Source: an uncultured Gemmatimonadota bacterium (GTDB lineage Bacteria; JAAXHH01). Taken from it: a stretch of DNA of 64,000 nt. The notes under the pieces were generated by a model that saw only the letters and a list, made by a program, of their open reading frames with translations, searched no databases and had not been told where the DNA came from. Position numbers and translations under genes: made by a program. How positions within the stretch are numbered: position 1 is the first letter of the stretch; each line of letters opens with the position of its first letter. This document shows, piece after piece, positions 1 to 64,000 of this stretch. The stretch spans positions 2,240,001 through 2,304,000 of the forward strand of contig OX638340.1 in assembly GCA_951812955.1 (NCBI GenBank), read 5' to 3'.

Positions 1-74
1 TCCTGCGCCAGACCGTATCCCCGGACGAGATCAACATCCGGCACGTATGGAAGCCCGTCCTGCTGATCGGTCTC

Positions 75-1082
75 ATGGCTCTGGCGGTGGTCTACTGGTC
101 GGCCACGACCTACAGGCACTACCGGGAACGCAGGCGCGCCGGAATCAGCACCACGGAGGGCCGTCCCTTTCTTCGCCGGACCGACCGGATCATCCTCATC
201 GCGCCCGCCCTCGTGCTTTACACGGTGTTCGTGATCATTCCGAGCGCGAAATCGTTCCTCTGGAGCCTGAACGAGTGGGATGGGCTGACTGAAATGCGTT
301 ACACGGGCCTGCTCAACTTCGGCCGCCTGCTCTTCGAAAGCGACGGATTCTGGATCGCGCTGAACAACAACCTGTTCATCATGTTCGTAATCCCGCTGTT
401 CGTCATCCCGATTTCTCTCTTCCTGGCCGTATGCATCAGCCGAGAGATCTGGGGGTCGCGATTCTTTCGCATCGCCTTCTTCTTCCCGAACATTCTCGGT
501 GCCGTGGCCGCCACGCTCCTCTGGATGCACCTCTACAATCCCCAGGGCGGTCCGATAAACACGGCGCTGGTGGGCATCGGGGTGATCCTGTCCGCGGCCG
601 GTCTGGAAACCGCGGGAAGCTGGCTGCAGGCCATGGAAGGATTCGCCTGGCTGTCGCAGTCCAACCTGTACTGGGCGCTGATCCCCATGTCCATCTGGGG
701 CGCGTGCGGGTTCAACATGATCCTCTTCCTGGCCGCCATGGAGAGCATTCCCCAGAGTCTCTACGAAGCGGCGGATATCGACGGCGCATCGTCGTGGCGG
801 CAGTTCTGGACCATCACCCTGCCCCTGATCTGGGAGGTGCTATCCATCTCCATCGTTTTCATGGTCATCGGCGGAATGAAGGTCTTCGAGTCCATATGGC
901 TTTTGACCAACCAGTCGCCGACCACGCAGGTGCACGTCATCGGCACGCTCATGGTGCAGGACATGTTTACCGAGTTCAAGATCGGCGAAGCCACGGCCAT
1001 CGCCGTACTGCTGTTCATCATGGTCTTTTTCGGAACGGCCGCCACGTTGAGACTCATGCGGAGGGAAACGGTGGAATTCTGA
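75..1082 (+). CDS. ABC transporter permease, carbohydrate type (MalF/UgpA-like)
   Basis: 335-aa multi-pass hydrophobic ORF with the EAA-loop signature of binding-protein-dependent permeases (SLYEAADIDGASSWRQFWTITLPL). The frame stays open back to window position 3, so the true start is uncertain. Confidence 0.85.
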   Translation: MALAVVYWSATTYRHYRERRRAGISTTEGRPFLRRTDRIILIAPALVLYTVFVIIPSAKSFLWSLNEWDGLTEMRYTGLLNFGRLLFESDGFWIALNNNLFIMFVIPLFVIPISLFLAVCISREIWGSRFFRIAFFFPNILGAVAATLLWMHLYNPQGGPINTALVGIGVILSAAGLETAGSWLQAMEGFAWLSQSNLYWALIPMSIWGACGFNMILFLAAMESIPQSLYEAADIDGASSWRQFWTITLPLIWEVLSISIVFMVIGGMKVFESIWLLTNQSPTTQVHVIGTLMVQDMFTEFKIGEATAIAVLLFIMVFFGTAATLRLMRRETVEF

Positions 1083-1125
1083 TGAATCGGGCGAGAACGA
1101 AGCAGCGAACGACGGTGAGGAACTG

Positions 1126-2046
1126 ATGACGCGGACGGACGAAATGAAACAAGCTGGAGATAACGGCCGGACGGGCGAAACGAGTCCGAAGGGCGAGATG
1201 CGCCGGACCGCGGCCTGGAATCTGATTGTATACCCGATCCTGCTCGGTTACCTGGTCATCGTGGTCTATCCGATGGCCTGGCTGCTTTACACGTCGCTCA
1301 AGACGGACCGGGAGATCTTCCTTGCGCCCTTCACGCTGCCGGACTGGGCGGACCTGCAATGGATAAACTTTTCGCGGGCATGGACAGTGGGGCAATTCGG
1401 GGATTACTTCCTGAACAGCGCGGTGCTGACGGTCCTGACCGTGATCCTGTCCCTGCTCTTCGCGGCCATGGCGGCCTATGCCCTCTCGCGGTTCCGCTTC
1501 TTCGGCGCGCGACCGTTGTTCTTCTTCTTCCTGGCCGGCCTGATGGTGCCGCTGCAACTGGCCATCGTGCCGCTATTCTTCCAGATGAAGGACCTGATGC
1601 TGCTCAACTCCCGGCTGGGACTGCTGATCGTGTACATCGCCTTTGGCATGCCCTTCGCCATCTTCATCCTGGCGGGGTTCTTCAAATCGCTGCCGTCGGG
1701 CCTTCACGAATCTGCGCTCATGGATGGGGCCGGCGAACTGCGGGCCTTCTGGCACATTATGCTGCCGCTGGCCAAACCCGCCCTGGTCACCGTGGGCATC
1801 TTCGCCTTCCTCGGCACCTGGAACGAGTTCTTCATGGCCTTCATGTTCCTGTCGGGCGAAAATGCCGAAAACCTGCGCACCCTTCCGCTGGGCCTAGCCA
1901 ACATTACCATCGTGAGCCAGTACCGCAGTGACTGGGGCATGGCCTTCGCCGGCCTGGTGCTCATGATGCTGCCCACCATGGTGGTCTATGCCCTGCTACA
2001 GCGGCAGGTGACCCGGGGGATCACGGTGGGGGCGCTAAAGGGGTAA
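1126..2046 (+). CDS. ABC transporter permease, carbohydrate type (MalG/UgpE-like)
   Basis: 306-aa membrane ORF starting 44 bp after the first permease. EAA-loop motif LHESALMDGAGELRAFWHIMLPLAKP. The start could be an internal Met (MRRTAAWNL). Confidence 0.85.
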   Translation: MTRTDEMKQAGDNGRTGETSPKGEMRRTAAWNLIVYPILLGYLVIVVYPMAWLLYTSLKTDREIFLAPFTLPDWADLQWINFSRAWTVGQFGDYFLNSAVLTVLTVILSLLFAAMAAYALSRFRFFGARPLFFFFLAGLMVPLQLAIVPLFFQMKDLMLLNSRLGLLIVYIAFGMPFAIFILAGFFKSLPSGLHESALMDGAGELRAFWHIMLPLAKPALVTVGIFAFLGTWNEFFMAFMFLSGENAENLRTLPLGLANITIVSQYRSDWGMAFAGLVLMMLPTMVVYALLQRQVTRGITVGALKG

Positions 2047-2118
2047 ATTCCAGCGCTTTGTCATCTTAAATCCACAGAATGCACGGAAAGGTACATATTC
2101 ACTCCCGATTCTGTTTAA

Positions 2119-3717
2119 ATGGATCCATCAACGCGTCTGAGGACCAGGGATTGGCAGATCATGCCACACGATTCACAGCCAACAGACACGATCTGGTACT
2201 GCATTCGGCGAAATGGCATCGCGAAAGATGAAGGCTGGATCGGCGATGTCACGCTGGATGACTTGCCGAATCAGGTGGGCGTTGAACCGGGTGATACGTT
2301 CGAAGTTTGTATCGCTTCAGACTTTCAAACTGTACCGCCTGACCAGATATCCAGCTTCTTCTACAACCGGGACCGCGGGATTGTCGGCTTGGAGATGGCT
2401 TACGGTGATGAGACCTTGCGAATCGCGCCTACTCGAATGATCGCAGCGAATCTCGGGTTTGCCCGGGCCATGGAGAGATTCCGTCAACAGTTAAACATAA
2501 GCGCTGACGAATTCGCCACCAACGGCAGGCTGCGTGTTTTTTCCGCCAGGCAGGTCCTGGTACCGGGCGGAAGCATACCTGACCGAATGGAACTACATCG
2601 TGGATCAACACTCGTGACCGAGGCTCCGTCGGATGGCAGGGACCGAGCTGAGGTGCTGGCCTGTGGAATTAGTCGGTGGATGCTTCGAAATATGTCCGAG
2701 GATGGCGCGTTGCCCTACAAATACTGGCCTAGCCGGGGTAAAGAATCTCCGGCCGATAACGCCATTCGCCGGTTTCTTGCATCCCTGGCCCTTGAACGTC
2801 ACGGTAGATATTTCGATGACAAAGAAATTCGTGAGGCGGCCCGGCGCAACCTGGGCTTCAATCTGAAGCGGAATTTCAGGGTCATCGGCGGTGGAATAGG
2901 CGCCATAGTGGAACCAACAGGAGCGAAGCTTGGTGCGGCGGCGCTGGCCGCTTTGTGTATACTGGAGAGCCCGGCATTCAGTGATTTCAAGACCGAGTAC
3001 GACATGCTGACCGCTGGTGTGAACTCACTTGCGGATAAGGAAATGGGATTTCGTACATTCTTCTTTCCACCCGAACGCGACGGAGAAAACTGGAATTTCT
3101 ATTCGGGGGAAGCACTACTGTTCTGGGCCGAGGCCATGCGCCATGGCGCGCCGGGTGCCCCTACGCTGGAACGCTGCGCCGAGACTTTTGATAAGTGCCG
3201 GGAACGGCATTTTCGGGCACGGAACCCCGCTTTCGTTCCGTGGCATATACAGGCCTGCACATCCCTGTTCAAACAAACAAGGCGGCGTGAGTTCGTCGAT
3301 TTTGTGTTTGAGATCAGCGACTGGCTACTACCAATGCAGCAGTGGGACGGAATGTTGCCGGACCTTCGCGGTCGGTTCTACAATCCAAAACGACCGGATT
3401 TTGGACCGCCACACGCGGCTTCCACCGGAGCCTACCTCGAAGGTCTTGCGGACGCCTCGATGTTGGCGCAAATGGTAGGAGACTGTCCCCGTGCCAAAGC
3501 ATACCAACGAGTCGTAAACCGTGGGCTGCGTTCTCTACGTCAACTGCAGTTCCGCGATGCCTGCGACACTTTCTATATTTCAAAGAAACACCGTGTCATG
3601 GGCGCGATCCGTACGGAAGCCTACGACAATTCAGTTCGAGTCGACTCGGCAGCGCACGCCCTGATCGCGGCAGTAAAATGGCTGAAATCAGGACGTACTC
3701 ATTCGGTCGGCGCGTAG
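2119..3717 (+). CDS. hypothetical protein (possible alpha/alpha-toroid enzyme; function unassigned)
   Basis: 532-aa ORF, 72 bp after the permease gene on the same strand, with visibly lower GC than the permease genes. I can name no catalytic motif. Aromatic-rich helix-pair-like segments (FYSGEALLFWAEAMRHG, STGAYLEGLADASMLA) are only weakly suggestive. Confidence 0.35.
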   Translation: MDPSTRLRTRDWQIMPHDSQPTDTIWYCIRRNGIAKDEGWIGDVTLDDLPNQVGVEPGDTFEVCIASDFQTVPPDQISSFFYNRDRGIVGLEMAYGDETLRIAPTRMIAANLGFARAMERFRQQLNISADEFATNGRLRVFSARQVLVPGGSIPDRMELHRGSTLVTEAPSDGRDRAEVLACGISRWMLRNMSEDGALPYKYWPSRGKESPADNAIRRFLASLALERHGRYFDDKEIREAARRNLGFNLKRNFRVIGGGIGAIVEPTGAKLGAAALAALCILESPAFSDFKTEYDMLTAGVNSLADKEMGFRTFFFPPERDGENWNFYSGEALLFWAEAMRHGAPGAPTLERCAETFDKCRERHFRARNPAFVPWHIQACTSLFKQTRRREFVDFVFEISDWLLPMQQWDGMLPDLRGRFYNPKRPDFGPPHAASTGAYLEGLADASMLAQMVGDCPRAKAYQRVVNRGLRSLRQLQFRDACDTFYISKKHRVMGAIRTEAYDNSVRVDSAAHALIAAVKWLKSGRTHSVGA

Positions 3718-4334
3718 ATGTAGTGCCCGCGTCCTTTCTCCGGCAGCACGTCGAAAATCAAGTGCACCCGTGGTTCGTTTGTCGGGTTTCTCGCTTCGTG
3801 CAGCGCCTTGTTGTCGAACACCCACAGCTCGCCTTCCCGCATCACTATGGTTTCACCTTCTGCGGTCATTGGACTCCCCTCCGGGCTCCTCAGCACAAGG
3901 TGGTATCGATCACGTATTCGGTAGTAAGCGCCGGCGTCGGTATGAGGTCGAACCCACCCCTGAGGTTGCAAGGATACCAGTGTAGCGCGTCCAAGTACAC
4001 CCCGATGAAGCGTGGCGATCTCTTTACAGAACGCCAGCGTTCGGGGGAATTTTCTAGCAGTAGCAGTAGTGCGACTGTCATGGACGTCGTTGGCGTTTTT
4101 CGCTCCTGGAGGCAGTGGTTTTTTAGCGGTACGCAGAAAGATATTTTGGGTGTCGCGTTGACAACGAACCTTGCGTTGCCGACTGGTATCGGCGAGCCAA
4201 AGATCTGGTACTGTGTCCAATTCCAGCATTAGCGGTTCAATATCGATGCCCGTCGCGATCCGGGTGAAACGCTTACCTGCCGGTGACACATCATTTGATT
4301 CTTTACCGGGAATCACATCGGTCTTGTGTATCAC
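3699..4334 (-). CDS. aspartyl/asparaginyl beta-hydroxylase-family cupin (2OG/Fe(II) oxygenase)
   Basis: 211-aa ORF with the family-typical core VRPHTDAGAYYRIRDRYHLVL ... GELWVFDNKALHEARNPTNEPRVHLIFDV (H-x-D ... H iron ligands). No hydrophobic TM segment. The GTG start at 4334 is uncertain. The 3-prime end overlaps the convergent gene 2119-3717 by 19 bp. Confidence 0.7.
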   Translation of the reverse strand: MIHKTDVIPGKESNDVSPAGKRFTRIATGIDIEPLMLELDTVPDLWLADTSRQRKVRCQRDTQNIFLRTAKKPLPPGAKNANDVHDSRTTATARKFPRTLAFCKEIATLHRGVLGRATLVSLQPQGWVRPHTDAGAYYRIRDRYHLVLRSPEGSPMTAEGETIVMREGELWVFDNKALHEARNPTNEPRVHLIFDVLPEKGRGHYIYAPTE

Positions 4335-4469
4335 AAACGACCACCCTTACCGCCATATGCCAATGGGATTGATCAGCACCATCTCAGTATTCAACACAAG
4401 TAGTTACGTATGCTGGAGCCAGCTCAACAGGCCAGAAAGTACACGTTCGGTTAATCGAACAGCCATGAA

Positions 4470-5483
4470 TCAGTCGTCATCGTCGTCATCTTTATCATCG
4501 TCGTCATCGTCATCGTCGTCATCGTCGTCATCATCATCGCCGTCGCCATCCCCGTCACCATCCCCGTCGCCATCGCCATCGCCATCGCCGTCACCATCGC
4601 CGTCGCCATCCCCGTCTCCATCACCATCACCGTCGCCATCTCCATCACCATCGCCGTCACCGTCGCCATCCCCATCGCCGTCCCCATCTCCATCGCCGTC
4701 GCCGTTACCTCCAGAGTTCCCACTGGGCGGTGGACTTAACTCTTCATCGCCGTCGCCATCCCCATCGCCGTCTCCATCACCACTGGGCGGTGGACTTAAC
4801 ACTTCGTCACCGTCGCCATCCCCGTCGCCATCCCCGTCTCCATCACCGTCGCCATCCCCGTCTCCATCACCGTCGCCATCGCCATCCCCATCGCCATCGC
4901 CATCACCGTCGCCATCGCCATCCCCATCGCCATCGCCGTCACCATCCCCATCACCATCACCGTCGCCATCACCGTCGCCATCCCCGTCCCCATCTCCGTC
5001 GCCATCCCCGGCCCCGTCCCCATCGCCATCGCCGTCACCATCGCCGTCGCCATCCCCGTCTCCATCACCGTCCCCATCACCGTCGCCATCCCCGTCCCCA
5101 TCACCATCACCGTCACCATCGCCGTCACCGTCACCATCGCCGTCCCCATCGCCACCATTTGAACTTGTGGTATTTGTTACCACACTTGCGTTGTCCTCGT
5201 TATTGCTACCTGCATCCCCGTTCCCATCCCCATTTCCGTTCCTATCTCCATTTCCGTCACCATCTCCATCTCCATCGCCATCTCCGTCCCCGTCGCCGTC
5301 CCCATCGCCGCTGCCACCCGGACTCTGAGCACTCCCCACCTGATTCGCACTCGTGGCGAATCCAGACCCTGATCCCATGGGGTTCAGATCGTTGTCCCCT
5401 CTGCAACCCAGGATCATGAGCAACGAAGCGACAGTCAGTTGCATTCTTCGCAACCATTGCATAATGGTTCGGCACAAGGCCAT
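4470..5483 (-). CDS. poly(Gly-Asp) repeat lipoprotein with poly-Asp C-terminal tail
   Basis: 337-aa ORF. The N-terminus MQWLRRMQLTVASLLMILGC has a basic n-region, a hydrophobic core and a lipobox-like ILGC. Blocks of (GD)n follow, broken by two SPPPSG linkers, and the protein ends in DDDDDDDDDDDDDDDKDDDDDD. Codon degeneracy supports this frame over the opposite-strand (SP)n frame (see findings). Alternative starts lie at Met8 or Met14. Confidence 0.65.
   Translation of the reverse strand: MALCRTIMQWLRRMQLTVASLLMILGCRGDNDLNPMGSGSGFATSANQVGSAQSPGGSGDGDGDGDGDGDGDGDGDGNGDRNGNGDGNGDAGSNNEDNASVVTNTTSSNGGDGDGDGDGDGDGDGDGDGDGDGDGDGDGDGDGDGDGDGDGDGDGDGAGDGDGDGDGDGDGDGDGDGDGDGDGDGDGDGDGDGDGDGDGDGDGDGDGDGDGDGDGDGDGDGDGDGDEVLSPPPSGDGDGDGDGDGDEELSPPPSGNSGGNGDGDGDGDGDGDGDGDGDGDGDGDGDGDGDGDGDGDGDGDGDGDGDGDGDGDGDGDDDDDDDDDDDDDDDKDDDDDD
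4473..5311. repeat. hexanucleotide coding repeat, plus-strand pattern (R)TC(N)CC = minus-strand GGN-GAY
   Basis: A period-6 repeat runs through almost the whole gene. A 20-nt element cactgggcggtggacttaac occurs twice, exactly 60 bp apart (4721-4740 and 4781-4800). Confidence 0.95.
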
Positions 5484-5817
5484 GGCACGCTACCTATTTG
5501 CCGGTTTGGAAATACAGTACAGGAGTGTTATTTGATTGTAATACGGAGCACACACAATCATGAGGAACCCTACCTTTGCCGTGACAGGCTATAGGGAACG
5601 TCACGGCAGACACAGATAGTAGGTAACGTTGTGTACCCTAAATAAAACCGGATTCCAGCTTGGATGTCAATGATTTAGACTTCAAGGTGATCACAAGACC
5701 TTTACATGACACAGTAATCCGTCCACTTTCGCCATTTCGATTCCTATCACAGCAACTAGGAATACGGCACCGCGGCGACAGTCCTGGCCTTGCATACACG
5801 GGTATATCAATCAGGTA

Positions 5818-6177
5818 CTAAGGCTTGTCGATCCAGACCGGATCCGGCGTGATGCTCGTCTCTGGCGGCGGCCCGGTATCGGTCCATTCTTCCTCGTTCT
5901 CGAGGAGGAATCCGGGTTCGACCGACATGTCGTGATCGCAGATGATCTGGCAGGACAACCGTACCTCGCCGACCAGCCCTTTCTCGGAAAGTACCGCGTG
6001 CTCGGCCTCGGTCATCGTGTCCGGCTCGCCCTCACTGATGGTCACCCGGCAGGTTGTGCACTTGGCGTTCCCACCGCACCGGTGGCCGATGTTCACCCCG
6101 GTGCCCTCGATAGCCAGTACCAGACGCTGCCCGGAATCGACTTCGTTCTCCACTCCGTTGACGGTAAGTTTCGGCAT
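5818..6177 (-). CDS. 2Fe-2S ferredoxin
   Basis: 119-aa ORF with the cluster-binding pattern HRCGGNAKCTTCRV ... RLSCQI (C-x5-C-x2-C ... C). Confidence 0.8.
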   Translation of the reverse strand: MPKLTVNGVENEVDSGQRLVLAIEGTGVNIGHRCGGNAKCTTCRVTISEGEPDTMTEAEHAVLSEKGLVGEVRLSCQIICDHDMSVEPGFLLENEEEWTDTGPPPETSITPDPVWIDKP

Positions 6178-6274
6178 GATTCCCTGCTCCTTTCGCGTGT
6201 GTGCTAAACCAGTCTCAAGTGGGTTGTGACTCCATCTCGATCGAATTCAGTACAAGTATCTCCGTTTGCTACGA

Positions 6275-7066
6275 TTAAATAACGTGACCCAGCCGGTCCC
6301 GAGTATGTTCCAGGTCCACCCAGCGATGCGGTCCGTCGGTTACAGCGTAGCACACCTCGTAGACCGGATTCTCCGTGGCCTGCAGGGCCAGTTCGATGAT
6401 CCGCGTGATGTCCGCCTGGCTGCACCAGACCGATCGCAGGAAGGGTTCTGTTGCCTCGTTCTCCTTGTTGACCCATCCGATGCGAAGGCAGACGACGGAA
6501 AAATCGTGGGCATCATGGTAGGTGCGGCAGATCCCCTCGCCCCAGATCTTGCTGGCGGAATAGGGTTCCGTGGGCCGCGGCGGATCGGTGACCTTGACGA
6601 TAGGCATGGGATCGGGCAGCCCCTCCAGACGGCCCTTCAGTAGCGACACGTACGGTTCGTCAAATTGACCGTATCCCCAACTCGCCATGACGGAACTCGC
6701 GTAGATCATTCGCCTGATGCCCTGTTCCCGGCAGACCTCCAGCACGTTGTAGGTACCCCGGATGTTGGCGTCCAGAATGGTCTCGAAGGACGCGCCCGGA
6801 TCGGGGACGGCGCCGAGATGGACCACGGCGTCCATGCCCTCGAGAGCCCTGGACACGGCATCGCGATCGGTCAGATCGGCCAGTGAGAATCGATCTTCCG
6901 GGATGCGCAGGAGATCCTCGTCGTCGATGCGGTCCGACGACACGGTCCGGCGGCCGCTGCCGTAGGCTTCGTACTCATCCTTTCCGCTCAGATACCTGTA
7001 GGTCAGGTTGCCGATCAGTCCGTACGCTCCTGTTACGTGGACCTTCAAGGGTGTTCCTTCGCTCAT
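6275..7066 (-). CDS. NAD(P)-dependent epimerase/dehydratase (extended SDR)
   Basis: N-terminal Rossmann motif VHVTGAYGLIGNL and catalytic YxxxK (PYSASKIWGE). Confidence 0.8.
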   Translation of the reverse strand: MSEGTPLKVHVTGAYGLIGNLTYRYLSGKDEYEAYGSGRRTVSSDRIDDEDLLRIPEDRFSLADLTDRDAVSRALEGMDAVVHLGAVPDPGASFETILDANIRGTYNVLEVCREQGIRRMIYASSVMASWGYGQFDEPYVSLLKGRLEGLPDPMPIVKVTDPPRPTEPYSASKIWGEGICRTYHDAHDFSVVCLRIGWVNKENEATEPFLRSVWCSQADITRIIELALQATENPVYEVCYAVTDGPHRWVDLEHTRDRLGHVI

Positions 7067-7194
7067 CGATTCCTCCAGTTTAACTTCGGCAGATTGGTCG
7101 TACTACTTCTCCAACATACGATTACGCAAAAGTCGAATCATGCCTGCTTAAGATGTCTCGCTCTTCAGTCAGTGAATTTCGGTAATGGCCCTGC

Positions 7195-8826
7195 TCAGGC
7201 CTCGTCCATGAAAGGATAGCGCCAGTCCGTCGGCGGGACCATAGTTTCCTTGATCGTCCGGGCGCTCATCCACCGCAGCAGGTTCATCGGACTGCCCGCC
7301 TTGTCGTTCGTTCCGGACGCCCGGGCGCCACCGAAGGGCTGCTGTCCGACGACGGCCCCGGTGGGCTTGTCGTTGACGTAGAAATTACCGGCCGAGTTGC
7401 GGAGCGCATCCGATATGCGGACGATGGCTTCGCGGTCCTGCGCGAAGACGGAGCCGGTCAGGGCGTAGGGTGACGTGCCGTCGCAAAGCGTAAGCGTATC
7501 TTCCAACTGGTCGTCTTCGTAAACGTAGATCGTGAGCACGGGACCGAAGATTTCTTCTTCCATGGTTTTGAAACGCGGGTTCGTCGTCACGATTGTCGTC
7601 GGTTCGACGAACCAGCCTCGCTCGCGGTCGCAAACGCCGCCCGTGATGATCTCGGCGTCATCCGCCGAACGGGCGTATTCGATGTGACCGGCGATGTTTT
7701 CGAAGGAGGCCTCGTCGATCACGGCCGCCATGAAGTTGGTGAAGTCTTCGGGATCTCCCATCTTGATCTGCGAAGCTTCCGCCGTGAACCGATCCCTGAA
7801 TGCCGGCCACAGGGAACGGGGAATGTACATCCGGGAGGCCGCGGAACACTTCTGCCCCTGGTATTCGAAGGCGCCGCGTACCGCCGCCGCGACGAGGGCT
7901 TCCACGTCCGCTGAGGCGTGGACGAAGATGAAGTCCTTCCCTCCCGTCTCGCCCACGATGCGAGGGTAGTGCCTCATGCGCTCAAGGTTGCCCGCCACCG
8001 TGCGGTACATCCGCTGAAAGGTCTCTGTCGAACCGGTGAAATGGATCCCTGCCAGATCCGGGCTGTTCAGCACCGGATCGCCCACTTCGGCCCCGGATCC
8101 CGGGATGAAGTTAATCACGCCGGGGGGCAAACCGGCTTCTTGCAGCAGCCGCATGACGTGCCACGCCGAATAAACGGCCGAGGATGCCGGCTTCCAGAGG
8201 ACCGAGCAGCCGGTCAGCGCCGGCGCCGTGGGCAGGTTGCCGCCGATGGCCGTGAAATTGAACGGGGTTACGGCAAAGACGAACCCCTCGAGGGCCCGGT
8301 ACTCCAGTCGGTTCCACACCCCGACAGAGGATGCCGGCTGGTCGCTCATGAGCTGCGCGAGGTAGCTGACGTTGAATCGCCAGAAATCGATCAGTTCGCA
8401 GGCCGAATCGATCTCGGCCTGGTAGATCGTCTTGGACTGGCCCAGCATGGTGGCGGCGTTGACCGTCTGGCGCCAGGGACCGGCCAGCAAGTCCGCCGCT
8501 TTCGCTATAACCGACGCCCGGTGCTCCCAGGGCATATCCGCCCACGCGGCGCGGGCTTCCAGGGCCGCATCGATCGCCATACGGACCTCGACCGCTCCCG
8601 CTTTGTGATAGACGCCGAGATCGACTGTGTGATCGTGAGGCGCCCGTAGCGGTGCCGTGTTACCCGTCTTCACTTCGCGCCCGCCGATGATCAGTGGGAC
8701 CTCGACAGGCGAGGATTTCAACTCACCGAGCTTCGCCTTGACGGCGGCTCGTTCGGCCGATCCGGGCGCGTAGTCCAGTACCGGCTCGTTGTAGGGCTGA
8801 GGCGGGTTGAAGCGTGCGTTGGCCAT
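7195..8826 (-). CDS. pruA: L-glutamate gamma-semialdehyde (1-pyrroline-5-carboxylate) dehydrogenase
   Basis: Aldehyde dehydrogenase motifs (FTGSTETF, ETGGKDF, catalytic Cys in EYQGQKCSAASR) and the family-typical N-terminus MANARFNPPQPYNEPVLDYAPGS. I chose the ATG at 8826 rather than the ORF-track start at 8958. Confidence 0.85.
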   Translation of the reverse strand: MANARFNPPQPYNEPVLDYAPGSAERAAVKAKLGELKSSPVEVPLIIGGREVKTGNTAPLRAPHDHTVDLGVYHKAGAVEVRMAIDAALEARAAWADMPWEHRASVIAKAADLLAGPWRQTVNAATMLGQSKTIYQAEIDSACELIDFWRFNVSYLAQLMSDQPASSVGVWNRLEYRALEGFVFAVTPFNFTAIGGNLPTAPALTGCSVLWKPASSAVYSAWHVMRLLQEAGLPPGVINFIPGSGAEVGDPVLNSPDLAGIHFTGSTETFQRMYRTVAGNLERMRHYPRIVGETGGKDFIFVHASADVEALVAAAVRGAFEYQGQKCSAASRMYIPRSLWPAFRDRFTAEASQIKMGDPEDFTNFMAAVIDEASFENIAGHIEYARSADDAEIITGGVCDRERGWFVEPTTIVTTNPRFKTMEEEIFGPVLTIYVYEDDQLEDTLTLCDGTSPYALTGSVFAQDREAIVRISDALRNSAGNFYVNDKPTGAVVGQQPFGGARASGTNDKAGSPMNLLRWMSARTIKETMVPPTDWRYPFMDEA

Positions 8827-9095
8827 GATCCATATGTACCCGCCGCGGGGCCGATGTGTCAACTGTTTTGTAGGCCTTCCATGCGGCTGGAGGATCGGCG
8901 AATCAACGGCCGTTGGACGAGCGGACAGACGGCGGACAGACACTGCCGGACGGGCCATTTTAGCCTTGCCAGATCCTGCGGGGAAATGAGATATTGAGGT
9001 TATAGGCCAAAGCCAGACACGCGAATCATAAGAGCAGGATCAACCAGGTTCGCGGCAGCCCAGGAATTGCAGCCGCCCGGACCGGAGGTACGGTC

Positions 9096-10184
9096 ATGAG
9101 CACCGATCAAGCTGACCAGGAACACGGCATCAAGGCGGTCAACCAGGAATTCACGCAATACGACCAGGTGAAGAAGGAACAGACCTACAACCTGGCCGAA
9201 GGCGCGGCGGAGGAGGAATTCGACGAGGAAACGCAGATCAGGACCTGCGACATGAACCTGTTCCATCACGGCGGACCGGAGGGCAAGGCGCAGTTCGCCC
9301 GGGACATCGGTGAGGCCATGGAGGGCATCGGTTTCGTGATCCTCGAGAACCATGAAATCCCGGCCAGCCTGTACGTCGAGGCCGAGCGCAAGGTAGCCGA
9401 GTTCTTCACGTCCACGCCTATAGCGGATAAGATGAGATACGAGGCCCAGCGGCACGGGTCGGTCAACCAGGGCTACTTCCCCATCAAGCAGACCAGCCGG
9501 ATGCATCCCGATCTCGTCGAGGGCTGGGTATTCTGCCGGCGGGCCTTCAACCTGGGCGAGAACCCGGACTACCGCGAAACGGACTACTGGCCCGCGACCG
9601 GATACGAACCCTTTTTCCGCCAGGTCATCCGGCATCACGAAGGTCTGATCCTGCCCCTCATGCAGAGCATCCTGGCCTATCTCGGCTGTGACTCGACAAT
9701 GTACGACGAGAAACTCACGCGAACGAACTTCGGCTTCCGGCTCAACTACTACCCGCCCATCACCCGGGAGGACGACGAGTCCGGCGCCGGACGCATGCTG
9801 GGCCATGAGGACGTGGACCTGTTCACCATCCTGCCCTCCCACGGGGTGGATGGCCTGCAGGTGCTCAACCGCGAAAACATGAAGTGGATCCGCCTCAATC
9901 CGCCCGAGGGCAGCATCATCATCAACACCGGCGACTACATGCAGCGGATCACCAACGACCGCCTTCCTTCCACCACGCACCGTGTCAGCAAGCCTATCGA
10001 CACCAGTCTCTACGAATCGGCCCGCATCAGCATTCCCATGGCCGTATACGTCTGGGAGGAAGAAATGCTCGAGGTGCTGCCCAACACGGGCGAGCCCAAG
10101 TACGAACCCATCTCCGCCGTCCAGTTCCACACCCGGACCACGAGCAAGTACTACGGCGACGATTATGCGGTGGATGATGATTGA
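9096..10184 (+). CDS. 2-oxoglutarate/Fe(II)-dependent oxygenase (isopenicillin-N-synthase-like family)
   Basis: 362-aa ORF with the facial-triad context GHEDVDLFTILP ... LPSTTHRV and a non-haem dioxygenase N-terminal region. Confidence 0.8.
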   Translation: MSTDQADQEHGIKAVNQEFTQYDQVKKEQTYNLAEGAAEEEFDEETQIRTCDMNLFHHGGPEGKAQFARDIGEAMEGIGFVILENHEIPASLYVEAERKVAEFFTSTPIADKMRYEAQRHGSVNQGYFPIKQTSRMHPDLVEGWVFCRRAFNLGENPDYRETDYWPATGYEPFFRQVIRHHEGLILPLMQSILAYLGCDSTMYDEKLTRTNFGFRLNYYPPITREDDESGAGRMLGHEDVDLFTILPSHGVDGLQVLNRENMKWIRLNPPEGSIIINTGDYMQRITNDRLPSTTHRVSKPIDTSLYESARISIPMAVYVWEEEMLEVLPNTGEPKYEPISAVQFHTRTTSKYYGDDYAVDDD

Positions 10185-10244
10185 CGGGGACTGTTGAATC
10201 GAAATGGCTGATTCGATGTGGACGACGACTGACTAAATCGGGGC
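10161..10244. repeat. diverged tandem copy of the 3-prime end of the 2OG oxygenase gene
   Basis: gattatgcggTGGATGATGATTGAcgggg (contains the stop at 10182-10184) is echoed at 10210-10244 as gattcgatgTGGACGACGACTGActaaatcgggg. Confidence 0.5.
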
Positions 10245-10380
10245 AGAAGCGGACCCTCTTCGAGCATTCGGAAGGTCGACGACCGAAGACGAAGCGATAA
10301 TACGTCTGTCGGCCACCCAGCGGCCCGCGAATGACCACCCGTGGTAGACGACGACAGGCGGGATCCAGGAAAGGCTAAGC

Positions 10381-11136
10381 ATGACTCCCCACGAAAGATA
10401 CCTCTTCGACCTGCAGGGTTTTATCGAGGTCCCGGACGCGTTGGACGCCGGGCAGCTCGCAGAACTGAACGGCATACTGGACGAGAAGATCGACGGGGCC
10501 ATGGCACCCGGCGCCACCACCCACCGATTCGGCTTCACCCTGCTCGACTGGGGACCAACCTACCGGGAACTGATCGACAATCCGCGGATAGATCCTTATC
10601 TGGAACAACTGATCGGTCCGAAGTACCGGCTGGACCACGATTATGCCGATATCATCCGAAAAGGCGACGGTCCAATCGGCACGACCCTCCACGGAGGCGC
10701 CATCCCCTTCGACCCCCTCTACTCCTACACCTGCACCAACGAAGAGATCCGTTGCGGCCTGACTGTGGTCGCCTACTACCTGAAGGACGTAAATCCAGGC
10801 GACGGCGGATTCGGCTGCGTGCCCGGCAGCCATAAGAGCAACTTCCGGTTCCCGGACGAGTGGCGCAACCTCAAGACCGACCAGCCCTTCATCCGCGCCG
10901 TAACCGGCAAGGCCGGCACCGCCGTCATATTCACCGAGGCCCTGACCCACGGCACCATGCCCTGGCACGGTGACGAGCGCCGCACCCTCTTCTACAAGTA
11001 CTCGCCCAATTCGATATCCTGGTACGCGGAATACTATGACGCCGACCGGTACGAAGGTCTGACGGAACGGCAGCAGGAGATCCTTGAGGCACCGAACGCG
11101 CGGTATGGAGAACGGTCTAAGCGTGGGGTTGTGTAG
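10381..11136 (+). CDS. phytanoyl-CoA dioxygenase (PhyH) family protein
   Basis: 251-aa ORF with PhyH-like motifs (TLHGGAIPFD, GFGCVPGSHKSNFRFP, TEALTHGTMPW). Confidence 0.8.
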   Translation: MTPHERYLFDLQGFIEVPDALDAGQLAELNGILDEKIDGAMAPGATTHRFGFTLLDWGPTYRELIDNPRIDPYLEQLIGPKYRLDHDYADIIRKGDGPIGTTLHGGAIPFDPLYSYTCTNEEIRCGLTVVAYYLKDVNPGDGGFGCVPGSHKSNFRFPDEWRNLKTDQPFIRAVTGKAGTAVIFTEALTHGTMPWHGDERRTLFYKYSPNSISWYAEYYDADRYEGLTERQQEILEAPNARYGERSKRGVV

Positions 11137-11214
11137 GTGGGCTTTACGGATAGACCAGTTGATATTACGACCACATTTATTTGCTCATTGATTTACTGTA
11201 TCTCGAGGTTACAA

Positions 11215-11505
11215 ATGGACGTTAAGGAAGCCGTAAGTACGGCCATAAAACATATTGCAGATGTATACTCGGAAGAGGGAATCTCGCATATTGGATTAGA
11301 AGAGGTAGAATACGACGAGATTAACTCACAATGGAACGTGACCGTTGGATTTGCACGTAAGTGGGACTTCCCTACTCCGGTTCTTATCCCCGTATTACCT
11401 TCACCAAGACCAAACCAAAGAACCTACAAAATCGTAGTAATTCGTGATAGAGACAAGAAGGTCACCGCAATGAAGATAAGGGATTTAGCTACGTCGAATG
11501 AATAG
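11215..11505 (+). CDS. small hypothetical protein (candidate antitoxin/partner of the PIN-like gene)
   Basis: 96-aa ORF starting at the ATG at 11215, preceded by gaggtt. Its stop overlaps the next gene's start by 8 nt (ATGAATAG). No recognisable DNA-binding motif. Confidence 0.45.
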   Translation: MDVKEAVSTAIKHIADVYSEEGISHIGLEEVEYDEINSQWNVTVGFARKWDFPTPVLIPVLPSPRPNQRTYKIVVIRDRDKKVTAMKIRDLATSNE

Positions 11506-11968
11506 TGTGCTTATAGATACGAATCTACTTGTCCTTTTGGTTGTAGGATCTACCGATAGAGAGTTTATTAGTCGACATAAACGCACAAAATCGTTCATAC
11601 CCAGAGACTATGACGAACTGACACGTCTGTTGTCGGGATCTCGTGAGTTATGGGTTACTTCTCACTGTCTGGCAGAGACATCGAATCTTCTGAAGCAAAC
11701 CGATAAAACAAAAGCACAGATCTTGTTACATACTCTTGCGGCCTACTGCGATATTGCCCGCGAATCGCATATTCCCAAAGAGACGGTATTTGGATACGAG
11801 AACTACCGCAGACTTGGCGTCACCGACACCGGCTTCATATACTCATCCGAAACAGTCTCTCGATCTATAACAGTAGATTTCAACTTGTACATCGAACTGA
11901 GTAACCTTGGCAGAGAAGTGATAAACTTCCACCACATCCGTGCTTCGTATCTCCAGAATGTCGATTGA
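11498..11968 (+). CDS. PIN-like nuclease domain protein (candidate toxin)
   Basis: 156-aa ORF with an N-terminal VLIDTNLLVLL motif and spaced acidic residues (CLAETSN, GVTDTG, TVDFN), consistent with a PIN-fold active site. Confidence 0.5.
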   Translation: MNSVLIDTNLLVLLVVGSTDREFISRHKRTKSFIPRDYDELTRLLSGSRELWVTSHCLAETSNLLKQTDKTKAQILLHTLAAYCDIARESHIPKETVFGYENYRRLGVTDTGFIYSSETVSRSITVDFNLYIELSNLGREVINFHHIRASYLQNVD

Positions 11969-12089
11969 CACGACGATCACACAGTTTTGCACATTCCAGT
12001 GCTTAGTTTTTGGTCAAGACCAACCTGTAGTTAAAACCAACCAATGGCCCTGAAGAAATCCCAAAATTTGGTAAACACTGCCAGGAGAG

Positions 12090-13034
12090 ATGCCACCTAT
12101 GCTTGACGAATTGGTTGGATGTATCGATGAACTTAAAGATCGTATTTCCAAATACCGAAACTCACTAAATGAGAACGAAACTCGTACTCGAATGCAGTTA
12201 ATAGATCCGCTGCTTCGTGTGCTGGGCTGGGACGTCTCCGATCCACGGTACGTTATCCCAGAATTCAAGGTGTCCGATGGTTGGGCTGACTATGCCTTAT
12301 TGCGGGATGATGGTAAGCCTGCTGCTATGGTGGAAGCTAAAAAACTGGACGAACCGTTAAAGCCCGCACACCGTGCTCAGATGTTGAAATACGCAATTGA
12401 GTTGGGTATCCCATACACTGGTTTGACAGATGGAAATCACTGGGAGTTGTACAATGTTTTCCAACCGGTACCTATGGAGGACAAACAGATCTTGGATGTT
12501 ACTTTATTGGATTCCCACTCCCACGAAAGTGCACTAAAGTTACTGCTGCTCTGGAATCCAAATCTAGACGCCGGCAGCGCGGTGAAAGCAAATGAACCTG
12601 TTCTCGTCGACACTCAGAATGGCGGTTCGATTCCTCCAATAATCGTTCCGCCACCATCGAACTGGAAGGCACTTTCAGATTACGAACCACCAGCAGGAAC
12701 ACCCGCACCTAAGGCTATTAGGCTTTGGGATGACTCAGAAAGAGAAGTGCATCATTGGTATGAAATTCTCACCATAGTAGCCGAAAAGCTCTACAACGAA
12801 AATGTCCTTACATTGGAACATATACCGATTCAATGGGCTAAAAAGACCTATAGTATTCACTCTCAACCAGTACATCCGACCGGCAACAAGTTTGAAAATC
12901 ATAAAGAAATCGGTAACTCGGGATTGTTCGTAAACGTAAATTTAAATACCGGTCAAGTACGAAATAACACCCGGAATCTACTGAAGAAATACAACATTGG
13001 TACAGAGAAGGTTTACCTCAAGGTAGCCGATTAG
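12090..13034 (+). CDS. HsdR_N-type PD-(D/E)xK nuclease-domain protein with an unknown C-terminal domain
   Basis: The N-terminal 130 aa match the type I restriction enzyme R-subunit N-terminal pattern: NENETRTRMQLIDPLLRVLGWD ... WADYALLRDDGKPAAMVEAKKL ... TDGNHWELY. The C-terminal 150 aa are unassigned. Confidence 0.6.
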   Translation: MPPMLDELVGCIDELKDRISKYRNSLNENETRTRMQLIDPLLRVLGWDVSDPRYVIPEFKVSDGWADYALLRDDGKPAAMVEAKKLDEPLKPAHRAQMLKYAIELGIPYTGLTDGNHWELYNVFQPVPMEDKQILDVTLLDSHSHESALKLLLLWNPNLDAGSAVKANEPVLVDTQNGGSIPPIIVPPPSNWKALSDYEPPAGTPAPKAIRLWDDSEREVHHWYEILTIVAEKLYNENVLTLEHIPIQWAKKTYSIHSQPVHPTGNKFENHKEIGNSGLFVNVNLNTGQVRNNTRNLLKKYNIGTEKVYLKVAD

Positions 13035-13447
13035 GTAGTTTCGTTGACCTACCATGTTGAGGAGTGATATTTCTTGATCTCCACAGACAAGGTTAAGGGT
13101 AAACCACAGCATACCTCCTCACTATCAGGCACGGTTCCTCAGTACGTTGAAGCGATATCAGCAACTCGCTAGCTAGCAGCTACCTGCCCCGTCGCATGGA
13201 ATACTGGGTACAAACCGTCTTTCACTTTAGTGGCGATTTGTTCACGGCTCCGTTCGTCAAATACAATTGAGCCCACTAATTCCACCTGTTTACCTCGACA
13301 AACAAGAGTACAGATCAATCACTTCGTATGACAAAACTCATTCAACTTCTATTCGAAATTGGAATCGGTGACCACCACTCAACCTCTGAATCGTGTGAGA
13401 CTGATGAAGATTCGCTGGTACATGGAAAGGATAATGGAGTGTAATTG

Positions 13448-15622
13448 ATGAATTCAACGTCTGAAGAAACCACCACCCGTCCCTGTTGGTTTGTGGGCGC
13501 CAGTTATTCTGGTACGGGCGATCAAACTGAGCGATTTCTCACGGAAGGTATCTGGGAGAACGGCTTCGACAACGATCATCCGGCCGTCGCGATGACCAAA
13601 ACCATTCAGCCCGGAGACCCAATCGCGATCAAGTCCGCCTACGTTCGCAAACACGACCTACCTTTTGACAGTCGCAACCAGTTCGTATCCGTAATGGCGA
13701 TCAAGGCCATCGGGACGGTTTTAGAGAACATCGGTGATGGCCATACCGTTAAGGTTAAATGGAATAAGGAGGTAACTCCGCGAGAATGGTATTTCTTTAC
13801 TAACAGAGGTACAGTTTGGAAAGTATCGCCTGGTAGTGACTGGTATTCCGACGCCCTGATCGGATTCGCGTTCGAGAACAAGCCGCAGGATATCGATCGT
13901 TTCTTAAAAGTGCCGTATTGGAGGGAGAGGTATCGAGGAGACACGCTCAATGATCAACGGTTTGCGTGGACGAGGTTCTACGAGGCCTTTGCGGATAAGC
14001 TGCTCACATATAGGAACAAGCGCTTAGACTTAATAAATGGTATACAAGAAATAGCTGCCAGAGAGTATGCCATGTTGGTTCTGAGGGATCAGTTTCGGGA
14101 CGGTACGATCGGTCCACTCAAAGACATATGCCCATTTACTACCATCGGATTGTTCAATAAGGGAATAACGAATAGCAATCGAAGATCAATTGCATCAGAA
14201 CTCGCTGAATTGCTGGGAGTGTCAGAGTCGGTTCCGGATTCATTCGATGGAATACCTGTTCTCAACAATCAGAATTCCTGGTTTTTTTCGTATGAAAAAA
14301 ACCGACGACCGGAAGATATTGAAATCCTTTGGAATGTTTACTCCCGTGCAATTGCCTTCGCTGATTCAGATGATTCCGATGCGCGATCTGCTTTCGTCTC
14401 TGCTTACGACGACGCATCCGAGGTTTCTCACGTAGGTTGGAAACTTACATTTGGGCTGTATTGGATACGGCCTTGGGATTTCCCCGTCCTCGACACGAAT
14501 ACCCGGCGTTACCTGGACAAGAAACTCAATATTGAGATCGGACTAAATGGACCGAAAAGGGGATACTGTAGTGCGAACGACTACCTGACGGTCCATGACA
14601 CACTTGAAAAGAGGTTTCTGGAGGACACATATCCGGTTCGTTCTTTTCCAGAACTAGCACGCGAAGCCTGGTTGTATAAGCCCGGTGACCCGGATCCCCC
14701 GCCAGATAGCGGTCTGGATCCCCCGCCACCACCTGTCCCTTATTCACTCGATGATATCGTGAAAGACGGCTGTTTCATTGCCAGAGATAAACTCGAGTCG
14801 ATACTCAATCGACTCCGTACCAAGAAAAACCTCATTCTACAAGGCCCTCCAGGAACCGGGAAGACTTGGCTCGCCAGGAAGTTGGCCTACGCTTTGATCT
14901 GTGAGCGAGACGAAAGCAAGGTTCGTTCGGTACAGTTCCATCCCAATCTCTCTTACGAAGATTTCGTACGTGGTTGGCGGCCGGCGGGAGATGGTAAACT
15001 TACGCTCGTAGATGGCCCCTTCATCGCCATAAGGGACGAGGCCGAAAAAGATCCTACTACTCGATACGTCTTGGTCATCGAAGAGATCAACCGGGGCAAT
15101 CCCGCACAGATTTTCGGCGAGATGCTGACATTGTTGGAGACCGACAAGCGAACTCCAGACGAAGCCTTGGAATTGGTTTATTCAAAGACTCCGGATGAGC
15201 GATTCTTTGTTCCTAACAATCTGTTTGTCATCGGGACGATGAACATTGCTGATCGTTCACTGGCACTTGTAGACCTGGCATTACGCCGTAGATTTGCATT
15301 TATCGATCTGGAACCTACCCTTGGCAAGACTTGGCGAGACTGGGTCCATTCTAAAAACGGGATAGATAACGAGACTCTCACCGAAATTGAGCATCGTATA
15401 GATGATCTGAACCGGACGATCTCCAATGATTCCGGTCTTGGCTCGCAATTTCGCTTGGGGCACAGTTATGTGACGCCGCCGTTTGAACAGCCGATTAAAG
15501 ATGGGAGAAAGTGGTACAGGGAAGTCGTTGAAACGGAAATTGGACCACTACTCGACGAATACTGGTTCGAAGACCTCGCGAAATCTAGAAACGCAAAAAA
15601 GAAACTTTTGGATGGTTTTTAG
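13448..15622 (+). CDS. mcrB: McrB-family AAA+ GTPase with a roughly 450-aa non-canonical N-terminal region
   Basis: Walker A ILQGPPGTGKTWLARKLA, FHPNLSYEDFVRGWRP, VLVIEEINRGNPAQIFGEMLTLLE and FVIGTMNIADRSLALVDLALRRRFAFIDL. ATG at 13448, 8 nt after GGAG. A proline-rich linker (PGDPDPPPDSGLDPPPPPVP) precedes the AAA+ module. Confidence 0.85.
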   Translation: MNSTSEETTTRPCWFVGASYSGTGDQTERFLTEGIWENGFDNDHPAVAMTKTIQPGDPIAIKSAYVRKHDLPFDSRNQFVSVMAIKAIGTVLENIGDGHTVKVKWNKEVTPREWYFFTNRGTVWKVSPGSDWYSDALIGFAFENKPQDIDRFLKVPYWRERYRGDTLNDQRFAWTRFYEAFADKLLTYRNKRLDLINGIQEIAAREYAMLVLRDQFRDGTIGPLKDICPFTTIGLFNKGITNSNRRSIASELAELLGVSESVPDSFDGIPVLNNQNSWFFSYEKNRRPEDIEILWNVYSRAIAFADSDDSDARSAFVSAYDDASEVSHVGWKLTFGLYWIRPWDFPVLDTNTRRYLDKKLNIEIGLNGPKRGYCSANDYLTVHDTLEKRFLEDTYPVRSFPELAREAWLYKPGDPDPPPDSGLDPPPPPVPYSLDDIVKDGCFIARDKLESILNRLRTKKNLILQGPPGTGKTWLARKLAYALICERDESKVRSVQFHPNLSYEDFVRGWRPAGDGKLTLVDGPFIAIRDEAEKDPTTRYVLVIEEINRGNPAQIFGEMLTLLETDKRTPDEALELVYSKTPDERFFVPNNLFVIGTMNIADRSLALVDLALRRRFAFIDLEPTLGKTWRDWVHSKNGIDNETLTEIEHRIDDLNRTISNDSGLGSQFRLGHSYVTPPFEQPIKDGRKWYREVVETEIGPLLDEYWFEDLAKSRNAKKKLLDGF

Positions 15623-16743
15623 TGGTGAATGGCCCAGTAGTTAGTACGGCTGACGAGACGATCGAACAGGCCGGGTATATCGGTCGTATCCCTTTACGAA
15701 ATATCTGGCTGCTCATGCTTTACGCCTCTGACCTTTTCAGGCAACTTGATGCGTCTGAATACCGCTCCTTCGAAGATAATCCTGATGACCTGCCCGATCT
15801 GGTTGCCGAGATCCTATCACATGAAGTCGAACGTCGACTAAAGCGAAATCTGAGTTACGGCTACCAATACCGTAACGAAGTGCTCGGACGGGTTCGCGGA
15901 CGTATCGACCTTTTACAAACCGAAGCTCATCAACTACTGCAACGCGGCATGGTCGCCTGTCGATTCGACGAACTGACAATCGACACACCGAGGAACAGGT
16001 ACGTTCGATCCGCCCTCGAGATGATATCCAAATATGTTCGTCGAAAAGACCTGGCTCACCAGTGCAGGTCCCTCGTTGGAAGCCTTAGGCGACAGGGAGT
16101 CGTTGGAGAACGACCTGGGCGTGAGGTGACGTCAGTTGAGCGATACGGTAGACATGACGCTGTTGACCGCAAGATGGTGGATGCGGCTCGTCTTGCCTTC
16201 GAAATGGCCATTCCGACCGAGCAGACCGGTTCCAGGCACCTTCCACTACCGGACCGTGATATAAACTGGATTCGCAGACTCTATGAGAAAGGCGTTGCAG
16301 GATTCTATGATGTGGTACTTTCCAGAAGGGGATGGAATGTGTATCCGGGAACGATTCTCAGATGGCCCACGACAGTCAGAAGTCCGCGAATAGACGGGAT
16401 ACTACCCTCCATGCGGACCGATATTGTGTTGGATCATGTTGACGAAGGCCGACGGATCGTTATAGACACGAAATTCAACTCGGTTTTGTCGAGAGGTTGG
16501 TATCGAAATGAAGGGATACGAAGCGGATACATGTACCAGATCTATGCTTACCTTAGGTCGCAGGAAGAGAGTGGTGATCCGCTTGATTGTAATGCAGAGG
16601 GAATGTTTCTCCATCCGTCGGTTGGTGAGATGTTCAACGAATGGGTAGATATTCAGGGTCATCGGATCCACTTCAATACCGTTGATCTCGCAACCGATAC
16701 ACAGACCATCAGATCGCAGTTGTTGGATGCGGTGAAACCTTAA
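15622..16743 (+). CDS. mcrC: McrC-family nuclease subunit
   Basis: The GTG start overlaps the mcrB stop (TAGTG). C-terminal PD-(D/E)xK motif MRTDIVLDHVDEGRRIVIDTKF followed by YQIYAYL. Confidence 0.75.
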   Translation: MVNGPVVSTADETIEQAGYIGRIPLRNIWLLMLYASDLFRQLDASEYRSFEDNPDDLPDLVAEILSHEVERRLKRNLSYGYQYRNEVLGRVRGRIDLLQTEAHQLLQRGMVACRFDELTIDTPRNRYVRSALEMISKYVRRKDLAHQCRSLVGSLRRQGVVGERPGREVTSVERYGRHDAVDRKMVDAARLAFEMAIPTEQTGSRHLPLPDRDINWIRRLYEKGVAGFYDVVLSRRGWNVYPGTILRWPTTVRSPRIDGILPSMRTDIVLDHVDEGRRIVIDTKFNSVLSRGWYRNEGIRSGYMYQIYAYLRSQEESGDPLDCNAEGMFLHPSVGEMFNEWVDIQGHRIHFNTVDLATDTQTIRSQLLDAVKP

Positions 16744-16834
16744 ACTGACTTTGCTCTCGACATAGTCGTTCCACCAGCCCATTTCCCGCATCCGTTTGGT
16801 GTGTTCGGCAGCTTCGGTAATCTCAAGATTTGAC

Positions 16835-17761
16835 TCACCCCGCCTTCCTGAAGACCTCGAAACGACGGTCCAGCCGGTCCTGGTCCGGATGGTCACGGGT
16901 GCGTGAAGGCAGGTGCAGTCCCGATCCGTCCAGTTGCTTGAGGGCCTGGAGCATGGGACCGTCATCCTTGTCCAGCAGGCGGTCGGATACGTGCAGCCGG
17001 TAGTCGGGATCAATGCCGATCAGGTGGGCGTCAAAGGCCGCATGATGAATCTTGGACAGGGCCAAGCCGTTGGGTACGACGGGTTGTCCCAATGCCTCGT
17101 CGCCATCGGCAATGATGTGGGCGGCATCCAGTAACTGCGTTTCCGGTAGGCCGGTAATGGCACAGCGGCCGCGATAGGCGTGAAGGACAGCCTCGCGGAA
17201 CGTGGCTTGGTGGAGTCGTTCCTTGACCATGCGCAGGGCATACCGCCGCTCTACCGCGTTAATCGGAGCTTCCATCTCGGCCTGGTTGGGGTTCCCAAAG
17301 GCAAGCGTGGACTTGAGCGCGAATCCATCCCAATTGGAGATGAAGGTGGGAATGATCGCCTGATACCGGCTGGGAGACACACCGAGAAAGTAGATCACGG
17401 GAATCTGATTCTCCCAGGCAACCTTTAACCACTGGTTGTCTGCTGCTGCCGGGTCCTGTCCCATGAAGGCGTAGTCCACGGAATCGTTGCCCTCGAAAAT
17501 CTGGCTGTGGACCTGCTTTTGGTCGTCGTACCAGACTCGGCCGCCCGGTCTGGGGTACACGGTCCTGATCGAGAGAAGGTACCGCATCCGGCGCGGCTTG
17601 AATATGCCCCGCTGCGGATTGACAAGGGGGATCCTTTCGCCTTCGAATACGAACCCCGGCGCCAGTTCGTCCCTCGTAAGGTGGCCATGGGTTTCACTCA
17701 GCCGCCGCACGTGATCGAACGCGGCCATCCGCATCCTCGGATCTCGGTCGTCGACGTTCAT
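16835..17761 (-). CDS. HNH endonuclease (HNH_2-type) with an N-terminal putative DNA-reader domain
   Basis: C-terminal half has RGRCAITGLPETQLLDAAHIIADG ... NGLALSKIHHAAFDAHLIGIDPDY. The N-terminal 170 aa are unassigned (GIFKP, VWYDDQ, YAFMG motifs). Confidence 0.8.
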   Translation of the reverse strand: MNVDDRDPRMRMAAFDHVRRLSETHGHLTRDELAPGFVFEGERIPLVNPQRGIFKPRRMRYLLSIRTVYPRPGGRVWYDDQKQVHSQIFEGNDSVDYAFMGQDPAAADNQWLKVAWENQIPVIYFLGVSPSRYQAIIPTFISNWDGFALKSTLAFGNPNQAEMEAPINAVERRYALRMVKERLHQATFREAVLHAYRGRCAITGLPETQLLDAAHIIADGDEALGQPVVPNGLALSKIHHAAFDAHLIGIDPDYRLHVSDRLLDKDDGPMLQALKQLDGSGLHLPSRTRDHPDQDRLDRRFEVFRKAG

Positions 17762-17770
17762 CTCAGTCCT

Positions 17771-18733
17771 TTACCCCCGGTAAATCCTCTCATTGTGCCA
17801 GGATAGTACTTCGGTGGACGGCTGGTCCACCGCATTCCTGGGAACGACAATCTGTTTCCCGTGCAAAGAGTAGTAATCGCGCCCGTTCTCGAATTCCTCC
17901 CGGACCTGTCCGCTGACCTCGAAGTGCAATTCAGGGGTCACCGTTACGTATCCGGAATCGAACAGCCCGTGGATGTCGCGCCTTAGCAGCAGTCCGTTCC
18001 TGGCTTCGTGGATGCCCCCTTCGCTGTAGGGACGGATGTGCGCGGCATCAAGGGCCGGCAGCGTCCGTTCGCGGGTAACTGCGCAACGGCGGTCGTAAAG
18101 GTCGGTTACCAGGGCCCTGAAAGCACCTTGACCGAGACGCGGTTTGACCAGTTGCGGTTTGCCGTAAAGGGTTTGCCCGGCCAGGAGGCCTGAGGGTTCG
18201 GCCACGATGCCGGCAGGATTTGCAGATACACTGGTTGGCTGTCGGAATTCCAAACGGCCGTTGACTGCGTCCCACAATGCCCGTCCGTCTGAGTCACCGG
18301 TACTAAATGTCTTTAGTGACACGATGTTCGGCGACCATGTCGACGGCACATCGACAAACTCGGATGCCTCGAAGAAGAAGGGTTGGGTAAGGATCCGGCA
18401 GCCAATCTTGTAATCGCTCGGCTCACGTGGGTCAACATTACGGTAACGTGAGATACGATTTCGCATTTCCTGCAATGTCTCGGCACCGTTGGCTTCCCCG
18501 AATGCTTCCCATGCAAGGGAACAAGGCATCACATTGGCATAGGCAAAAACGCCGCCGCCAACGATTACGTTGTACGGCGCGTGTAGCTTGAAGAGGAACA
18601 GTTCACCGGGCTGAAGTGCCTTGAAGTTCGTGCCAGAAGGCGCCCAGAAGTTGACCTCCTCCAGGTGCGGCTTCTGCCGGAGAGTCTTGAACCAGTCCCC
18701 GTCGGTCACGGCAACGACCAGCTTGATGTCCAT
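17771..18733 (-). CDS. HNH endonuclease (HNH_2-type) with a different N-terminal domain
   Basis: RRCAVTRERTLPALDAAHIRPYSEGGIHEARNGLLLRRDIHGLFDSGYVTV. The N-terminus MDIKLVVAVTDGDWF ... EVNFWAPSG ... GELFLFKL is unrelated to that of the neighbouring HNH gene. Start chosen at the ATG at 18733. The gene ends 9 bp before the next HNH gene. Confidence 0.8.
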   Translation of the reverse strand: MDIKLVVAVTDGDWFKTLRQKPHLEEVNFWAPSGTNFKALQPGELFLFKLHAPYNVIVGGGVFAYANVMPCSLAWEAFGEANGAETLQEMRNRISRYRNVDPREPSDYKIGCRILTQPFFFEASEFVDVPSTWSPNIVSLKTFSTGDSDGRALWDAVNGRLEFRQPTSVSANPAGIVAEPSGLLAGQTLYGKPQLVKPRLGQGAFRALVTDLYDRRCAVTRERTLPALDAAHIRPYSEGGIHEARNGLLLRRDIHGLFDSGYVTVTPELHFEVSGQVREEFENGRDYYSLHGKQIVVPRNAVDQPSTEVLSWHNERIYRG

Positions 18734-19076
18734 AGCGCGAATTCCGGTAAACTTTGGTGCTATTGGGATACAGGCAGATCCGATCAACGGACAACCGCAA
18801 CCGTGCGTCTCGCTGATCGAGCCTTATCATCTAAAATAAAAGACGGCAACCATGGCAGGTCAAGTGCCGCCTGTGCGACCCGGTTTTTGACGTTTGGAAC
18901 ACAGAACGAGTGCTTCCAGATTGCCTTGACCAAATGTACCTGTTAGTTTACTGAACGTTGGTACACTTGATCTCATAAGTTATCAGGAGATTACGAGCGA
19001 GTAGTGAAAGGAACGATTCATATCTTATGTTGTGTAATTTAAATCATATATCGGAAATAGTACATAGGGGAGTTGT

Positions 19077-19274
19077 GTGGTGAATAGTAACTCAAAAGAT
19101 AATAACGAACGGCGATCGCCGATAAAAACCGCCAAACATGACAACTCGAGTGACGAAAACAATCCCCCAGCCAACCTGGCGGAAGCGATACGCGCCCGTT
19201 TTGCACCGTTGGGTGGGATAGAACTGGATCTTCCGCCACGCGAACCCATGCGCGAACCGCCCGAATTCAAATAA
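19077..19274 (+). pseudogene. relic of a VapB/StbC-type antitoxin (C-terminal half only)
   Basis: The tail NLAEAIRARFAPLGGIELDLPPREPMREPPEF is the conserved C-terminus of ribbon-helix-helix VapB/StbC antitoxins. The N-terminal RHH part is replaced by AT-rich low-complexity sequence, and no vapC follows. Confidence 0.45.
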
Positions 19275-19359
19275 TGAGAACGCATTAGCGCTGACTGGAA
19301 ACTGTCCCATATGAACCCGGCAATTCCGCACTGGTAATCCAACCAACAAAGGACACCCC

Positions 19360-20754
19360 ATGCCCCCGATCGACATCGGCTCACGCCGCGAGCTCTTTGT
19401 AGACTCATTTCTGATCGACACCCTCACGGACGCCCACCAACATCTTCACGAACCCGTTCTAAAGGAGACGGTATTCCGCGTAGAGGAACCTCTGGAGAAC
19501 GCCTGTACGGGTTGCTACAACCTGGTACAGACAGACGGCAAAGTCCTGGTGTATTACCGCGGCTATCACCCCACGGGCAAACACGAGGATCTGCCCGAGG
19601 GTTGGGCGGAAACGCAGACGACAAACCTGCTGGTCAGCGATGACGGCATCCACTTCGAACGGCCGAACCTGGGCCTGGTGGAAGCGGAAGGTTCGAAGGA
19701 CAACAACATCCTCGTCCGGGGCCGCGAGGCACATAACTTCTGCGTCTTCCTGGACGGCAATCCGGAAGTGGCGCCCGATCAGCGTTTCAAGGCCGTCGGT
19801 GGAGAAGGCAGGGACAGTCTCTTCGGTTTCACTTCATCCGACGGATTGACCTGGAAACCGGTGCAGGACGGTCCCCTCGCGATCACGGGCGCCTTCGACT
19901 CGGTGAACGTGCCCCTTTGGGACGACTACGCGGGTTGCTACCGCCTCTTCAGCCGGTACTTCGAACAGACGGGGGAAGACGGCGTCGGGGTCCGGGCAAT
20001 TCAGAGCTGCACCTCGGAGGATTTCATCCACTGGACCACGCCCGAACATCACGTGTACGGCGAAGGCGTCCCGTTCGAGCACTTCTACACCAACGCCACC
20101 ACGCCATGCCCTGGCGCGGAACACATCCTGCTGTCCTTTCCCATGCGGTTCGTGCCGGAACGGACGAAGGACATCAAGGGCATGGATTACCCCGGGGGCG
20201 GCGTGTCCGACGCTATATTCATGTCGAGTCGGGACGGCGTCCACTGGGACCGGAGTTTCATGGACGCCTGGCTGCGCCCGGGCCTGGAAAAGCGCAACTG
20301 GACGCACCGCAACCAGACGCCGGCCGCGGGAATCGTTCCGACAGCCCCGGACGAATGGTCGATGTACGTCGCCGAGCATTACGGATGGGACACCAACGGC
20401 GTGAGGCGGGTGACCGTCCGTCCCCACGGTTTCGCCTCCGTCCGGGCAGGCTACTACGGTGGCGAACTGTTTACGAAACCCCTGACCTTCACCGGATCGA
20501 CGCTGTATATCAACTACTCGGCGTCCGCCGTGGGCGCCGTGTCCGTGGAGATTCAGGATACGGAAGGTCGAGCCTTGGAGGGATTTGCGGCAAACGACAT
20601 GGATCCCCTGTTCGGCGACGACCTGGACGCCCCGATTACGTGGAAGGGCTCCGACGGTCTGAATGGCCTGAACCGGCTGAACGGTGTGCCGGTCCGCCTG
20701 CGGTTCATCCTGAAGGACGCCGATCTCTTCTCGATCCGTTTCGGAGATTCCTGA
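19360..20754 (+). CDS. uncharacterised protein, probably a beta-propeller glycoside-hydrolase-like fold
   Basis: 464-aa ORF. The N-terminus IDIGSRRELFVDSFLID and repeated W/D-rich strands resemble uncharacterised GH32/43-superfamily-like proteins. The function call is weak. Confidence 0.4.
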   Translation: MPPIDIGSRRELFVDSFLIDTLTDAHQHLHEPVLKETVFRVEEPLENACTGCYNLVQTDGKVLVYYRGYHPTGKHEDLPEGWAETQTTNLLVSDDGIHFERPNLGLVEAEGSKDNNILVRGREAHNFCVFLDGNPEVAPDQRFKAVGGEGRDSLFGFTSSDGLTWKPVQDGPLAITGAFDSVNVPLWDDYAGCYRLFSRYFEQTGEDGVGVRAIQSCTSEDFIHWTTPEHHVYGEGVPFEHFYTNATTPCPGAEHILLSFPMRFVPERTKDIKGMDYPGGGVSDAIFMSSRDGVHWDRSFMDAWLRPGLEKRNWTHRNQTPAAGIVPTAPDEWSMYVAEHYGWDTNGVRRVTVRPHGFASVRAGYYGGELFTKPLTFTGSTLYINYSASAVGAVSVEIQDTEGRALEGFAANDMDPLFGDDLDAPITWKGSDGLNGLNRLNGVPVRLRFILKDADLFSIRFGDS

Positions 20755-20781
20755 GAAGAATCCTGAGAAGATTCGTGAGAA
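20746..20781. repeat. 12-bp x3 tandem repeat spanning the stop codon
   Basis: gattccTGAgaa / gaatccTGAgaa / gattcgTGAgaa. The first TGA (20752-20754) is the gene's stop, and all three are in frame. Confidence 0.9.
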
Positions 20782-20872
20782 ATACAGACCCCGGGGTTAT
20801 CCCATCGGTATTCCGTGTCAAAGGATAGCTTTGATGAGGATTGAGGACCGGGGGCAGCGACTTCCGGCTCAC

Positions 20873-21643
20873 CTATTCAGCCTTCGGTCTGATTTTCCTG
20901 TAAATCACCGGAGTCAGGGAAATGGTAATCAGCAGGGCGAGGGCGATGCCCAGGTTGGTCAGGGCAGAGGATCTTAGCGCGGCGCGCGCCACGTCGTCGA
21001 GTTCAGTGCCGGCCATGTAGACCTGCATCAGCGACGCCGCGGTGTATGCGTAGATGAAAGTGGAAGGCGTGATGCCGATCATCGTCCCCAATACGTAGTG
21101 AATCTTCCGGATTCCGGACAGCCCGGCGGCAAAGTTGAGGAGATTGAATGGGATCAATGGGATCAGCCGTAGCTGGAGCATGCGCAGGAAACCCTGATTC
21201 CTCAGCTGGCGGTCGATCCGGTCGATCGGACCCTTGATGTAGCGGGAGATGAAATCGCGGCCCAGGTACCGGGCCAGGTCGAAGGCCAGGCTGGCGCCGA
21301 TGTTCGCGCCGACCAGCACGTAAAGCGTGCCCCACATGGCGCCGAAGGTGAACCCGGCGACAAAGGTCATGACCACCATCGGCACGCCCACCGTCGTGAG
21401 CAACGCGTACAGGCCGATGAACACCAGGGGCGCCCACCAGTAGCCCGCGATGGAATCGAAGAATCCCTCCATCGCAATGGGCTGGAGATACGCTCCCAGG
21501 GGGGTGAAGCTATAAACAAGAATGCCGGAAGAGGCGATCGCGAGCAGGATGGCCAGCTTGACGAGCGAACGCTTCCGGCTTGTTCCCTTGCCGGGGCCTA
21601 CCTGCCGCATGGCGTGTATGATTTCTTCATCGATCCATCCCAT
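20873..21643 (-). CDS. TVP38/TMEM64 (DedA-related) family membrane protein
   Basis: 256-aa multi-pass ORF with the family core VPMVVMTFVAGFTFGAMWGTLYVLVGANIGASLAFDLARYLGRDFI. Confidence 0.8.
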   Translation of the reverse strand: MGWIDEEIIHAMRQVGPGKGTSRKRSLVKLAILLAIASSGILVYSFTPLGAYLQPIAMEGFFDSIAGYWWAPLVFIGLYALLTTVGVPMVVMTFVAGFTFGAMWGTLYVLVGANIGASLAFDLARYLGRDFISRYIKGPIDRIDRQLRNQGFLRMLQLRLIPLIPFNLLNFAAGLSGIRKIHYVLGTMIGITPSTFIYAYTAASLMQVYMAGTELDDVARAALRSSALTNLGIALALLITISLTPVIYRKIRPKAE

Positions 21644-21658
21644 TCGGAGCGTTGTCAG

Positions 21659-21723
21659 TCAGCCCGGCGTGTCGGCAGTCAGCTCGGAACATTTGCACTC
21701 GGCCCGGTGTGTCGACAGCCAGC
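21659..21723. repeat. intergenic degenerate direct repeat (25 bp, period 40)
   Basis: tcagcccggcgtgtcggcagtcagc (21659-21683) versus tcggcccggtgtgtcgacagccagc (21699-21723). Confidence 0.7.
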
Positions 21724-21745
21724 GCTTAAACTATGATCGACCGCT

Positions 21746-22531
21746 TTACTCCGCGCGCTGCTCGTTGATGCCCCAGTCATAATGCAGGTAGTCGACGTCC
21801 ACGTCTTTCCGCTTCAGCAACGCACGCGCCGCATCATCCGGCACGTAGGGCGTGATGTACTCCAGGACTTCCTGCTGGTTCTTCCCGAAGTCGTCCTCGT
21901 ACCAGTCCATGATCGGCGACAGCCAGACGGTGTTATCCTCCGGGTCGGCTCGGAACTTACTGGGATCGGCGAAAAAGACAAGGGTATTCGCCCTCAGCTG
22001 CCGGTCCATGTCCTCCGCTGTGAACGCTTCGGTCATGAGTGGCGGGCATCCTATGGAAGCGCACACGAGGGCGAAGTGGACCAGGGGCTCGTCCATCTTG
22101 CGCAGGATATTGTGCTCGATGTCATCCAGCGAGTATTCCCTGCCCTGGATTTCGATCTTGTAATCCTTCCAGATGCTGTACCCCAACAGGCTGACGTGAT
22201 TCTTGATGCTGCTCGTGGGATAGAAGTGCAGCATCCCGCGGATCGTCAACGCGTTGTAGGTATTGATCCAGAAGGCGAAGACCTCGTTGCGGTCCTTCAG
22301 CCCACCCGGGTCCACGCCCTTGATCATCTCCAGGTAGCCGTCCAACGTACCCACGTCGCGGGCCTTCCAGGTCCGGTAGTCGATCATGCCCCGTTCATCG
22401 ACGTATTTCTTCAACAATCCGTCGTACACGGAATGGTCCACTGTGCCGCCTCCCTGCGCTCCGGCGGTTCCGGTAAACATGATCGCCGTCAGCGCAACGG
22501 TCATCAAGGTAATCCATTGTCTTGTTCGCAT
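21746..22531 (-). CDS. DUF547 domain protein, secreted
   Basis: Signal peptide MRTRQWITLMTVALTAIMFTGTAGAQ and the DUF547 core AFWINTYNALTIRGML. Confidence 0.75.
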   Translation of the reverse strand: MRTRQWITLMTVALTAIMFTGTAGAQGGGTVDHSVYDGLLKKYVDERGMIDYRTWKARDVGTLDGYLEMIKGVDPGGLKDRNEVFAFWINTYNALTIRGMLHFYPTSSIKNHVSLLGYSIWKDYKIEIQGREYSLDDIEHNILRKMDEPLVHFALVCASIGCPPLMTEAFTAEDMDRQLRANTLVFFADPSKFRADPEDNTVWLSPIMDWYEDDFGKNQQEVLEYITPYVPDDAARALLKRKDVDVDYLHYDWGINEQRAE

Positions 22532-22641
22532 CGTTCGCGCCCCCTATTTCCCTTGCCCGAGGTGGGATTTCCTGCTATCTTTCGTTCACTTCCGCAGACG
22601 TTCCACGGACCGGTTACATCCTTCCCAGGCGGTAAGAAACT

Positions 22642-23208
22642 ATGGAAACGAAATCTCGCGTCAACATCGTCTACGTCCTCGCCGCGCTCCTGATCCTGGC
22701 CGGATTGATCTCGGCCATCGTGGGCGAAATGAGATCGCCCGAAGTGGCCGTCATATTCGATGCGGATGGCTCAATCTCTTCTAACCCCTACTCGGTCGAT
22801 CTGGAATTCGCCTTGACGGACGCCGACGAGAACGAATTCACCATCGCGCAGTTCGAGGGCCAGGTCCGGGTCGTCAACTTCTGGGCCACCTGGTGCCCCC
22901 CATGCCGCGACGAGATCCCCGACTTCCAGGCGTTCCATGAGAAGTACGAAGAAAAGGGCGTCAAGGTCATCGGCATCGCCCTCGACGAGCAAGGTGCGGA
23001 AATCGTACAGCCATTCGTCGAGGAAATGAACATGACCTACCTTTCCCTCATCGACACCACGCAGAAGGCCGCCAGGGAATTCGGTGGGATCTACGGTATT
23101 CCGACCACCTTCATCATCGACCGCGACGGAATGGTCCAGAAGAAACACGTAGGCTACATGTCCTACGAAAACCTGGAATCCGCCGTGCTGCCGCTGCTGG
23201 CAAACTAG
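22642..23208 (+). CDS. TlpA-family thiol:disulfide oxidoreductase (membrane-anchored thioredoxin fold)
   Basis: N-terminal TM segment and the redox motif VVNFWATWCPPCRDEIPDF. Confidence 0.85.
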   Translation: METKSRVNIVYVLAALLILAGLISAIVGEMRSPEVAVIFDADGSISSNPYSVDLEFALTDADENEFTIAQFEGQVRVVNFWATWCPPCRDEIPDFQAFHEKYEEKGVKVIGIALDEQGAEIVQPFVEEMNMTYLSLIDTTQKAAREFGGIYGIPTTFIIDRDGMVQKKHVGYMSYENLESAVLPLLAN

Positions 23209-23242
23209 GTTACATCTGCTGCTGGCGAACTAGGTGTTACAT
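23193..23242. repeat. 25-bp x2 tandem duplication spanning the TlpA stop codon
   Basis: gctgctggcaaacTAGgttacat (23193-23215, stop at 23206-23208) is repeated as gctgctggcgaacTAGgtgttacat (23218-23242). Confidence 0.85.
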
Positions 23243-23340
23243 TCGGCCGATGCGCGTCGGTATATACGGCCACGGCTCCTCCGGCCGCTGCTCCTCCGGC
23301 TGTTTCCCGTACTCGATCCGATGCTTTGCCGTACGCGCCG

Positions 23341-23378
23341 AAATCACCTCCCCGAGCAGAATTCACCTCTCCGTGCCG
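23341..23378. repeat. 19-bp x2 tandem duplication spanning the FMN reductase stop codon
   Basis: aaatcacctccccgagcag (23341-23359) versus aattcacctctccgtgccg (23360-23378). The minus-strand stop (tca at 23363-23365) lies in the second copy, and the first copy carries tca at the equivalent position. Confidence 0.75.
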
Positions 23379-23953
23379 TGCAGTCTCCCGAGCGTCAGCG
23401 CCAGGTTACGCCCCAATCCCTCCACCGCCGCCTGGCGCTTCTCGTCTTTCAAACTACCATCATCCGTAAACGCTCCGTGCGCGCCCGGAACCGCCACCTG
23501 GTCCGGCAGGATCATGACGTGGATGTTGCTTAAGATCGATCGCACGTGCACGAGTCCGCGCAGACCGCCCAGCGCACCTGGCGAAGCGCTCATCAACGCG
23601 GCCGTCTTGTTCCGGAAGACCGCCAGCCTCTCCTCGCCCGGCGCGGGCCTGGATGCCCAGTCGATCGTGTTCTTGAGGAGCGGCGTGATCGAACTGTTGT
23701 ATTCCGGCGCGGCGATCAGCAGTCCCTGGCTGGCCATCATCAGCGCCTTGAAGCGGACCGCGTTCTCTGGAATTCCATCTCGTTCTTCCAGGTCGCCGTC
23801 GTACAGTGGCATGGGGTAGTCGCGCATATCGACCAGGTCGACCGCGGCTCCGGCCTCCTCTGCGCCACGCGCCGCGATACCGACCAGTTTCCTGTTGAAA
23901 GAACCGGTCCGCGCACTGCCGGCAAATGCAAGAATTCTGGGTACATAGCTCAT
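23363..23953 (-). CDS. NADPH-dependent FMN reductase
   Basis: N-terminus MSYVPRILAFAGSARTGSFNRKL and a flavodoxin-like core (LLIAAPEYNSSITPLLKNTIDW). A GTG at 23974 is an alternative start. Confidence 0.8.
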   Translation of the reverse strand: MSYVPRILAFAGSARTGSFNRKLVGIAARGAEEAGAAVDLVDMRDYPMPLYDGDLEERDGIPENAVRFKALMMASQGLLIAAPEYNSSITPLLKNTIDWASRPAPGEERLAVFRNKTAALMSASPGALGGLRGLVHVRSILSNIHVMILPDQVAVPGAHGAFTDDGSLKDEKRQAAVEGLGRNLALTLGRLHGTER

Positions 23954-24325
23954 ATGGTTTTCGCTTTCTCCCACTGTTGATTCAGTTATTTAAATAGTAG
24001 TCCTGAACTATTTCAGCATCATTACTAAGCCACGCCGGAATCGCCCAGCGGCGCGACTTCCAGCCTACTGTCCCGCACGACCTTCAGCCCATTCTCCCAC
24101 GGCACGAACCGGGTCCGCGTTGGCTCCGCCCCGCCGCACGAGCTTCAACCCTCGATGGCACCGCTCCACAGCGAGTCCCGCGGAACGACCCTAAGGTACT
24201 ATAAAAAGTCGTGATACAAACCCCGAAAGTCAAGGGAGGATTAGACACTGAATGCGCCGGTCCGATCGGCTGCTTCACCCCTTCCGGCAAGGACTTTCCA
24301 GGCGGTTGAACGACGGAGAAACACC

Positions 24326-24354
24326 TTGACTGCAGGGGCTTGTATTGCTATGGT
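24326..24354 (+). promoter_or_regulatory. candidate sigma70-type promoter upstream of mutS
   Basis: TTGACT (24326-24331), 17-nt spacer, TATGGT (24349-24354), about 130 nt upstream of the mutS ATG. Confidence 0.35.
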
Positions 24355-24484
24355 TCCAACATCGTAAACGCAACGTCCTCACAGGGCTTTCCGACGCGCT
24401 GCCGCGATGGGTTCAGCGCGGTATTCCGAGACGGAATCCCGGTTACTCCGAACCGGCCGGAAACCGGCCAATCCAATCCCGCCC

Positions 24485-27226
24485 ATGCCCCGATCCAAAG
24501 GAACGCTGACGCCCGCCATGGCGCAATACGCCAGGATGAAGGATCAGCACAAGGATGCGATTCTCTTCTTCCGCATGGGGGATTTCTACGAGACCTTCGA
24601 AGACGACGCCAAACTGGTGTCGCGCGTCCTGGGCATCACGCTGACTGCCCGCAACTCGGGCACCGGCGGCGGTGAGAAGACGCCGCTGGCCGGCGTGCCC
24701 TATCACGCCGTGGAAAAGTACATCGCCGAACTCGTAGGTTCGGGATACAAAGTGGCGGTCTGCGAGCAGGTTGAAGATCCGAAAAAGGCCCGCGGCGTGG
24801 TCAAGCGGGACGTGGTTGAGGTCGTCACGCCGGGGACGACGATGCTGGCGCAGACCCTCGATCCCGGCGAGAACAACTACATGGTCGCTCTCGCATTCGA
24901 CGAGGCAGAATACGGCCTGGCCTTTCTCGATCTGTCCACCGGCGAGTTCCGTGCGGCGGAACTGAACGAAGAAAACCTGCTCAGCGAGCTCAATCGCCTC
25001 GATCCCGCCGAAGCGATCGTGTCCTACGACTGGGCGGAGCAGGCAGCGGCCCTGCTCGAACCCCGGTTCCCCGAAATGGCGATCAGCCGCCTGGAGGAGT
25101 GGGCGTTTTCATACGATCACGCCCGCCAGGTCCTGCTCGATCATTTCGAGGTGTTGACGCTCAAGGGATTCGGCTGCGACGAAATGGCCGGCGGCGTCTC
25201 CGCGGCGGGCGGCATGCTGGTCTATCTCCGGGAGACCCAGAAGAACCGGCTGGCCCACCTGAAGTCCATGGCCCGCTACGACGTCGCGGACTCCATGCTG
25301 ATGGACACGGAGACCCAGCGCAACCTGGAGTTGATTACCTCGTTGCGGGACGGCGGCCGCGAAGGTACGCTCCTTTCCGTGATGGACCGGACGTACACGC
25401 CCATGGGCGCTCGGTACATGCGCCAGGCAATCACCCGGCCGCTGGTTTCGGCCGAAGCCGTCCTGGCCCGCCAGGGGGCGGTGGGCGAACTCCATGCGGA
25501 GCACGGCACGCGGGACGCATTCGCGGACCTGCTCAAGACCATGGGGGACCTGGAGCGCCTTGCGGCCAGGGTCGGATCCGAACGGGCGAATGCCCGCGAC
25601 CTGATCGCGTTGAAGACCGCCCTGCACGTGATCCCGGTCATCAAGGAAACGCTCAAAAGCCTGAAAGCCGGATTGTCCGCAGGCCTCCGGGACGGGCTGC
25701 GGGAACTGAAATCCCTGGCGGAGAATCTGGATCGAGCCCTGGTGGACGATCCGCCCCTCTCGCTTACGGAAGGCGGGCTCATCCGGGCAGCATACAACGA
25801 GGAGCTCGATGATCTGCGCACGGTCAGTTCGGGCGGAAAACGCTGGATCGCAGAACTGCAGCAGAAGGAACGGGAGCGCACGGGGATCCAGTCCCTCAAG
25901 GTCGACTACAACCGCGTCTTCGGCTACTACATCGAGGTCACCAAACCGAACCTGCACCGGCTGGAAGGCGAATACATCCGCAAGCAGACCATGCGCAACG
26001 CGGAGCGGTTCTTCACCCCGGAGCTCAAGGAATACGAGGAGAAGATCCTGGGCGCCGAGGAAAAGATCGGGGAGCTGGAATATGCCCTTTTCCTCGAACT
26101 CCGGGAGGAGGTGGCCGCGAGCCTGGGCGAGATCCAGGGCAATGGCCGATCGATCGCGCAACTGGACTTCCTGACCGCGCTGGCCGAACTGGCCGCCCGG
26201 AACGACTACGTGGCCCCGGAGATCGACGATGGATCCGTCCTGGAGATCGACGACGGACGCCACCCTGTGGTGGAGCAACTGTTGCAAGGCGAAGCCTTCG
26301 TCCCCAACGATACGCAGCTCGACACCCGGACAAAACAGATCGCCCTCATCACCGGGCCGAACATGGCCGGCAAGAGCACCTATCTCCGCCAGGTGGGCCT
26401 GATCGTACTCATGGCCCAGGTCGGTTCCTTCGTCCCGGCGCGGTCCGCGCGGATCGGCATCGTGGACCGCATCTTCACGCGCGTCGGCGCCTCCGACAAC
26501 CTGGCCCGGGGCGAAAGCACCTTTCTCGTAGAGATGAACGAGACCGCCAACATTCTGAACAACGCGACGCCGCGAAGTCTCGTCCTCCTCGACGAGATCG
26601 GGCGGGGCACGAGCACCTACGACGGGCTGAGCATCGCCTGGTCGGTCACGGAGTTCCTCCACAACACGCCGGAACGGGCGGCCAAGACCCTCTTCGCCAC
26701 GCATTACCACGAACTGATCGAACTGGCTTCGAGTCTCGACCGGATCGCCAACTACAACGTGGCTATCCGGGAGCAGGACGACCGGATCGTATTTCTGAGG
26801 AAGGTGATGCCCGGCGGGAGCGACCGCAGTTACGGGATCCAGGTGGCGCGCATGGCTGGGTTGCCGCGCAGCGTGGTCGAGCGAGCCCGGGTCATCCTGG
26901 CCAACCTGGAGGGCGAGGACCTTGCTCCGGGCGGCCAGGATGGCCAGGGCGGCGTCGAGGACGCGGATGGAACGGGCGGCGCGGCGGGCTCGGATGGCGC
27001 GGGTGGACCAGGTAGTCCGGCTGGCGCGGCGGGCGAGGCGGGCACACCGCGCCACGGAATGCCCAGGGCGGAAAGCGCCGAATACCAGCTCAGCCTGTTC
27101 CTGCCTGCGGACCATCCGGTCGTCGAGGACATCAAGGAACTCGATCTGGACGTAATGACGCCGGTCGAAGCCATGAACGCCCTGTACCGGCTACAGCAGA
27201 AAGCCGCGGATCCCGATGGCGAATAG
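24485..27226 (+). CDS. mutS: DNA mismatch repair protein MutS
   Basis: TPAMAQYARMKDQHKDAILFFRMGDFYETFEDDA at the N-terminus, Walker A ITGPNMAGKSTYLRQ and LVLLDEIGRGTSTYDG. A Gly/Ala/Asp-rich insertion precedes the C-terminal helix. Start chosen at the ATG at 24485. Confidence 0.95.
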   Translation: MPRSKGTLTPAMAQYARMKDQHKDAILFFRMGDFYETFEDDAKLVSRVLGITLTARNSGTGGGEKTPLAGVPYHAVEKYIAELVGSGYKVAVCEQVEDPKKARGVVKRDVVEVVTPGTTMLAQTLDPGENNYMVALAFDEAEYGLAFLDLSTGEFRAAELNEENLLSELNRLDPAEAIVSYDWAEQAAALLEPRFPEMAISRLEEWAFSYDHARQVLLDHFEVLTLKGFGCDEMAGGVSAAGGMLVYLRETQKNRLAHLKSMARYDVADSMLMDTETQRNLELITSLRDGGREGTLLSVMDRTYTPMGARYMRQAITRPLVSAEAVLARQGAVGELHAEHGTRDAFADLLKTMGDLERLAARVGSERANARDLIALKTALHVIPVIKETLKSLKAGLSAGLRDGLRELKSLAENLDRALVDDPPLSLTEGGLIRAAYNEELDDLRTVSSGGKRWIAELQQKERERTGIQSLKVDYNRVFGYYIEVTKPNLHRLEGEYIRKQTMRNAERFFTPELKEYEEKILGAEEKIGELEYALFLELREEVAASLGEIQGNGRSIAQLDFLTALAELAARNDYVAPEIDDGSVLEIDDGRHPVVEQLLQGEAFVPNDTQLDTRTKQIALITGPNMAGKSTYLRQVGLIVLMAQVGSFVPARSARIGIVDRIFTRVGASDNLARGESTFLVEMNETANILNNATPRSLVLLDEIGRGTSTYDGLSIAWSVTEFLHNTPERAAKTLFATHYHELIELASSLDRIANYNVAIREQDDRIVFLRKVMPGGSDRSYGIQVARMAGLPRSVVERARVILANLEGEDLAPGGQDGQGGVEDADGTGGAAGSDGAGGPGSPAGAAGEAGTPRHGMPRAESAEYQLSLFLPADHPVVEDIKELDLDVMTPVEAMNALYRLQQKAADPDGE

Positions 27227-27255
27227 CACGCTTCGGAGAGAGTAGCCGCGTGGGT

Positions 27256-27420
27256 GTAGAGAGGAGCCGTGCGCATCGTCTTCTCCGCCCTGCTCGTCAA
27301 CGACGACTCCATATGTAGGTGGCATGATCGGCATTCCTGCCGCCATGCTCTTCAACCCCGACTCCTAAGGTAGGTGGCCGTGTCCATCATATCCTCCGCT
27401 ATGCTCGTCAACCCCGATGG
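27256..27420. repeat. 55-bp x3 degenerate tandem array made from the RBS and first codons of the NUDIX gene
   Basis: The three copies end at 27310 (ctcgtcaacgacgactcc), 27365 (ctcttcaaccccgactcc) and 27420 (ctcgtcaaccccgatgga). gtaggtggc recurs at 27315 and 27370. Confidence 0.8.
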
Positions 27421-27799
27421 AGACATCCTCGTCAACCTCCGCGACGACGACCCCCGGATCATCTTCCCGAATCTGTGGAGCCTCATCGGGGGCCACGTGG
27501 AAGCGGGAGAATCGCCCGAAGAAGGCCTGGTCAGAGAGGTGCTGGAGGAGATCGGCTACCGGTTGACCGAGTACCACGCCCTGGCGACCTTCTTCGACGG
27601 GGAAGACGTGCGTCACCTCTATCTCTCCCCGATCGACGTCCCGATCGAAGATCTCGTACTGGGCGAAGGCCAGGCCATCCGGTTCATCGATCCCAGGCGG
27701 GCGCTCGCCGAACTCGACCTGTGCGTCACCGGCCGGCGGTGCATCGAGGTCTACCTGCGCCACCTCGAATTCCAGGCGTACGTCCGCACGCGAAGCTGA
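27374..27799 (+). CDS. NUDIX hydrolase
   Basis: Nudix box GGHVEAGESPEEGLVREVLEEIGY. GTG start at 27374. Confidence 0.8.
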   Translation: MAVSIISSAMLVNPDGDILVNLRDDDPRIIFPNLWSLIGGHVEAGESPEEGLVREVLEEIGYRLTEYHALATFFDGEDVRHLYLSPIDVPIEDLVLGEGQAIRFIDPRRALAELDLCVTGRRCIEVYLRHLEFQAYVRTRS

Positions 27800-27806
27800 G
27801 GGCGGC

Positions 27807-27834
27807 CCGCCAACCCGGATCCGCCAACACGGAT
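27807..27834. repeat. 14-bp x2 intergenic tandem repeat
   Basis: ccgccaacccggat / ccgccaacacggat, starting 8 nt after the NUDIX stop. Confidence 0.8.
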
Positions 27835-27861
27835 CCCAGCAACCTCCCGAAAGACTTTCCC

Positions 27862-30800
27862 CTACGCTTTCTTCAACCCCCATGACCTGACCATGTAGTA
27901 GATGACCGGAATGACCACGAGGGTCAGTACCGTAGAAGTCACCATGCCGCCCACCATGGGCGCGGCGATGCGCTGCATGACCTCCGATCCCGTGCCGGTT
28001 CCCCACATGATGGGCGTCAACCCGGCCATGGTGGCGGCGACCGTCATCATCTTGGGGCGCACGCGCTCCACGGCCCCGTGCATGACGACCTCGTAGAGAT
28101 CCTGACGTGTGTTCAGCGCGTCACGGTCTACCCGTTCCTGGTAGGCCTGTTTCAGATAGAGCAGCATGACGACCCCCGTTTCCGCCGCCACGCCGGCCAG
28201 CGCGATGAACCCGACGCCCACCGCGATGCTGAAATCGTAGTCCATCAGATACATCAGCCACACGCCGCCCACGAGCGCGAAGGGCAGCGATAGCATGACG
28301 ATCATACTGTCCGTGACGTTGCGAAAGTTCATGTATAGCAGCAGGAGAATGATGGCCAGGGTGACGGGCACGACGACCTGCAGACGGCGCTGCGCCCGCT
28401 CCATGTACTCGTACTGCCCGCTCCAGACCATGCTGTATCCCACGGGCAGGGAAACCCGTTCCGCGATGTGCTGTCGGGCGGTTTCCACGTAGGCGCCGAT
28501 GTCCGTGTCCTTCAGATCCACGTATACCCAGGCCGTGGGCCGGGCGTTCTCCGACTTGATGCCGGCGGGTCCTTTCCGAAATCGGATTTCTGCCACCTGG
28601 CTGATGGGGATCTGCGCCCCCGAGGGCGTAGGAATCAGGATGCGCCTGAGGTCCGATACGTCGTCGCGCAGCTCCCGGGCATAGCGGATGTTCACCGGGT
28701 AGCGCTCGAGTCCCTCGACCGTGTGAGTCACGTCCACGCCGCCCACCGCTGACATGATGACATCCTGCACGTCGCCCACGGTCATCCCGTAGCGTGCCGC
28801 CTCGACGCGGTCGATCTCGAAGTCGAGGTAGTTCCCGCCAAGTGTCTTCTCCGGGAAGACGCTGAGCGTGCCCGGCAGTTCACTGAGTTCTACCGCGACC
28901 TGCTCTGCCAGATCCGACAGCTCGGCCAGATCGTTCCCCATCAGCTTGACGCCCACCGGGGTCCGGATGCCCGTGGACAGCATGTCGATCCGGGTGCGGA
29001 TGGGCATGGTCCAGGCGTTGGTCAGACCCGGAAACTGGATCGCGTTGTTGAGGGCTTCTACGAGTCCTTCGCGGGTCATGCCCGGCCGCCATTCTTCCTC
29101 GGGCTTTAACATGATGGTGGTCTCGATCATGGACAGCGGCGCAGGGTCGGTCGCCGTGTCAGCCCGTCCCACCTTGCCGAATACCCGTTCCACTTCCGGG
29201 AAGGAACTTATGATCTTATCGGTCTGCTGCAGGAGCTGTCGGGCCTTGGTAATCGATATGCCTGGATCCGTGGTGGGCATGTAGAGCAGGTCGCCCTCGT
29301 AGAGCGGCGGCATGAACTCGGACCCGATCCGCTGCAGCGGATACCACGTGGCCGAGAGGACGACCACCGCGACGGCGATGGTCAGCCACCTCAGGCGGAT
29401 CGCCGACCGGATCACGGGCCGGTACAGGAACACGAGCAGCCGGCTGAGCGGATTCCTGCGTTCCGGCAGCAGACGTCCCCGGACCAGGTAGCCGATCAGT
29501 ACGGGTACGAACGTAATCGCCAGCAGGGCGGCCGCTGCCATGGTGTACGTCTTGGTATAGGCCAGGGGCTTGAAGAGCCGGCCCTCCTGGGCCTGCAGGG
29601 CGAAGATTGGCGCGAAAGACAGCGTGATGATGAGCAGGGAGTAGAAGAGGGACGGTCCCACTTCCTTCGTGGCGTCGAGGACGATCTGCCAGTGGTCCTT
29701 CTTCCCGCGGTCCCGCTCCATGTGCTTGTGCGTGTTTTCGATCATGACGATGGCGGCGTCCACCAGCGTGCCGATGGCAATGGCGATCCCGCCGAGGGAC
29801 ATGATATTGGCGTTGATCCCCTGCCAGGACATGACCAGGAAGGCGGCGAGCACGCTGATCGGAAGGGTGAGGATGACCACCAGGGCCGATCGGAAGTGGA
29901 TCAGGAAGATGATGCAGACCAGGGCGACGATGAGGCTTTCTTCCAGAAGCTTGTTGCTCAGGTTGTCGATGGCCCGTTCGATCAGGTTCGACCGGTCGTA
30001 GGCCGTGATGATCTCCACGCCCTCCGGAAGGCCCGATTTGAGCGACTCCAGCTTCTCCTCCACGTCCCGGATGACCTCCATGGCGTTCTCGCCGTACCGC
30101 ATGACGATGATGCCGCCGACGATCTCCCCCTCGCCGTTCCATTCCGCCAGCCCGCGCCGCAGTTCCGGTCCGGTCGTTACCCGCGCTACCTGGTGCAGCA
30201 AGACGGGCGTGCCGAAATCGTCTACACCAAGGGTGACGTTCTCCAGGTCCTCGACGGACTTGATGTACCCCAGTCCTCGGACCATGTATTCTGTTTCCGC
30301 CATTTCCACGACCCGGCCGCCCACGTCGTTGTTGCTCCGCTGGATCGCCGTCTTGATCCGGTTGAGCGGAATGCCGAAGATCAGCAGCTTGTTGGGGTCG
30401 ACCTCCACCTGGTACTGCTTCACGAACCCGCCGATGCTGGCGACCTCGGAAACGCCATGAACAGAAGTCAGTTCGTATCGCAGGAACCAGTCCTGGATGC
30501 TACGGAGTTCCGCCAGGTTGTGCCGGTCGCTCCTCAGCACGTATTCGTAGACCCATCCCACGCCCGTGGCGTCCGGTCCCAGGCTCGGATTCACGCCTGG
30601 CGGCAATCGGTCGGTCACGTAGCTCAGGTACTCCAGCACGCGGCTACGGGCCCAGTAGATGTCCGTGCCGTCCTCGAAGATGATATACACGAAACTGAGC
30701 CCGAAGAAACTGTAACCCCGAACCGTCTGCGCATGGGGCACCGCGAGCATGGCCGTCGTCAGCGGGTAGGTCACCTGGTCCTCCACCACCTGCGGCGCCT

Positions 30801-30966
30801 GGCCGGGATATTCGGTCAGGACGATCACCTGCACGTCCGAGAGATCCGGGATGGCGTCCAGGGGGATCTCCACCAGGGCCACGGTTCCCCCCGCGATCAA
30901 CAGCAAGGTGACCAGGATCACGAGGAACCGGTTCTTGACAGAGTATTCGATTATGCGTTGTAACAT
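27862..30966 (-). CDS. heavy-metal efflux RND transporter (CusA/CzcA family)
   Basis: 1034-aa ORF with 12-TM RND architecture and an N-terminus (MLQRIIEYSVKNRFLVILVTLLLIAGG) typical of the HME-RND family. Confidence 0.95.
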   Translation of the reverse strand: MLQRIIEYSVKNRFLVILVTLLLIAGGTVALVEIPLDAIPDLSDVQVIVLTEYPGQAPQVVEDQVTYPLTTAMLAVPHAQTVRGYSFFGLSFVYIIFEDGTDIYWARSRVLEYLSYVTDRLPPGVNPSLGPDATGVGWVYEYVLRSDRHNLAELRSIQDWFLRYELTSVHGVSEVASIGGFVKQYQVEVDPNKLLIFGIPLNRIKTAIQRSNNDVGGRVVEMAETEYMVRGLGYIKSVEDLENVTLGVDDFGTPVLLHQVARVTTGPELRRGLAEWNGEGEIVGGIIVMRYGENAMEVIRDVEEKLESLKSGLPEGVEIITAYDRSNLIERAIDNLSNKLLEESLIVALVCIIFLIHFRSALVVILTLPISVLAAFLVMSWQGINANIMSLGGIAIAIGTLVDAAIVMIENTHKHMERDRGKKDHWQIVLDATKEVGPSLFYSLLIITLSFAPIFALQAQEGRLFKPLAYTKTYTMAAAALLAITFVPVLIGYLVRGRLLPERRNPLSRLLVFLYRPVIRSAIRLRWLTIAVAVVVLSATWYPLQRIGSEFMPPLYEGDLLYMPTTDPGISITKARQLLQQTDKIISSFPEVERVFGKVGRADTATDPAPLSMIETTIMLKPEEEWRPGMTREGLVEALNNAIQFPGLTNAWTMPIRTRIDMLSTGIRTPVGVKLMGNDLAELSDLAEQVAVELSELPGTLSVFPEKTLGGNYLDFEIDRVEAARYGMTVGDVQDVIMSAVGGVDVTHTVEGLERYPVNIRYARELRDDVSDLRRILIPTPSGAQIPISQVAEIRFRKGPAGIKSENARPTAWVYVDLKDTDIGAYVETARQHIAERVSLPVGYSMVWSGQYEYMERAQRRLQVVVPVTLAIILLLLYMNFRNVTDSMIVMLSLPFALVGGVWLMYLMDYDFSIAVGVGFIALAGVAAETGVVMLLYLKQAYQERVDRDALNTRQDLYEVVMHGAVERVRPKMMTVAATMAGLTPIMWGTGTGSEVMQRIAAPMVGGMVTSTVLTLVVIPVIYYMVRSWGLKKA

Positions 30967-31006
30967 GATGAGCCCCTTTAAGTTCCGGACGGTCCAGGCG
31001 GACCGG

Positions 31007-32362
31007 TCAATGCATCATCCGGTGGTCGAGCATTTTCTGGATCGCCTCCTGGAGCCGGCTTTCCGAATCGATCAGGAACTGGGCGGAGGTCACGACCCGT
31101 TCGCCCGCGCTGACGCCGCGCATCGCCTCCACGTAACCTTCCCGACCCTCCATGCCGAGGGTAACTTCGCGGGGCTCGAACTTCCCGCCATCGAGGGCGA
31201 CGAAGACCACGTTGCGCTCGCCGCTGTGGATGACCGCGCTGCCCGGGATAACCAGCAGGGGCCGCTCGCTGCGCGCGGAAAGGCGGATATTGGCGTACAT
31301 CTGGGGTTTCAGTTCGAGATCCCGGTTGGGGAACACCAGACGGATCTTGATGTCACGCGACGCGCGGTCCAGGTAGGGATAGATGTAATCGATCGTGCCG
31401 CGATAGACCTTCCCCGGGTTGTAGGGCAGTTCCATCTCGGCCGTCAGTCCCGGATTCAACCACGGGGCGTCCCCGTCGTATACGTGGGCGAAGGCCCAGA
31501 TGCTCGAAAGATCGGCCATACGGTACATGTCCATGCCTGGCGTGACCCGCATGCCCAGTTCGGCCATCCGCTCCACGACGATGCCCGTTGAAGGCGCATA
31601 GATGGTCAGGGTCCGGGCGATCGTGCCCCTTTCCTCCAGCTCCTGGATCTGCGCCTCGGTCACGTCCCAGTAGAGCAGGCGGCGCCGCGAGGCATCCAGC
31701 AGCGACTCCGCGCCTTTCGTGATGGTCTCAAACGTGCTGTTTTCGAGATTTTCAACGTTCTGGAACGCCAGGAGGTATTCTTCCTGCGCCGCGACGAGTT
31801 CCGGCGAGTAGATGGCCAGCATCGGATCGCCCGCGGCGACCCGCTGACCCGTCTCGTTCACGTAGAGCTTTTCGATCCACCCGGGATACTTGACGTTGAT
31901 CCGGGAATACATTTCCTCGTTGTAGTCCAGGTGGCCGACGGTCCGTATGGATCGGGTCAGCGGACGTTCCTGGACGGCCGCGGTTTGGACGCCGATGTTC
32001 TGTATCGTGGCCGGATCGATCACGATGGTAGCGCCGGGGGAGGGCGCCGCGTCCTCGGCCTGTTCGTCCATAGCCTGTTCGGCCACGGCCTGCTCTTCCG
32101 CTTCGGCCGTGTTTTTCATCGGCGTAAGATTCATCCCGCAGATCGGACACTGGCCCGGTTCTTCCGTAATTACGTTCGGATGCATACCGCACGTCCACAA
32201 CTGAACCTGCGCCGTATCACCGCTATCGGAAGTGGTCGTCGACTCCGGATCGCCACAGCCCGTTAACAGCACCAGCGGCGCGGCGGCCAGCAGCATGACG
32301 GCCAGCAACCTGGAGGCCAGTGACCGGAATGCACGCCCGCGTAGTCTCTTGACGATGTTCAT
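31007..32362 (-). CDS. RND efflux periplasmic adaptor (CusB-like) with an N-terminal metal-binding domain
   Basis: Lipoprotein-like N-terminus (LLTGCG), a Cys-rich metal-binding module WTCGMHPNVITEEPGQCPICGMNL, and a membrane-fusion-protein body. Confidence 0.85.
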   Translation of the reverse strand: MNIVKRLRGRAFRSLASRLLAVMLLAAAPLVLLTGCGDPESTTTSDSGDTAQVQLWTCGMHPNVITEEPGQCPICGMNLTPMKNTAEAEEQAVAEQAMDEQAEDAAPSPGATIVIDPATIQNIGVQTAAVQERPLTRSIRTVGHLDYNEEMYSRINVKYPGWIEKLYVNETGQRVAAGDPMLAIYSPELVAAQEEYLLAFQNVENLENSTFETITKGAESLLDASRRRLLYWDVTEAQIQELEERGTIARTLTIYAPSTGIVVERMAELGMRVTPGMDMYRMADLSSIWAFAHVYDGDAPWLNPGLTAEMELPYNPGKVYRGTIDYIYPYLDRASRDIKIRLVFPNRDLELKPQMYANIRLSARSERPLLVIPGSAVIHSGERNVVFVALDGGKFEPREVTLGMEGREGYVEAMRGVSAGERVVTSAQFLIDSESRLQEAIQKMLDHRMMH

Positions 32363-32378
32363 GATTTACCTCCTGTGT

Positions 32379-33647
32379 CTACGGGAGCGATCCCCCGGCG
32401 GCCCGTTCCAGCCGGCTGAGATACTTTCGGTAGTTGGCCGTTTCGGCCACGTACCCGAGCCGGGTACGCAGCACCATGCGTTCCGCGTCGAGCAGGTCGA
32501 GGAAGTCCATCTGCCCCGACTGGAAAGCGGCCAGTGTCGCCAGCACGCTGTTTTCCGCCTGGGTGATGAGGCCTTGCTCATAGACGTCGAGAGCCCGTCC
32601 GGAATGACGCAGGCGCCCGTATGCCTCCGCGACCTCCGCCGCGACGGTGTCCCGGATGCTCCGCCTGGCATATTGGCTTTCTTCCACGCGTGCCATGGCC
32701 TCCTGCACCCCGGCCCGCGTGCGTTTCCTGAACAGGGGCAGATTCACGCTCAACATGACGCCGAAGGCGTCTTTCCCGGCGTCGGATGCCGGGTTCCCTT
32801 CGAGCTTCGGAACGGTGATATAAGAAGCCTGCACCATGAAATCCGGCCGGTTGCCGAGGCGCGCGAGCCGGAGACCCAGTTCGTTTTGCCGGATCCGTGC
32901 GTCGACCGCCTCCAGTTCCTGCCGGACGGCCAGTGCTTTCTCAACCACCAGGGATTCGGGCTGTGTGTATCTCGTGGTATCAATGGCCGCAACCCGGTCG
33001 ACAGGCGTATCGGACGGACGGCTCAGCGCGCCGTTGAGGCGGGCAACGTGGGCGCTCCGCTCACCTTCCAGCGTAATGCGCTGTTTCAGTATCTCCGAAG
33101 CTTCCACGTGCGACTTGAGTACGTCTGCCTGGGAACCGCTCCCGGTGGCGTACTTCTCCTCCGCGGCGCCGGTGAAGGTCTCCAGCAGGACGAGATAGTC
33201 TTCAAGGATGCGCAGGGACCGGTCTACCCGGAAGAGATCATAGTAGACCGACTTCACTTCGTAGGTGATATCGCGCGCAATCGATTGGATCCCGGCCGTT
33301 TCGACCGCTGTTTCTTCCCCGGATATGTCGCCGCGCAGGCTCAGCTTGCCCGGATATGGAATCTGCTGTCCGAAGGCCAGCACGTTCCTCTGCGGTCCGA
33401 CACGCGTTTCCGGAGAGGATAGCCAACGCGTGTACATTAATACCGGATCCGAGTAGGAAGCGACCTGCGGCCGTCGTTGCGTGACCGCGGTCCGACGGTG
33501 ACGCGCTGCCTGCAGGACGGGGTTGCGGTCCAGGGCCTCGGCGACCAGCGCCTCGAGTCGCGGCGTCTGCGCCCGGGCCGGCAGAACGGCGAAAACGAGG
33601 GCGAAAGACATGATCAGAAAACCCGCGTATCGTGAAAAAACGGACAT
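32379..33647 (-). CDS. TolC-family outer membrane efflux protein
   Basis: Signal peptide, two-repeat coiled-coil/beta-barrel organisation, and a position 16 bp upstream of the adaptor gene. Confidence 0.85.
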   Translation of the reverse strand: MSVFSRYAGFLIMSFALVFAVLPARAQTPRLEALVAEALDRNPVLQAARHRRTAVTQRRPQVASYSDPVLMYTRWLSSPETRVGPQRNVLAFGQQIPYPGKLSLRGDISGEETAVETAGIQSIARDITYEVKSVYYDLFRVDRSLRILEDYLVLLETFTGAAEEKYATGSGSQADVLKSHVEASEILKQRITLEGERSAHVARLNGALSRPSDTPVDRVAAIDTTRYTQPESLVVEKALAVRQELEAVDARIRQNELGLRLARLGNRPDFMVQASYITVPKLEGNPASDAGKDAFGVMLSVNLPLFRKRTRAGVQEAMARVEESQYARRSIRDTVAAEVAEAYGRLRHSGRALDVYEQGLITQAENSVLATLAAFQSGQMDFLDLLDAERMVLRTRLGYVAETANYRKYLSRLERAAGGSLP

Positions 33648-33893
33648 GGCCTGTTCCTCGGGTTGATATGAATTGATCGTTACAGTTGAATACGGCCTGG
33701 AGAGCGGATGTGGCGGTCCCTTGCGGGATGGCGCTTCGCATCATCGGCGCGCAGTATCGTTAGGCGTTACGCATCGTCCCGGGACGCGCAGGCTGCCGGA
33801 CGGACAAAACCTGGAAGTCCGGATACACGATGCCTTCTACGCGTCGCGTGTTACGCTCACGGCCCGTTGGTGCCCAGTGTTTTCAGGTGGGTA

Positions 33894-34331
33894 TTAGATG
33901 AGGTACGTGCAGAAGAGTGCGCGCAATGGGGGTGGGGACCGGTCGGTATTCGATTCCGGAGAAATCCGTGAGACATGGACCGCCGGTTCAACCAGGTGTA
34001 ACCCCCGCAGCGGCGTCGATAGGACCAGCTGATCGGGTTGAACGGAAGCGGCTGGAAGCAGCGCACCCACCCCGGATTGCCGGTATGGCGCCGGATCGAC
34101 GCTGCAGCAGGACATGGCCAGCGTGCCCGTCGCGCATGTTTCCGTCGCGTGGCCCGTGGCGCATGTTTCCGGAGTCTTGGCCGTCGAGCAACAAGCGTGC
34201 TCGCTCCCGGACGAAGATGCGTCCGGCGACGAAGACTTTGCCATCATGCACACGCCGTCCGCTGCCGTGCCCGCCAGGGACGGAGACGACAAGGAGAGGA
34301 AAAGGATGAGAACGGTGAATCGCCTGATCAT
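33894..34331 (-). CDS. small secreted Cys/His-rich protein (candidate metal-binding accessory protein)
   Basis: 145-aa ORF with signal peptide MIRRFTVLILFLSLSSPSLAG, then GVCMM, EHACCS, a duplicated ETCATG(H/T) and MSCCS. It is the first gene of the efflux gene string on the minus strand. Confidence 0.4.
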   Translation of the reverse strand: MIRRFTVLILFLSLSSPSLAGTAADGVCMMAKSSSPDASSSGSEHACCSTAKTPETCATGHATETCATGTLAMSCCSVDPAPYRQSGVGALLPAASVQPDQLVLSTPLRGLHLVEPAVHVSRISPESNTDRSPPPLRALFCTYLI

Positions 34332-34478
34332 GACCGGATCTCCGGGGAATCAACCTGGCTCGATATATAACAATCTACCCGCATACCGGGAGAAACACAA
34401 TCGAATTCGGGACACCCGCGACGCCTGCCGCGTCGGACCGCACTCCGCCCTGGCCTACCAGTCCGTATCGGATCCGCG

Positions 34479-34703
34479 CTATTTTCCCCGCCTTCGCTGG
34501 CGCCTGACGAGCTTTACTACTTCCTTCACCGAGAGGTTCGTCTTGACCGTTGGTATATCCAGCGGAGACGCTGGAGGCAGTTCGGGGACGACGGCATATC
34601 TCCTGCCATCCTTTCTGCGTATGATTACTTTTCCGGTCGATTCCGCTTCGTCGAGCAAACTCGACAGATGCTGCCTCGCTTCAGTATAGGTATAGACGTC
34701 CAT
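34479..34703 (-). CDS. Phd/YefM-family antitoxin
   Basis: MDVYTYTEARQHLSSLLDEAESTGKVIIRRKDGRRYAVV. The ATG at 34703 lies 7 nt after the vapC stop. Confidence 0.7.
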   Translation of the reverse strand: MDVYTYTEARQHLSSLLDEAESTGKVIIRRKDGRRYAVVPELPPASPLDIPTVKTNLSVKEVVKLVRRQRRRGK

Positions 34704-34710
34704 GACGCAG

Positions 34711-35118
34711 TCACTCCCCTTGAAATTCCAGACGCACAACGTCAATGCCAAGCGACTCCGCGGCGCGGGCCAATGACCGGTCCAGGGTCAGCAGAGGCGC
34801 ATTGTACCTGATGGCGGTCTCCAGAAAAAAAGCGTCGGCCGCCACTCCCTTCATTCGAGACGCGATCGAAAGGATCTGGGCCATGTCCACGTCCACGTAA
34901 CGTAGCGGGATGTTGCCCAGGATCTCCATGCCTCTGCGCGCCTCCTCGGCGTCGATCCCTTTCTGCCGGATCATGACGGAGAAGGCATGGCAAATCTCCC
35001 ATCGAACGAAATCCGGCGCGATGAGGACGTGACCCGAAGCCGCTTCGGCCAGGGCACCGCGTTCCGGACCCTGCATTACGGATGCAATAATCGCCGATGT
35101 ATCGATGACCATATTCAC
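34711..35118 (-). CDS. vapC: PIN-domain toxin VapC
   Basis: MNMVIDTSAIIASV ... and conserved acidic residues. A strong SD (AAGGGAGG) precedes the GTG start at 35118. Confidence 0.8.
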   Translation of the reverse strand: MNMVIDTSAIIASVMQGPERGALAEAASGHVLIAPDFVRWEICHAFSVMIRQKGIDAEEARRGMEILGNIPLRYVDVDMAQILSIASRMKGVAADAFFLETAIRYNAPLLTLDRSLARAAESLGIDVVRLEFQGE

Positions 35119-35138
35119 GCTGAAACCTCCCTTTTAAT

Positions 35139-35166
35139 ATTGTACAATTGTACATCATTATGTCAA
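35139..35166 (-). promoter_or_regulatory. sigma70-type promoter with an embedded 14-bp perfect palindrome (candidate TA operator)
   Basis: On the minus strand: TTGACA (35166-35161), 16-nt spacer, TACAAT (35144-35139). The palindrome TGTACAATTGTACA occupies 35141-35154. Confidence 0.6.
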
Positions 35167-35490
35167 CAAAAATAACGAAACCCCGTATTTACAGGCCTTT
35201 AGGGGTTGCCGCCGACTTGGCGGCATTGACCAGCGGAGATCACCACAGATGCAATTCATGGTACGTGCGGCCGGCCGATTCAAAGGATTATGACGCAAGA
35301 CGTTCGCGCAATTACCCTTTTTCAGCGGCCATTGTTCACACACCGGTCACACTTATTTCGTTATATTTGAATGGAATGGGCGTTTTTTTAGATACCTTCC
35401 TATTGCCTACGTATCCGGTTGACTTCATGCGGGCTTGGATCCGTCGATCGTAACAGCAGTACGTTAATCACTTCTACGGGGATAGCGATC

Positions 35491-36003
35491 ATGAACGGCA
35501 CATTGAGTGAAGGAAGCAGGCGGGAGTTGACGGACAGGTTCGTTTGTGCGGTGCAGCACCTGGGCCGATTGATGCACAACGGACGGCTTGGCGAACTGAA
35601 GAAACTCGACCTGAACGCCCACCAGGCGGATACCCTGATGTTGCTGTATCATCACGGGCCCACCCGGATGGGGACCCTGGCGAACTACCTGGGGAGTAAA
35701 CTGCCGCACATGTCCCTCATTGTAGGTCACCTGGTCAACAAGGGTTACATTCAACGAAGTTCGGATCCAAAGGACCGGAGAGTGGTTATCTGCGAATTCA
35801 CTGCAAAAGGCAGGAAGGCTGCGCAACAGATCATACAACATACGAGGATACTCGTGAACGAGGTGGCCGAAAAGTGGGATTTCGAACAGTTCGAATCCGT
35901 GGTCGAGTCGCTGGAATCGTTTTGGGACCCAGAATCGGGAGTTCCCGGATCAGCCGTTTCTGGGCAGCGCCAGTCCAGAGACAGGTTGTTGGAAGAGATG
36001 TAA
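35491..36003 (+). CDS. MarR-family transcriptional regulator
   Basis: Winged-helix core LDLNAHQADTLMLLYHHGPTRMGTLANYL ... DPKDRRVVICEFTAKG. ATG at 35491. Confidence 0.8.
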   Translation: MNGTLSEGSRRELTDRFVCAVQHLGRLMHNGRLGELKKLDLNAHQADTLMLLYHHGPTRMGTLANYLGSKLPHMSLIVGHLVNKGYIQRSSDPKDRRVVICEFTAKGRKAAQQIIQHTRILVNEVAEKWDFEQFESVVESLESFWDPESGVPGSAVSGQRQSRDRLLEEM

Positions 36004-36170
36004 TCCCAGATATGGCAGGCCAGTTCAATGCAGGGTGAAGCAGCCGGCGATCCGACTGTTGCCATTGCGCCCGAAGCCGGATCTGCGTGACCGGCGTCAG
36101 TTGGAACTACTTCGGCAATAAATAGTCCGCCAGAACATCGAGGTCGATTGGGGCGTCCCGCCCTAATTCT

Positions 36171-36222
36171 CCGACCCGCCCCTACATCCGACCCGCCCTT
36201 ACCACCGACCCGCCCACACCCC
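36171..36222. repeat. 17-bp x3 tandem repeat (ccgacccgcc core)
   Basis: ccgacccgcccctacat / ccgacccgcccttacca / ccgacccgcccacaccc, in the spacer between the MarR paralogs. Confidence 0.8.
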
Positions 36223-36283
36223 CGGCCCAACCGGGAGAGTACAGATTCCTACCATATCCTTGGCCATCCGGCACTGCTCGGCT

Positions 36284-36404
36284 GGCCGTCCATTTCCGCC
36301 GCCGAGACGGCTGTCCGCTTTCGCCCCAGTCGGCCGTCCATTTCCGCCGCCGAGACGGCTGTCCGCTTTCGCTCCAGTCGGCCGTCCGCTTTCGCCCCAG
36401 TCGG
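36284..36404. repeat. 48-bp x2.5 tandem repeat
   Basis: ggccgtccatttccgccgccgagacggctgtccgctttcgccccagtc (36284-36331), a copy with one mismatch (36332-36379), and a truncated third unit (36380-36404). Each full unit contains the inverted repeat GCCGTC ... GACGGC. Confidence 0.95.
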
Positions 36405-36698
36405 ATCGCGGAACGGCACGCCTGCGGCAATAAAGTTTAATTTGACAAATGTTATTTTACTGGATAGTTTCCATACAGTTTTGTTCGAACTTTGTTTGGA
36501 ACTTCGGTTTATCTCCAGGGCATTCCCCGCCCCGGAGCATTCAACGTGAATTTACACACGTAAAACCGGTTCGATTCAAGGGACTACAACAAGCGGTTTC
36601 CAGACAGGGCCGAGCGTCCCGTGGCATTACCAGAAACACGGAATCGCGGGGTCCCGCGGAAAGCGTGCCGATCCAACCACTCTCATGGTTCTGGGTGA

Positions 36699-37181
36699 AT
36701 GAACGTGGAGAACGAATTCAGGCAGGACATCTCGAACCGCTACTTGAAGTCCGTGGAAGAAATCAACCGGATCATGTACAGCGGCCGTCTGCATGAGTGG
36801 CAGGGGATGGATCTATCGATTTCCCAGTTCAATACCCTTGTCATGCTGAAGCAGATGGGACCGATGCGCATGGGTATGATTTCCTACTATCTGAAGAACA
36901 CGCTTGCCGCCACCACATCGATCGTAGACCGTCTGGAGAACAAGGACCTGGTGATTCGGACCAAGGATCCCGAAGACAGAAGAGTGGTCATCTGCGAATT
37001 GACGGAACACGGGCAGAAAGCAACGGAGCGATTCTGGCGAGTCGCGCGGGAGGCGGCCTTGAGGGTAGCCAGCAAGTGGGACCTGAAGCAGTTCGAATCA
37101 GTGGTCGAGGCGCTGGAACTGGTCTTGCAGACCCATAAGGAGATCGTTCAGTCCGGCACATCTACAAAGCCTGCCGAATAA
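36699..37181 (+). CDS. MarR-family transcriptional regulator (paralog of 35491-36003)
   Basis: MDLSISQFNTLVMLKQMGPMRMGMISYYL ... DPEDRRVVICELTEHG ... KWDLKQFESVVEALE parallels the first paralog (KWDFEQFESVVESLE). Confidence 0.8.
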   Translation: MNVENEFRQDISNRYLKSVEEINRIMYSGRLHEWQGMDLSISQFNTLVMLKQMGPMRMGMISYYLKNTLAATTSIVDRLENKDLVIRTKDPEDRRVVICELTEHGQKATERFWRVAREAALRVASKWDLKQFESVVEALELVLQTHKEIVQSGTSTKPAE

Positions 37182-37218
37182 CCCACGCAACAATCTACTA
37201 AGCCTGCCAAATAACCAC
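37160..37218. repeat. 33-bp-period tandem duplication spanning the MarR-2 stop codon
   Basis: atctacaaagcctgccgaaTAAcccac (37160-37186, stop at 37179-37181) versus atctactaagcctgccaaaTAAccac (37193-37218). Confidence 0.85.
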
Positions 37219-37223
37219 TGACA

Positions 37224-38195
37224 TCAAGATGAAGAAGAACAGGTAAGCATGAAGTGCCGCGCAGCGCCGATGATGCCGGCGTCGTCGCCGAGTTTGGCAG
37301 GCACGATCCGCAGTATGCCGGCCGACCACTTGTAGGCCCGCCGCGCCACCTCGGCGCCGATGGGATTGAAGATTAGATCGCCCGCCTTAATCACGCCGCC
37401 TCCAATAACGATCAATTCGGGATTCAGCAGGTTGGTGAGGCTGGAAACGGCCGTACCGAGCAGCGTGGCGGACCGGTGCATCACTTCCCGCGCCGTATCG
37501 TCGCCCTGGCCGGCGGCCTCGGCGACCATGGCCGCATCGATTCGGTCCAGGTTGCCCCCGCTCATTTCCCTTAATACGCTCTTCCGGCGACCGTGCACCA
37601 GTTCCCGCGCCTGTTCGGCGATGGCCGTCGCCGAAGCATAGGCTTCCAGGCATCCCGGCGCGCCGCAGCCACACATCCTGCCGTTCTCCACGACGGTCAT
37701 ATGGCCGATCTCGCCGCCCGCGCCGTTGGAGCCGCGCCAGACTTCGTTGTTCATGATGATCGCGCCGCCCACGCCCGTCCCCAGGGTAATACATATGACG
37801 TTCGCCTTGCCGGCGGCGGCGCCTACCCAGTGCTCCCCGATGGCCGCGGCGTTGGCGTCGTTCTCGATCGTCACCGGCAGTCCCAGGCGTTCACGGAGGA
37901 TCGACTGGAGCGGAAGATCCACCCATTCCGGCACGTTCGGCGCGTATACCACGATCCCTGAATCCTCCGGAATCAACCCGGGCGTACCCACGCCCACGCC
38001 GGCCACGCGGCCCCTTCCGCAGGAGTCCATGGTCATCTCGACGCAGGTCACCAGCCGGTCGATCACCTCGCCGGCGGTGCGGCTGCCCGATATGGATTGC
38101 CAGGCCCTGTGGGATATGCGGCCGCCGTCGTCCACTACGGCGCTGTTGACATTGGTCCCCCCCAGGTCCACGCCTATGACCAGGTCTCGCTTCAT
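37224..38195 (-). CDS. ROK-family glucokinase
   Basis: MKRDLVIGVDLGGTNVNSAVV, the ROK Zn motif GRMCGCGAPGCLEAYAS, and an ATG overlapping the gpmI stop (ATGA). The 808-aa ORF-track entry is real only in its last 323 codons. Confidence 0.85.
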   Translation of the reverse strand: MKRDLVIGVDLGGTNVNSAVVDDGGRISHRAWQSISGSRTAGEVIDRLVTCVEMTMDSCGRGRVAGVGVGTPGLIPEDSGIVVYAPNVPEWVDLPLQSILRERLGLPVTIENDANAAAIGEHWVGAAAGKANVICITLGTGVGGAIIMNNEVWRGSNGAGGEIGHMTVVENGRMCGCGAPGCLEAYASATAIAEQARELVHGRRKSVLREMSGGNLDRIDAAMVAEAAGQGDDTAREVMHRSATLLGTAVSSLTNLLNPELIVIGGGVIKAGDLIFNPIGAEVARRAYKWSAGILRIVPAKLGDDAGIIGAARHFMLTCSSSS

Positions 38196-39754
38196 GCCCG
38201 TTCCCTGCTTCCGGCCAGGTCCACGCCCGACATCGGCTCCGGAGCGGGTATGCCTATCATGGACAGCACGGTCGGCGCCACGTCCGCCAGCCGGCCACCG
38301 TCGCGAAGACGCGCGTTTCTCCCGGAATCGTCGACAAGGATGAGCGGCACGGGATTCGTAGTGTGTGCGGTATGGGGCGTGGAGGTGACGGGATCCACCA
38401 TCATCTCCGCGTTGCCGTGGTCCGCCGTGACGATCGCCCCGCCGCCGGCCGACCCGACCGCGTCCATTACCTCTCCCAGGCACCGGTCGACCGTCTCCAC
38501 GGCCGCAACCGCCGCGGGGAGCGAACCCGTATGGCCCACCATGTCCGGATTGGCGAAATTCACCAGCACGAAATCGTATTCCCCGCCGCGAAGGGCGCCG
38601 GCCACGCGGGATGCGACCTCGGGCGCGCTCATTTCGGGCTTCTCGTCGTAGGTGGCCACGTCCCGCGGAGAGGGGACCATTAACCGGTCCTCGCCGTCGA
38701 AAGGCCGCTCGTCGCCTCCGTTGAAGAAATAGGTGACGTGGGGGTATTTCTCCGTTTCCGCCACGCGCAGTTGCCTCCGTCCGGCACGGCTGATCGTTTC
38801 CCCCAGAATACAGGCCATGGGCTCGGGTGGACGGAAGGCGCAAGGCACATCGAAACGTGCATCGTAGGGCGTCATGGTGGCGACGCGTACGTCCGGCACG
38901 GTTCCGCGGCAGAAACCGTCGAAGTCCTCCTCGATGAAGGTCCGGACGATCTGGCGTCCTCGGTCCGCCCGGTAATTGAAGACGATCACCGCGTCGCCAT
39001 CCGCCATCGTCCCGGCGGGGCCGTCCCGCGTCGCCCCGATCACGGTGGGCGATACGAATTCGTCGGTTTCGCCCCGGTCGTAAGCCGCCTGGATCGCCTC
39101 CGCCGCGGAACCGGCCCGGTTCCCCTTTCCCGCGGTGAAGAGATCGTAGGCCCTGCGCACCCGATCCCACCGGTTGTCCCGGTCCATGGCGTAGAAACGT
39201 CCGGTCACGGTGGCGATGCGGCCCGTACCGAGCCGTTCGATAGTCTCCTGCAGCGTCCGCAGATAGGCCGGCGCGCTTCGGGGCGCCGTATCGCGGCCGT
39301 CCACGACTGCGTGCACCAGGACGCGGTCTCCTGTGAATCCCTGGCGGGAGGCCAGTTCCAGTAGCGTCAGGTAGTGTTTTTCGGCGCTGTGGACCAGTCC
39401 GTTCGATGTGAGTCCCAGCAGGTGCAGCCTGCCGCCCGTTCCACGGAGCCGTTCCAGGATTGCGGCAAACGCCGCGTTCTCGAAGAACCTGCCGTCGTCG
39501 ATGGCCTCGTTGATCCGGGTGACTTCCTGCCGCACCACCCGCCCGGCGCCCAGGTTGAGGTGGCCGACTTCCGAGTTGCCCATGATACCGGGAGGAAGAC
39601 CCACGTCTACACCCGATGCACTCAGCATGGTGTGAGGATACCGTTGCCACAGCCTGTCGAAGTTCGGCGTCTCCGCCAGCAAAACGGCGTTGGCGTCGCC
39701 GCGGGGGGCGATGCCCCAGCCGTCCAGGATGACAAGCGCGACGGGAGGATTCAT
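38192..39754 (-). CDS. gpmI: 2,3-bisphosphoglycerate-independent phosphoglycerate mutase
   Basis: VALVILDGWG, MGNSEVGHLNLGAGR, and C-terminal TADHGNAE. Start chosen at the ATG at 39754. Confidence 0.95.
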   Translation of the reverse strand: MNPPVALVILDGWGIAPRGDANAVLLAETPNFDRLWQRYPHTMLSASGVDVGLPPGIMGNSEVGHLNLGAGRVVRQEVTRINEAIDDGRFFENAAFAAILERLRGTGGRLHLLGLTSNGLVHSAEKHYLTLLELASRQGFTGDRVLVHAVVDGRDTAPRSAPAYLRTLQETIERLGTGRIATVTGRFYAMDRDNRWDRVRRAYDLFTAGKGNRAGSAAEAIQAAYDRGETDEFVSPTVIGATRDGPAGTMADGDAVIVFNYRADRGRQIVRTFIEEDFDGFCRGTVPDVRVATMTPYDARFDVPCAFRPPEPMACILGETISRAGRRQLRVAETEKYPHVTYFFNGGDERPFDGEDRLMVPSPRDVATYDEKPEMSAPEVASRVAGALRGGEYDFVLVNFANPDMVGHTGSLPAAVAAVETVDRCLGEVMDAVGSAGGGAIVTADHGNAEMMVDPVTSTPHTAHTTNPVPLILVDDSGRNARLRDGGRLADVAPTVLSMIGIPAPEPMSGVDLAGSRERA

Positions 39755-39824
39755 ATGGAAGTACGTACTCCGGACGTATCGATTCGGGTACCCATTACCC
39801 TTCTGGCGAAGGGCCAATTATGAA

Positions 39825-39852
39825 GAAAACGCGGAAGTCACTCCGCGTTTTC
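39825..39852 (-). terminator. intrinsic terminator downstream of the HtrA gene
   Basis: Perfect 11-bp stem GAAAACGCGGA / TCCGCGTTTTC with a 6-nt loop. On the minus strand the stem ends in GTTTTC and is followed by TTCATAATT. Confidence 0.6.
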
Positions 39853-39888
39853 TGATGTGTCGATCGATATTCCGTAGATCAATTTGTG

Positions 39889-41370
39889 TTATTCTTCGGG
39901 GATCCGCAGGCCGATAAGAAACTGCGCATTGCCCCGCTGTATCCTGAATCGGATGGCCTGGCCGGGTTCGAATTCTCGGACGATGCCTAGGAATTCCTGT
40001 ACGCTGGACACCGACTCGCCGTTCACCTCGCGGATCAGGTCGCCCCGTTGCAGTCTCTTGTCCTCGGCCACGCTGCCCGCGCGAACCTGGGTGATCACCA
40101 CGCCCGAACCCGCCTCGTAGAAACGAGACCACTCCCGCGTCACATCCATGACGTCGATGCCGAGGTTGGTCGCGGGGCTCCTTCTGGGTTCGCTCGTCGA
40201 CGCGACGCGGGTCGGATCTCCATCGGGTAACTCGCCAAGTTCCAGCGCGATCGTCACCGGCGATCCTTCCCGTACGACCTCGATCTCAATTTCCGTCCCC
40301 GGAGCGATATCCGCGATCCGTTTCCGCAGGTCGTCCACGTCTTCCACGTCTTCCCCGTCGACCGCGACGATGACATCCTCCACCTGGAGATCGGAGTCGA
40401 TCGCCGGTCCGTCATCCACGATGTTGCTTATGAGCGCTCCCGCCTTGCTGTCCAGGCCCATGGATTCGGCCACGATCTCATCCAAATCTGCGATTTCCAC
40501 CCCCAGGTACCCGCGGCTCACGCGTCCGTCCTCGACCAGCCGGGTCATGATGTCCCGGGCCATGTTGGCCGGAACCGCGAAGCCGACGCCCTGGTACCCG
40601 CCGGTCCGGGTGGAAATGGCGGTGTTGATGCCCATGAGGTTCCCTTCCAGGTCGACCAGCGCGCCTCCGCTGTTCCCCGGATTGATGGCGGCGTCCGTCT
40701 GGATGAAGTTCTCGTAAGAGTTCGGTTCCAGTACGCGTCCCCGGCCCTTGGCGCTGACGATGCCCGCCGTGACGGTATGGTTCAGTCCGAAGGGATTGCC
40801 CACGGCCAGCACCCACTCGCCGACCCTCAACTTGTCCGAATCGCCAAAGGCCAACACGGGAAGATTATCGAAATCGATCTTGATGACGGCAAGATCTGTA
40901 CGGGGATCCAGTCCGACGATCTCCGCCTCCGTCTCCCGTTCGTCCGACAATTGAACGGTCAGTTTCTCCGCGTTTTCCACCACGTGGTTGTTCGTCACGA
41001 TGTAGCCGTCTTTCGACACGATCACCCCGGACCCCAGACCCTGGAACGGCCGCGGCCGTTGATTTCCCGGCGGTCCGCCGCCGAAAAACTCTTCGAAGGG
41101 ATTCCTGAACCGCTGCTGCGTCTGCGCGACCGCGCGTTTGCTCGTGATGAGTACAACGGAAGGCTTGACCCGCTCCGCGATGGTGGCGAAGGTCTCGCTG
41201 AATTCCTGCATCGACCGCTGGTCAGCGGCGACGACCGGTGTTATCGACCTGTTCTCGTCCTGTTCGACAATGGAGGCGTCCCAGTTGGAAATGAACAGGC
41301 CGCCGAGTACCATGCCCGTGATGAGCAGCGCCGCGCCGGCGAAGCCTCCTATATTCCTTTTCTCCGTCAT
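39889..41370 (-). CDS. HtrA/DegP-family periplasmic serine protease with two PDZ domains
   Basis: N-terminal TM/signal anchor, catalytic-Ser context INPGNSGGALVDLEGNLMGINTA, and two PDZ-like C-terminal modules. Confidence 0.9.
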   Translation of the reverse strand: MTEKRNIGGFAGAALLITGMVLGGLFISNWDASIVEQDENRSITPVVAADQRSMQEFSETFATIAERVKPSVVLITSKRAVAQTQQRFRNPFEEFFGGGPPGNQRPRPFQGLGSGVIVSKDGYIVTNNHVVENAEKLTVQLSDERETEAEIVGLDPRTDLAVIKIDFDNLPVLAFGDSDKLRVGEWVLAVGNPFGLNHTVTAGIVSAKGRGRVLEPNSYENFIQTDAAINPGNSGGALVDLEGNLMGINTAISTRTGGYQGVGFAVPANMARDIMTRLVEDGRVSRGYLGVEIADLDEIVAESMGLDSKAGALISNIVDDGPAIDSDLQVEDVIVAVDGEDVEDVDDLRKRIADIAPGTEIEIEVVREGSPVTIALELGELPDGDPTRVASTSEPRRSPATNLGIDVMDVTREWSRFYEAGSGVVITQVRAGSVAEDKRLQRGDLIREVNGESVSSVQEFLGIVREFEPGQAIRFRIQRGNAQFLIGLRIPEE

Positions 41371-41420
41371 GCTCGATCTCCCTTTCTATGCTGTTTTTGC
41401 CCTGCCATTTACAACTATGC

Positions 41421-41449
41421 ATAATACCGGGCACGCGTCCCGGCGTCAA
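41421..41449 (-). promoter_or_regulatory. sigma70-type promoter for the HtrA gene
   Basis: On the minus strand: TTGACG (41449-41444), 17-nt spacer, TATTAT (41426-41421), about 50 nt upstream of the start at 41370. The spacer ccgggacgcgtgcccgg is itself near-palindromic. Confidence 0.5.
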
Positions 41450-41541
41450 ACGATTACGGTCTATCTGCGACTGCCTCTTCCCCTTCCCATCCGGTTTCGC
41501 CAAGCGTCAGTCCGCCGGCCACACCCCGCGCTTCGAGCAAT

Positions 41542-41635
41542 TCCTGCCTCAGTTCAGATTCGCGTCCCGGGTCGAAACGGTCACGCCGTCCTGCCTCAGT
41601 TCAGATTCGCGTCCCGGGTCGAAACGGTCACGCCG
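41542..41635. repeat. perfect 47-bp x2 tandem duplication spanning the lon stop codon
   Basis: tcctgcctcagttcagattcgcgtcccgggtcgaaacggtcacgccg occurs at 41542-41588 and again, identically, at 41589-41635. The lon stop (tca at 41596-41598) lies in the second copy. Confidence 0.97.
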
Positions 41636-44049
41636 CCTTGCATGGACTCCACCCAGGTCCCGTCGCTTTCCGGGGTGTCGGCGGGTTCATCCATGAGCGC
41701 CAGTTCCAGGACCTGGTCGATATGGTCGACCAGGCAGAACCCGAGCTTCTCCTTAACGGCCGCGGGGACGTCGTCCAGGTCTTTCTCGTTCCGGCGGGGC
41801 AGGATGATGGTGGTGATACCGGCCCGCATCGCGCCGAGGACCTTCTCCTTGACGCCGCCGACCGGCATGACCTTCCCGCGCAGAGTGACCTCGCCGGTCA
41901 TGGCCAGATCGTTTCGTACCGGCCGGCCCGTGAGCAGGGAGGTCAGCACCGTCACGAGCGCCACGCCGGCGGACGGACCGTCCTTGGGGATAGCACCCAC
42001 GGGCAGATGGATATGTATGTCGTGCCGACCGAAGAACGCCGGGTCGATCTGCCATTCCTCGGCGTGCGACCTGACGTAGGTCATTGCGGCCCGGGCGGAT
42101 TCCTTCATCACGTCGCCCAGTTGGCCCGTAAGCGTCAGCCCCTTTCTGCCGGGCATCTTGCTGGCTTCGACAAACATGATCTCGCCGCCGGCCGGGGTCC
42201 AGGCCAGCCCGATCGCCACGCCGGGGTCTCCGGTGCGTTCCGCGGTCTCGGAGAAGTACTCGGGCGGACCCAGGTGCCGGTGCAGGTCACCTTCGGAAAT
42301 CTGGAAGGGTGGAGCCTGCCCTTCGGCGACCGAACGGGCCGATTTGCGGGCGACTGTGCGGATCTTCCGCTCCAGGTTGCGCAGGCCCGCCTCCCGGGTA
42401 TAATCGGAGATGATCCGGGCGATCGCCCGGTCGTCAAGACGCAGGTCATCCGTGGACAACCCGTGCGACTCCAGTTCCCTGGGAACGAGGTAGCGCCGCG
42501 CGATTTCGACCTTCTCCTCTTCCGTGTATCCCGACAGCTCGATGATCTCCATGCGGTCGCGCAGCGGCTCCGGTATGCCGGCCAGCATATTGGCAGTGGT
42601 CACGAACATGACGTTGGACAGGTCGAAGGGCAGATCGATGTAGTGATCGGTAAAGGTGTCGTTCTGTTCCGGGTCGAGCACTTCGAGCAGCGCGGAGGAG
42701 GGGTCTCCCCGGAAATCCCGGCCGAGCTTGTCGATCTCGTCCAGCATGAAGACCGGGTTGTTGGTGCCCGCCTTGCGGATGCTCTGGATGATGCGTCCCG
42801 GCAACGCGCCGATGTAGGTCCTGCGGTGTCCCCTGATCTCAGCCTCGTCATGCACACCGCCCAGCGATATGCGCACGAACCGTCGGCCCAGGGCGCGGGC
42901 GATCGACTTGCCGAGCGAGGTCTTGCCCACCCCCGGCGGACCCGCGAAACACAGGATGGAACCCTTCAGGTCCGGCTTCAGGCTCCGCACGGCCAGGTGT
43001 TCGAGGACGCGGTCCTTGATCTTCTCGAGGCCGTAGTGGTCTTCGTCCAGGATTTCCCGGGCCCGCTCGATGTCCAACTGATCATCCGATGAAACGGACC
43101 AGGGCAGCTCCGACAGCCACTCGAGATAGGTCCGCAGTGTCGAATACTCCGGAGAGACGGTCGGAATGCGCTCCAACCTTTTGAGTTCGCGCTCCGCTTC
43201 CGCCCGGGCCTCGCCAGGCAGGCCGGCTTCCTCGATCTTCTCGCGCAGGTCGGACAGGTCCTCGCCCTGTCCTTCGCCGTCTTCTCCGAGCTCCCGTTGT
43301 ATGGCCTTCATCTGCTCGCGGAGATAGTACTCGCGCTGTGCCTTGCCCATCTTGTCCTCGACCTGCGACTGGATGCGGCTGCCCGTCTCCGCCACTTCGA
43401 TCTCCCGGGTTATCAGGAATGTCAGCGCCTTCAGCCTTCCCTTGACATCGCTCAATTCCAGCATGGCCTGCTGGTCTTCGAGGGAAATCTTCAGATTGAA
43501 GGCGATGAAATCGGCCATTTTGGATGGCTGGTCCTCCAGGTTGAGCAGGGGGATGCGCAGCTCTTCGGACATGGTCGGGACCAGTTCGATCAGCCGCTGG
43601 AACTGCTCCGCCAGGTTGTGGGCCAGTGCCTTGCCTTCCATGGACTCATGTTTCTGCTCAGCCTGGAGTTCCACCCGGACGCGCATGATCGGCTCGGTTT
43701 CGAGCACGTCCAGTACACGTGCGCGGGCCACCCCGTGGACCACCGCGTGGAGGCTGTCTTCCGGCAGCTTCATCATCTTGTATATCCGAACCAGCGTACC
43801 GAATTTGTAGAGATCTTCGGGCGACGGCTGGTCCGTGTCCGGGTCCCGCTGCGCCAGGACCATGACCATCTTGTCCTGTTGTAGCGCCTCGTCCAGCGCC
43901 TTGACAGAACCCGTCCGGTCGGCTACCAGCGCGGCCGCCATATGGGGATACACGATCAGGTTGCGCACCGGCAGCACGGCGATGGACTCGATTACCGAGT
44001 TCTCCTGCAGGTTCAACGGTACTTCCTGGAGCGCCTTGATTTCAGCCAT
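41596..44049 (-). CDS. lon: ATP-dependent Lon protease
   Basis: Walker A GPPGVGKTSLGKSIA, catalytic-Ser context PKDGPSAGVALVT, and an N-terminal LON substrate-binding domain. Confidence 0.95.
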   Translation of the reverse strand: MAEIKALQEVPLNLQENSVIESIAVLPVRNLIVYPHMAAALVADRTGSVKALDEALQQDKMVMVLAQRDPDTDQPSPEDLYKFGTLVRIYKMMKLPEDSLHAVVHGVARARVLDVLETEPIMRVRVELQAEQKHESMEGKALAHNLAEQFQRLIELVPTMSEELRIPLLNLEDQPSKMADFIAFNLKISLEDQQAMLELSDVKGRLKALTFLITREIEVAETGSRIQSQVEDKMGKAQREYYLREQMKAIQRELGEDGEGQGEDLSDLREKIEEAGLPGEARAEAERELKRLERIPTVSPEYSTLRTYLEWLSELPWSVSSDDQLDIERAREILDEDHYGLEKIKDRVLEHLAVRSLKPDLKGSILCFAGPPGVGKTSLGKSIARALGRRFVRISLGGVHDEAEIRGHRRTYIGALPGRIIQSIRKAGTNNPVFMLDEIDKLGRDFRGDPSSALLEVLDPEQNDTFTDHYIDLPFDLSNVMFVTTANMLAGIPEPLRDRMEIIELSGYTEEEKVEIARRYLVPRELESHGLSTDDLRLDDRAIARIISDYTREAGLRNLERKIRTVARKSARSVAEGQAPPFQISEGDLHRHLGPPEYFSETAERTGDPGVAIGLAWTPAGGEIMFVEASKMPGRKGLTLTGQLGDVMKESARAAMTYVRSHAEEWQIDPAFFGRHDIHIHLPVGAIPKDGPSAGVALVTVLTSLLTGRPVRNDLAMTGEVTLRGKVMPVGGVKEKVLGAMRAGITTIILPRRNEKDLDDVPAAVKEKLGFCLVDHIDQVLELALMDEPADTPESDGTWVESMQGGVTVSTRDANLN

Positions 44050-44551
44050 GTCTTACCTCGCTTTCCCTGCCCTTGTGCCGCGTCCTCGGGCGTCCTCAAG
44101 AGGTGGCCGTCGCGAGACTCGGTTAGCCCTCGACCGTCAGTGAACGTCGCCGGGCCTGTTTCCATTCGCATGGCCATGGGAAGCGCCTCGCGGCTGCTTG
44201 ATTCATTATACGCACCAACCGGCCAATACGCTTCATTTGGCCTGGATTTCTACCGTACTACAGCAACATAGGGTGCAAACTCCATGCCACGATGATTCCG
44301 TGTCGACGACTTGATGATTCCGTGCCTCCTTCACGATGCTTCTGGGCCGACGGCATGGTAAATTCGCGCCACGCCAGGATTCTATTCGCGTATATGTGCC
44401 AATTTGGCATATCAGGTCGCACAAACTGCCATTTTAGCATGTGGCTTACTACAGAATCTCACACTATTTGGTCGGCAACTTCATCCCTCCGCTCGAATCC
44501 GTGTATGCCACGGCCTTCGCATAGCTATTCCGAACCGCGCCGGAGGTTTTT

Positions 44552-44647
44552 CTGCCCAGACCGTACTGCGCCTGTGTGATCTGCTGTCCGGACCGCGCTG
44601 CGCCAGTGTAATTTGCTACCCGGACTGCGATACGCCTTGTGTGTTCT
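44552..44647. repeat. 32-bp x3 degenerate tandem repeat in a 780-bp intergenic region
   Basis: ctgcccagaccgtactgcgcctgtgtgatctg / ctgtccggaccgcgctgcgccagtgtaatttg / ctacccggactgcgatacgccttgtgtgttct. Confidence 0.85.
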
Positions 44648-44830
44648 ACTTCCATCGAAACAGGTTGACAATTCGACGGTTCGGGTTACCATGTCGAGAA
44701 ATGATCGGCCTGCGTGTCCGTACTTAAACAGAGCGGTCTGTTCAGCCTGTTCCGGGGCAATCACGCGCCTGTTTTCGACGGAAACAGCCGCGACATTTCT
44801 CTGTCTACTGTCTCCATACGAGGAATACCC

Positions 44831-45298
44831 ATGAAACGTCCTTTCATTCGGATCTTGACGACCACGCTGTCATGCTTTCTTATCGCGGGATTGGCCATGG
44901 CGGGTTGCGGCGGCGAAGGCGGCGGAAGCCAGGACCATGCCGAAGAACCGGCCGAAAGCGAGGCGCCCGACCCGAACACCGAGGCGCGCCAGGAGTACAT
45001 GAGAGAGATCGCGCAGCTCTGCGAAGGGATCGCCCTGGCGATCGAGGAAGGATCCGTGGGGACGATCGGCGCCGACGTGTCGAATCTCAAGGGGGTCATG
45101 GAGGAAGTGTCTACGATGCCTCCGCGATACGATTCTTCGAGATTCGGGTTCTACGCCTCCGACTTCCAGATACGCGCCGACACGCTCATCGCAGCTGCGG
45201 AGACCGGTTCGGCCATCGAGGCCGACTCCGCGATGCAAGCCCTCGCGATCACCTGCGGCGTTTGCCATTACAACTGCAAGTTCCCGGCCGATCCGTAA
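44831..45298 (+). CDS. cytochrome c' / class II cytochrome c-like lipoprotein
   Basis: Lipoprotein signal MKRPFIRILTTTLSCFLIAGLAMAGCGG, a helical body, and a single CxxCH haem motif near the C-terminus (ITCGVCHYN). ATG at 44831, after AGGAA. Confidence 0.65.
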   Translation: MKRPFIRILTTTLSCFLIAGLAMAGCGGEGGGSQDHAEEPAESEAPDPNTEARQEYMREIAQLCEGIALAIEEGSVGTIGADVSNLKGVMEEVSTMPPRYDSSRFGFYASDFQIRADTLIAAAETGSAIEADSAMQALAITCGVCHYNCKFPADP

Positions 45299-45360
45299 TT
45301 CGCGGTTAGTTCCCGGCCGACCCGTAAATATCCGGCAAGTTCCCGGCCGATCCGTAATTC
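45278..45360. repeat. about 30-bp x3 tandem copies of the cytochrome gene's 3-prime end
   Basis: aagttcccggccgatccgTAAttc (45278-45301, authentic stop at 45296-45298), tagttcccggccgacccgTAAata (45307-45330), aagttcccggccgatccgTAAttc (45337-45360). Confidence 0.9.
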
Positions 45361-45376
45361 CCGCCAAGGAGGAACC

Positions 45377-46360
45377 ATGATACGTCAATTCACCGCGGCG
45401 CTCGTCTGCGCCGCGCTCATAGCCGCGGCGTGCAGTGATTCCGAAGGGCCCGCGCCGTCCGAAGAGGAGCCCGCAACCGTGAACCCGATGAATGAATACG
45501 GCATGACGGCCAGCAACGTATTCCTGTACTACGCCGACGTAGAAGCGGCGACGGAGTTCTACACCCGGACCCTGGGCTTCGCCGTTGCGGCAGATTACGG
45601 GTTCGCCAAGATCCTCCGCGTCGCCCCGAGTTCCTTCATCACCCTCGTCGACGAAGAGATGGGCATGCACAGCGCCAGCGATCCCAAGACCGTGGCCATC
45701 GCCCTCATCACGGACCAGCTGGACGAGTGGTGGGACTACATGAAGGACCAGGAAGTAGAGATGCGGTCCACCTCCTACAACCCGGTCGAGGGACGTCCCC
45801 ATCACGGATTCGTCGCCATCGATCCGGAGGGTTACCTCCTGGAGTTCGAGCGGTTCAACGAACACGCCGAGAACGAGATGCTGGTCCCGGTGCTGAACGA
45901 GACCGAGACGATCTATCCCGCCGAAGGCACGTCCAATGTGCCTCCGGGACTGGGTTTCAAGGCGACGGTGGTGTGGTTCTACTACAAGGACATGCCCGCG
46001 ATCCAGGCCTTCTACGAAGAGGTCATGGGCTTCGACCTGATCGTGGACCAGGGGTGGACCAAGATCTACCGCATCTCGCCATCGGGCTACATGGGCCTCG
46101 TGGACGAGCAACGCGGCATGCACAACTTCACGGAGAAGAAGGCCGTCACCATGTCCTTCTGGACGGACCGTATCGACGACTGGTACGCCTACGTCAGCGG
46201 CCACGGCGACTTTGAAATGCGCTCCGAGAAGGTCGAGGAAACGGACCGGTACCGCGCCTTCGTCGCCTACGATCCGGAAGGCTACTTCCTTGAATGGAAC
46301 GTCTTCAAGGACGCGCCGGACAACGAGACGCTCCACAGAATGCTGCGGGGCGAAGAGTAG
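45377..46360 (+). CDS. VOC (glyoxalase/bleomycin-resistance/dioxygenase) superfamily lipoprotein, two tandem domains
   Basis: Lipobox ALIAAACS. Two similar halves each end in a motif like FVAIDPEGYLLEFERF / FVAYDPEGYFLEWNVF. Confidence 0.7.
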   Translation: MIRQFTAALVCAALIAAACSDSEGPAPSEEEPATVNPMNEYGMTASNVFLYYADVEAATEFYTRTLGFAVAADYGFAKILRVAPSSFITLVDEEMGMHSASDPKTVAIALITDQLDEWWDYMKDQEVEMRSTSYNPVEGRPHHGFVAIDPEGYLLEFERFNEHAENEMLVPVLNETETIYPAEGTSNVPPGLGFKATVVWFYYKDMPAIQAFYEEVMGFDLIVDQGWTKIYRISPSGYMGLVDEQRGMHNFTEKKAVTMSFWTDRIDDWYAYVSGHGDFEMRSEKVEETDRYRAFVAYDPEGYFLEWNVFKDAPDNETLHRMLRGEE

Positions 46361-46371
46361 AAGGAAGAAAC

Positions 46372-47607
46372 ATGCCGACCATCAGGCCCTACGACCCGGA
46401 ACGCGATCGAGACGCGATCATCCGGGTCTGGCGCGAAGTACATTGGATCACCAGCGACGTGCAGGCCAAGTGGGCGCCGCTGTTCATGGAGAAAACCCGG
46501 ACCGACGTGGCGGAGGTGAACGGCGAAGCGGAGTGCCAGGCTTCATCGACCGACGGGACGTTCCGCTACCAGGACGAAGACCTGGCCATGTCCGCCATCG
46601 TGGGCGTGACGACCAGCCGCGTCGCCCGCAAGCAACGTCTCGCCCAGCGGGTTACGGCGCACCGCATTGCCGAAGACGCCGCCCGGGGGGCGGAGATCTG
46701 CATGCTGACCATGTTCGAGCAGGGATTCTACGACCTGATGGGATTCGGCACGGGTCCCTACGGACACAGGGTGCGGTTCGATCCCGCCGACCTCACGATC
46801 GACCGGCCCTTCCGGGTGCCCAGGCGCCTGACCGCCGACGACTGGGAAATGATCCATTCCGCCATGGTAAACCGCAGGTTGACCCACGGTGGCTGCAGGC
46901 TGTATCCGGCGGAGTTGCTGCAGGTCGAACTGAATCACTCGGAGAAATCCTTCGTGCTGGGCTACTGCGATGGTCCAGGCGGCGAGCTGACCCACTTCTT
47001 CTGGGCGAGCGACAATGAAGAGCACGGTCCCTGCTATGTCTACATGATGGCCTACCAGGATCATTCCCAGCTCATGGAACTGCTCGCGCTCATGAAATCT
47101 CTCGGAGACCAGATTCGGCTCTTCCAGATCGTCGAACCCCCCGACGTGCAAATCCAGGACCTGATCAGGCAGCCCTTTCGGGCCAGGATCGTATCCGAAA
47201 AAGGTCCCTTCAACACACTGATTCGGGGTGATGGGTACTGGCAGGCCCGGATCTGCGACCTGGAAGCCTGCATGGCCAAGACCCGCCTGCACGGCCCGTC
47301 GACGCGGTTCAATCTTTCCCTGAGCGATCCCATCGAGAAGTACCTGGACGCCGGCGCGTCCTGGCGAGGTCTTAGTGGGGAGTACGTGGTCACGCTGGGT
47401 CCCGAGTCCCAGGCTGAACCCGGCGCCGACCCCGCACTACCTACGCTGGCCGCCTCCGTCGGCGCCTTCACCCGTCTCTGGCTCGGCGTTCGTCCCGCCA
47501 CCGGCCTGGCCGTCACCGACGACCTGTCCGGTCCCCCCGAACTGCTGTCCGCGCTGGATCGCACCCTGCGCCTGCCCGTGCCGGGGATGTGCGGGTGGGA
47601 GTTTTAG
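46372..47607 (+). CDS. Eis-like GNAT acetyltransferase with a C-terminal SCP2-like domain
   Basis: MPTIRPYDPERDRDAIIRVW ..., a GNAT core, and a C-terminal YWQARICDLEACMAKTRL ... LPVPGMCGWEF pattern typical of Eis-family proteins. ATG at 46372, after AAGGAAG. Confidence 0.7.
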   Translation: MPTIRPYDPERDRDAIIRVWREVHWITSDVQAKWAPLFMEKTRTDVAEVNGEAECQASSTDGTFRYQDEDLAMSAIVGVTTSRVARKQRLAQRVTAHRIAEDAARGAEICMLTMFEQGFYDLMGFGTGPYGHRVRFDPADLTIDRPFRVPRRLTADDWEMIHSAMVNRRLTHGGCRLYPAELLQVELNHSEKSFVLGYCDGPGGELTHFFWASDNEEHGPCYVYMMAYQDHSQLMELLALMKSLGDQIRLFQIVEPPDVQIQDLIRQPFRARIVSEKGPFNTLIRGDGYWQARICDLEACMAKTRLHGPSTRFNLSLSDPIEKYLDAGASWRGLSGEYVVTLGPESQAEPGADPALPTLAASVGAFTRLWLGVRPATGLAVTDDLSGPPELLSALDRTLRLPVPGMCGWEF

Positions 47608-47723
47608 ATTTCCGCGACTTTTCCTACTAATGCTATAACTGCATTTCCCGGCGGTTCTTCACGATTCGATGAACCCCTGCCGCGAACGTACTGCTCGGTC
47701 GAGCTAACTTTAAGAGGTTCGTG

Positions 47724-47965
47724 ATGGTTCTCAAGATCAATTCAAAAAGCAAATCACCTTACCGACAAGTGTTCTGGATGCCCTCGGTGTGGATCCCGGT
47801 GACCAGATTGAAATCATCGAGGGACCTGATGGATTCATCCTCAGGCCCCGGAAAATTGACTATTCAAGTCTGGGGACATTGAAGGAGAAAACTCGACGCG
47901 GTCACGACACCTTCGATATCCAGGTCTTCCGCGAGCAGCCCTATAGCCCATCGCTAAAGGAATGA
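47724..47965 (+). pseudogene. AbrB/SpoVT-type antitoxin-like gene with a frame change at an A5 run
   Basis: A good RBS (AAGAGG at 47712-47717) and the ATG at 47724 open frame 0 (MVLKINSK...). The AbrB-like sequence KKQITLPTSVLDALGVDPGDQIEIIEGPDGFILRPRK is in the -1 frame from 47741 and has no start codon of its own. The frames meet at tcAAAAAg (47744-47748). Confidence 0.45.
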
Positions 47966-48289
47966 TACCTCGGTGCTTGCCGAAATCAAGGAAGTGCAGG
48001 ATCGTGCGGGTTTCTGCGTAGGCAGATTTTGGAGATCCATCGGTAAATGCGTTGAAAGTTGGAGTGGTGGAGATGGGGTTCCTCAAGCCACACTTGAAGA
48101 ATACAAACATTAGTTGGTGTGTCCGTGATTGTGTCCTCATTACATTGCGGAACCAGACTGAATAGTATATCATACTCGATATACATTTGGATCTTACGAT
48201 CCAGTGGAAGGAAGAGTTCCCAGGACCAACCCAATCTTGGATTTGTGGATCTTATACAAGCGTTGCGACGATCAGTGGAGCGAACAACG

Positions 48290-48505
48290 ATGAAAAACGA
48301 GTTCACTGCGATTATCGAAAGGGACGAAGAAATATACATTGCTTTTTGTCCCGAAATACCGGAAGCGAATGGCCAAGGCGCGACCAAGGATGAAGCCTGC
48401 GAGAGCTTGGCAGAGGCCATTGCCCTTGTATTGGAAGATCGCCGGGAAGAGGGGCTTCGCGGAGCAGCCCCTGGAGCTATTCGAGAAAGAGTCACCATTT
48501 CGTGA
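48290..48505 (+). CDS. hicB: HicB-family antitoxin
   Basis: MKNEFTAIIERDEEIYIAFCPEIPEANGQGATKDEACESLAEAIALVLE (UPF0150/HicB N-terminal fold pattern). Confidence 0.75.
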   Translation: MKNEFTAIIERDEEIYIAFCPEIPEANGQGATKDEACESLAEAIALVLEDRREEGLRGAAPGAIRERVTIS

Positions 48506-48690
48506 AACGGAGGAGTTTAATCCGACATCTCCAAAGACACAACTGTCAACTCAAACGCGAAGGACGTTCGCATTCATTGTGGTGTAATTCGATAACGGGG
48601 GCTGTCGAAACAATTCCTCGTCATACCGAGATTTCTAACCGTCTGGCGCGTAAGATATGCCGAAATCTCTCAGTTCCTGATATACTGTAA
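48502..48690 (+). CDS. hicA: HicA-family mRNA interferase toxin
   Basis: RRSLIRHLQRHNCQLKREGRSHSLWCN ... IPRHTEISNRLARKICRNLSVP. The GTG start overlaps the hicB stop (GTGA). Confidence 0.8.
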   Translation: MKRRSLIRHLQRHNCQLKREGRSHSLWCNSITGAVETIPRHTEISNRLARKICRNLSVPDIL

Positions 48691-48809
48691 CCATGACTAA
48701 TCGTCTTGTGATTTGATCAACAAAGTTGTTTGCAGAATTACCTGTTCTCCAGAAGTACCCCTCCCATCTGAAACAGCACTCCTCAAAGGCAATCTGAGTC
48801 AGCGTTACG

Positions 48810-48824
48810 ACGTCAAGATGACGT
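48810..48824 (+). terminator. weak hairpin plus T-rich tract after hicBA
   Basis: ACGTCA aga TGACGT followed by TTTATCTT on the plus strand. The stem is short and the loop only 3 nt, so support is low. Confidence 0.25.
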
Positions 48825-48839
48825 TTATCTTCGAAGTAC

Positions 48840-50084
48840 TCAGCGCATGAAGCACGGAAGCGCCTGGCTGACCGCCGGTGGATGAACGATGCGCTTGACC
48901 AGACTGCCTGATCCGTCGTCCTGCCACTGGATCTGTATGCCCTTCAGGTCGCGCTGGGCGCCGGCCTGGGCGTCGCCGATCGGATAGACACCGAACGGTC
49001 CCAGGACAGTCAGTTTGGAGGTCGCAAACAGAAAGTTGCGTATTGACGCCCGGTCGATTTCCCCGGTGGGCGTAGCGGCCCGGTTGATGCCCTCCGCGAG
49101 CAGCTCCACGGCGCCGAAACCTGCGGCGGCCTGGTAGTCCGGCATCCTGTGGTAGGCCGCTTCGTAGCGTCGTACGAACATCTCGTTCGTGGCGATGTAC
49201 CCCTCCGTGCGGATCGTTGGATCCCAGGCCGCGTTGCTGATGACGCAGCGACCAACCGCGCCTACCTCGTTGATGAAGGTTTCCCCGCTCGCCAGGAGGA
49301 GGGACGTCAGGAGCGGTCTGTATTCCACGGCGTCCACGGCCCGCGCGAACGCGATCGCGTCGTCCGAGTATCCTCCGCCGATGAACAGATCGGCGCCCGC
49401 ATCCCGCGCCATGGCCGCCAGTGCCTCGTGGTCCACGCTGCCCAACGCGTAGGCCTGCTCCATAACGATGTCGAGCCCACTGTTCCGCGCCGCGTCGCGT
49501 ATGCCCTGGGCCACCGCAGTGGGAAAGGCCGTATCCTCCCACACCAAAGCCACCGTGCGGGCGCCGGACTGCGCGGCCAGTTCCACCGATCCCTCGAGAT
49601 AAGTCGGGGCCGGATTCGTCACCTGCACGCTCCACTGCCGTCCCCGGTTCGCCCAGATCACGGGAGCCGCCGCCGCCGAGGAGACGAGCGGGATGCCGGC
49701 TGCTTCCGTCACGCCGATCACGGGTTCGGTGATCCCGCTGCTGTAGGGGCCCAGAAAGGCGGTGATCGAATCCGATGCGATCATCTCCTGATAGAGGCGA
49801 ACGCTCGCATCCGCGTCGCTCCCATCGTCGCGTATCACCAGCTGCACCTTCCGCCCGCCGATGCCGCCCTTCTCGTTCAGCATTTCGACGGCGAGCCTAT
49901 AGCCGCGGCTGACTTCCTCCCCGGGCGTGCTGAGGCGGCCGGTCTCCGCCACGGCCGCCCCAAGCGTGATGGGTTTCGGCGCCGGCGCCGGCGTTGACTC
50001 CGGCCCCATCGGATCTTCGTTGCCGCACGCGGCCAACGACATTGCCAGCGCCATTGCCAGCGCGCCAAGCCATCTTTGTCTCAT
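48840..50084 (-). CDS. ABC transporter substrate-binding lipoprotein (type 1 PBP, Leu/Ile/Val-binding-like)
   Basis: Lipoprotein signal LAMALAMSLAACG and PBP1-like alternating beta/alpha sequence. No permease or ATPase gene is adjacent. Confidence 0.8.
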   Translation of the reverse strand: MRQRWLGALAMALAMSLAACGNEDPMGPESTPAPAPKPITLGAAVAETGRLSTPGEEVSRGYRLAVEMLNEKGGIGGRKVQLVIRDDGSDADASVRLYQEMIASDSITAFLGPYSSGITEPVIGVTEAAGIPLVSSAAAAPVIWANRGRQWSVQVTNPAPTYLEGSVELAAQSGARTVALVWEDTAFPTAVAQGIRDAARNSGLDIVMEQAYALGSVDHEALAAMARDAGADLFIGGGYSDDAIAFARAVDAVEYRPLLTSLLLASGETFINEVGAVGRCVISNAAWDPTIRTEGYIATNEMFVRRYEAAYHRMPDYQAAAGFGAVELLAEGINRAATPTGEIDRASIRNFLFATSKLTVLGPFGVYPIGDAQAGAQRDLKGIQIQWQDDGSGSLVKRIVHPPAVSQALPCFMR

Positions 50085-50114
50085 GATAACACCTCATTGA
50101 TCAGAATTGTCCCA

Positions 50115-50435
50115 TCACAACTTCGGATCCGGATCCCCGGTATTCACGCCGCCTTCCTGTATCAGCAGGTAATTCATCGTCGATGCGGCCTGGCGAAACT
50201 TCATCGCCTCCTGGTAGGCCGGATCGTTGTACCATGCCTCGGCCTGCGCCTTGCTGGAAAATTCCAGAATTACCATCCTCCCGTCGTAATCATTGCCCTC
50301 GACGCAGGCGATCTCCTCGCCCCGCGTCAGGAACTTCCCCCCGTACTTCTTGACGATGGGAGGCGTCCGGTCGGTGTATTTACGGTAGATGTCAGGGTCG
50401 TGGATGGACATCATGGAGATGACATAAGCAGGCAT
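50115..50435 (-). CDS. DUF1330 domain protein
   Basis: MPAYVISMMSIHDPDIYRKYTDRTPPIVKKYGGKFLTRG ... AWYNDPAYQEAMKFR is the typical DUF1330 pattern. Confidence 0.8.
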   Translation of the reverse strand: MPAYVISMMSIHDPDIYRKYTDRTPPIVKKYGGKFLTRGEEIACVEGNDYDGRMVILEFSSKAQAEAWYNDPAYQEAMKFRQAASTMNYLLIQEGGVNTGDPDPKL

Positions 50436-50578
50436 TGAAGGTGCTCTCCTGTCTGGTTGGCGTGACCTGGTATGGACTCACTTCAGGGTAGTTCAGCAAG
50501 AGCCGACTTGGCTTCCCAAAACACACGCTGAGCCACAAAGGATGCTTTGGAGGCGGAAGCACCTGTGGCGTCATGGCG

Positions 50579-52246
50579 TCAATCGACCTCGTCCGGATGG
50601 TCCCCTTCCACAATCCGCTCCGCCCGGTGGGTCTTTCCATCCTGGAGAAAGAGGAAATGGTCCACGTTTCCCATCTCGTCCCGGACGAAGGTGATCCGGG
50701 CGTCCTCTACTTCCAGGTAGAAGTCCCCTGAAGATTCGAGGATCAGTTCGCTTCGGGGCTGGCCGGGGGGCTGGCCGTAGAGCTTTCCGTCGCTGTAGGT
50801 GATGTCCACGGTAAACTCGGGGGAGAACGTGTAGGTTCCGGTGCATGCCTCGTAGGCGTCCTCGCTCAGGCGTACGGTCTTCATTGGGGGCGGCGCCAGG
50901 GGATTCCGGGCGCTCAGCAGGTGGAAGCCGATGTCCTCGACGTTGGCCGAGCTGTTGGACAGGACCACGACGCCCTTTCGCCACGCCTTGAGGAAGGCGG
51001 CGAATGCGTAGAACCCGTTGGTCCGGCCGGTGAGCCAGTGGATTTCTCGGCCTTGTTCGTCCTGGCGCACCTTCCAGCCCAGCGCGGTCCGGACGCCCTC
51101 TTCGTCAGTCGGTTCCCTGGCCACGATGAGGCTGTCGAAGGACGCGTGGTAGCGGGTCGAATCGTCTTCGGTGAAGTCTTCCGGCAACGCGTAGATGATA
51201 CCCATGTTGGCCGACACCAGGGTCATCATGTCGTGGAGATTGGACCGCAGCCCCGTGCCGCCCACGAGGGTCGTATCGGACCAGGCGTGCACGGGGCGGC
51301 GGGCTTCGTCGTGTCCGGTCGCCAGATACGTCCGCATGGACTGCGAAGGCGCGTTGGCCGTGTTGGCCAGCTTGATAGGATCGCCGAGCATCTCCCGGAC
51401 CAGGTCGTCGTATGATTCGCCGGTAGCCCGTTCCAATACGTGTCCCAGGAGTCCCATTCCGAGATCTGAATAGGCATAGGGGGCGTCCGTCGAGTAGCGG
51501 TCTTCCGTCTCGAAGGGATCGTCTCCTACCGGATCCTGTCCTTCCGGATCATCTCTCTCCAAAACGTTGTAACCAAACTGGGCCCCAAGCCCGTCGCGCT
51601 GCGCGTCCGTGTACCCGGCGAGGTATTCGTACAGCAACTCCACCGAATATCCCTTCAACGGATCGTCCGGATCGTCCGAAACCAGGTTGTCCGGCACGCG
51701 GGGCAGTCCCGAGGTGTGGGTGGCGAGGTGCTCAATCAGGATGGGGCGTCCGGCGGGTGTCGCCGGCACGGTCACCGTATCCGGGAGATAGACGGACACC
51801 CGGTCGGTCAGGTTCAGGTCGCCCCGCTGGACCAGGAGGGACAGCATGGCCGTCGTATACAGGCTGCTCAACTGGCCGATCTCGAAGACCGTCATGGCGC
51901 TCGCGCGCCGTATCGTGCCGCGGTTAAACGTGCCGTGGGCGTAGACGTACCGGTTGATGCCTCGGATGATCCCGGCGACGATGCCCACCGTCTGGCCGTA
52001 TTCATCGACGCGTTCGCGAAGCACGCGCTGTACGGGGTCCTCTTCCTCGACCTCTTCCGCACCGGAGCTTCCCGCGCTGCTGGGCGTATTGCTCCTCGCG
52101 CCCTGCGCATAGGCCGAGTCCTGCGCATAGGTCGTGCCCTGCGCATATGCCGAGCCCAGCGCGCGCGCCGGTGTGGACACGGCGAGCGTATAACAGATGC
52201 CGAAACAACACAACCACATGAGAAAACGGCCCGTGAATGACCGCAT
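50579..52246 (-). CDS. beta-lactamase/transpeptidase-fold protein with degenerate catalytic motifs
   Basis: Family context TVFEIGQLSSLYTTAMLSLLVQRGDLNL ... LIEHLATHTSGLP ... YAYSDLGMGLLGHVLE ... HWLTGRTNGF. The SxxK position reads QLSS, YxN reads YSD, and K/HTG reads LTG. Signal peptide present, plus an N-terminal (S/T)(A/T)YAQ(G/D) triple repeat. Confidence 0.75.
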   Translation of the reverse strand: MRSFTGRFLMWLCCFGICYTLAVSTPARALGSAYAQGTTYAQDSAYAQGARSNTPSSAGSSGAEEVEEEDPVQRVLRERVDEYGQTVGIVAGIIRGINRYVYAHGTFNRGTIRRASAMTVFEIGQLSSLYTTAMLSLLVQRGDLNLTDRVSVYLPDTVTVPATPAGRPILIEHLATHTSGLPRVPDNLVSDDPDDPLKGYSVELLYEYLAGYTDAQRDGLGAQFGYNVLERDDPEGQDPVGDDPFETEDRYSTDAPYAYSDLGMGLLGHVLERATGESYDDLVREMLGDPIKLANTANAPSQSMRTYLATGHDEARRPVHAWSDTTLVGGTGLRSNLHDMMTLVSANMGIIYALPEDFTEDDSTRYHASFDSLIVAREPTDEEGVRTALGWKVRQDEQGREIHWLTGRTNGFYAFAAFLKAWRKGVVVLSNSSANVEDIGFHLLSARNPLAPPPMKTVRLSEDAYEACTGTYTFSPEFTVDITYSDGKLYGQPPGQPRSELILESSGDFYLEVEDARITFVRDEMGNVDHFLFLQDGKTHRAERIVEGDHPDEVD

Positions 52247-52270
52247 GAGTCTGATCCTCTCCGAGTGTGC

Positions 52271-53059
52271 TTAGTGCCGCGGTACCAGCACTTCGTTGGC
52301 GCTGTCCAGCCGGACGGGTTTCGCGTAGTGATACACGTTGACGCCCTCGGCGACCGGCGTGGGCACCCGGACGATGAACTCCACCCAGTCAGGTGTATTA
52401 AACGCGGCGAAGGCCAGTTCGATCCCTTCCATCATGTCTTCCGGGTCGCGGGTCAGGTCCGGCAGCAGTACCGGGCCCGTGTCCGGCTGGTAGATCCAGT
52501 CCCGCTCGTTGGCATTGATCGTCTTGACCGGGTATTCGAGCACCGCGGCGTACCGGTCGTTCCCGATGGTCGTCCGGGCGTTCAGGGGGACGTTGCCGAG
52601 GACGGCCTCGACGATGGTCCGCGGCGTCTCCAGAAGGCGGCCGTCCACGCGGGACAGGTCGATCCGGACGTCGTCGAAGGTCTCCGCGATGGCGACGATC
52701 TGCCGCTCGGGCTGCTCTCCCAGGGAGGGCGGGTAGAGCGTGGCGCCCCGGTTCGCCACCTCGTAGGTCTTGATGGCCATGAAGGTGTCCGACGAGAAGA
52801 TCGGCTTGAAGTCCGCGCTGGGGATGTGCCAGATATCCCGCTCCACCCCGACCTGTTCGGTCTTGCAACTCACCCCCAGGACGTATTCTTCCCGGAACCC
52901 GCCGTCCTTCCCGGTCACGGTCAGGGTGGCCTCTATGGGAATGCGGGCGTTATTCAGGGAATAGGGCACCTTCTGGGTCACGGTCTTCGGCGGTTTCTTC
53001 TCGGAATCCACGCGAAAGGTAAAATAGGAACGCGCGAAATCGATGGTCTGCATGGGCAT
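52271..53059 (-). CDS. hypothetical protein
   Basis: 262-aa ORF starting at the ATG at 53059, preceded by AGGAG with a 5-nt spacer. No signal peptide and no motif I recognise. Confidence 0.5.
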   Translation of the reverse strand: MPMQTIDFARSYFTFRVDSEKKPPKTVTQKVPYSLNNARIPIEATLTVTGKDGGFREEYVLGVSCKTEQVGVERDIWHIPSADFKPIFSSDTFMAIKTYEVANRGATLYPPSLGEQPERQIVAIAETFDDVRIDLSRVDGRLLETPRTIVEAVLGNVPLNARTTIGNDRYAAVLEYPVKTINANERDWIYQPDTGPVLLPDLTRDPEDMMEGIELAFAAFNTPDWVEFIVRVPTPVAEGVNVYHYAKPVRLDSANEVLVPRH

Positions 53060-53090
53060 GGGCACTCCTGAAAGGTTCTGCAGCAACCGG

Positions 53091-53180
53091 CTATGGACTA
53101 CTTGATCCAGATGCAGCCTACAAATGGTTTTTCAACATCTGATTATGGACTACTTGACGCGACTGATTATGGACTACTTG
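53091..53180. repeat. three copies of (g)attatggactacttg upstream of the hypothetical gene
   Basis: ctatggactacttga (53091-53105), gattatggactacttga (53141-53157), gattatggactacttg (53165-53180). Confidence 0.85.
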
Positions 53181-53220
53181 TGATTATGTACCTTCTGTTC
53201 CAGACGCAGATTAAAATGGG

Positions 53221-53266
53221 TCCTGGACACGGTTATTCATACCTTCTGGACACGGTTATTCATACC
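53221..53266. repeat. 23-bp x2 tandem duplication spanning the permease stop codon
   Basis: tcctggacacggttattcatacc (53221-53243) / ttctggacacggttattcatacc (53244-53266). The minus-strand stop (tta at 53256-53258) lies in the second copy. Confidence 0.9.
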
Positions 53267-55718
53267 TCAATGCATGCACAGGGTCGGACAGCGTGGTCTT
53301 CAACGTATGATACATCACAGTCAGCAGAGCGATCATCGTGACGAAAGCCCCTACGAGACCGAAGATGCCAAGATTGACCACGGCGTGATACGCAAACTCC
53401 TGAATCCACGTCATCATCATCGTGTACGCAATTGGCCAGGCTATGGCGTTTGCGATGAGTGACAAAATGACCACCTCGCGGCATTGCAGGGTTAACAGAC
53501 TCAGAAAAGTCGCTCCCAGTGCCTTTCGTATCCCCACTTCCCTGATGCGTTTTCTTGTCGTGTATGAAACAAGGCCGGTCAGGCCCAGGCAAGCGATAAG
53601 AACCGCTATCAGCGAAAAACTGCCGAGTATCGTAATCAGTCTGTTCTCTTCGTTATAGAACTGTGCGGTGTCTTCATCCAGGAAGTAGTAGGCAAATGCG
53701 AAGTCCGGATTGATGTCCCTCCATGTCTCCTCGATGAATGCCAGGGTTTCCTCGTAGTTCTCCGAACCGAGTTTAATGGACACATTCCAGAATTCATCTG
53801 ATGCGAGCATGGCGAGCGGTTCGATTTCCGACCTTAAGCTATTGTAATGAAAGTCATTTACTACCCCGATTACCGTTCTGAAGGATTCAGCGGCCTCCCC
53901 GGACGCTGACATGCCGCGGGGCGCAATCCACCTTATCCTTTCTCCCACGGCTCCTTCAGCAGAATCCCAGCCGGCTTTCGCGGCCGCGCGCTCGTTGAGA
54001 ATGATTGAACGCCTGTCTTCCGCCGCCAGGGTACTCGAGAAAAAACGTCCTGCTTTCATGGTCATGCCAAGCGTACGGAGGTAGTCGGCGTCGACCCAAA
54101 AGGTCCTTACCTGGATTTGCCCTCCGTCGTCTGCGGTTATCGGCCGTATGGTCGTTTGTAGCGGCGGTCTTCCCGGGGGCATGTCGGACCCGGAAACACT
54201 GAGTACGCTATGGTGTTCAAGCAGTCTTTCTTTCAGGGCCGAGAATGTATTTACGACAGGAGTGAATGTGAGCGGAATGACGACTATCCGTTGGTTGTCA
54301 TAGCCCAGGTCCTTGTCCCGGATGTAATCTATTTGCTGATACACGATGCAGGTAGCGATTATCAGAACAGTCGATATGGTGAATTGAAACACGACCAGCG
54401 TTTGACGCAGCGACGCCTTTTTTATCCCTCTGCTAATCCCGCTTTTAAGTACGTCAATCGGTTTGTAAGATGAAAGCAGGAGGGCGGGGTAAATGCCGGA
54501 GACAAGTCCAACCATCAGCGAAGTGCCGAGTAACGCCGGTATCAACTCGGAGATATCATAACTGATCTGGTCTGCTGACGCTGTCATCATACTGCTGAAC
54601 ACGGGAAGCAGGAACTCGATCATTCCCCAAGCGATAGGCAAGGCGATGATGGCGATAAACACAGACTCTCCGATATGCTGTGCCATCAGTTGGGCTCGTT
54701 GCGCTCCCAGCGTTTTACGCAGTCCTATTTCACCTGCACGGCCGCTCGAGTACGCGGTAGCGAGATTGATGAAGTTCACACAGGCAATCATCAGTATCAG
54801 TACCGCTACGGCGCCGTAGAGGAAAACAGTTGAAATACTGCCGTTTGGTTCCAACTCACCCATGCGACTAGAGTAAAGATGAATGGATGTCAGGGGTTGC
54901 AGAGTGAGGTCAAAAGTAATTTGCTCACTTTCAAACCGGGGATTCACGTGCCTGGAAACAAACTCGGGAAACTTGGTGGTCAATTCACCGGGGATGGAAG
55001 CCGGTGTGAGCAACAAGTAAACATGGCTGCGGTTCCAAAGATCCCAGGTGTACCGCTCATCCGGCCTAAAACTGACCGATGATTCACGTTGATGTGCGAG
55101 AAAATCATAATTCATGTGCGAGTTTGGTGGCAGGTCTCGCATTACCCCCACGATACGATAGTCCCAGGTATCTTCGGCGCGAATCGTTTTACCTATGGGA
55201 TCGGCATCCTTGAAGTACTTCAGCGCCATGGATTCGGACAAAACGACCGTAAAGGCGTCTTTCAGCGCGGTTTCGGGGTTTCCTTGAACGAATTCGACCG
55301 AAAAAACATCGAAAAACGTGGAGTCCGTGTGATAGAACCCCTTTTCATAGAATCGATTTTCGCCGTGGGCTATCATGTAGGAAGAACCCGGTTTCAGAAC
55401 GGTCACCGACGCTTGAATTTCCGGGAACTCCTCTTTCAGGACGCTGACCAGGGGGGTCAAGGCAGCAGCGGTTTCCGTGGTGCTGTTCGGACTGTGTATG
55501 TCCATCGCCACGCGGTATATTCTGTCTGAATTCACATTGAACCGATCGAAACTCAGTTCGAACCGCATGTAGAGCATAATCATCACGAAACATGTTACGC
55601 CAATTGTAAGACCCACTACATTGATGGATACATAAGCCTTATTGTTCCACAGGTGGCGAACAGTAGTCCTTAAAATGTTACTGATCAGCGACGCAGGAAG
55701 AAACCCGGTAGCGGCCAT
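53256..55718 (-). CDS. MacB/FtsX-type ABC transporter permease (two FtsX domains)
   Basis: N-terminus ILRTTVRHLWNNKAYVSINVVGLTIG, a large periplasmic domain, and two 4-TM FtsX modules (RKTLGAQRAQL and RKALGATFLSL loops). Start chosen at the ATG at 55718. No adjacent ATPase gene. Confidence 0.85.
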   Translation of the reverse strand: MAATGFLPASLISNILRTTVRHLWNNKAYVSINVVGLTIGVTCFVMIMLYMRFELSFDRFNVNSDRIYRVAMDIHSPNSTTETAAALTPLVSVLKEEFPEIQASVTVLKPGSSYMIAHGENRFYEKGFYHTDSTFFDVFSVEFVQGNPETALKDAFTVVLSESMALKYFKDADPIGKTIRAEDTWDYRIVGVMRDLPPNSHMNYDFLAHQRESSVSFRPDERYTWDLWNRSHVYLLLTPASIPGELTTKFPEFVSRHVNPRFESEQITFDLTLQPLTSIHLYSSRMGELEPNGSISTVFLYGAVAVLILMIACVNFINLATAYSSGRAGEIGLRKTLGAQRAQLMAQHIGESVFIAIIALPIAWGMIEFLLPVFSSMMTASADQISYDISELIPALLGTSLMVGLVSGIYPALLLSSYKPIDVLKSGISRGIKKASLRQTLVVFQFTISTVLIIATCIVYQQIDYIRDKDLGYDNQRIVVIPLTFTPVVNTFSALKERLLEHHSVLSVSGSDMPPGRPPLQTTIRPITADDGGQIQVRTFWVDADYLRTLGMTMKAGRFFSSTLAAEDRRSIILNERAAAKAGWDSAEGAVGERIRWIAPRGMSASGEAAESFRTVIGVVNDFHYNSLRSEIEPLAMLASDEFWNVSIKLGSENYEETLAFIEETWRDINPDFAFAYYFLDEDTAQFYNEENRLITILGSFSLIAVLIACLGLTGLVSYTTRKRIREVGIRKALGATFLSLLTLQCREVVILSLIANAIAWPIAYTMMMTWIQEFAYHAVVNLGIFGLVGAFVTMIALLTVMYHTLKTTLSDPVHALRYE

Positions 55719-55852
55719 GGCGGATCTCCAGCAGCTTAAAACGGGATTTCGTACAGGAAGCAGAAGCCACCCCAACCTTATGCGGACAATATAGTGTTCC
55801 CCTCGACTTTTCGGTACGACATTACAGGCGTAACGCGGCAACCAGGAGCACC

Positions 55853-57697
55853 ATGTCAAGCGAACTGACCAGGACCTACCGCCCGTTCTCGGACTCCCGC
55901 CCCTACACCCGCTGGTGGTGGTTCTACGATGACATCAGGGCGGTGGACATCCGGACGCAGTTGCGATGGGTGCGGGACCAGGGATTCGGTGGCGTGGAGA
56001 TCGCCTTCATGTATCCGCAGCCAGGGTCCGGTGAAGGGCCCCACTGGCTGAGCGAGGCGTGGACCGACTTGGTCGCCTTCGCCAAGGAAGAGGCGGACCG
56101 GCTCGGGATCGGATGCGACTTCACCTTCAGCACGTCCTGGCCCTTCGGTGGGTCGATCGTTCCCGAGGAGGACGCGGGACAGGTATTCGGCGGGCCGGCG
56201 ACCCAGCGCCTGGAAAAGTCGTGGGAACTGTCCTATTTCGGCCGCGGCCGGATCCTGAACCACCTGGACACGGGCGCGTTCAGCCGTTACGCCGAGCAGG
56301 TAGGTGGCGCACTGAAACCCGCCCTGCGCGGTACGACCTCGGGAATGTTCTCCGATTCGTGGGAGGTTTTCCCGGAGGGCCTCTGGAGCGCCCACCTGGA
56401 CCCCGTCTTCAGGGATCGTTTCGGGTACGACCTGGAACCGTTCAAGGCATGTATCGACCAGCATCCCGACGTGCGGTACGATTACCGGAAGATCCTGTCG
56501 GATGCGGCGATCGAGGGCTTCTTCAGGCCCTATGCCGAGGTTTGCCACCGCCTCGGCGCCGTGAGCCGCGTGCAGTGTCACGGGGCGCCGACGGACCTGC
56601 TGGCCGCTTTCGCGCTCGTGGACGTCCCGGAATCGGAGGCCCTGCTGTTCGAGACGTTCTTCTCGGCCATACCGGGTTCGGCCGCGGCCCTGGGCTCTCG
56701 GCCCGTGGTGACCTGCGAGACGTTCACCTGTATCTACGGCTACGCGCCATGGCCCGCGCCGTCACCCCATCACGGCGAGGAGAAGGTGGAGGACATGAAG
56801 CTCATGGCGGACGCGGTGTTCGCCAACGGCGTCAACCACATCGTCTGGCACGGCATGCCCTACAACGCGCCGGGCGGGAACAACACCTTCTACGCGACCA
56901 CGCACGTCGGTCCGGGCAGCGGATTCGCCGGCCGGCTTCCGGCCTTCAACGCCTACATGGCCGAGGCCTCCGATTTCGTCAAGCAGGGCAGAACGTATAC
57001 GGACGTGGCCGTGTACCTCCCACTGGAAGACCACTGGATGTGCCATACGCTGCCCGAGGAACGGCGCGGACCGGCCGCGAACTATTACTGGGAACTGCAA
57101 ACCGTCGAACGGCCCGGTGCCTTGCTTGGGTACCATCCCCTCTGGATATCGACGCCTTTTCTGGAGGAAGCGGAGGTGGAGGACGGCCGCGTTCGATATG
57201 GAGAGGCAGTCTTTTCCGTATTGTATGTGGACGTGGAATGGCTGGACGGCGAAGCCCTGTCGGCCCTGCAGCGGCTGGCAAGGGAAGGTGCGCATATCGT
57301 CATTCCGCGCAGGCCTGCCGCGCCCGGCCACCGTCCGCCTGCGGATTACGAGGATCGCCTGAAACAACTGATGAGCCAACCAGCGGTTACCACTGATCCG
57401 GGTGAGGCGCTGCGGCATCCTCCCCTCGTGAGCGGCCTGGACACGCCGGAATTCTGGTGCAGGGAGGTCGACGGCGACTACCACCTATACTTCGCCCATC
57501 CCGATACGAAGCGCATCCGGTACCCCATGGCCTACGAGGGCTGGCGTTCCACGGGCCTGGTCGAGCGGGAAGTAGTCCTGCATGTCAACAGCCGGGAGCG
57601 GACGGTGCGCCTGGCCTTCGAGCCCGAAGATGCCATGCTGGTCAGGGTATCGGCCACGGGCGCGGTGGACGTGGAACCGGGGCGTGTTGATGAGTGA
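55853..57697 (+). CDS. putative glycoside hydrolase (GH106-like N-terminal TIM-barrel pattern)
   Basis: The N-terminus RPYTRWWWFYDDIRAVDIRTQLRWVRDQGFGGVEIAFMYP resembles the start of uncharacterised/GH106-type hydrolases. Family assignment is tentative. Confidence 0.5.
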   Translation: MSSELTRTYRPFSDSRPYTRWWWFYDDIRAVDIRTQLRWVRDQGFGGVEIAFMYPQPGSGEGPHWLSEAWTDLVAFAKEEADRLGIGCDFTFSTSWPFGGSIVPEEDAGQVFGGPATQRLEKSWELSYFGRGRILNHLDTGAFSRYAEQVGGALKPALRGTTSGMFSDSWEVFPEGLWSAHLDPVFRDRFGYDLEPFKACIDQHPDVRYDYRKILSDAAIEGFFRPYAEVCHRLGAVSRVQCHGAPTDLLAAFALVDVPESEALLFETFFSAIPGSAAALGSRPVVTCETFTCIYGYAPWPAPSPHHGEEKVEDMKLMADAVFANGVNHIVWHGMPYNAPGGNNTFYATTHVGPGSGFAGRLPAFNAYMAEASDFVKQGRTYTDVAVYLPLEDHWMCHTLPEERRGPAANYYWELQTVERPGALLGYHPLWISTPFLEEAEVEDGRVRYGEAVFSVLYVDVEWLDGEALSALQRLAREGAHIVIPRRPAAPGHRPPADYEDRLKQLMSQPAVTTDPGEALRHPPLVSGLDTPEFWCREVDGDYHLYFAHPDTKRIRYPMAYEGWRSTGLVEREVVLHVNSRERTVRLAFEPEDAMLVRVSATGAVDVEPGRVDE

Positions 57698-57842
57698 AGC
57701 AGCGCATGGATTCATTGCCACATAGGCGCATTGAGGCGTCGCATCAGCACATTGCCGCAAAGATGCATTGGAGCGCCGCGTAAACTCATTGTCGAACAGG
57801 CGCAATGAAGCGGCGCATAGATTTACTGCCGCAAAAGCGTAT
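57695..57842. repeat. 37-bp x4 degenerate tandem array starting exactly at the stop codon
   Basis: Units start at 57695 (TGAagcagcgcatggattcattgccaca), 57732 (tgaggcgtcgcatcagcacattgccgca), 57769 (tggagcgccgcgtaaactcattgtcgaa) and 57806 (tgaagcggcgcatagatttactgccgca). Confidence 0.85.
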
Positions 57843-57871
57843 CGAAAACCAACCACGGAGACTTAACACCC

Positions 57872-58987
57872 ATGCACGACCCACGATATGGTGACCTGGC
57901 GAAGGTGCTTACCGGACACTCGACGAAGATCCAGCCGGGAGACCGGGTACTCATCGAGGCCTTCGACGTGCCCGATGAAATGGTTATCTCGCTCATCCGG
58001 ACGATCCGGGAAGCGGGCGGCGTTCCGCTGGTCTCCATCAAGCACCAGCGCGTCATGCGGGAACTGGTCCATGCCGGGGACGAGGCCGCGATGGAAGCCG
58101 CCGGCGCCTTTGAATCCCATCGCATGGAGCGGGTGCAGGCCTACATGGCCCTGCGCGGCAGCCGGAACGTGATGGAGATGTCGGACGTGCCTGGCGAAGC
58201 CATGCGGCTCTACGAGCAACGCTGGCTCAAGCCCGTGCACTTCGATATCCGCGTGCCAAAGACCCGGTGGGTGGTGCTGCGCTGGCCGACCCCGTCCATG
58301 GCGCAGCAGGCCGGCACGAGCACCGAGGCCTTCGAGGACTTCTTCTTTGACGTGTGCACCCTGGATTATGGGAAGATGGAAAGGGCCCTCGCGCCGCTGA
58401 AGGAGCACATGGACCGCACCGACCGTGTCCGGCTCACAGGTCCGGGTACCGACTTGAGCTTCAGTATAAGGGACATCCCCACCGTCGGATGCTCGGGCGA
58501 CCGTAACATTCCCGACGGCGAGTGCTTTACCGCGCCGGTGCGCGATTCGGTCAATGGCGTCATTACGTTCAACACGCCGACGCTGTATCACGGCGTGACG
58601 TTTACGGACGTGCAGTTGAGATTCGAAGACGGCAAGATAGCGGAGGCGAGCGGCAACCGGACGGAGAAGCTCAACGAGATCTTCGACACCGATGAGGGGG
58701 CGCGCTACATCGGCGAATTCGCCATCGGCTTCAATCCCCACATCACCGCGCCCATGCTGGACATTCTCTTCGACGAGAAGATCGCGGGTTCCTTCCACTT
58801 CACGCCCGGACAGGCCTACGAGGAAGCGGACAACGGCAATCGATCCGCCGTGCACTGGGACATGGTCATGATCCAGACGCCGGAATACGGCGGCGGGACC
58901 ATCGAGTTCGATGGGGAAGTAATCAGGAAAGACGGGATATTCGTCGTTCCGGAACTCGAGGGCCTGAATCCGGAACGATTGAGGTGA
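57872..58987 (+). CDS. M29-family aminopeptidase (AmpS/PepS-like)
   Basis: 371-aa ORF with the family-typical N-terminus ([26 protein letters not shown]) and C-terminal FAIGFNP ... HWDMV pattern. Confidence 0.8.
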
Positions 58988-59029
58988 AACAGGCGCGCTA
59001 CGACGACGCGGAGAAGATCGAAGAAAGTC

Positions 59030-61555
59030 CTACTGTTCCAACAGCATGAAGCTGGTCGTCCTGGTTGCGCGCTGCCCGGAATGCCGGTCCTCAAGCGTCA
59101 CCGCGAGCACATACACACCGGCCGTCAGGTCCGTGGTATCGATCGCCGTGTACTCGGCTTCCTCGGACGTATCGCCCTCGCCCTCATACGACAGAACGAC
59201 GGTCTGCAGGTCGCCGGACCGATCAACCGGACGGCCGCCCGTATCCGGCATGCCCTCGGGTTTGATCTCGTAGTAGGTCTGGTAGGAGGTCCGTCCCGCT
59301 TCGTCTCTGTCCAGGTTATAGATCTCGTAATACACGTACACCAACTGGCCCCGCCCATATGCGCGCAACGGATGCGGCACGATGTTCAGCCCTTTCCTGA
59401 CGAACGATCCGGTCTGGTCGGTCGGCGTTATACCGGTAGACATCTTGAGGCCGCTGATCATCAGATCGCGTCCCTGGTAATCGGGGATGGAAACCGGTTT
59501 CCTGTAGACGCCGATGCGCTGGGAGGTTTCATCCTGCATCTCCACGGCCGCCGTGAACTGTCCCGAAGGCACCAGGACATCGACGGCCAGCGTGTAGGCC
59601 GATACCCGGGCCTGTTCGGAGCTTATCATCCGCTTCGGCCGTTCGATGGGACCGAAGCGGAACTTCTGATTAAGCACCGGCTTGTTTACCGTATCGCGCA
59701 GCGTGGCCTGGTTTCTCAGGAAAGTTTCGTTTCCAAGGCCGTCGGTGACGTCTCCGAACTGCCAGACTGGAAGGCTGTAGACCAGTTCCATTACCGTTTT
59801 CTTGCCGTTCCCCCGGAAAGTGGTGATGTCGAAGGCATAGTCCAGGCCGTCGCCTCCGAAATCGTGCTCGTAGTCTTCCGGGCTACGCTCGATCAGCTGT
59901 TCGGCGATCCGCTGGGGATGATGCATTTCCTCCTTCTGAATTTCGTTGAATGCAGCGTTGTTATCGGGTTCCGTGGAGATCATCAGCGTGCGCAGGGGGT
60001 AGTCGAACCGGCCCCCTCCCATCTGGTCGACGAAGAACAATTCCATGTCGTGCGCCGCGTATACCCAGCTCTCCGACCTGTAAGACGGCCCCATCGCCCG
60101 TCTTTGAACGATCCTGGTTTCGTAGTTGACCTCGGATTGATCATTTAATGAAGACTCTTCTGTGGCTACGTTGTCCGCGGTGAGGTTGTTCACGGTCAGA
60201 AGTGATGCAGCGCCGAAGCCCGCGCGATTCTTCGTGTCCTGTTCCAGCTGGACGGACACCTGTCCCCGGTCCACTTTCAAGCGGTAACCGAACTGCCAGT
60301 TCTTTTCGCGAATGGCGTCCACGGCCGGATTGCCGGTGGGCATGTAGATATCTCTTGGGTCCTCGTATGAGCGGAAGAGAAACCGTCGGCGGTCGTCGGG
60401 CTCGCCATAGCGGACGTATATCTCCCCACGACGGTCGTAGGGGAACCGAGCCGAGGAAAAGTGTATACGTGCATACATCACCCGCTTGTAATGTTCGACC
60501 AGGCGTTCGTTCTCGACCGTGGCTGGATTCGGGTCCCGGGCATTCCAGAAGTCCTGCCACAACCTGTCGCGGGCCGGTCCTTTCGCGGCCTCCCAGGCCG
60601 CCAGCTCGTCGGGAGAAGCCACGTGGGCCAGGTCCCAGTAAATCTCCTGTTCCTCGGACTCAAGCCCCTTGATGTAGGTCTCCAGCGACCGCTGCAGCAG
60701 GTCGTACTGTTTCTTCGAACTCATGGACAGCGCTTCGAACTGCGTCAGCATGGTCCGGATCAGGTCGGGCGTGATACCCTCCATCTCCTCCGCCATCTTC
60801 CGGAGCTGTTCTGCGCCCCGCTCGTAATATTCGAACCGGTGACAGATGCCGGCGAATTTCCGAAGCGTCTCGGGATGGTCCGGATTGACCTGGTACTGTC
60901 TCAGGTAATTAGTCAGCGCCTTGATGTAGTCGTCGTAACGGTCCCTGACGCGCTTCCCGTGGTCCGCCAGCTTCAGTTCCTCGTAACAACGGCCGAGTTG
61001 ATAGAATGCGTCCGGATGCTCGGGATCCAATTCTACAGTCCGCTCAAAGTACGCCCGGCCATCCTGATGACTGCCGATCAGCCAGGCGGTATCGACCTGG
61101 TCCATGTACGTCAGGCCCATGATGTACTGGATCTGGGCGTTTTCGGGATCCAGTCTCATGGCGGTGCGCAACGCCTTCCGGGCATCGAGGCGCCGGTGCG
61201 GCATGCGATTGTATACGAGCCCCAGGCCCATATGGCCAGGTGCCCATTTCCTGTCTCTCCTGACCGCGTGCTTGAAGGCCTTGAGCGCTTCTGCGTCCCT
61301 GTTCAGTGCGAACAGGGCCATGCCGAGCCAGTAGTGGCCGGAAGCACTGTTCTTATTATCCAGTACCGCCTGCTGCAACGGAGGCAGCGCTTCACGGTAC
61401 ATGCCCAGTTCGTAGTAGCGTTTGCCTTCTTCAAGCGATGACTGGCTTGCCAGCCCTGCATCCGGCGGCAAGGCGGACTGGGCCTGCGAGCGACCGAATG
61501 GGACCCACACGGTCAGAATCAGTGCGGCGGTTGAAATGAAACGGAGTGTAGTCAT
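59030..61555 (-). CDS. secreted TPR-repeat plus GWxTD-domain protein
   Basis: Signal peptide MTTLRFISTAALILTVWVPFGRSQAQS, N-terminal TPR repeats, and a GWxTD-type core FWNARDPNPATVENERLVEHYKRVMYARIHFS ... RRGEIYVRYGEPDD. Start chosen at the ATG at 61555. Confidence 0.7.
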   Translation of the reverse strand: MTTLRFISTAALILTVWVPFGRSQAQSALPPDAGLASQSSLEEGKRYYELGMYREALPPLQQAVLDNKNSASGHYWLGMALFALNRDAEALKAFKHAVRRDRKWAPGHMGLGLVYNRMPHRRLDARKALRTAMRLDPENAQIQYIMGLTYMDQVDTAWLIGSHQDGRAYFERTVELDPEHPDAFYQLGRCYEELKLADHGKRVRDRYDDYIKALTNYLRQYQVNPDHPETLRKFAGICHRFEYYERGAEQLRKMAEEMEGITPDLIRTMLTQFEALSMSSKKQYDLLQRSLETYIKGLESEEQEIYWDLAHVASPDELAAWEAAKGPARDRLWQDFWNARDPNPATVENERLVEHYKRVMYARIHFSSARFPYDRRGEIYVRYGEPDDRRRFLFRSYEDPRDIYMPTGNPAVDAIREKNWQFGYRLKVDRGQVSVQLEQDTKNRAGFGAASLLTVNNLTADNVATEESSLNDQSEVNYETRIVQRRAMGPSYRSESWVYAAHDMELFFVDQMGGGRFDYPLRTLMISTEPDNNAAFNEIQKEEMHHPQRIAEQLIERSPEDYEHDFGGDGLDYAFDITTFRGNGKKTVMELVYSLPVWQFGDVTDGLGNETFLRNQATLRDTVNKPVLNQKFRFGPIERPKRMISSEQARVSAYTLAVDVLVPSGQFTAAVEMQDETSQRIGVYRKPVSIPDYQGRDLMISGLKMSTGITPTDQTGSFVRKGLNIVPHPLRAYGRGQLVYVYYEIYNLDRDEAGRTSYQTYYEIKPEGMPDTGGRPVDRSGDLQTVVLSYEGEGDTSEEAEYTAIDTTDLTAGVYVLAVTLEDRHSGQRATRTTSFMLLEQ

Positions 61556-61704
61556 GATCTCTATGTGATAAACCGGGTACGGTATGGCCTGCAAGGTACG
61601 GTGTAGCCCGCATGGTACGATATGGCCTGCGAACAAACTGAACCGTCGATCAAAGCGGCTGTTTCCCCACACGTTCGGCGACGCGGGGAAGACCGAAGAA
61701 AGTC

Positions 61705-64000
61705 CTACCGTTCCATGACCAGGAAGTTGGCTGATTTGGAAACGGTACTTCCCGCGTGCAGGTCGGTAAGCCTGACAGTAAGTATATACTCACCCGCCGG
61801 CAGACCCGAAGTATCCAATGAAGTATACTCACGGTCCTCGGCTGAAGACCCTTCTCCCGCGAAGGCCATCATTACCGTCTGCATGTCTCTTTGCCTGCGG
61901 GCCGACCAGCCACGCCTTTCAGTAACCTCCAGGGGGCTGATCTCGTAGTGGAATTCGTACGCTGTTCTCTTCTCCCTGTCCAGGCTGAGGTTGTATATCT
62001 CGCAGTAAACGTAAACGGGGTTTCCCCGAAGGTAGAGCCGTCCCGGATTGGGCGTGATGTTCAATCCCTTGCGCACAAAGGGGCCCTGTACGCCTGTCGG
62101 AGCGATGATGGTGGCCAACTTGAGATCGCTGATGAGTAATTCTTCGCCGCTGTAATCAGACAGGGTGACTGGCTTGCGATACACTCCGATCCGGCTCGTC
62201 GTCTCGTCCTGCACCTGGACCGCCAGCGTGAAGCGTCCCGCCGGCGCCACGACGCTAGCGGGCAACGAATACACCGGGACATTCACTTGGCTTTCGGCCA
62301 TCGGCCCCTTCGGCCGGTCGAAGGGGCCGAAACCGAACTCGTGGGTGAACTGCGGGCTCATGGTCGAATCACGCAGGGTGACCAGGTGCGCGAGCCGGGT
62401 CCTGATCCCTCTGCCGTCCGACACCTCACCGAACTGCCATATGGGTATGCTGTAGGACAGATCCAGTTCCGTTGCACCGTTGTCCGCCCTGAAACTTACG
62501 GCGTCGAAGGCGTACTCGAGCGGCTCTCCGCCGTAGTCGTGCAGGTATTCCTCCGGGGCTTTGGCGATCAGTTCTTTGGCGAGCCGCCGGGGACTGAACC
62601 TTTCCTGCCGGGCCATCGCCTGCGGGTTGGTAAGCAGGTTGCCCTGGGGGTAATCGAATCGGCCCCCGCCGAACTGGTCGACGAAGAACAGTTCCAGGCC
62701 ATGCCGGACGTATACCCAGCTCTCGGTAGTGTATCCCGCACCCATTTCCTTTCTCTCCCTCTGCAGGTCAAAGACCGCGGATGATGCAACGATTCCGTCG
62801 GCCAGCGTTCCGCCAAGGGAGTCCAGTTCTGCTACAGTTACCCCCTCGGGCGGGACGATCGTCAAATTGCCCCGGTCGACACGCAATTGATAGCCAAACC
62901 GGTTATTCTGCTCTCGGATCGCGTCCACTGCCGCGTCATCGGAAATCGTAGCACTTTGATAGGCAATCCGATCTGCGTTATAGACGTTGCCGCGGCGGTC
63001 TTCCGGTTCACCGTAACGGACGTACATCTCGCCGCGGCGGTCATAGGGGTGCTGTCCCTGTGAAAAATGGTACCGGGCATACATTACGCGACGGTAATGC
63101 GCTACGAGGCGTTCGTTGGTCACGGTGGCGGGATTCGAATCCCTGGCATTCCAGAAGGCATGCCAGCGCGCATCGCGTTCGAGTCCGCCGGCTTCCTTCC
63201 AGGACGCCAGCTCGTCAGGAGTAGCCACGTGCGCCAGATCCCGGTAAACGCGCTGTTCGTCAGGGCCAAGAAGGGAAATGTACGTTTCAAAAATCCCATG
63301 CAGCACATCCGGCCGTGATTTCGAGTCTTCGGAAAGCGTGCTGAATTGCGTAAGCAGGGTCTGGACGATAGCTGAACCCGAATCTTCAAGTTCTGCTCCG
63401 GCATGTTCCAGTAACTCAACGGCCAGACCATACCTTTCGGAAAGAAGGGCCAGATAGACGAAACGGCCGAGTGCGTCGTAATGGCCGGGATTTACCTTGA
63501 ACTGCGAGATATATGCCGCCATCGCCTTGTCGAATTCGGGCGACTCGGGCCGTTCAAAACAACGGCCGATCTGAAAATACGCATCGGGATGGGAAGGATC
63601 CAATACCGCCGCTTTGAGGAAATAGTTCCGGCCGTCCCGGCCGCCACCCAGAATCCGGTCGGTCTTTCGCGGATTCATATGGGCGATTCCGATATGGTAC
63701 TGGATTTCCGGGTCGTCAGGCGCCAGCCTGGCCGCCATACGCAAGGCGTGACGCGCGTCCAGTCTTCGGTATTTCAACTGAATGTAGGACTTGCCCAGCC
63801 CCACGTAGCCTAACGCCAACTTCTCGTCCAGTTCGACTGAACGCTTGAACGAACTTACCGCCTTCCGGTATTGCTCCAACCCGTATTGAGCCATGCCGAG
63901 CCAGTAGTGGGCGGGCGCCGAACCCCCATCAGCCTCGACGGCCTGATTAAAGTACGGCAATGCTTCCGCGAACTTTTCCTGGTCGAATAGCGTCCGGCCC
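61705..64000 (-). CDS. secreted TPR-repeat plus GWxTD-domain protein, tandem paralog (5-prime partial at window edge)
   Basis: Collinear with the neighbouring gene (FWNARDSNPATVTNERLVAHYRRVMYARYHFS ... RRGEMYVRYGEPED). The reading frame remains open to position 64000, so the N-terminus lies outside the window. Confidence 0.7.
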   Translation of the reverse strand, partial: GRTLFDQEKFAEALPYFNQAVEADGGSAPAHYWLGMAQYGLEQYRKAVSSFKRSVELDEKLALGYVGLGKSYIQLKYRRLDARHALRMAARLAPDDPEIQYHIGIAHMNPRKTDRILGGGRDGRNYFLKAAVLDPSHPDAYFQIGRCFERPESPEFDKAMAAYISQFKVNPGHYDALGRFVYLALLSERYGLAVELLEHAGAELEDSGSAIVQTLLTQFSTLSEDSKSRPDVLHGIFETYISLLGPDEQRVYRDLAHVATPDELASWKEAGGLERDARWHAFWNARDSNPATVTNERLVAHYRRVMYARYHFSQGQHPYDRRGEMYVRYGEPEDRRGNVYNADRIAYQSATISDDAAVDAIREQNNRFGYQLRVDRGNLTIVPPEGVTVAELDSLGGTLADGIVASSAVFDLQRERKEMGAGYTTESWVYVRHGLELFFVDQFGGGRFDYPQGNLLTNPQAMARQERFSPRRLAKELIAKAPEEYLHDYGGEPLEYAFDAVSFRADNGATELDLSYSIPIWQFGEVSDGRGIRTRLAHLVTLRDSTMSPQFTHEFGFGPFDRPKGPMAESQVNVPVYSLPASVVAPAGRFTLAVQVQDETTSRIGVYRKPVTLSDYSGEELLISDLKLATIIAPTGVQGPFVRKGLNITPNPGRLYLRGNPVYVYCEIYNLSLDREKRTAYEFHYEISPLEVTERRGWSARRQRDMQTVMMAFAGEGSSAEDREYTSLDTSGLPAGEYILTVRLTDLHAGSTVSKSANFLVMER

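What the first reader, a model, noticed from the sequence alone, without database searches (positions are those of the whole stretch)
13448..16743. McrBC with a roughly 450-residue, two-part N-terminal extension instead of the canonical McrB DNA-reader domain
The AAA+ GTPase core starts only around residue 470, after a Pro-rich linker (14681-14750). Upstream are two regions. The first spans about 160 residues (CWFVGASYSGTGDQTERFLTEGIWENGF ... AIKSAYVRKHD ... VKVKWNKEVTPREWYFFTNRGTVWKV) and looks like a small beta-barrel reader module. The second (FAWTRFYEAFADKLLTYRNKR ... LKDICPFTTIGLFNKGITNSNRRSIASELAELLGV ... FDGIPVLNNQNSWFF) is unlike the E. coli McrB N-terminal domain as I remember it. McrB N-termini determine which DNA modification is recognised, so this variant may have an uncharacterised specificity.
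Basis: partly seen in the sequence, partly recalled or inferred. Interest (0 to 1): 0.5.

Follow-up and report, generated by a model that had tools for sequence, protein, structure and literature searches.

The report
McrBC with tandem modified-base readers
This is a genuine McrBC-type anti-phage restriction system. In place of the E. coli methylcytosine reader, its motor protein carries a divergent EVE-like base-reading domain followed by a widespread but uncharacterised helical domain (Pfam DUF8425). That second domain most resembles Ogg/EndoIII DNA glycosylases, only weakly, and the DNA mark the system senses is untested.

Summary
mcrB (13448-15622, 724 aa) and mcrC (15622-16743, 373 aa) are a translationally coupled pair. 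Only McrB residues ~431-721 match E. coli McrB. Residues 1-~430 have no sequence match to any solved structure or to the local Pfam copy.

An AlphaFold2 model (pLDDT 86) shows two modules joined to the motor by a disordered Pro-rich tether:
- Module 2 (~170-412) is Pfam's new DUF8425. It forms 2,432 clusters at 50% identity and is almost always fused to McrB motors. It occurs alone, in tandem, or in either order with module 1, so it is probably a DNA-recognition module in its own right.

A 2025 preprint reports an inactivated EndoIII/Ogg sensor of hypermodified bases fused to McrB. Whether DUF8425 is that sensor could not be tested here.

The architecture is common (460 species genomes) and uncharacterised. 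I rate it a new variant of a known kind, of moderate interest.

The parts
13448..15622 (+). mcrB: 724-aa McrB-family AAA+ GTPase with a ~430-residue bipartite N-terminal extension
   Evidence: ORF and RBS. AAA_5 and the E. coli McrB model match only residues 431-721. A 100% identical protein, P0001, is in public data.
13475..13942 (+). Module 1 (residues ~10-165): divergent EVE/PUA-like beta-barrel (strands 13-126) plus three short helices (132-162). Predicted modified-base reader.
13955..14683 (+). Module 2 (residues ~170-412): helical domain, Pfam DUF8425 (PF28527). Predicted second DNA or modified-base recognition module, possibly a derived HhH-GPD (Ogg/EndoIII-like) fold.
14123..14140 (+). 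DICPFT motif (residues 226-231), the most conserved element of DUF8425
   Evidence: P229 is present in 149/149, D226 in 145/149, F230 in 146/149 and T231 in 142/149 domain instances (the numbers printed there are 4 too low). Position.
14429..14494 (+). HVGWK...RPWDFPVLD (residues 328-349): hairpin (family consensus GVGWN), helix, Pro-containing loop, then a conserved Asp at the start of the next helix. This resembles the HhH-GPD signature.
   Evidence: Column counts: V329 66/70, G330 52/70, P342 148/149; D349 is D in 132, E in 11 and N in 3 of 149. Helix boundaries. E. coli EndoIII '[24 protein letters not shown]' for comparison. The motif match is by eye, not statistically supported.
14678..14746 (+). 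Pro-rich flexible tether (residues 411-433, KPGDPDPPPDSGLDPPPPPVPYS)
   Evidence: Sequence. pLDDT <50 at residues 416-429.
14738..15619 (+). McrB AAA+ GTPase core and lid (residues ~431-724): Walker A 466-473, Walker B 543-551, NxxD 599-602, RRRF 613-616
   Evidence: NCBIfam PRK11331 match 431-721, E 1.7e-76. PDB 6ut6/7vsr/6hz4, E ~5e-74. Motifs. Precomputed PF28529 McrB_lid.
15622..16743 (+). mcrC: 373-aa nuclease and activator subunit. GTG start overlaps the mcrB stop. PD-(D/E)xK-type motif D267 ... D282-T-K284.
   Evidence: Pfam McrBC, E 2.2e-22. NCBIfam McrC equivalog 395.5 bits, above the 338 cut-off. Motif positions. Directly downstream of mcrB in 74/80 related loci.

Best explanation
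This is a GTP-dependent, modification-dependent (type IV) McrBC restriction system.

Core machinery, inferred from close homology to E. coli McrBC:
- McrB assembles into a hexameric AAA+ GTPase ring.
- McrC inserts into the ring and stimulates GTP hydrolysis.
- McrC cleaves DNA with its PD-(D/E)xK site once the complexes have been loaded on marked DNA.

Target recognition differs from E. coli. Each McrB subunit carries two reader-type modules on a ~20-residue Pro-rich tether.
- Module 1 is a divergent EVE-like PUA-superfamily barrel. By analogy with VcaM4I, THYN1 and the archaeal McrB N-domains, it would take a flipped-out modified base into a pocket.
- Module 2 is DUF8425, a helical module found almost only on McrB motors. 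It can be the sole N-terminal domain of other McrB proteins, so it is most likely a DNA-recognition domain in its own right.
- My best guess is that DUF8425 derives from Ogg/EndoIII-type HhH-GPD glycosylases and acts as a non-catalytic, or weakly catalytic, base-flipping sensor. This would parallel the 'iEndoIII' sensor of END nucleases, which detects hypermodified phage bases.
- Together the two modules would broaden or sharpen the range of modified foreign DNA that is restricted.

Shown here: gene pair, motifs, domain boundaries, fold of module 1, distribution and shuffling of both modules.
Inferred: what either module binds, the HhH-GPD ancestry of module 2, and all of the biochemistry.
For: McrBC identity:
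- The core matches E. coli McrB at E 1.7e-76, and McrC scores above the equivalog cut-off.
- Walker A, Walker B, NxxD and Arg motifs and the McrC D...DxK motif are intact.
- mcrC is adjacent in 74/80 relatives.

Module 1:
- The same module sits directly on the motor in 472-aa plasmid McrBs next to mcrC, mirroring the E. coli reader-plus-motor layout.

Module 2 as an autonomous recognition module:
- 2,432 clusters at 50% identity; 56 of 60 sampled carry AAA_5.
- Among 149 cluster representatives the architectures include d2-motor (18), d2-d2-motor (9), d1-d2-motor (35), d2-d1-motor (4) and d2 with Mrr_N or DUF4357.

Module 2 as HhH-GPD-like:
- The predicted helix-hairpin-helix is followed by a Pro loop and an Asp that is D or E in 143 of 149 instances. 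The hairpin-to-Asp spacing is within one residue of E. coli EndoIII.
- PMC12191111 reports an inactivated EndoIII/Ogg sensor domain fused to McrB-like GTPases.
Against: Evidence against the HhH-GPD link:
- No Foldseek hit is significant (best E 0.19, TM 0.28-0.37).
- No sequence or profile method links module 2 to any glycosylase. PDB profile searches gave 0 hits at E<=10. A Pfam scan of 19 members found no HhH-GPD or OGG-like hit. hhalign against E. coli EndoIII found nothing.

Other weaknesses:
- I could not obtain an END nuclease sequence, so identity with the published iEndoIII sensor is untested.
- That sensor is described as lacking catalytic residues, whereas DUF8425 keeps the Asp.
- A sole N-terminal domain need not bind DNA, because some McrB-like systems use separate DNA-binding subunits.
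- Module 1 is EVE-like by fold only. It fails the Pfam EVE model.
- No experimental data exist for any family member that I could find.
Confidence: 0.6

Rival explanations
1. Module 2 (DUF8425) is not a base reader. It is a structural or regulatory module of the McrB motor, for example a spacer that positions the true reader, an oligomerisation or autoinhibition element, or a docking site for McrC or a phage-derived trigger. Only module 1 would determine specificity.
For: The glycosylase resemblance is statistically weak and has no sequence support. The domain is almost confined to McrB proteins, as expected for a motor accessory. In the 1-445 model modules 1 and 2 appear to pack into one unit (pTM 0.80).
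Against: Many McrB homologues have DUF8425 as their only N-terminal domain, or have it in tandem. That would leave those systems without a recognisable DNA-targeting module. It also occurs after module 1, before it, or with other readers such as Mrr_N and DUF4357, which is how interchangeable reader modules behave. It occurs outside McrB as well, fused to an FRG domain.
Confidence: 0.22
2. Module 2 is a catalytically active HhH-GPD-type DNA glycosylase. The system would excise modified bases, creating abasic sites, as part of or in addition to McrC cleavage.
For: The position equivalent to the catalytic Asp of HhH-GPD enzymes is D or E in 143 of 149 DUF8425 instances, and it follows a conserved Pro-containing loop. 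The window protein and about 20% of the family also carry a Lys at the position of the EndoIII/OGG1 lyase lysine (K332; K in 29/149). Glycosylase-based antiphage defence has precedents in Brig1 and Brig3 (PMC13160076).
Against: The fold assignment itself is uncertain. The Asp may simply cap the helix. The Lys is Asn in most members (102/149). The only published relatives of this idea, the END nucleases, are described as inactivated (PMC12191111). McrC retains its own nuclease motif, so no second chemistry is needed.
Confidence: 0.1
3. The system targets modified RNA rather than DNA. This has been proposed for CoCoNuT-type McrBC relatives, and YTH and some EVE domains bind RNA.
Against: The GTPase has the canonical NxxD signature (N599-I-A-D602), not the NxD of the RNA-linked clade (PMC11090510). 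The core and McrC are close to E. coli McrBC. There are no coiled-coils, cold-shock or other RNA-binding domains. The neighbours are DNA-directed restriction-type nucleases.
Confidence: 0.03

Closest known systems
E. coli K-12 McrBC (EcoKMcrBC)
   Same: The two-gene operon is the same. The AAA+ GTPase core is homologous over its whole length (residues 431-721 against EcoKMcrB 167-456), with Walker A/B, NxxD and Arg motifs. McrC matches at equivalog level and has a PD-(D/E)xK motif. A reader is tethered N-terminally to the motor.
   Different: The E. coli N-terminal 5mC reader (DUF3578/'ADAM', ~160 aa) is absent. It is replaced by ~430 residues comprising an EVE-like barrel plus DUF8425. The specificity is unknown.
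EVE-McrB fusions and EVE-domain modification-dependent nucleases (e.g. VcaM4I EVE-HNH; PMC7641849, PMC7897488)
   Different: Module 1 is not detected by the Pfam EVE model (best E 0.61 in 1 of 26 members). It therefore probably lies outside the sets used in those surveys. The accompanying DUF8425 is not described there.
Archaeal McrB N-terminal domains (Thermococcus gammatolerans YTH-like, 6p0g; Staphylothermus marinus PUA-like, 6n0s)
   Different: They are only distant structural relatives (6-14% identity), have a single reader domain, and have no DUF8425.
END nucleases and their 'iEndoIII' sensor (bioRxiv 2025, PMC12191111)
   Same: An Ogg1/EndoIII-like helical domain is used as a sensor of non-canonical bases in a type IV-like defence enzyme. 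The authors state that the sensor is also found fused to McrB-like GTPases. The top structural matches of DUF8425 are the same enzymes they cite (archaeal Ogg, hOGG1, D. radiodurans EndoIII).
   Different: Identity of DUF8425 with that sensor is not shown here, because no END sequence was available. END proteins use a PLD or NucS-like nuclease on the same chain. Their sensor is reported to lack catalytic residues, whereas DUF8425 conserves the Asp. The McrB fusion was not tested experimentally in that work.
Ogg2/OGG1/EndoIII HhH-GPD DNA glycosylases
   Same: They are the best, though weak, fold matches to module 2. Both have about ten helices, a helix-hairpin-helix followed by a Pro-containing loop, and a conserved Asp at similar spacing.
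   Different: There is no detectable sequence similarity. TM-scores are below 0.4. Module 2 has an extra beta-hairpin and a long loop. The lyase Lys is not conserved. It has no repair context and is fused to a restriction motor.
Pfam DUF8425 (PF28527)
   Same: Module 2 is a member. The precomputed Pfam hit appears on this protein's identical copy and on all close relatives.
   Different: The Pfam entry carries no function, and I found no paper that mentions it.

Membership tests
McrBC type IV restriction system | McrB-type AAA+ NTPase core homologous to EcoKMcrB | tested here: met
   NCBIfam PRK11331 matches residues 431-721 at E 1.7e-76. PDB 6ut6/7vsr/6hz4 match at E ~5e-74. Pfam AAA_5 at E 4e-27.
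McrBC type IV restriction system | Walker A, Walker B and the NxxD GTPase signature intact | tested here: met
   GPPGTGKT 466-473, VIEEINRGN 543-551, N599-I-A-D602, RRRF 613-616.
McrBC type IV restriction system | Adjacent McrC with an N-terminal McrB-activating domain and a PD-(D/E)xK nuclease | tested here: met
   Pfam McrBC at E 2.2e-22. NCBIfam McrC equivalog 395.5 bits, above the 338 cut-off. D267...D282-T-K284. Start overlaps the mcrB stop. Adjacent in 74/80 relatives.
McrBC type IV restriction system | GTP-dependent cleavage of modified DNA | not testable with these tools
   Needs biochemistry.
EcoKMcrB orthologue (5mC-specific) | N-terminal DUF3578/'ADAM' 5-methylcytosine reader | tested here: not met
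   No Pfam hit in residues 1-415 even at E<=10. The E. coli McrB model and the PDB chains that include the N-domain align only from residue ~425. The whole-protein NCBIfam score of 257.8 is below the 637 cut-off.
CoCoNuT / NxD-clade McrB (RNA-targeting candidates) | NxD instead of NxxD signature; coiled-coil fusions | tested here: not met
   The signature is NIAD, i.e. NxxD. No coiled-coil or RNA-binding domains are detected.
EVE / PUA-like modified-base readers (module 1) | PUA-like beta-barrel fold | tested here: met
EVE / PUA-like modified-base readers (module 1) | Match to the Pfam EVE (PF01878) sequence model | tested here: not met
   No hit for the window sequence. One of 26 family members hits at E 0.61. 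The best PDB profile hit is the EVE-family protein 2p5d at E 0.22, which is not significant.
EVE / PUA-like modified-base readers (module 1) | Binds a flipped modified base in a pocket | not testable with these tools
Binding assays or a co-crystal are needed.
Pfam DUF8425 (module 2) | Hit to PF28527 | tested here: met
   Precomputed PF28527 appears on P0001 (100% identical) and on relatives. It is named DUF8425. It maps to the helical module, because P0124, which has two copies of module 2 and no module 1 or motor, carries only PF28527.
HhH-GPD glycosylase superfamily / END 'iEndoIII' sensor (module 2) | HhH-GPD fold | tested here: inconclusive
HhH-GPD glycosylase superfamily / END 'iEndoIII' sensor (module 2) | Helix-hairpin-helix, then a Gly/Pro-rich loop, then a conserved Asp | tested here: inconclusive
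   The pattern is present by inspection. The hairpin consensus is G-V-G-W-N (HVGWK in the window), P342 is present in 148/149, and D349 is D or E in 143/149. Helix boundaries fit, and the spacing is within one residue of E. coli EndoIII. No statistical test supports the alignment.
HhH-GPD glycosylase superfamily / END 'iEndoIII' sensor (module 2) | Sequence or profile similarity to HhH-GPD (PF00730), OGG-like (PF21790) or solved glycosylases | tested here: not met
   Pfam scan of 19 members at E<=10 gave none. PDB profile and fragment searches gave 0 hits at E<=10. hhalign against E. coli EndoIII gave no alignment of the motif.
HhH-GPD glycosylase superfamily / END 'iEndoIII' sensor (module 2) | Catalytic Lys of bifunctional glycosylase/lyases | tested here: not met
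   The position is Asn in 102/149 and Lys in 29/149 instances. The window protein has Lys332.
HhH-GPD glycosylase superfamily / END 'iEndoIII' sensor (module 2) | Homology to the END-PaCF1 / END-Mag C-terminal sensor domain | not tested
   No END sequence is held in the paper text or supplements available here. None of 60 sampled high-scoring DUF8425 proteins carries a PLD nuclease.

The most novel reading that the evidence does not exclude
DUF8425 is a still-active HhH-GPD-derived glycosylase, or a covalent base-trapping module, built into the McrB motor. Thousands of McrBC systems would then couple base excision or abasic-site formation at hypermodified phage bases to GTP-driven loading and McrC cleavage. 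That would be a hybrid 'restriction glycosylase-translocase' mechanism not described for any type IV enzyme.
Probability: 0.08. Interest if true: 0.8.

Novelty: new variant of a known kind. Interest (0 to 1): 0.4.

Why it matters
McrB N-terminal domains decide which modified DNA a cell destroys. Phages diversify their base modifications to escape that recognition.
- DUF8425 is one of the commonest modules on McrB motors: 2,432 clusters at 50% identity, alone, in tandem, or beside EVE-like, Mrr_N or DUF4357 readers. Yet it has no assigned function.
- If it is an Ogg/EndoIII-derived sensor, as the END-nuclease work suggests for a related fusion, a large share of McrBC systems may read bulky or purine hypermodifications rather than methylcytosine.
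- Tandem-reader McrBs like this one would then be broad-spectrum.
- This would also supply new modification-specific binding domains for epigenomic tools.
- The specific locus is an ordinary member of that family. Its value is as a representative test case, not as a unique object.

Tried and rejected
1. Sequence-level identification of the N-terminus led nowhere.
- Pfam, NCBIfam and PADLOC searches of the whole protein and of each half gave nothing beyond the AAA+ core.
- PDB phmmer and profile searches with the full alignment, module-2 alignment, module-1 alignment and an 81-residue motif fragment gave nothing significant.

2. hhalign of the module-2 alignment against E. coli EndoIII, fetched from MG1655, found no relationship. 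A single-sequence template is a weak test.

3. I tried to tie DUF8425 to END nucleases directly. The preprint holds no sequences or text supplements. tblastn of module 2 against plasmids found only McrB-type ATPases and an FRG-domain fusion, with no PLD nuclease. The top 150 representatives are McrB-dominated.

4. The idea that P. gingivalis PG1037, an 8-oxoG-binding protein, might be related was rejected. The paper mentions McrB only once in its text, and not in any passage describing the PG1037 protein.

5. The RNA-targeting (CoCoNuT-like) reading was rejected on the NxxD signature and the domain content.

6. I first noted that a syntenic relative (L001) lacked mcrC. tblastn showed that it is present at 83% identity and had simply not been called.

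7. hhalign of module 1 against the N-terminus of the neighbouring HNH protein found no relationship.

8. No tRNA, Rfam family or repeat marks the island borders.
Full report
1. What is in the sequence

Two co-directional ORFs fill the reported interval. mcrB runs 13448-15622 (724 aa from the ATG; a TTG lies one codon upstream; GGAG sits 9 nt before the ATG). mcrC runs 15622-16743 (373 aa), and its GTG start overlaps the mcrB stop codon.

McrB matches Pfam AAA_5 at residues 461-616. It matches the NCBIfam model of E. coli McrB only over residues 431-721, equivalent to EcoKMcrB 167-456. A sequence search of the PDB finds E. coli McrB (6ut6, 7vsr, 6hz4; E ~5e-74) over 425-721 and T. gammatolerans McrB more weakly. 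Nothing matches residues 1-424.

The motor motifs are intact:
- Walker A: GPPGTGKT, 466-473
- Walker B: VIEEINRGN, 543-551
- GTPase signature: N599-I-A-D602 (NxxD)
- RRRF: 613-616

McrC scores above NCBI's equivalog cut-off for E. coli McrC (395.5 vs 338 bits). It has a D267...D282-T-K284 nuclease-type motif.

The Pro-rich stretch is at residues 411-433 (nt 14678-14746). Apart from the first seven residues, it is the only part of the N-terminal model with pLDDT below 50.

The extension is about 430 residues, not 450. Homology to E. coli McrB starts near residue 430; residue 470 is the Walker A site.

2. The gene pair is real and widespread

The N-terminal 415 residues retrieve 1,237 protein clusters. 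One is 100% identical, on a 3.8-Mb NCBI contig. Others include proteins from Kiritimatiella glycovorans (60% identity) and Pseudomonas aeruginosa.

A scan of one genome per species found 460 genomes encoding a relative. The best 80 are 50-64% identical and come from very different phyla: Nitrospirota, Chloroflexota, Desulfobacterota, Spirochaetota, Planctomycetota, Cyanobacteriota, Actinomycetes, Gammaproteobacteria and others.

In 74 of those 80 loci an mcrC homologue follows mcrB directly. The other six contigs end in or just after mcrB.

In the window, the stretch from about 11,000 to 16,000, which holds most of the mcrBC pair, has 45-49% G+C (53% over 16,001-17,000), against about 60% on the flanks. 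This and the patchy phyletic spread point to horizontal transfer, as is usual for defence genes.

3. Anatomy of the N-terminal extension

An AlphaFold2 model of residues 1-445, built on 70 homologues, has mean pLDDT 85.8 and pTM 0.80. It shows three parts:
- a beta-rich module (strands 13-126) with three short helices (132-162)
- an all-helical module with one beta-hairpin (about 170-410)
- the disordered tether

The two modules are evolutionarily separable.
- tblastn against plasmids finds module 1 alone in front of the motor in 472-aa McrBs of Paracoccus, Agrobacterium and Rhizobium, next to mcrC.
- Module 2 occurs without module 1 in Rhodococcus, where a different ~130-aa N-terminus precedes it.
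- In Clostridium butyricum the order is module 2, then Mrr_N, then the motor.
- In Deinococcus, DUF4357 precedes module 2.

4. Module 1 is an EVE-like reader

No E. coli McrB N-domain entry is among the 60 best.

At the sequence level the relationship is below threshold. The window sequence has no Pfam EVE hit, and one of 26 family members hits at E 0.61. The best PDB profile hit is the EVE-family protein MJECL36, at E 0.22.

Module 1 is thus a divergent member of the PUA/EVE/YTH superfamily. That is the fold class that type IV enzymes most often use to bind a flipped modified base (PMC7641849, PMC7897488). Which base it reads cannot be inferred from these data.

5. Module 2 is Pfam DUF8425, a McrB-associated module

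The large protein database carries precomputed hits to PF28527 (DUF8425) and PF28529 (McrB_lid) on this protein and its relatives. These families are newer than the local Pfam copy.

A protein with two copies of module 2, and neither module 1 nor a motor, carries only PF28527. DUF8425 therefore corresponds to the helical module, and module 1 has no Pfam model. No paper in the library mentions DUF8425.

A profile of module 2 searched against 1.84 billion cluster representatives finds 2,432 clusters at E<=1e-3 and 867 at E<=1e-30. Of 60 sampled hits, 56 have AAA_5.

I classified the top 149 representatives with local HMMs for module 1 (d1), module 2 (d2) and the motor:

| Architecture | Count |
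|---|---|
| d1-d2-motor | 21, plus 14 with a further insert |
| d2-motor | 18 |
| d2-insert-motor | 9 (one insert of those checked is Mrr_N) |
| other N-terminus-d2-motor | 9 |
| d2-d2-motor | 5, plus 4 with an insert |
| d2-d1-motor | 3, plus 1 with an insert |

There are also many short d2-only proteins that are probably fragments.

A domain that can be the sole N-terminal appendage of the motor, that duplicates in tandem, and that swaps order and partners with known reader domains behaves like a specificity module, not a fixed linker.

It also occurs fused to an FRG domain in Bacteroidales plasmids.

6. What fold is DUF8425?

A separate model of residues 128-415 is confident (pLDDT 90.8, pTM 0.87).

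Foldseek independently ranks S. solfataricus Ogg, M. jannaschii Ogg and a long series of OGG1 entries first; about 20 of the top 25 are Ogg/EndoIII enzymes. No hit is significant, however: the best has E 0.19, probability 0.51 and TM 0.28-0.37.

The sequence has the layout of the HhH-GPD signature:
- helix 310-324
- a hairpin whose family consensus is G-V-G-W-N (HVGWK in the window)
- helix 332-340
- a loop, R-P-W-x-F-P-x-L
- an Asp at the start of helix 350-358

Across 149 domain instances, P342 is present in 148. The Asp is D in 132, E in 11 and N in 3. The position of the EndoIII/OGG1 lyase lysine is Asn in 102 and Lys in 29 (the numbers printed there are 4 too low). The window protein has Lys332.

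The hairpin-to-Asp spacing is within one residue of E. coli EndoIII, whose motif is [24 protein letters not shown].

Against this, no sequence method links DUF8425 to any glycosylase. I therefore rate 'derived HhH-GPD fold' at about even odds. It is a lead, not a result.

7. Link to the literature

A 2025 preprint (PMC12191111) shows that 'END' nucleases restrict phages carrying diverse hypermodified bases. It attributes recognition to a C-terminal inactivated EndoIII/Ogg1-like domain. It states that the same sensor is found fused to NucS-like nucleases and to McrB-like GTPases.

The structural neighbours cited there are archaeal Ogg, hOGG1 and D. radiodurans EndoIII. These are the same enzymes that top my lists for DUF8425. 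DUF8425 is therefore a good candidate for that McrB-fused sensor.

I could not test this, because no END sequence was available. There is also one discrepancy: END's domain is said to lack catalytic residues, whereas DUF8425 keeps the Asp.

The surveys of McrBC diversity and of EVE fusions record EVE-McrB as the commonest EVE architecture, 'with additional domains often present'. They do not describe this helical domain.

8. Most likely mechanism

The core machinery should work as in E. coli McrBC. This is inferred from homology and is supported by the structures in PMC7680126 and PMC6344862.
- McrB forms GTP-bound hexamers.
- McrC threads the ring and stimulates hydrolysis.
- McrC cleaves DNA.

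Recognition would be provided by six flexibly tethered copies of a two-module head.
- The EVE-like barrel would capture a flipped modified base.
- DUF8425 would supply a second, probably base-flipping, recognition surface.
- The second surface would either extend the target range to bulkier modifications or act together with the barrel. The pTM of 0.80 for the two-module model suggests the modules pack as one unit.

Confidence by claim:
- about 0.95 that this is a functional-looking McrBC
- about 0.85 that module 1 is a PUA/EVE-type reader
- about 0.7 that DUF8425 is a DNA-recognition module
- about 0.5 that it descends from HhH-GPD glycosylases
- about 0.6 for the explanation as a whole

9. 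Rivals

- DUF8425 is a structural or regulatory accessory of the motor (0.22). The weak fold statistics and its near-restriction to McrB favour this. The d2-only, tandem and order-swapped architectures argue against it.
- DUF8425 is an active glycosylase (0.10). The conserved Asp and the glycosylase-based defences Brig1 and Brig3 favour this. The uncertain fold, the non-conserved Lys and an intact McrC nuclease argue against it.
- The system targets RNA (0.03). The NxxD signature and the absence of RNA-binding or coiled-coil domains argue against it.

10. Novelty and verdict

The locus is a representative of a very common, horizontally spread McrBC architecture, not a singular oddity.

Its components are partly anticipated. 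EVE-McrB fusions are known. DUF8425 is catalogued in Pfam without a function. An Ogg/EndoIII-like sensor on McrB has been mentioned in a preprint.

What remains open, and testable, is what DUF8425 binds and whether tandem-reader McrBs have a broadened specificity. I rate this a new variant of a known kind, interest 0.4.

Noticed in passing
window 11137-18787: mcrBC sits in a cluster of restriction-type genes. Upstream is a 314-aa protein with an HsdR_N/Mrr-like N-terminus (12090-13034). Immediately downstream on the minus strand are two tandem HNH_2 proteins (16835-17761 and 17771-18787). Their HNH halves are 29% identical, their N-terminal halves are unrelated, and one HNH resembles that of VcaM4I. 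Several modification-dependent nucleases with different readers may be stacked here. The two HNH genes are conserved next to mcrBC in close relatives L001, L010 and L032.
   Followed up: partly
window 11001-17000: G+C drops to 45-49% from about 11,000 to 16,000 and is 53% over 16,001-17,000, against about 60% on both sides. The low-G+C stretch covers two small ORFs, the Mrr-like gene and most of mcrBC. The HNH genes are nearer the genome average. No tRNA or Rfam element marks the borders.
   Followed up: partly
window 11137-11968: Two overlapping small ORFs (122 aa and 156 aa, overlapping by 8 nt) lie at the left edge of the low-G+C stretch. The second begins MNSVLIDTNLLVLL, which looks like a PIN-type toxin N-terminus. 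Neither has a Pfam or PADLOC hit. They may be a toxin-antitoxin pair.
   Followed up: no
L009 5001-6953 (protein P0124): A 650-aa protein carries two DUF8425 copies and no McrB motor. It is encoded after a 1,862-aa AAA_22/nSTAND1 protein and a 405-aa gene with no Pfam hit, so DUF8425 may also serve other NTPase-based systems.
   Followed up: no
L090 3998-5482 (Parabacteroides distasonis plasmid; also Bacteroides finegoldii and Phocaeicola): A DUF8425-like region (27% identity over 77% of module 2) forms the N-terminus of a 494-aa protein annotated as FRG domain-containing. This is a non-McrB context for the domain.
   Followed up: no
L003 4001-4645 (Deinococcus sp. NW-56 plasmid): The DUF8425 region of this McrB-like gene carries an in-frame stop at the position of the conserved Trp (…RSA*FFGY…). 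The gene is annotated as two CDSs (DUF4357 protein and AAA ATPase), so it is probably a pseudogene or a sequencing error.
   Followed up: partly
L002 6001-8201 (Kiritimatiella glycovorans CP010904.1): The last ~43 residues of the McrB homologue align in a different reading frame from the rest, and the annotated protein (702 aa) lacks the McrB_lid hit. This suggests a frameshift near the 3' end.
   Followed up: no
L028, L036, L037, L040, L041, L044, L046, L056, L066, L071, L082: In these relatives the best alignment to the window McrB stops at residue ~411, and mcrC starts 1.0-1.4 kb further on than usual. They appear to carry an extra insert between DUF8425 and the motor, matching the 'd1-d2-X-motor' class. 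Most such inserts have no Pfam match.
   Followed up: partly

Follow-up and report, generated by a model that had tools for sequence, protein, structure and literature searches.

Recurrent bicistrons of two different reader–HNH genes as candidate tandem type IV restriction endonucleases

A stretch of 64,000 nucleotides of DNA from an uncultured Gemmatimonadota bacterium (contig OX638340.1; the window) encodes a tandem pair of proteins, here geneA and geneB, each of which joins a predicted N-terminal reader domain to a C-terminal HNH_2 nuclease module. The pair most likely acts as a self-contained defence cassette against foreign DNA bearing chemical marks, which it would cut. We think it fairly probable, with some reservation, that the two proteins are autonomous, single-chain, NTP-independent type IV endonucleases made from one bicistronic transcript. 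The kind of enzyme is known, but the families are new, and the recurrent tandem arrangement is modular and undescribed.

Table 1. Features of the geneA–geneB cassette and its neighbours (positions within the window).
Feature	Position	Strand	Description
geneA	17771..18733	minus	320 aa; PUA-superfamily (ASCH/EVE-like) reader, linker and HNH_2 nuclease, as predicted; first in cassette
geneA reader domain	18248..18733	minus	predicted PUA-like beta-barrel; N-terminal, about residues 1-162
geneA HNH_2 module	17771..18166	minus	beta-beta-alpha-Me; C-terminal, including stop codon
geneA–geneB spacer	17762..17770	minus	AGGACTGAG; exactly 9 nt, with an AGGA Shine-Dalgarno-like motif inside
geneB	16835..17761	minus	308 aa, ATG start; probable divergent SRA-like reader, long linker helix and HNH_2; second in cassette
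geneB reader domain	17291..17761	minus	probably SRA-like; N-terminal, about residues 1-157
geneB HNH_2 module	16835..17233	minus	nuclease module; C-terminal, including stop codon
AT-rich non-coding stretch	18734..19060	minus	5' of geneA; presumed promoter region of the bicistron
mcrB	13445-15622	plus	neighbour outside cassette; AAA_5 and McrB models
mcrC	15622-16743	plus	neighbour outside cassette; McrC model, 395 bits (cut-off 338)

The open reading frame of geneA extends upstream of the start that we have assigned (17771..18787, minus strand). We place the start at the internal ATG at 18733 because the homologues begin at an ATG of the MDIKLVV type. Reading frames and spacer sequence agree with the original prediction of a minus-strand tandem pair 9 bp apart that converges on mcrC: the end of mcrC lies 91 bp from the geneB stop. 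The short spacer with its AGGA motif implies co-transcription, and translational coupling is possible. A promoter scan of the region upstream of geneA returned 0 sites and no sigma-70 consensus, a terminator scan returned terminator-like sites at chance level only, and the window holds no tRNA genes that could mark an integration site.

Both C-terminal modules belong to the Pfam family HNH_2 (PF13391; residues 200-251 of geneB, E = 5.2e-11, and 217-265 of geneA, E = 3.6e-12); their scores of 42.7 and 46.4 bits exceed the gathering cut-off, which is 21. They carry the motifs C-A-I-T / C-A-V-T, LDAAHI, NGLAL / NGLLL and H..FD, and to judge from the alignments the predicted catalytic residues are intact in both: C217, H232, N246, H255 and D259 of geneA (alignment A2) and C200, H215, N231, H239 and D244 of geneB (alignment A1) are invariant or nearly so among 65 sequences each. 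BLASTP aligns residues 177-298 of geneB with 194-311 of geneA (29% identity, E = 4e-11), and the profile–profile alignment (hhalign) also covers the HNH part alone, the modules being 29-30% identical; as originally predicted, C-terminal modules that are alike follow N-terminal halves that are not. Matches in Pfam, NCBIfam and PADLOC scans of the two proteins are likewise confined to the HNH region. Since the model for restriction of phosphorothioated DNA (NF045808) scores far below its cut-off and over the HNH region only, we dropped the label 'phosphorothioate-dependent' for both. In the AF2 models of the two proteins the HNH regions have a pLDDT below 50, so we draw no conclusions from these parts of the models.

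PDB searches with single sequences and profiles of both proteins found the HNH part of VcaM4I only. VcaM4I is a 5mC/5hmC-dependent EVE-HNH enzyme, and its HNH part is homologous to that of geneA (6yex; E = 4e-7 with the single sequence and 7e-9 with the profile; 35% identity over 88 columns, hhalign probability 97%). The VcaM4I/TspA15I group (6yex; PMC7897488, PMC6765204) is built alike overall, with a reader of the PUA superfamily followed by a helical linker and, at the C-terminus, an HNH_2 module. In the structural model, the N-terminal domain of geneA shows a predicted PUA-superfamily fold of the ASCH/EVE/YTH-like kind; its structural matches, headed by an ASCH protein, include the N-domains of two archaeal McrB proteins as well as VcaM4I. 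This is the fold of the PUA-superfamily–HNH class (PMC6765204). However, the geneA N-terminus resembles the EVE domain of VcaM4I in neither sequence nor profile (phmmer, hmmsearch, hhalign), and, with homology confined to the HNH part, we rejected geneA as a member of the EVE-HNH group proper. Among 65 geneA homologues there were zero matches to Pfam EVE, ASCH, SAD_SRA or any other reader family at E<=10. The family is large, with more than 8000 homologues, the best 120 of which are 65-99% identical. VcaM4I has been described as a stand-alone gene, whereas geneA here lies in a bicistron.

Another PUA-superfamily–HNH enzyme with a reader outside the EVE clade, as in geneA, is ScoA3V (Sco5330) of Streptomyces coelicolor, a PUA-like–HNH protein with 6mA-stimulated nicking activity and homologues reported from Actinomycetales only (PMC6765204). 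By locus-tag numbers only, its gene lies three genes from that of the SRA-HNH enzyme ScoA3IV. Among published arrangements this one comes closest to the pair, but the Streptomyces genes do not form an adjacent bicistron.

The reader of geneB is probably a divergent SRA-like domain, an assignment with moderate support from its modelled fold. Foldseek, one of the routes to domain assignment envisaged at the outset, placed TagI first for a mediocre model (pLDDT 65), and the structural matches further include SUVH5, ScoMcrA, MspJI and UHRF1. In its predicted N-terminal fold and C-terminal HNH module geneB can be likened to the SRA-HNH enzymes TagI, ScoA3IV (Sco5333) and TbiR51I (6ghs; PMC6212794, PMC4333417, PMC6765204); the chains are of similar size (285 residues in TagI, 308 in geneB), and neither the SRA-HNH group nor geneB has a linked methyltransferase. 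Unlike TagI-type enzymes, geneB belongs to a large family of its own (6827 homologues at E<=1e-3; its N-domain matches 1449 clusters at 50% identity) and often stands second in a bicistron. At the sequence level we rejected homology with established SRA domains (Pfam SAD_SRA, TagI, ScoMcrA, UHRF1). Zero matches to Pfam SAD_SRA, EVE, ASCH or any other reader family were found in 65 geneB homologues at E<=10, and a profile that combines 21 divergent N-domains of the geneB family, drawn from a search of 1.84 billion proteins, had no match in the PDB. Aligned with the SRA domain of UHRF1 (a sequence 100% identical to 3dwh_A), the geneB N-domain profile reached an hhalign probability of 0.3%; the sole local alignment, which pairs geneB 'RIPLVNPQRGIFKPR' with UHRF1 'RFRVQVSESGVHRPH', is suggestive and non-significant.

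For PUA-HNH and SRA-HNH fusions, modification dependence has been demonstrated experimentally (PMC6765204), and in VcaM4I the HNH domains mediate dimerisation while the linker helix auto-inhibits the enzyme (PMC7897488). If each protein is built like VcaM4I or TagI, with an N-terminal PUA-superfamily reader, a helical linker and C-terminal HNH_2, cleavage by both would depend on modification: the readers would flip the modified base into a pocket, and the beta-beta-alpha-metal HNH_2 nucleases would form homodimers that cleave the two strands close to the mark. By analogy, the SRA-like reader of geneB may read 5mC or 5hmC. We infer that the two proteins cover different DNA modifications; pairing the readers would expose more kinds of modified phage or plasmid DNA to attack, with neither gene needing its partner.

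No methyltransferase adjoins the pair in the window, and among 104 neighbours of pairs elsewhere there is one Pfam N6_Mtase, while at most two members match any PADLOC methyltransferase model. Both genes thus lack a linked protective methyltransferase, which fits type IV and not type II. A sequence-specific nuclease without protection would be lethal to its host. This bears on the possibility that one or both proteins are modification-independent HNH nucleases, either type II/IIS-like (such as AlwI, BbrI or HphI) or toxins, with an N-domain that binds a DNA sequence. Type II enzymes do occur within HNH_2 (PMC5714182), both HNH regions are hit by PADLOC model PDLC03546 ('Type II restriction enzyme'), and the reader assignment of geneB is insecure. 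However, with methyltransferases so rare beside the pair, and with folds that are those of base-flipping readers and not of type II recognition domains, we consider modification-independent cleavage quite unlikely. According to the original prediction, the pair consists of single-chain type IV enzymes whose modified-base readers differ. This is supported in part: HNH_2 modules are joined to differing predicted PUA-superfamily folds of two families whose N-termini are unrelated at profile level, and no methyltransferase is linked. The SRA-like identity of the geneB reader is the weaker part, with negative sequence tests and a model of pLDDT 65.

Because the order geneA-then-geneB with a spacer of 8-13 nt recurs in dozens of unrelated genomes, the arrangement is not due to chance. 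At least eight phyla contain the pair, the spacer falls within this range in 11 of 12 metagenomic pairs, and it is 9 nt in a Pirellulaceae locus. Pairwise identities of geneA and geneB are correlated (r = 0.80, 36 pairs), driven partly by one closely related Gemmatimonadota cluster. Together, fixed order, spacer and correlation could reflect functional coupling instead of simple co-carriage. Nevertheless, each gene is commoner alone than paired, and the two therefore make a non-obligate pair: geneB occurs without geneA in 50 of 82 loci (47 without any trace of geneA, three with a fragment or remnant of it upstream), and geneA occurs without geneB in 51 of the 63 loci with room downstream.

The same observations decide how we weigh an obligate or preferential A:B heterodimer formed by pairing of the two HNH_2 domains. 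Constant order, a short spacer with a ribosome-binding motif and correlated identities would all be expected of it; the two HNH modules are homologous, and in related HNH enzymes it is the nuclease domains that form the dimer (PMC7897488, PMC6212794). Apart from the frequency of solo genes and the contribution of a single cluster to the correlation, it is opposed by intact genes that stand beside a frameshifted or truncated partner (L028, L055, L108) and by an alternative partner for geneA: in locus L151 a full-length homologue of the homodimer VcaM4I (E = 2e-92 to 6yex) is encoded directly upstream of a geneA-type gene, and L132 is arranged likewise. Paired and solo states are also dispersed on the geneB tree, which shows 24 changes where shuffling gives 27 on average; the two states are not clade-specific, although the test is a weak one, the neighbour-joining tree being poorly resolved at about 70% identity. 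We therefore hold a heterodimer to be rather unlikely and retain two autonomous enzymes as the preferred reading. No conserved third gene was found around solo geneB loci or among the 104 pair neighbours.

McrBC, which adjoins the pair in the window, also carries out modification-dependent restriction, as known from E. coli K-12. It differs in evolutionary origin, and it works as an AAA+ motor of two subunits that depends on GTP and carries a PD-(D/E)xK nuclease. The McrBC stretch has a GC content of 45-49% against about 60% in the host, and its place beside the pair is not conserved: McrBC flanks only one of the 82 geneB loci (L006), and three further syntenic relatives (L003, L004, L005) have the pair without it. 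This rules out McrBC as a functional partner. McrBC constitutes a type IV system of its own, NTP-dependent and located on a low-GC island inserted beside the resident pair, and the adjacency is a lineage-specific accident. The proposed stacking next to McrBC is accordingly not supported, L006 being the only syntenic relative to share McrBC.

Cross-phylum conservation of 63-73% identity is unusually high for defence genes and counts against a restriction model. It would fit a non-defence role, in which the proteins would be housekeeping or repair nucleases or RNA-directed enzymes, removing damaged or aberrantly modified bases, for example, or acting on modified RNA by way of the ASCH-like domain. 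The pair is, moreover, syntenic among Gemmatimonadota relatives, apparently by vertical inheritance, its neighbours are mostly ordinary metabolic genes, and geneA resembles an ASCH protein most closely in structure, ASCH domains being known mainly from RNA and nucleotide chemistry (PMC11037411). Set against this is a patchy distribution: across 185,579 species-representative genomes, geneB relatives are encoded in at least 563 matched stretches scattered over phyla. Copies also occur on megaplasmids and viral contigs, pseudogenised copies exist, and some copies adjoin type I or type ISP RM systems, Iet, recombinases or toxin-antitoxin modules. Patchiness, mobile-element copies, pseudogenes and defence neighbours are typical of mobile defence genes and not of core repair, and we judge a non-defence role very unlikely.

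To our knowledge, the long-standing prediction that ASCH domains read DNA modifications is unproven. ASCH domains have so far been shown to act only on N4-acyl cytosines and RNA (PMC11037411); ASCH is thus no established DNA reader, which counts against a modification-reader model of geneA. It is nonetheless conceivable, though doubtful, that geneA is the first natural nuclease to read DNA modifications via an ASCH-type domain, with a specificity complementing that of cytosine-mark readers, within a combinatorial two-reader type IV module. Candidate marks include 6mA, 4mC, N4-acyl-C and hypermodified bases. Such a reader would explain why geneA repeatedly forms operons with SRA-like–HNH genes such as geneB or with VcaM4I-type EVE-HNH genes, and mixed A:B HNH dimers would possibly integrate two different marks.

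The pair leaves the current picture of type IV restriction unchanged. If the assignment to autonomous type IV enzymes is confirmed, it would add two large unannotated families of modification-dependent nucleases that databases at present label only 'HNH endonuclease'. Enzymes of this kind are used to map epigenetic marks, and readers with new specificities would therefore be of practical value; a nuclease carrying an ASCH-like reader would offer a way to test the prediction that ASCH reads DNA modifications. Finally, recurrent bicistrons of different reader–HNH genes suggest that, beyond loose defence islands, bacteria build 'reader stacks' as operons.

The pair at the mcrC end consists of geneA and geneB, each encoding a reader (an N-terminal domain presumed to bind a modified base) followed by an HNH_2 nuclease module. 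As originally predicted, they are adjoining minus-strand genes convergent on mcrC, which ends 91 bp from geneB. The TAA stop codon of geneA is followed by a nine-base spacer, AGGACTGAG, and the geneB ATG; since this spacer holds an AGGA ribosome-binding motif, we read the arrangement from its sequence as a bicistron whose genes may be coupled in translation. geneA has a second possible start codon, a TTG upstream at 18787; its homologues start at a MxI(K/N)LV motif, not at the equivalent of this codon. The ~330 bp of AT-rich non-coding DNA 5' of geneA yielded no promoter in a simple sigma-70 scan, and terminator-like matches in the same scan did not exceed chance level.

Features of the geneA-geneB neighbourhood (window positions)
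Feature	Position	Strand	Remarks
Conserved gene	19360-20754		464 aa; slot flank
geneA	17771..18733	-	upstream gene; ORF, 320 aa from ATG at 18733
geneB	16835..17761	-	downstream gene; ORF, 308 aa
mcrC	end at 16743		convergent with geneB
McrB N-terminal region	13445-14740		432 residues preceding the AAA_5 motor
Low-GC stretch	11000-16800		45-49% GC versus about 60%; ORFs and mcrBC
HSDR_N-like ORF	12090-13034		314 aa; in low-GC stretch
Small ORF	11498-11968		in low-GC stretch; overlaps preceding ORF
Small ORF	11137-11505		in low-GC stretch; overlaps next ORF
PhyH-family dioxygenase gene	10381-11136		other slot flank

The C-terminal third of both proteins matches Pfam HNH_2 (PF13391), at residues 217-265 of geneA (E 4e-12) and 200-251 of geneB (E 5e-11), and every HNH motif picked out in the original prediction is found in both. 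Alignments of 65 sequences each show no variation at the Cys, the general-base His, the Asn or the metal-binding His/Asp (C217/H232/N246/H255/D259 in geneA, C200/H215/N231/H239/D244 in geneB), and neither copy looks catalytically dead. The similarity is indeed confined to this module, the N-terminal halves being unlike: BLASTP aligns geneB 177-298 with geneA 194-311 (29% identity, E 4e-11), and in a profile-profile comparison with hhalign the HNH parts alone align (probability 97.8%). The geneA module is homologous to that of VcaM4I (6yex; E 4e-7 with the single sequence, 7e-9 with the profile, hhalign probability 97%), a crystallised 5mC/5hmC-dependent EVE-HNH enzyme.

Neither N-terminus was recognised by Pfam, NCBIfam or PADLOC scans, by Pfam scans with relaxed thresholds on 65 relatives per protein, or by sequence and profile searches of the PDB, and we therefore predicted structures. 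Overall model confidence is low (pLDDT 65 and 63) and the HNH parts are of poor quality; the reader domains can be used in both models, with geneB residues 51-80 down to pLDDT 50-55. The geneA reader model matches the Zymomonas ASCH protein (5guq, structural score 12.3), AF2351 (2kku, 10.6), EVE proteins (8.1-8.4), the Staphylothermus McrB N-domain (8.3), VcaM4I (8.2), YTH domains (about 8), THYN1 bound to 5mC DNA (7.8) and the Thermococcus McrB N-domain on m5C DNA (6.9). For geneB, the predicted fold resembles cytosine-mark readers, with moderate support. Residues 1-170 retrieved 1449 clusters at E<=1e-3 from 1.84 billion representative proteins; a profile of 21 aligned relatives (37-61% identical to the window protein) gave zero matches in the PDB, and hhalign against the UHRF1 SRA domain (sequence verified against 3dwh) a probability of 0.3%. 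The family-wide invariants in the alignment of relatives (I53, P56, M59, L63, S64, Y78, D80, L112, P121, I123, F125 and W144) fall within motifs reminiscent of the SRA elements 'GxH/FxP', 'S-I/L-V', 'Y-x-D-D', 'Y-x-G' and 'P-V-R/I-V/Y', a likeness judged by eye that does not amount to significant alignment.

The window mcrB and mcrC are good matches to McrB and McrC models (McrC 395 bits against a cut-off of 338), and share with three small ORFs (11137-13034) a stretch of 45-49% GC, compared with 55-60% for the host and the geneA/B pair. The closest relatives have it in the same chromosomal slot, between the conserved 464-aa gene and the PhyH-family gene (the latter confirmed in L003 and L006), with different content downstream of geneB: a PIN-domain gene and no McrBC in L003, no McrBC within the fetched sequence of L004 and L005, McrBC in L006, and McrBC plus three extra ORFs in the window. 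Among 82 geneB loci, McrBC adjoins geneB only in L006. The site is therefore a variable insertion site or hotspot, and the convergence of geneB on mcrC is incidental; McrBC is a later neighbour of the pair, not a partner. Of the original proposal, two reader-HNH enzymes stacked next to McrBC, the enzymes are supported at the level of fold, firmly for geneA and moderately for geneB, while the link to McrBC is coincidental. Three predicted modification-dependent systems nevertheless adjoin one another in the window. The McrB N-terminal region, with no Pfam match at E<=0.1 and no PDB sequence match at E<=1, is probably another reader of DNA or of modifications, of no known class. The window has more low-GC patches (35000-36000, 48000-49000 and 53000-56000; 50-52% GC, surroundings about 60-65%), which may also have been acquired horizontally.

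The best 120 database matches of both proteins (63-99% identical) span Gemmatimonadota, Alpha-, Beta- and Gammaproteobacteria, Planctomycetota and other groups; their annotations go no further than 'HNH endonuclease' or 'putative restriction endonuclease'. When one genome per species was scanned, at least 563 stretches matched as coding for a geneB relative. Across distant phyla geneA and geneB alike keep 63-73% identity, which suggests strong constraint and frequent horizontal transfer. Restriction genes are seldom this conserved. Solitary members of both families are also found on megaplasmids (Methylibium, Azospirillum, Bradyrhizobium, Mesorhizobium, Deinococcus), and geneA-type genes on four viral contigs, two with the pair and two with geneA alone. 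A housekeeping role, for which high conservation and ordinary neighbours would speak, is contradicted by this patchy, plasmid- and virus-borne, pseudogene-prone distribution.

Of the 82 loci found via geneB, 32 have geneA directly upstream and 50 do not, three of the latter with a contig-edge geneA fragment or truncated remnant (L013, L030, L055). The geneA-based set of 84 metagenomic and viral loci holds 12 full pairs and 51 loci without geneB despite >=400 bp of sequence downstream, while 21 end too early to judge; four non-pair loci (L087, L111, L131, L108) have either a frameshifted geneB or, where the contig breaks off, the start of geneB. The pair is known from Gemmatimonadota, Planctomycetota, Pseudomonadota, Nitrospirota, Chloroflexota, Acidobacteriota, Rhodothermales and Nitrospinaceae, always in the order geneA-geneB. 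Of 12 spacers measured, 11 are 8-13 nt long and one is 152 nt; a Pirellulaceae genome has a spacer of 9 nt. A-A and B-B identities correlate (r = 0.80, n=36 pairs), and paired and solo states are scattered over the geneB tree (24 Fitch changes, where shuffling gives a mean of 27). L076 (Bryobacterales) has two geneA copies (1841-2755, 5515-6378) ~3 kb apart upstream of one geneB, L080 a geneA apparently split by a ~1.35 kb insertion (4059-4529 and 5884-6378), and OZ242252.1 (Candidatus Foliamicus; L049 and L052) two geneB-type genes ~18 kb apart, neither with geneA.

There is no conserved third gene: the 104 genes nearest to pairs represent 86 Pfam families, each in at most three loci, and are mainly metabolic; type I RM, IetAS, recombinases, HipA and SNase turn up occasionally. 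Methyltransferases are almost absent; because of this and the reader folds, type II-like sequence-specific nucleases are unlikely, even though HNH_2 includes AlwI, BbrI and HphI (PMC5714182).

L151 (3422-5358) and L132 (2778-4921) show a second type of tandem, in which the geneA-type gene directly follows another reader-HNH_2 gene, with a like signal in L085 and L152 at the tblastn level only. The upstream gene of L151 encodes a VcaM4I-type EVE-HNH homologue over its full length (E 2e-92 to 6yex, residues 1-314), and its stop codon and the geneA start overlap; that of L132 encodes a similar protein of 331 aa. Hence geneA-type genes share operons with either of two partners, a VcaM4I homologue or geneB. 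An unannotated 481-aa ORF lies just downstream in L151 (5440-6885). That geneA and geneB form an obligate heterodimer is unlikely, though less disfavoured for the paired form, because each gene is frequently solo or decayed and geneA has the alternative partner of VcaM4I type. The two partner types, one a homologue of the cytosine-mark reader VcaM4I and the other like such readers in fold, give the best hint so far that geneA may add a specificity different from its partners'.

By analogy with VcaM4I and the SRA-HNH endonuclease TagI, each protein would dimerise through its HNH domain, its reader would flip the modified base, and both strands would be cut close to it, in a reaction that needs a divalent metal but no NTP. 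The linker helix of VcaM4I restrains the nuclease until modified DNA is bound (PMC7897488, PMC6212794); our models place a long helix ahead of the geneB HNH (residues 169-195) and a helix at geneA residues 148-162. Among PUA-superfamily-HNH fusions tested so far, the TspA15I and ScoA3IV groups prefer 5mC/5hmC and ScoA3V is stimulated by 6mA (PMC6765204); 6mA reading in DNA by ASCH domains has been predicted, never shown (PMC4738411, PMC11037411). In L168 (Mesorhizobium amorphae plasmid pM0123d, 465-4915) a geneA homologue (55% identity) lies 113 bp downstream, on the same strand, of a gene whose annotation is type ISP restriction/modification enzyme. Should the enzyme prove to methylate adenine, the linkage would bear on whether geneA could read 6mA. 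Literature searches found no description of the recurrent bicistronic pairing of geneA and geneB, the nearest published parallel being Sco5330 and Sco5333 of S. coelicolor (PMC6765204). geneA and geneB are new, large, unannotated families of predicted enzymes in the known class of PUA-superfamily-HNH type IV enzymes.
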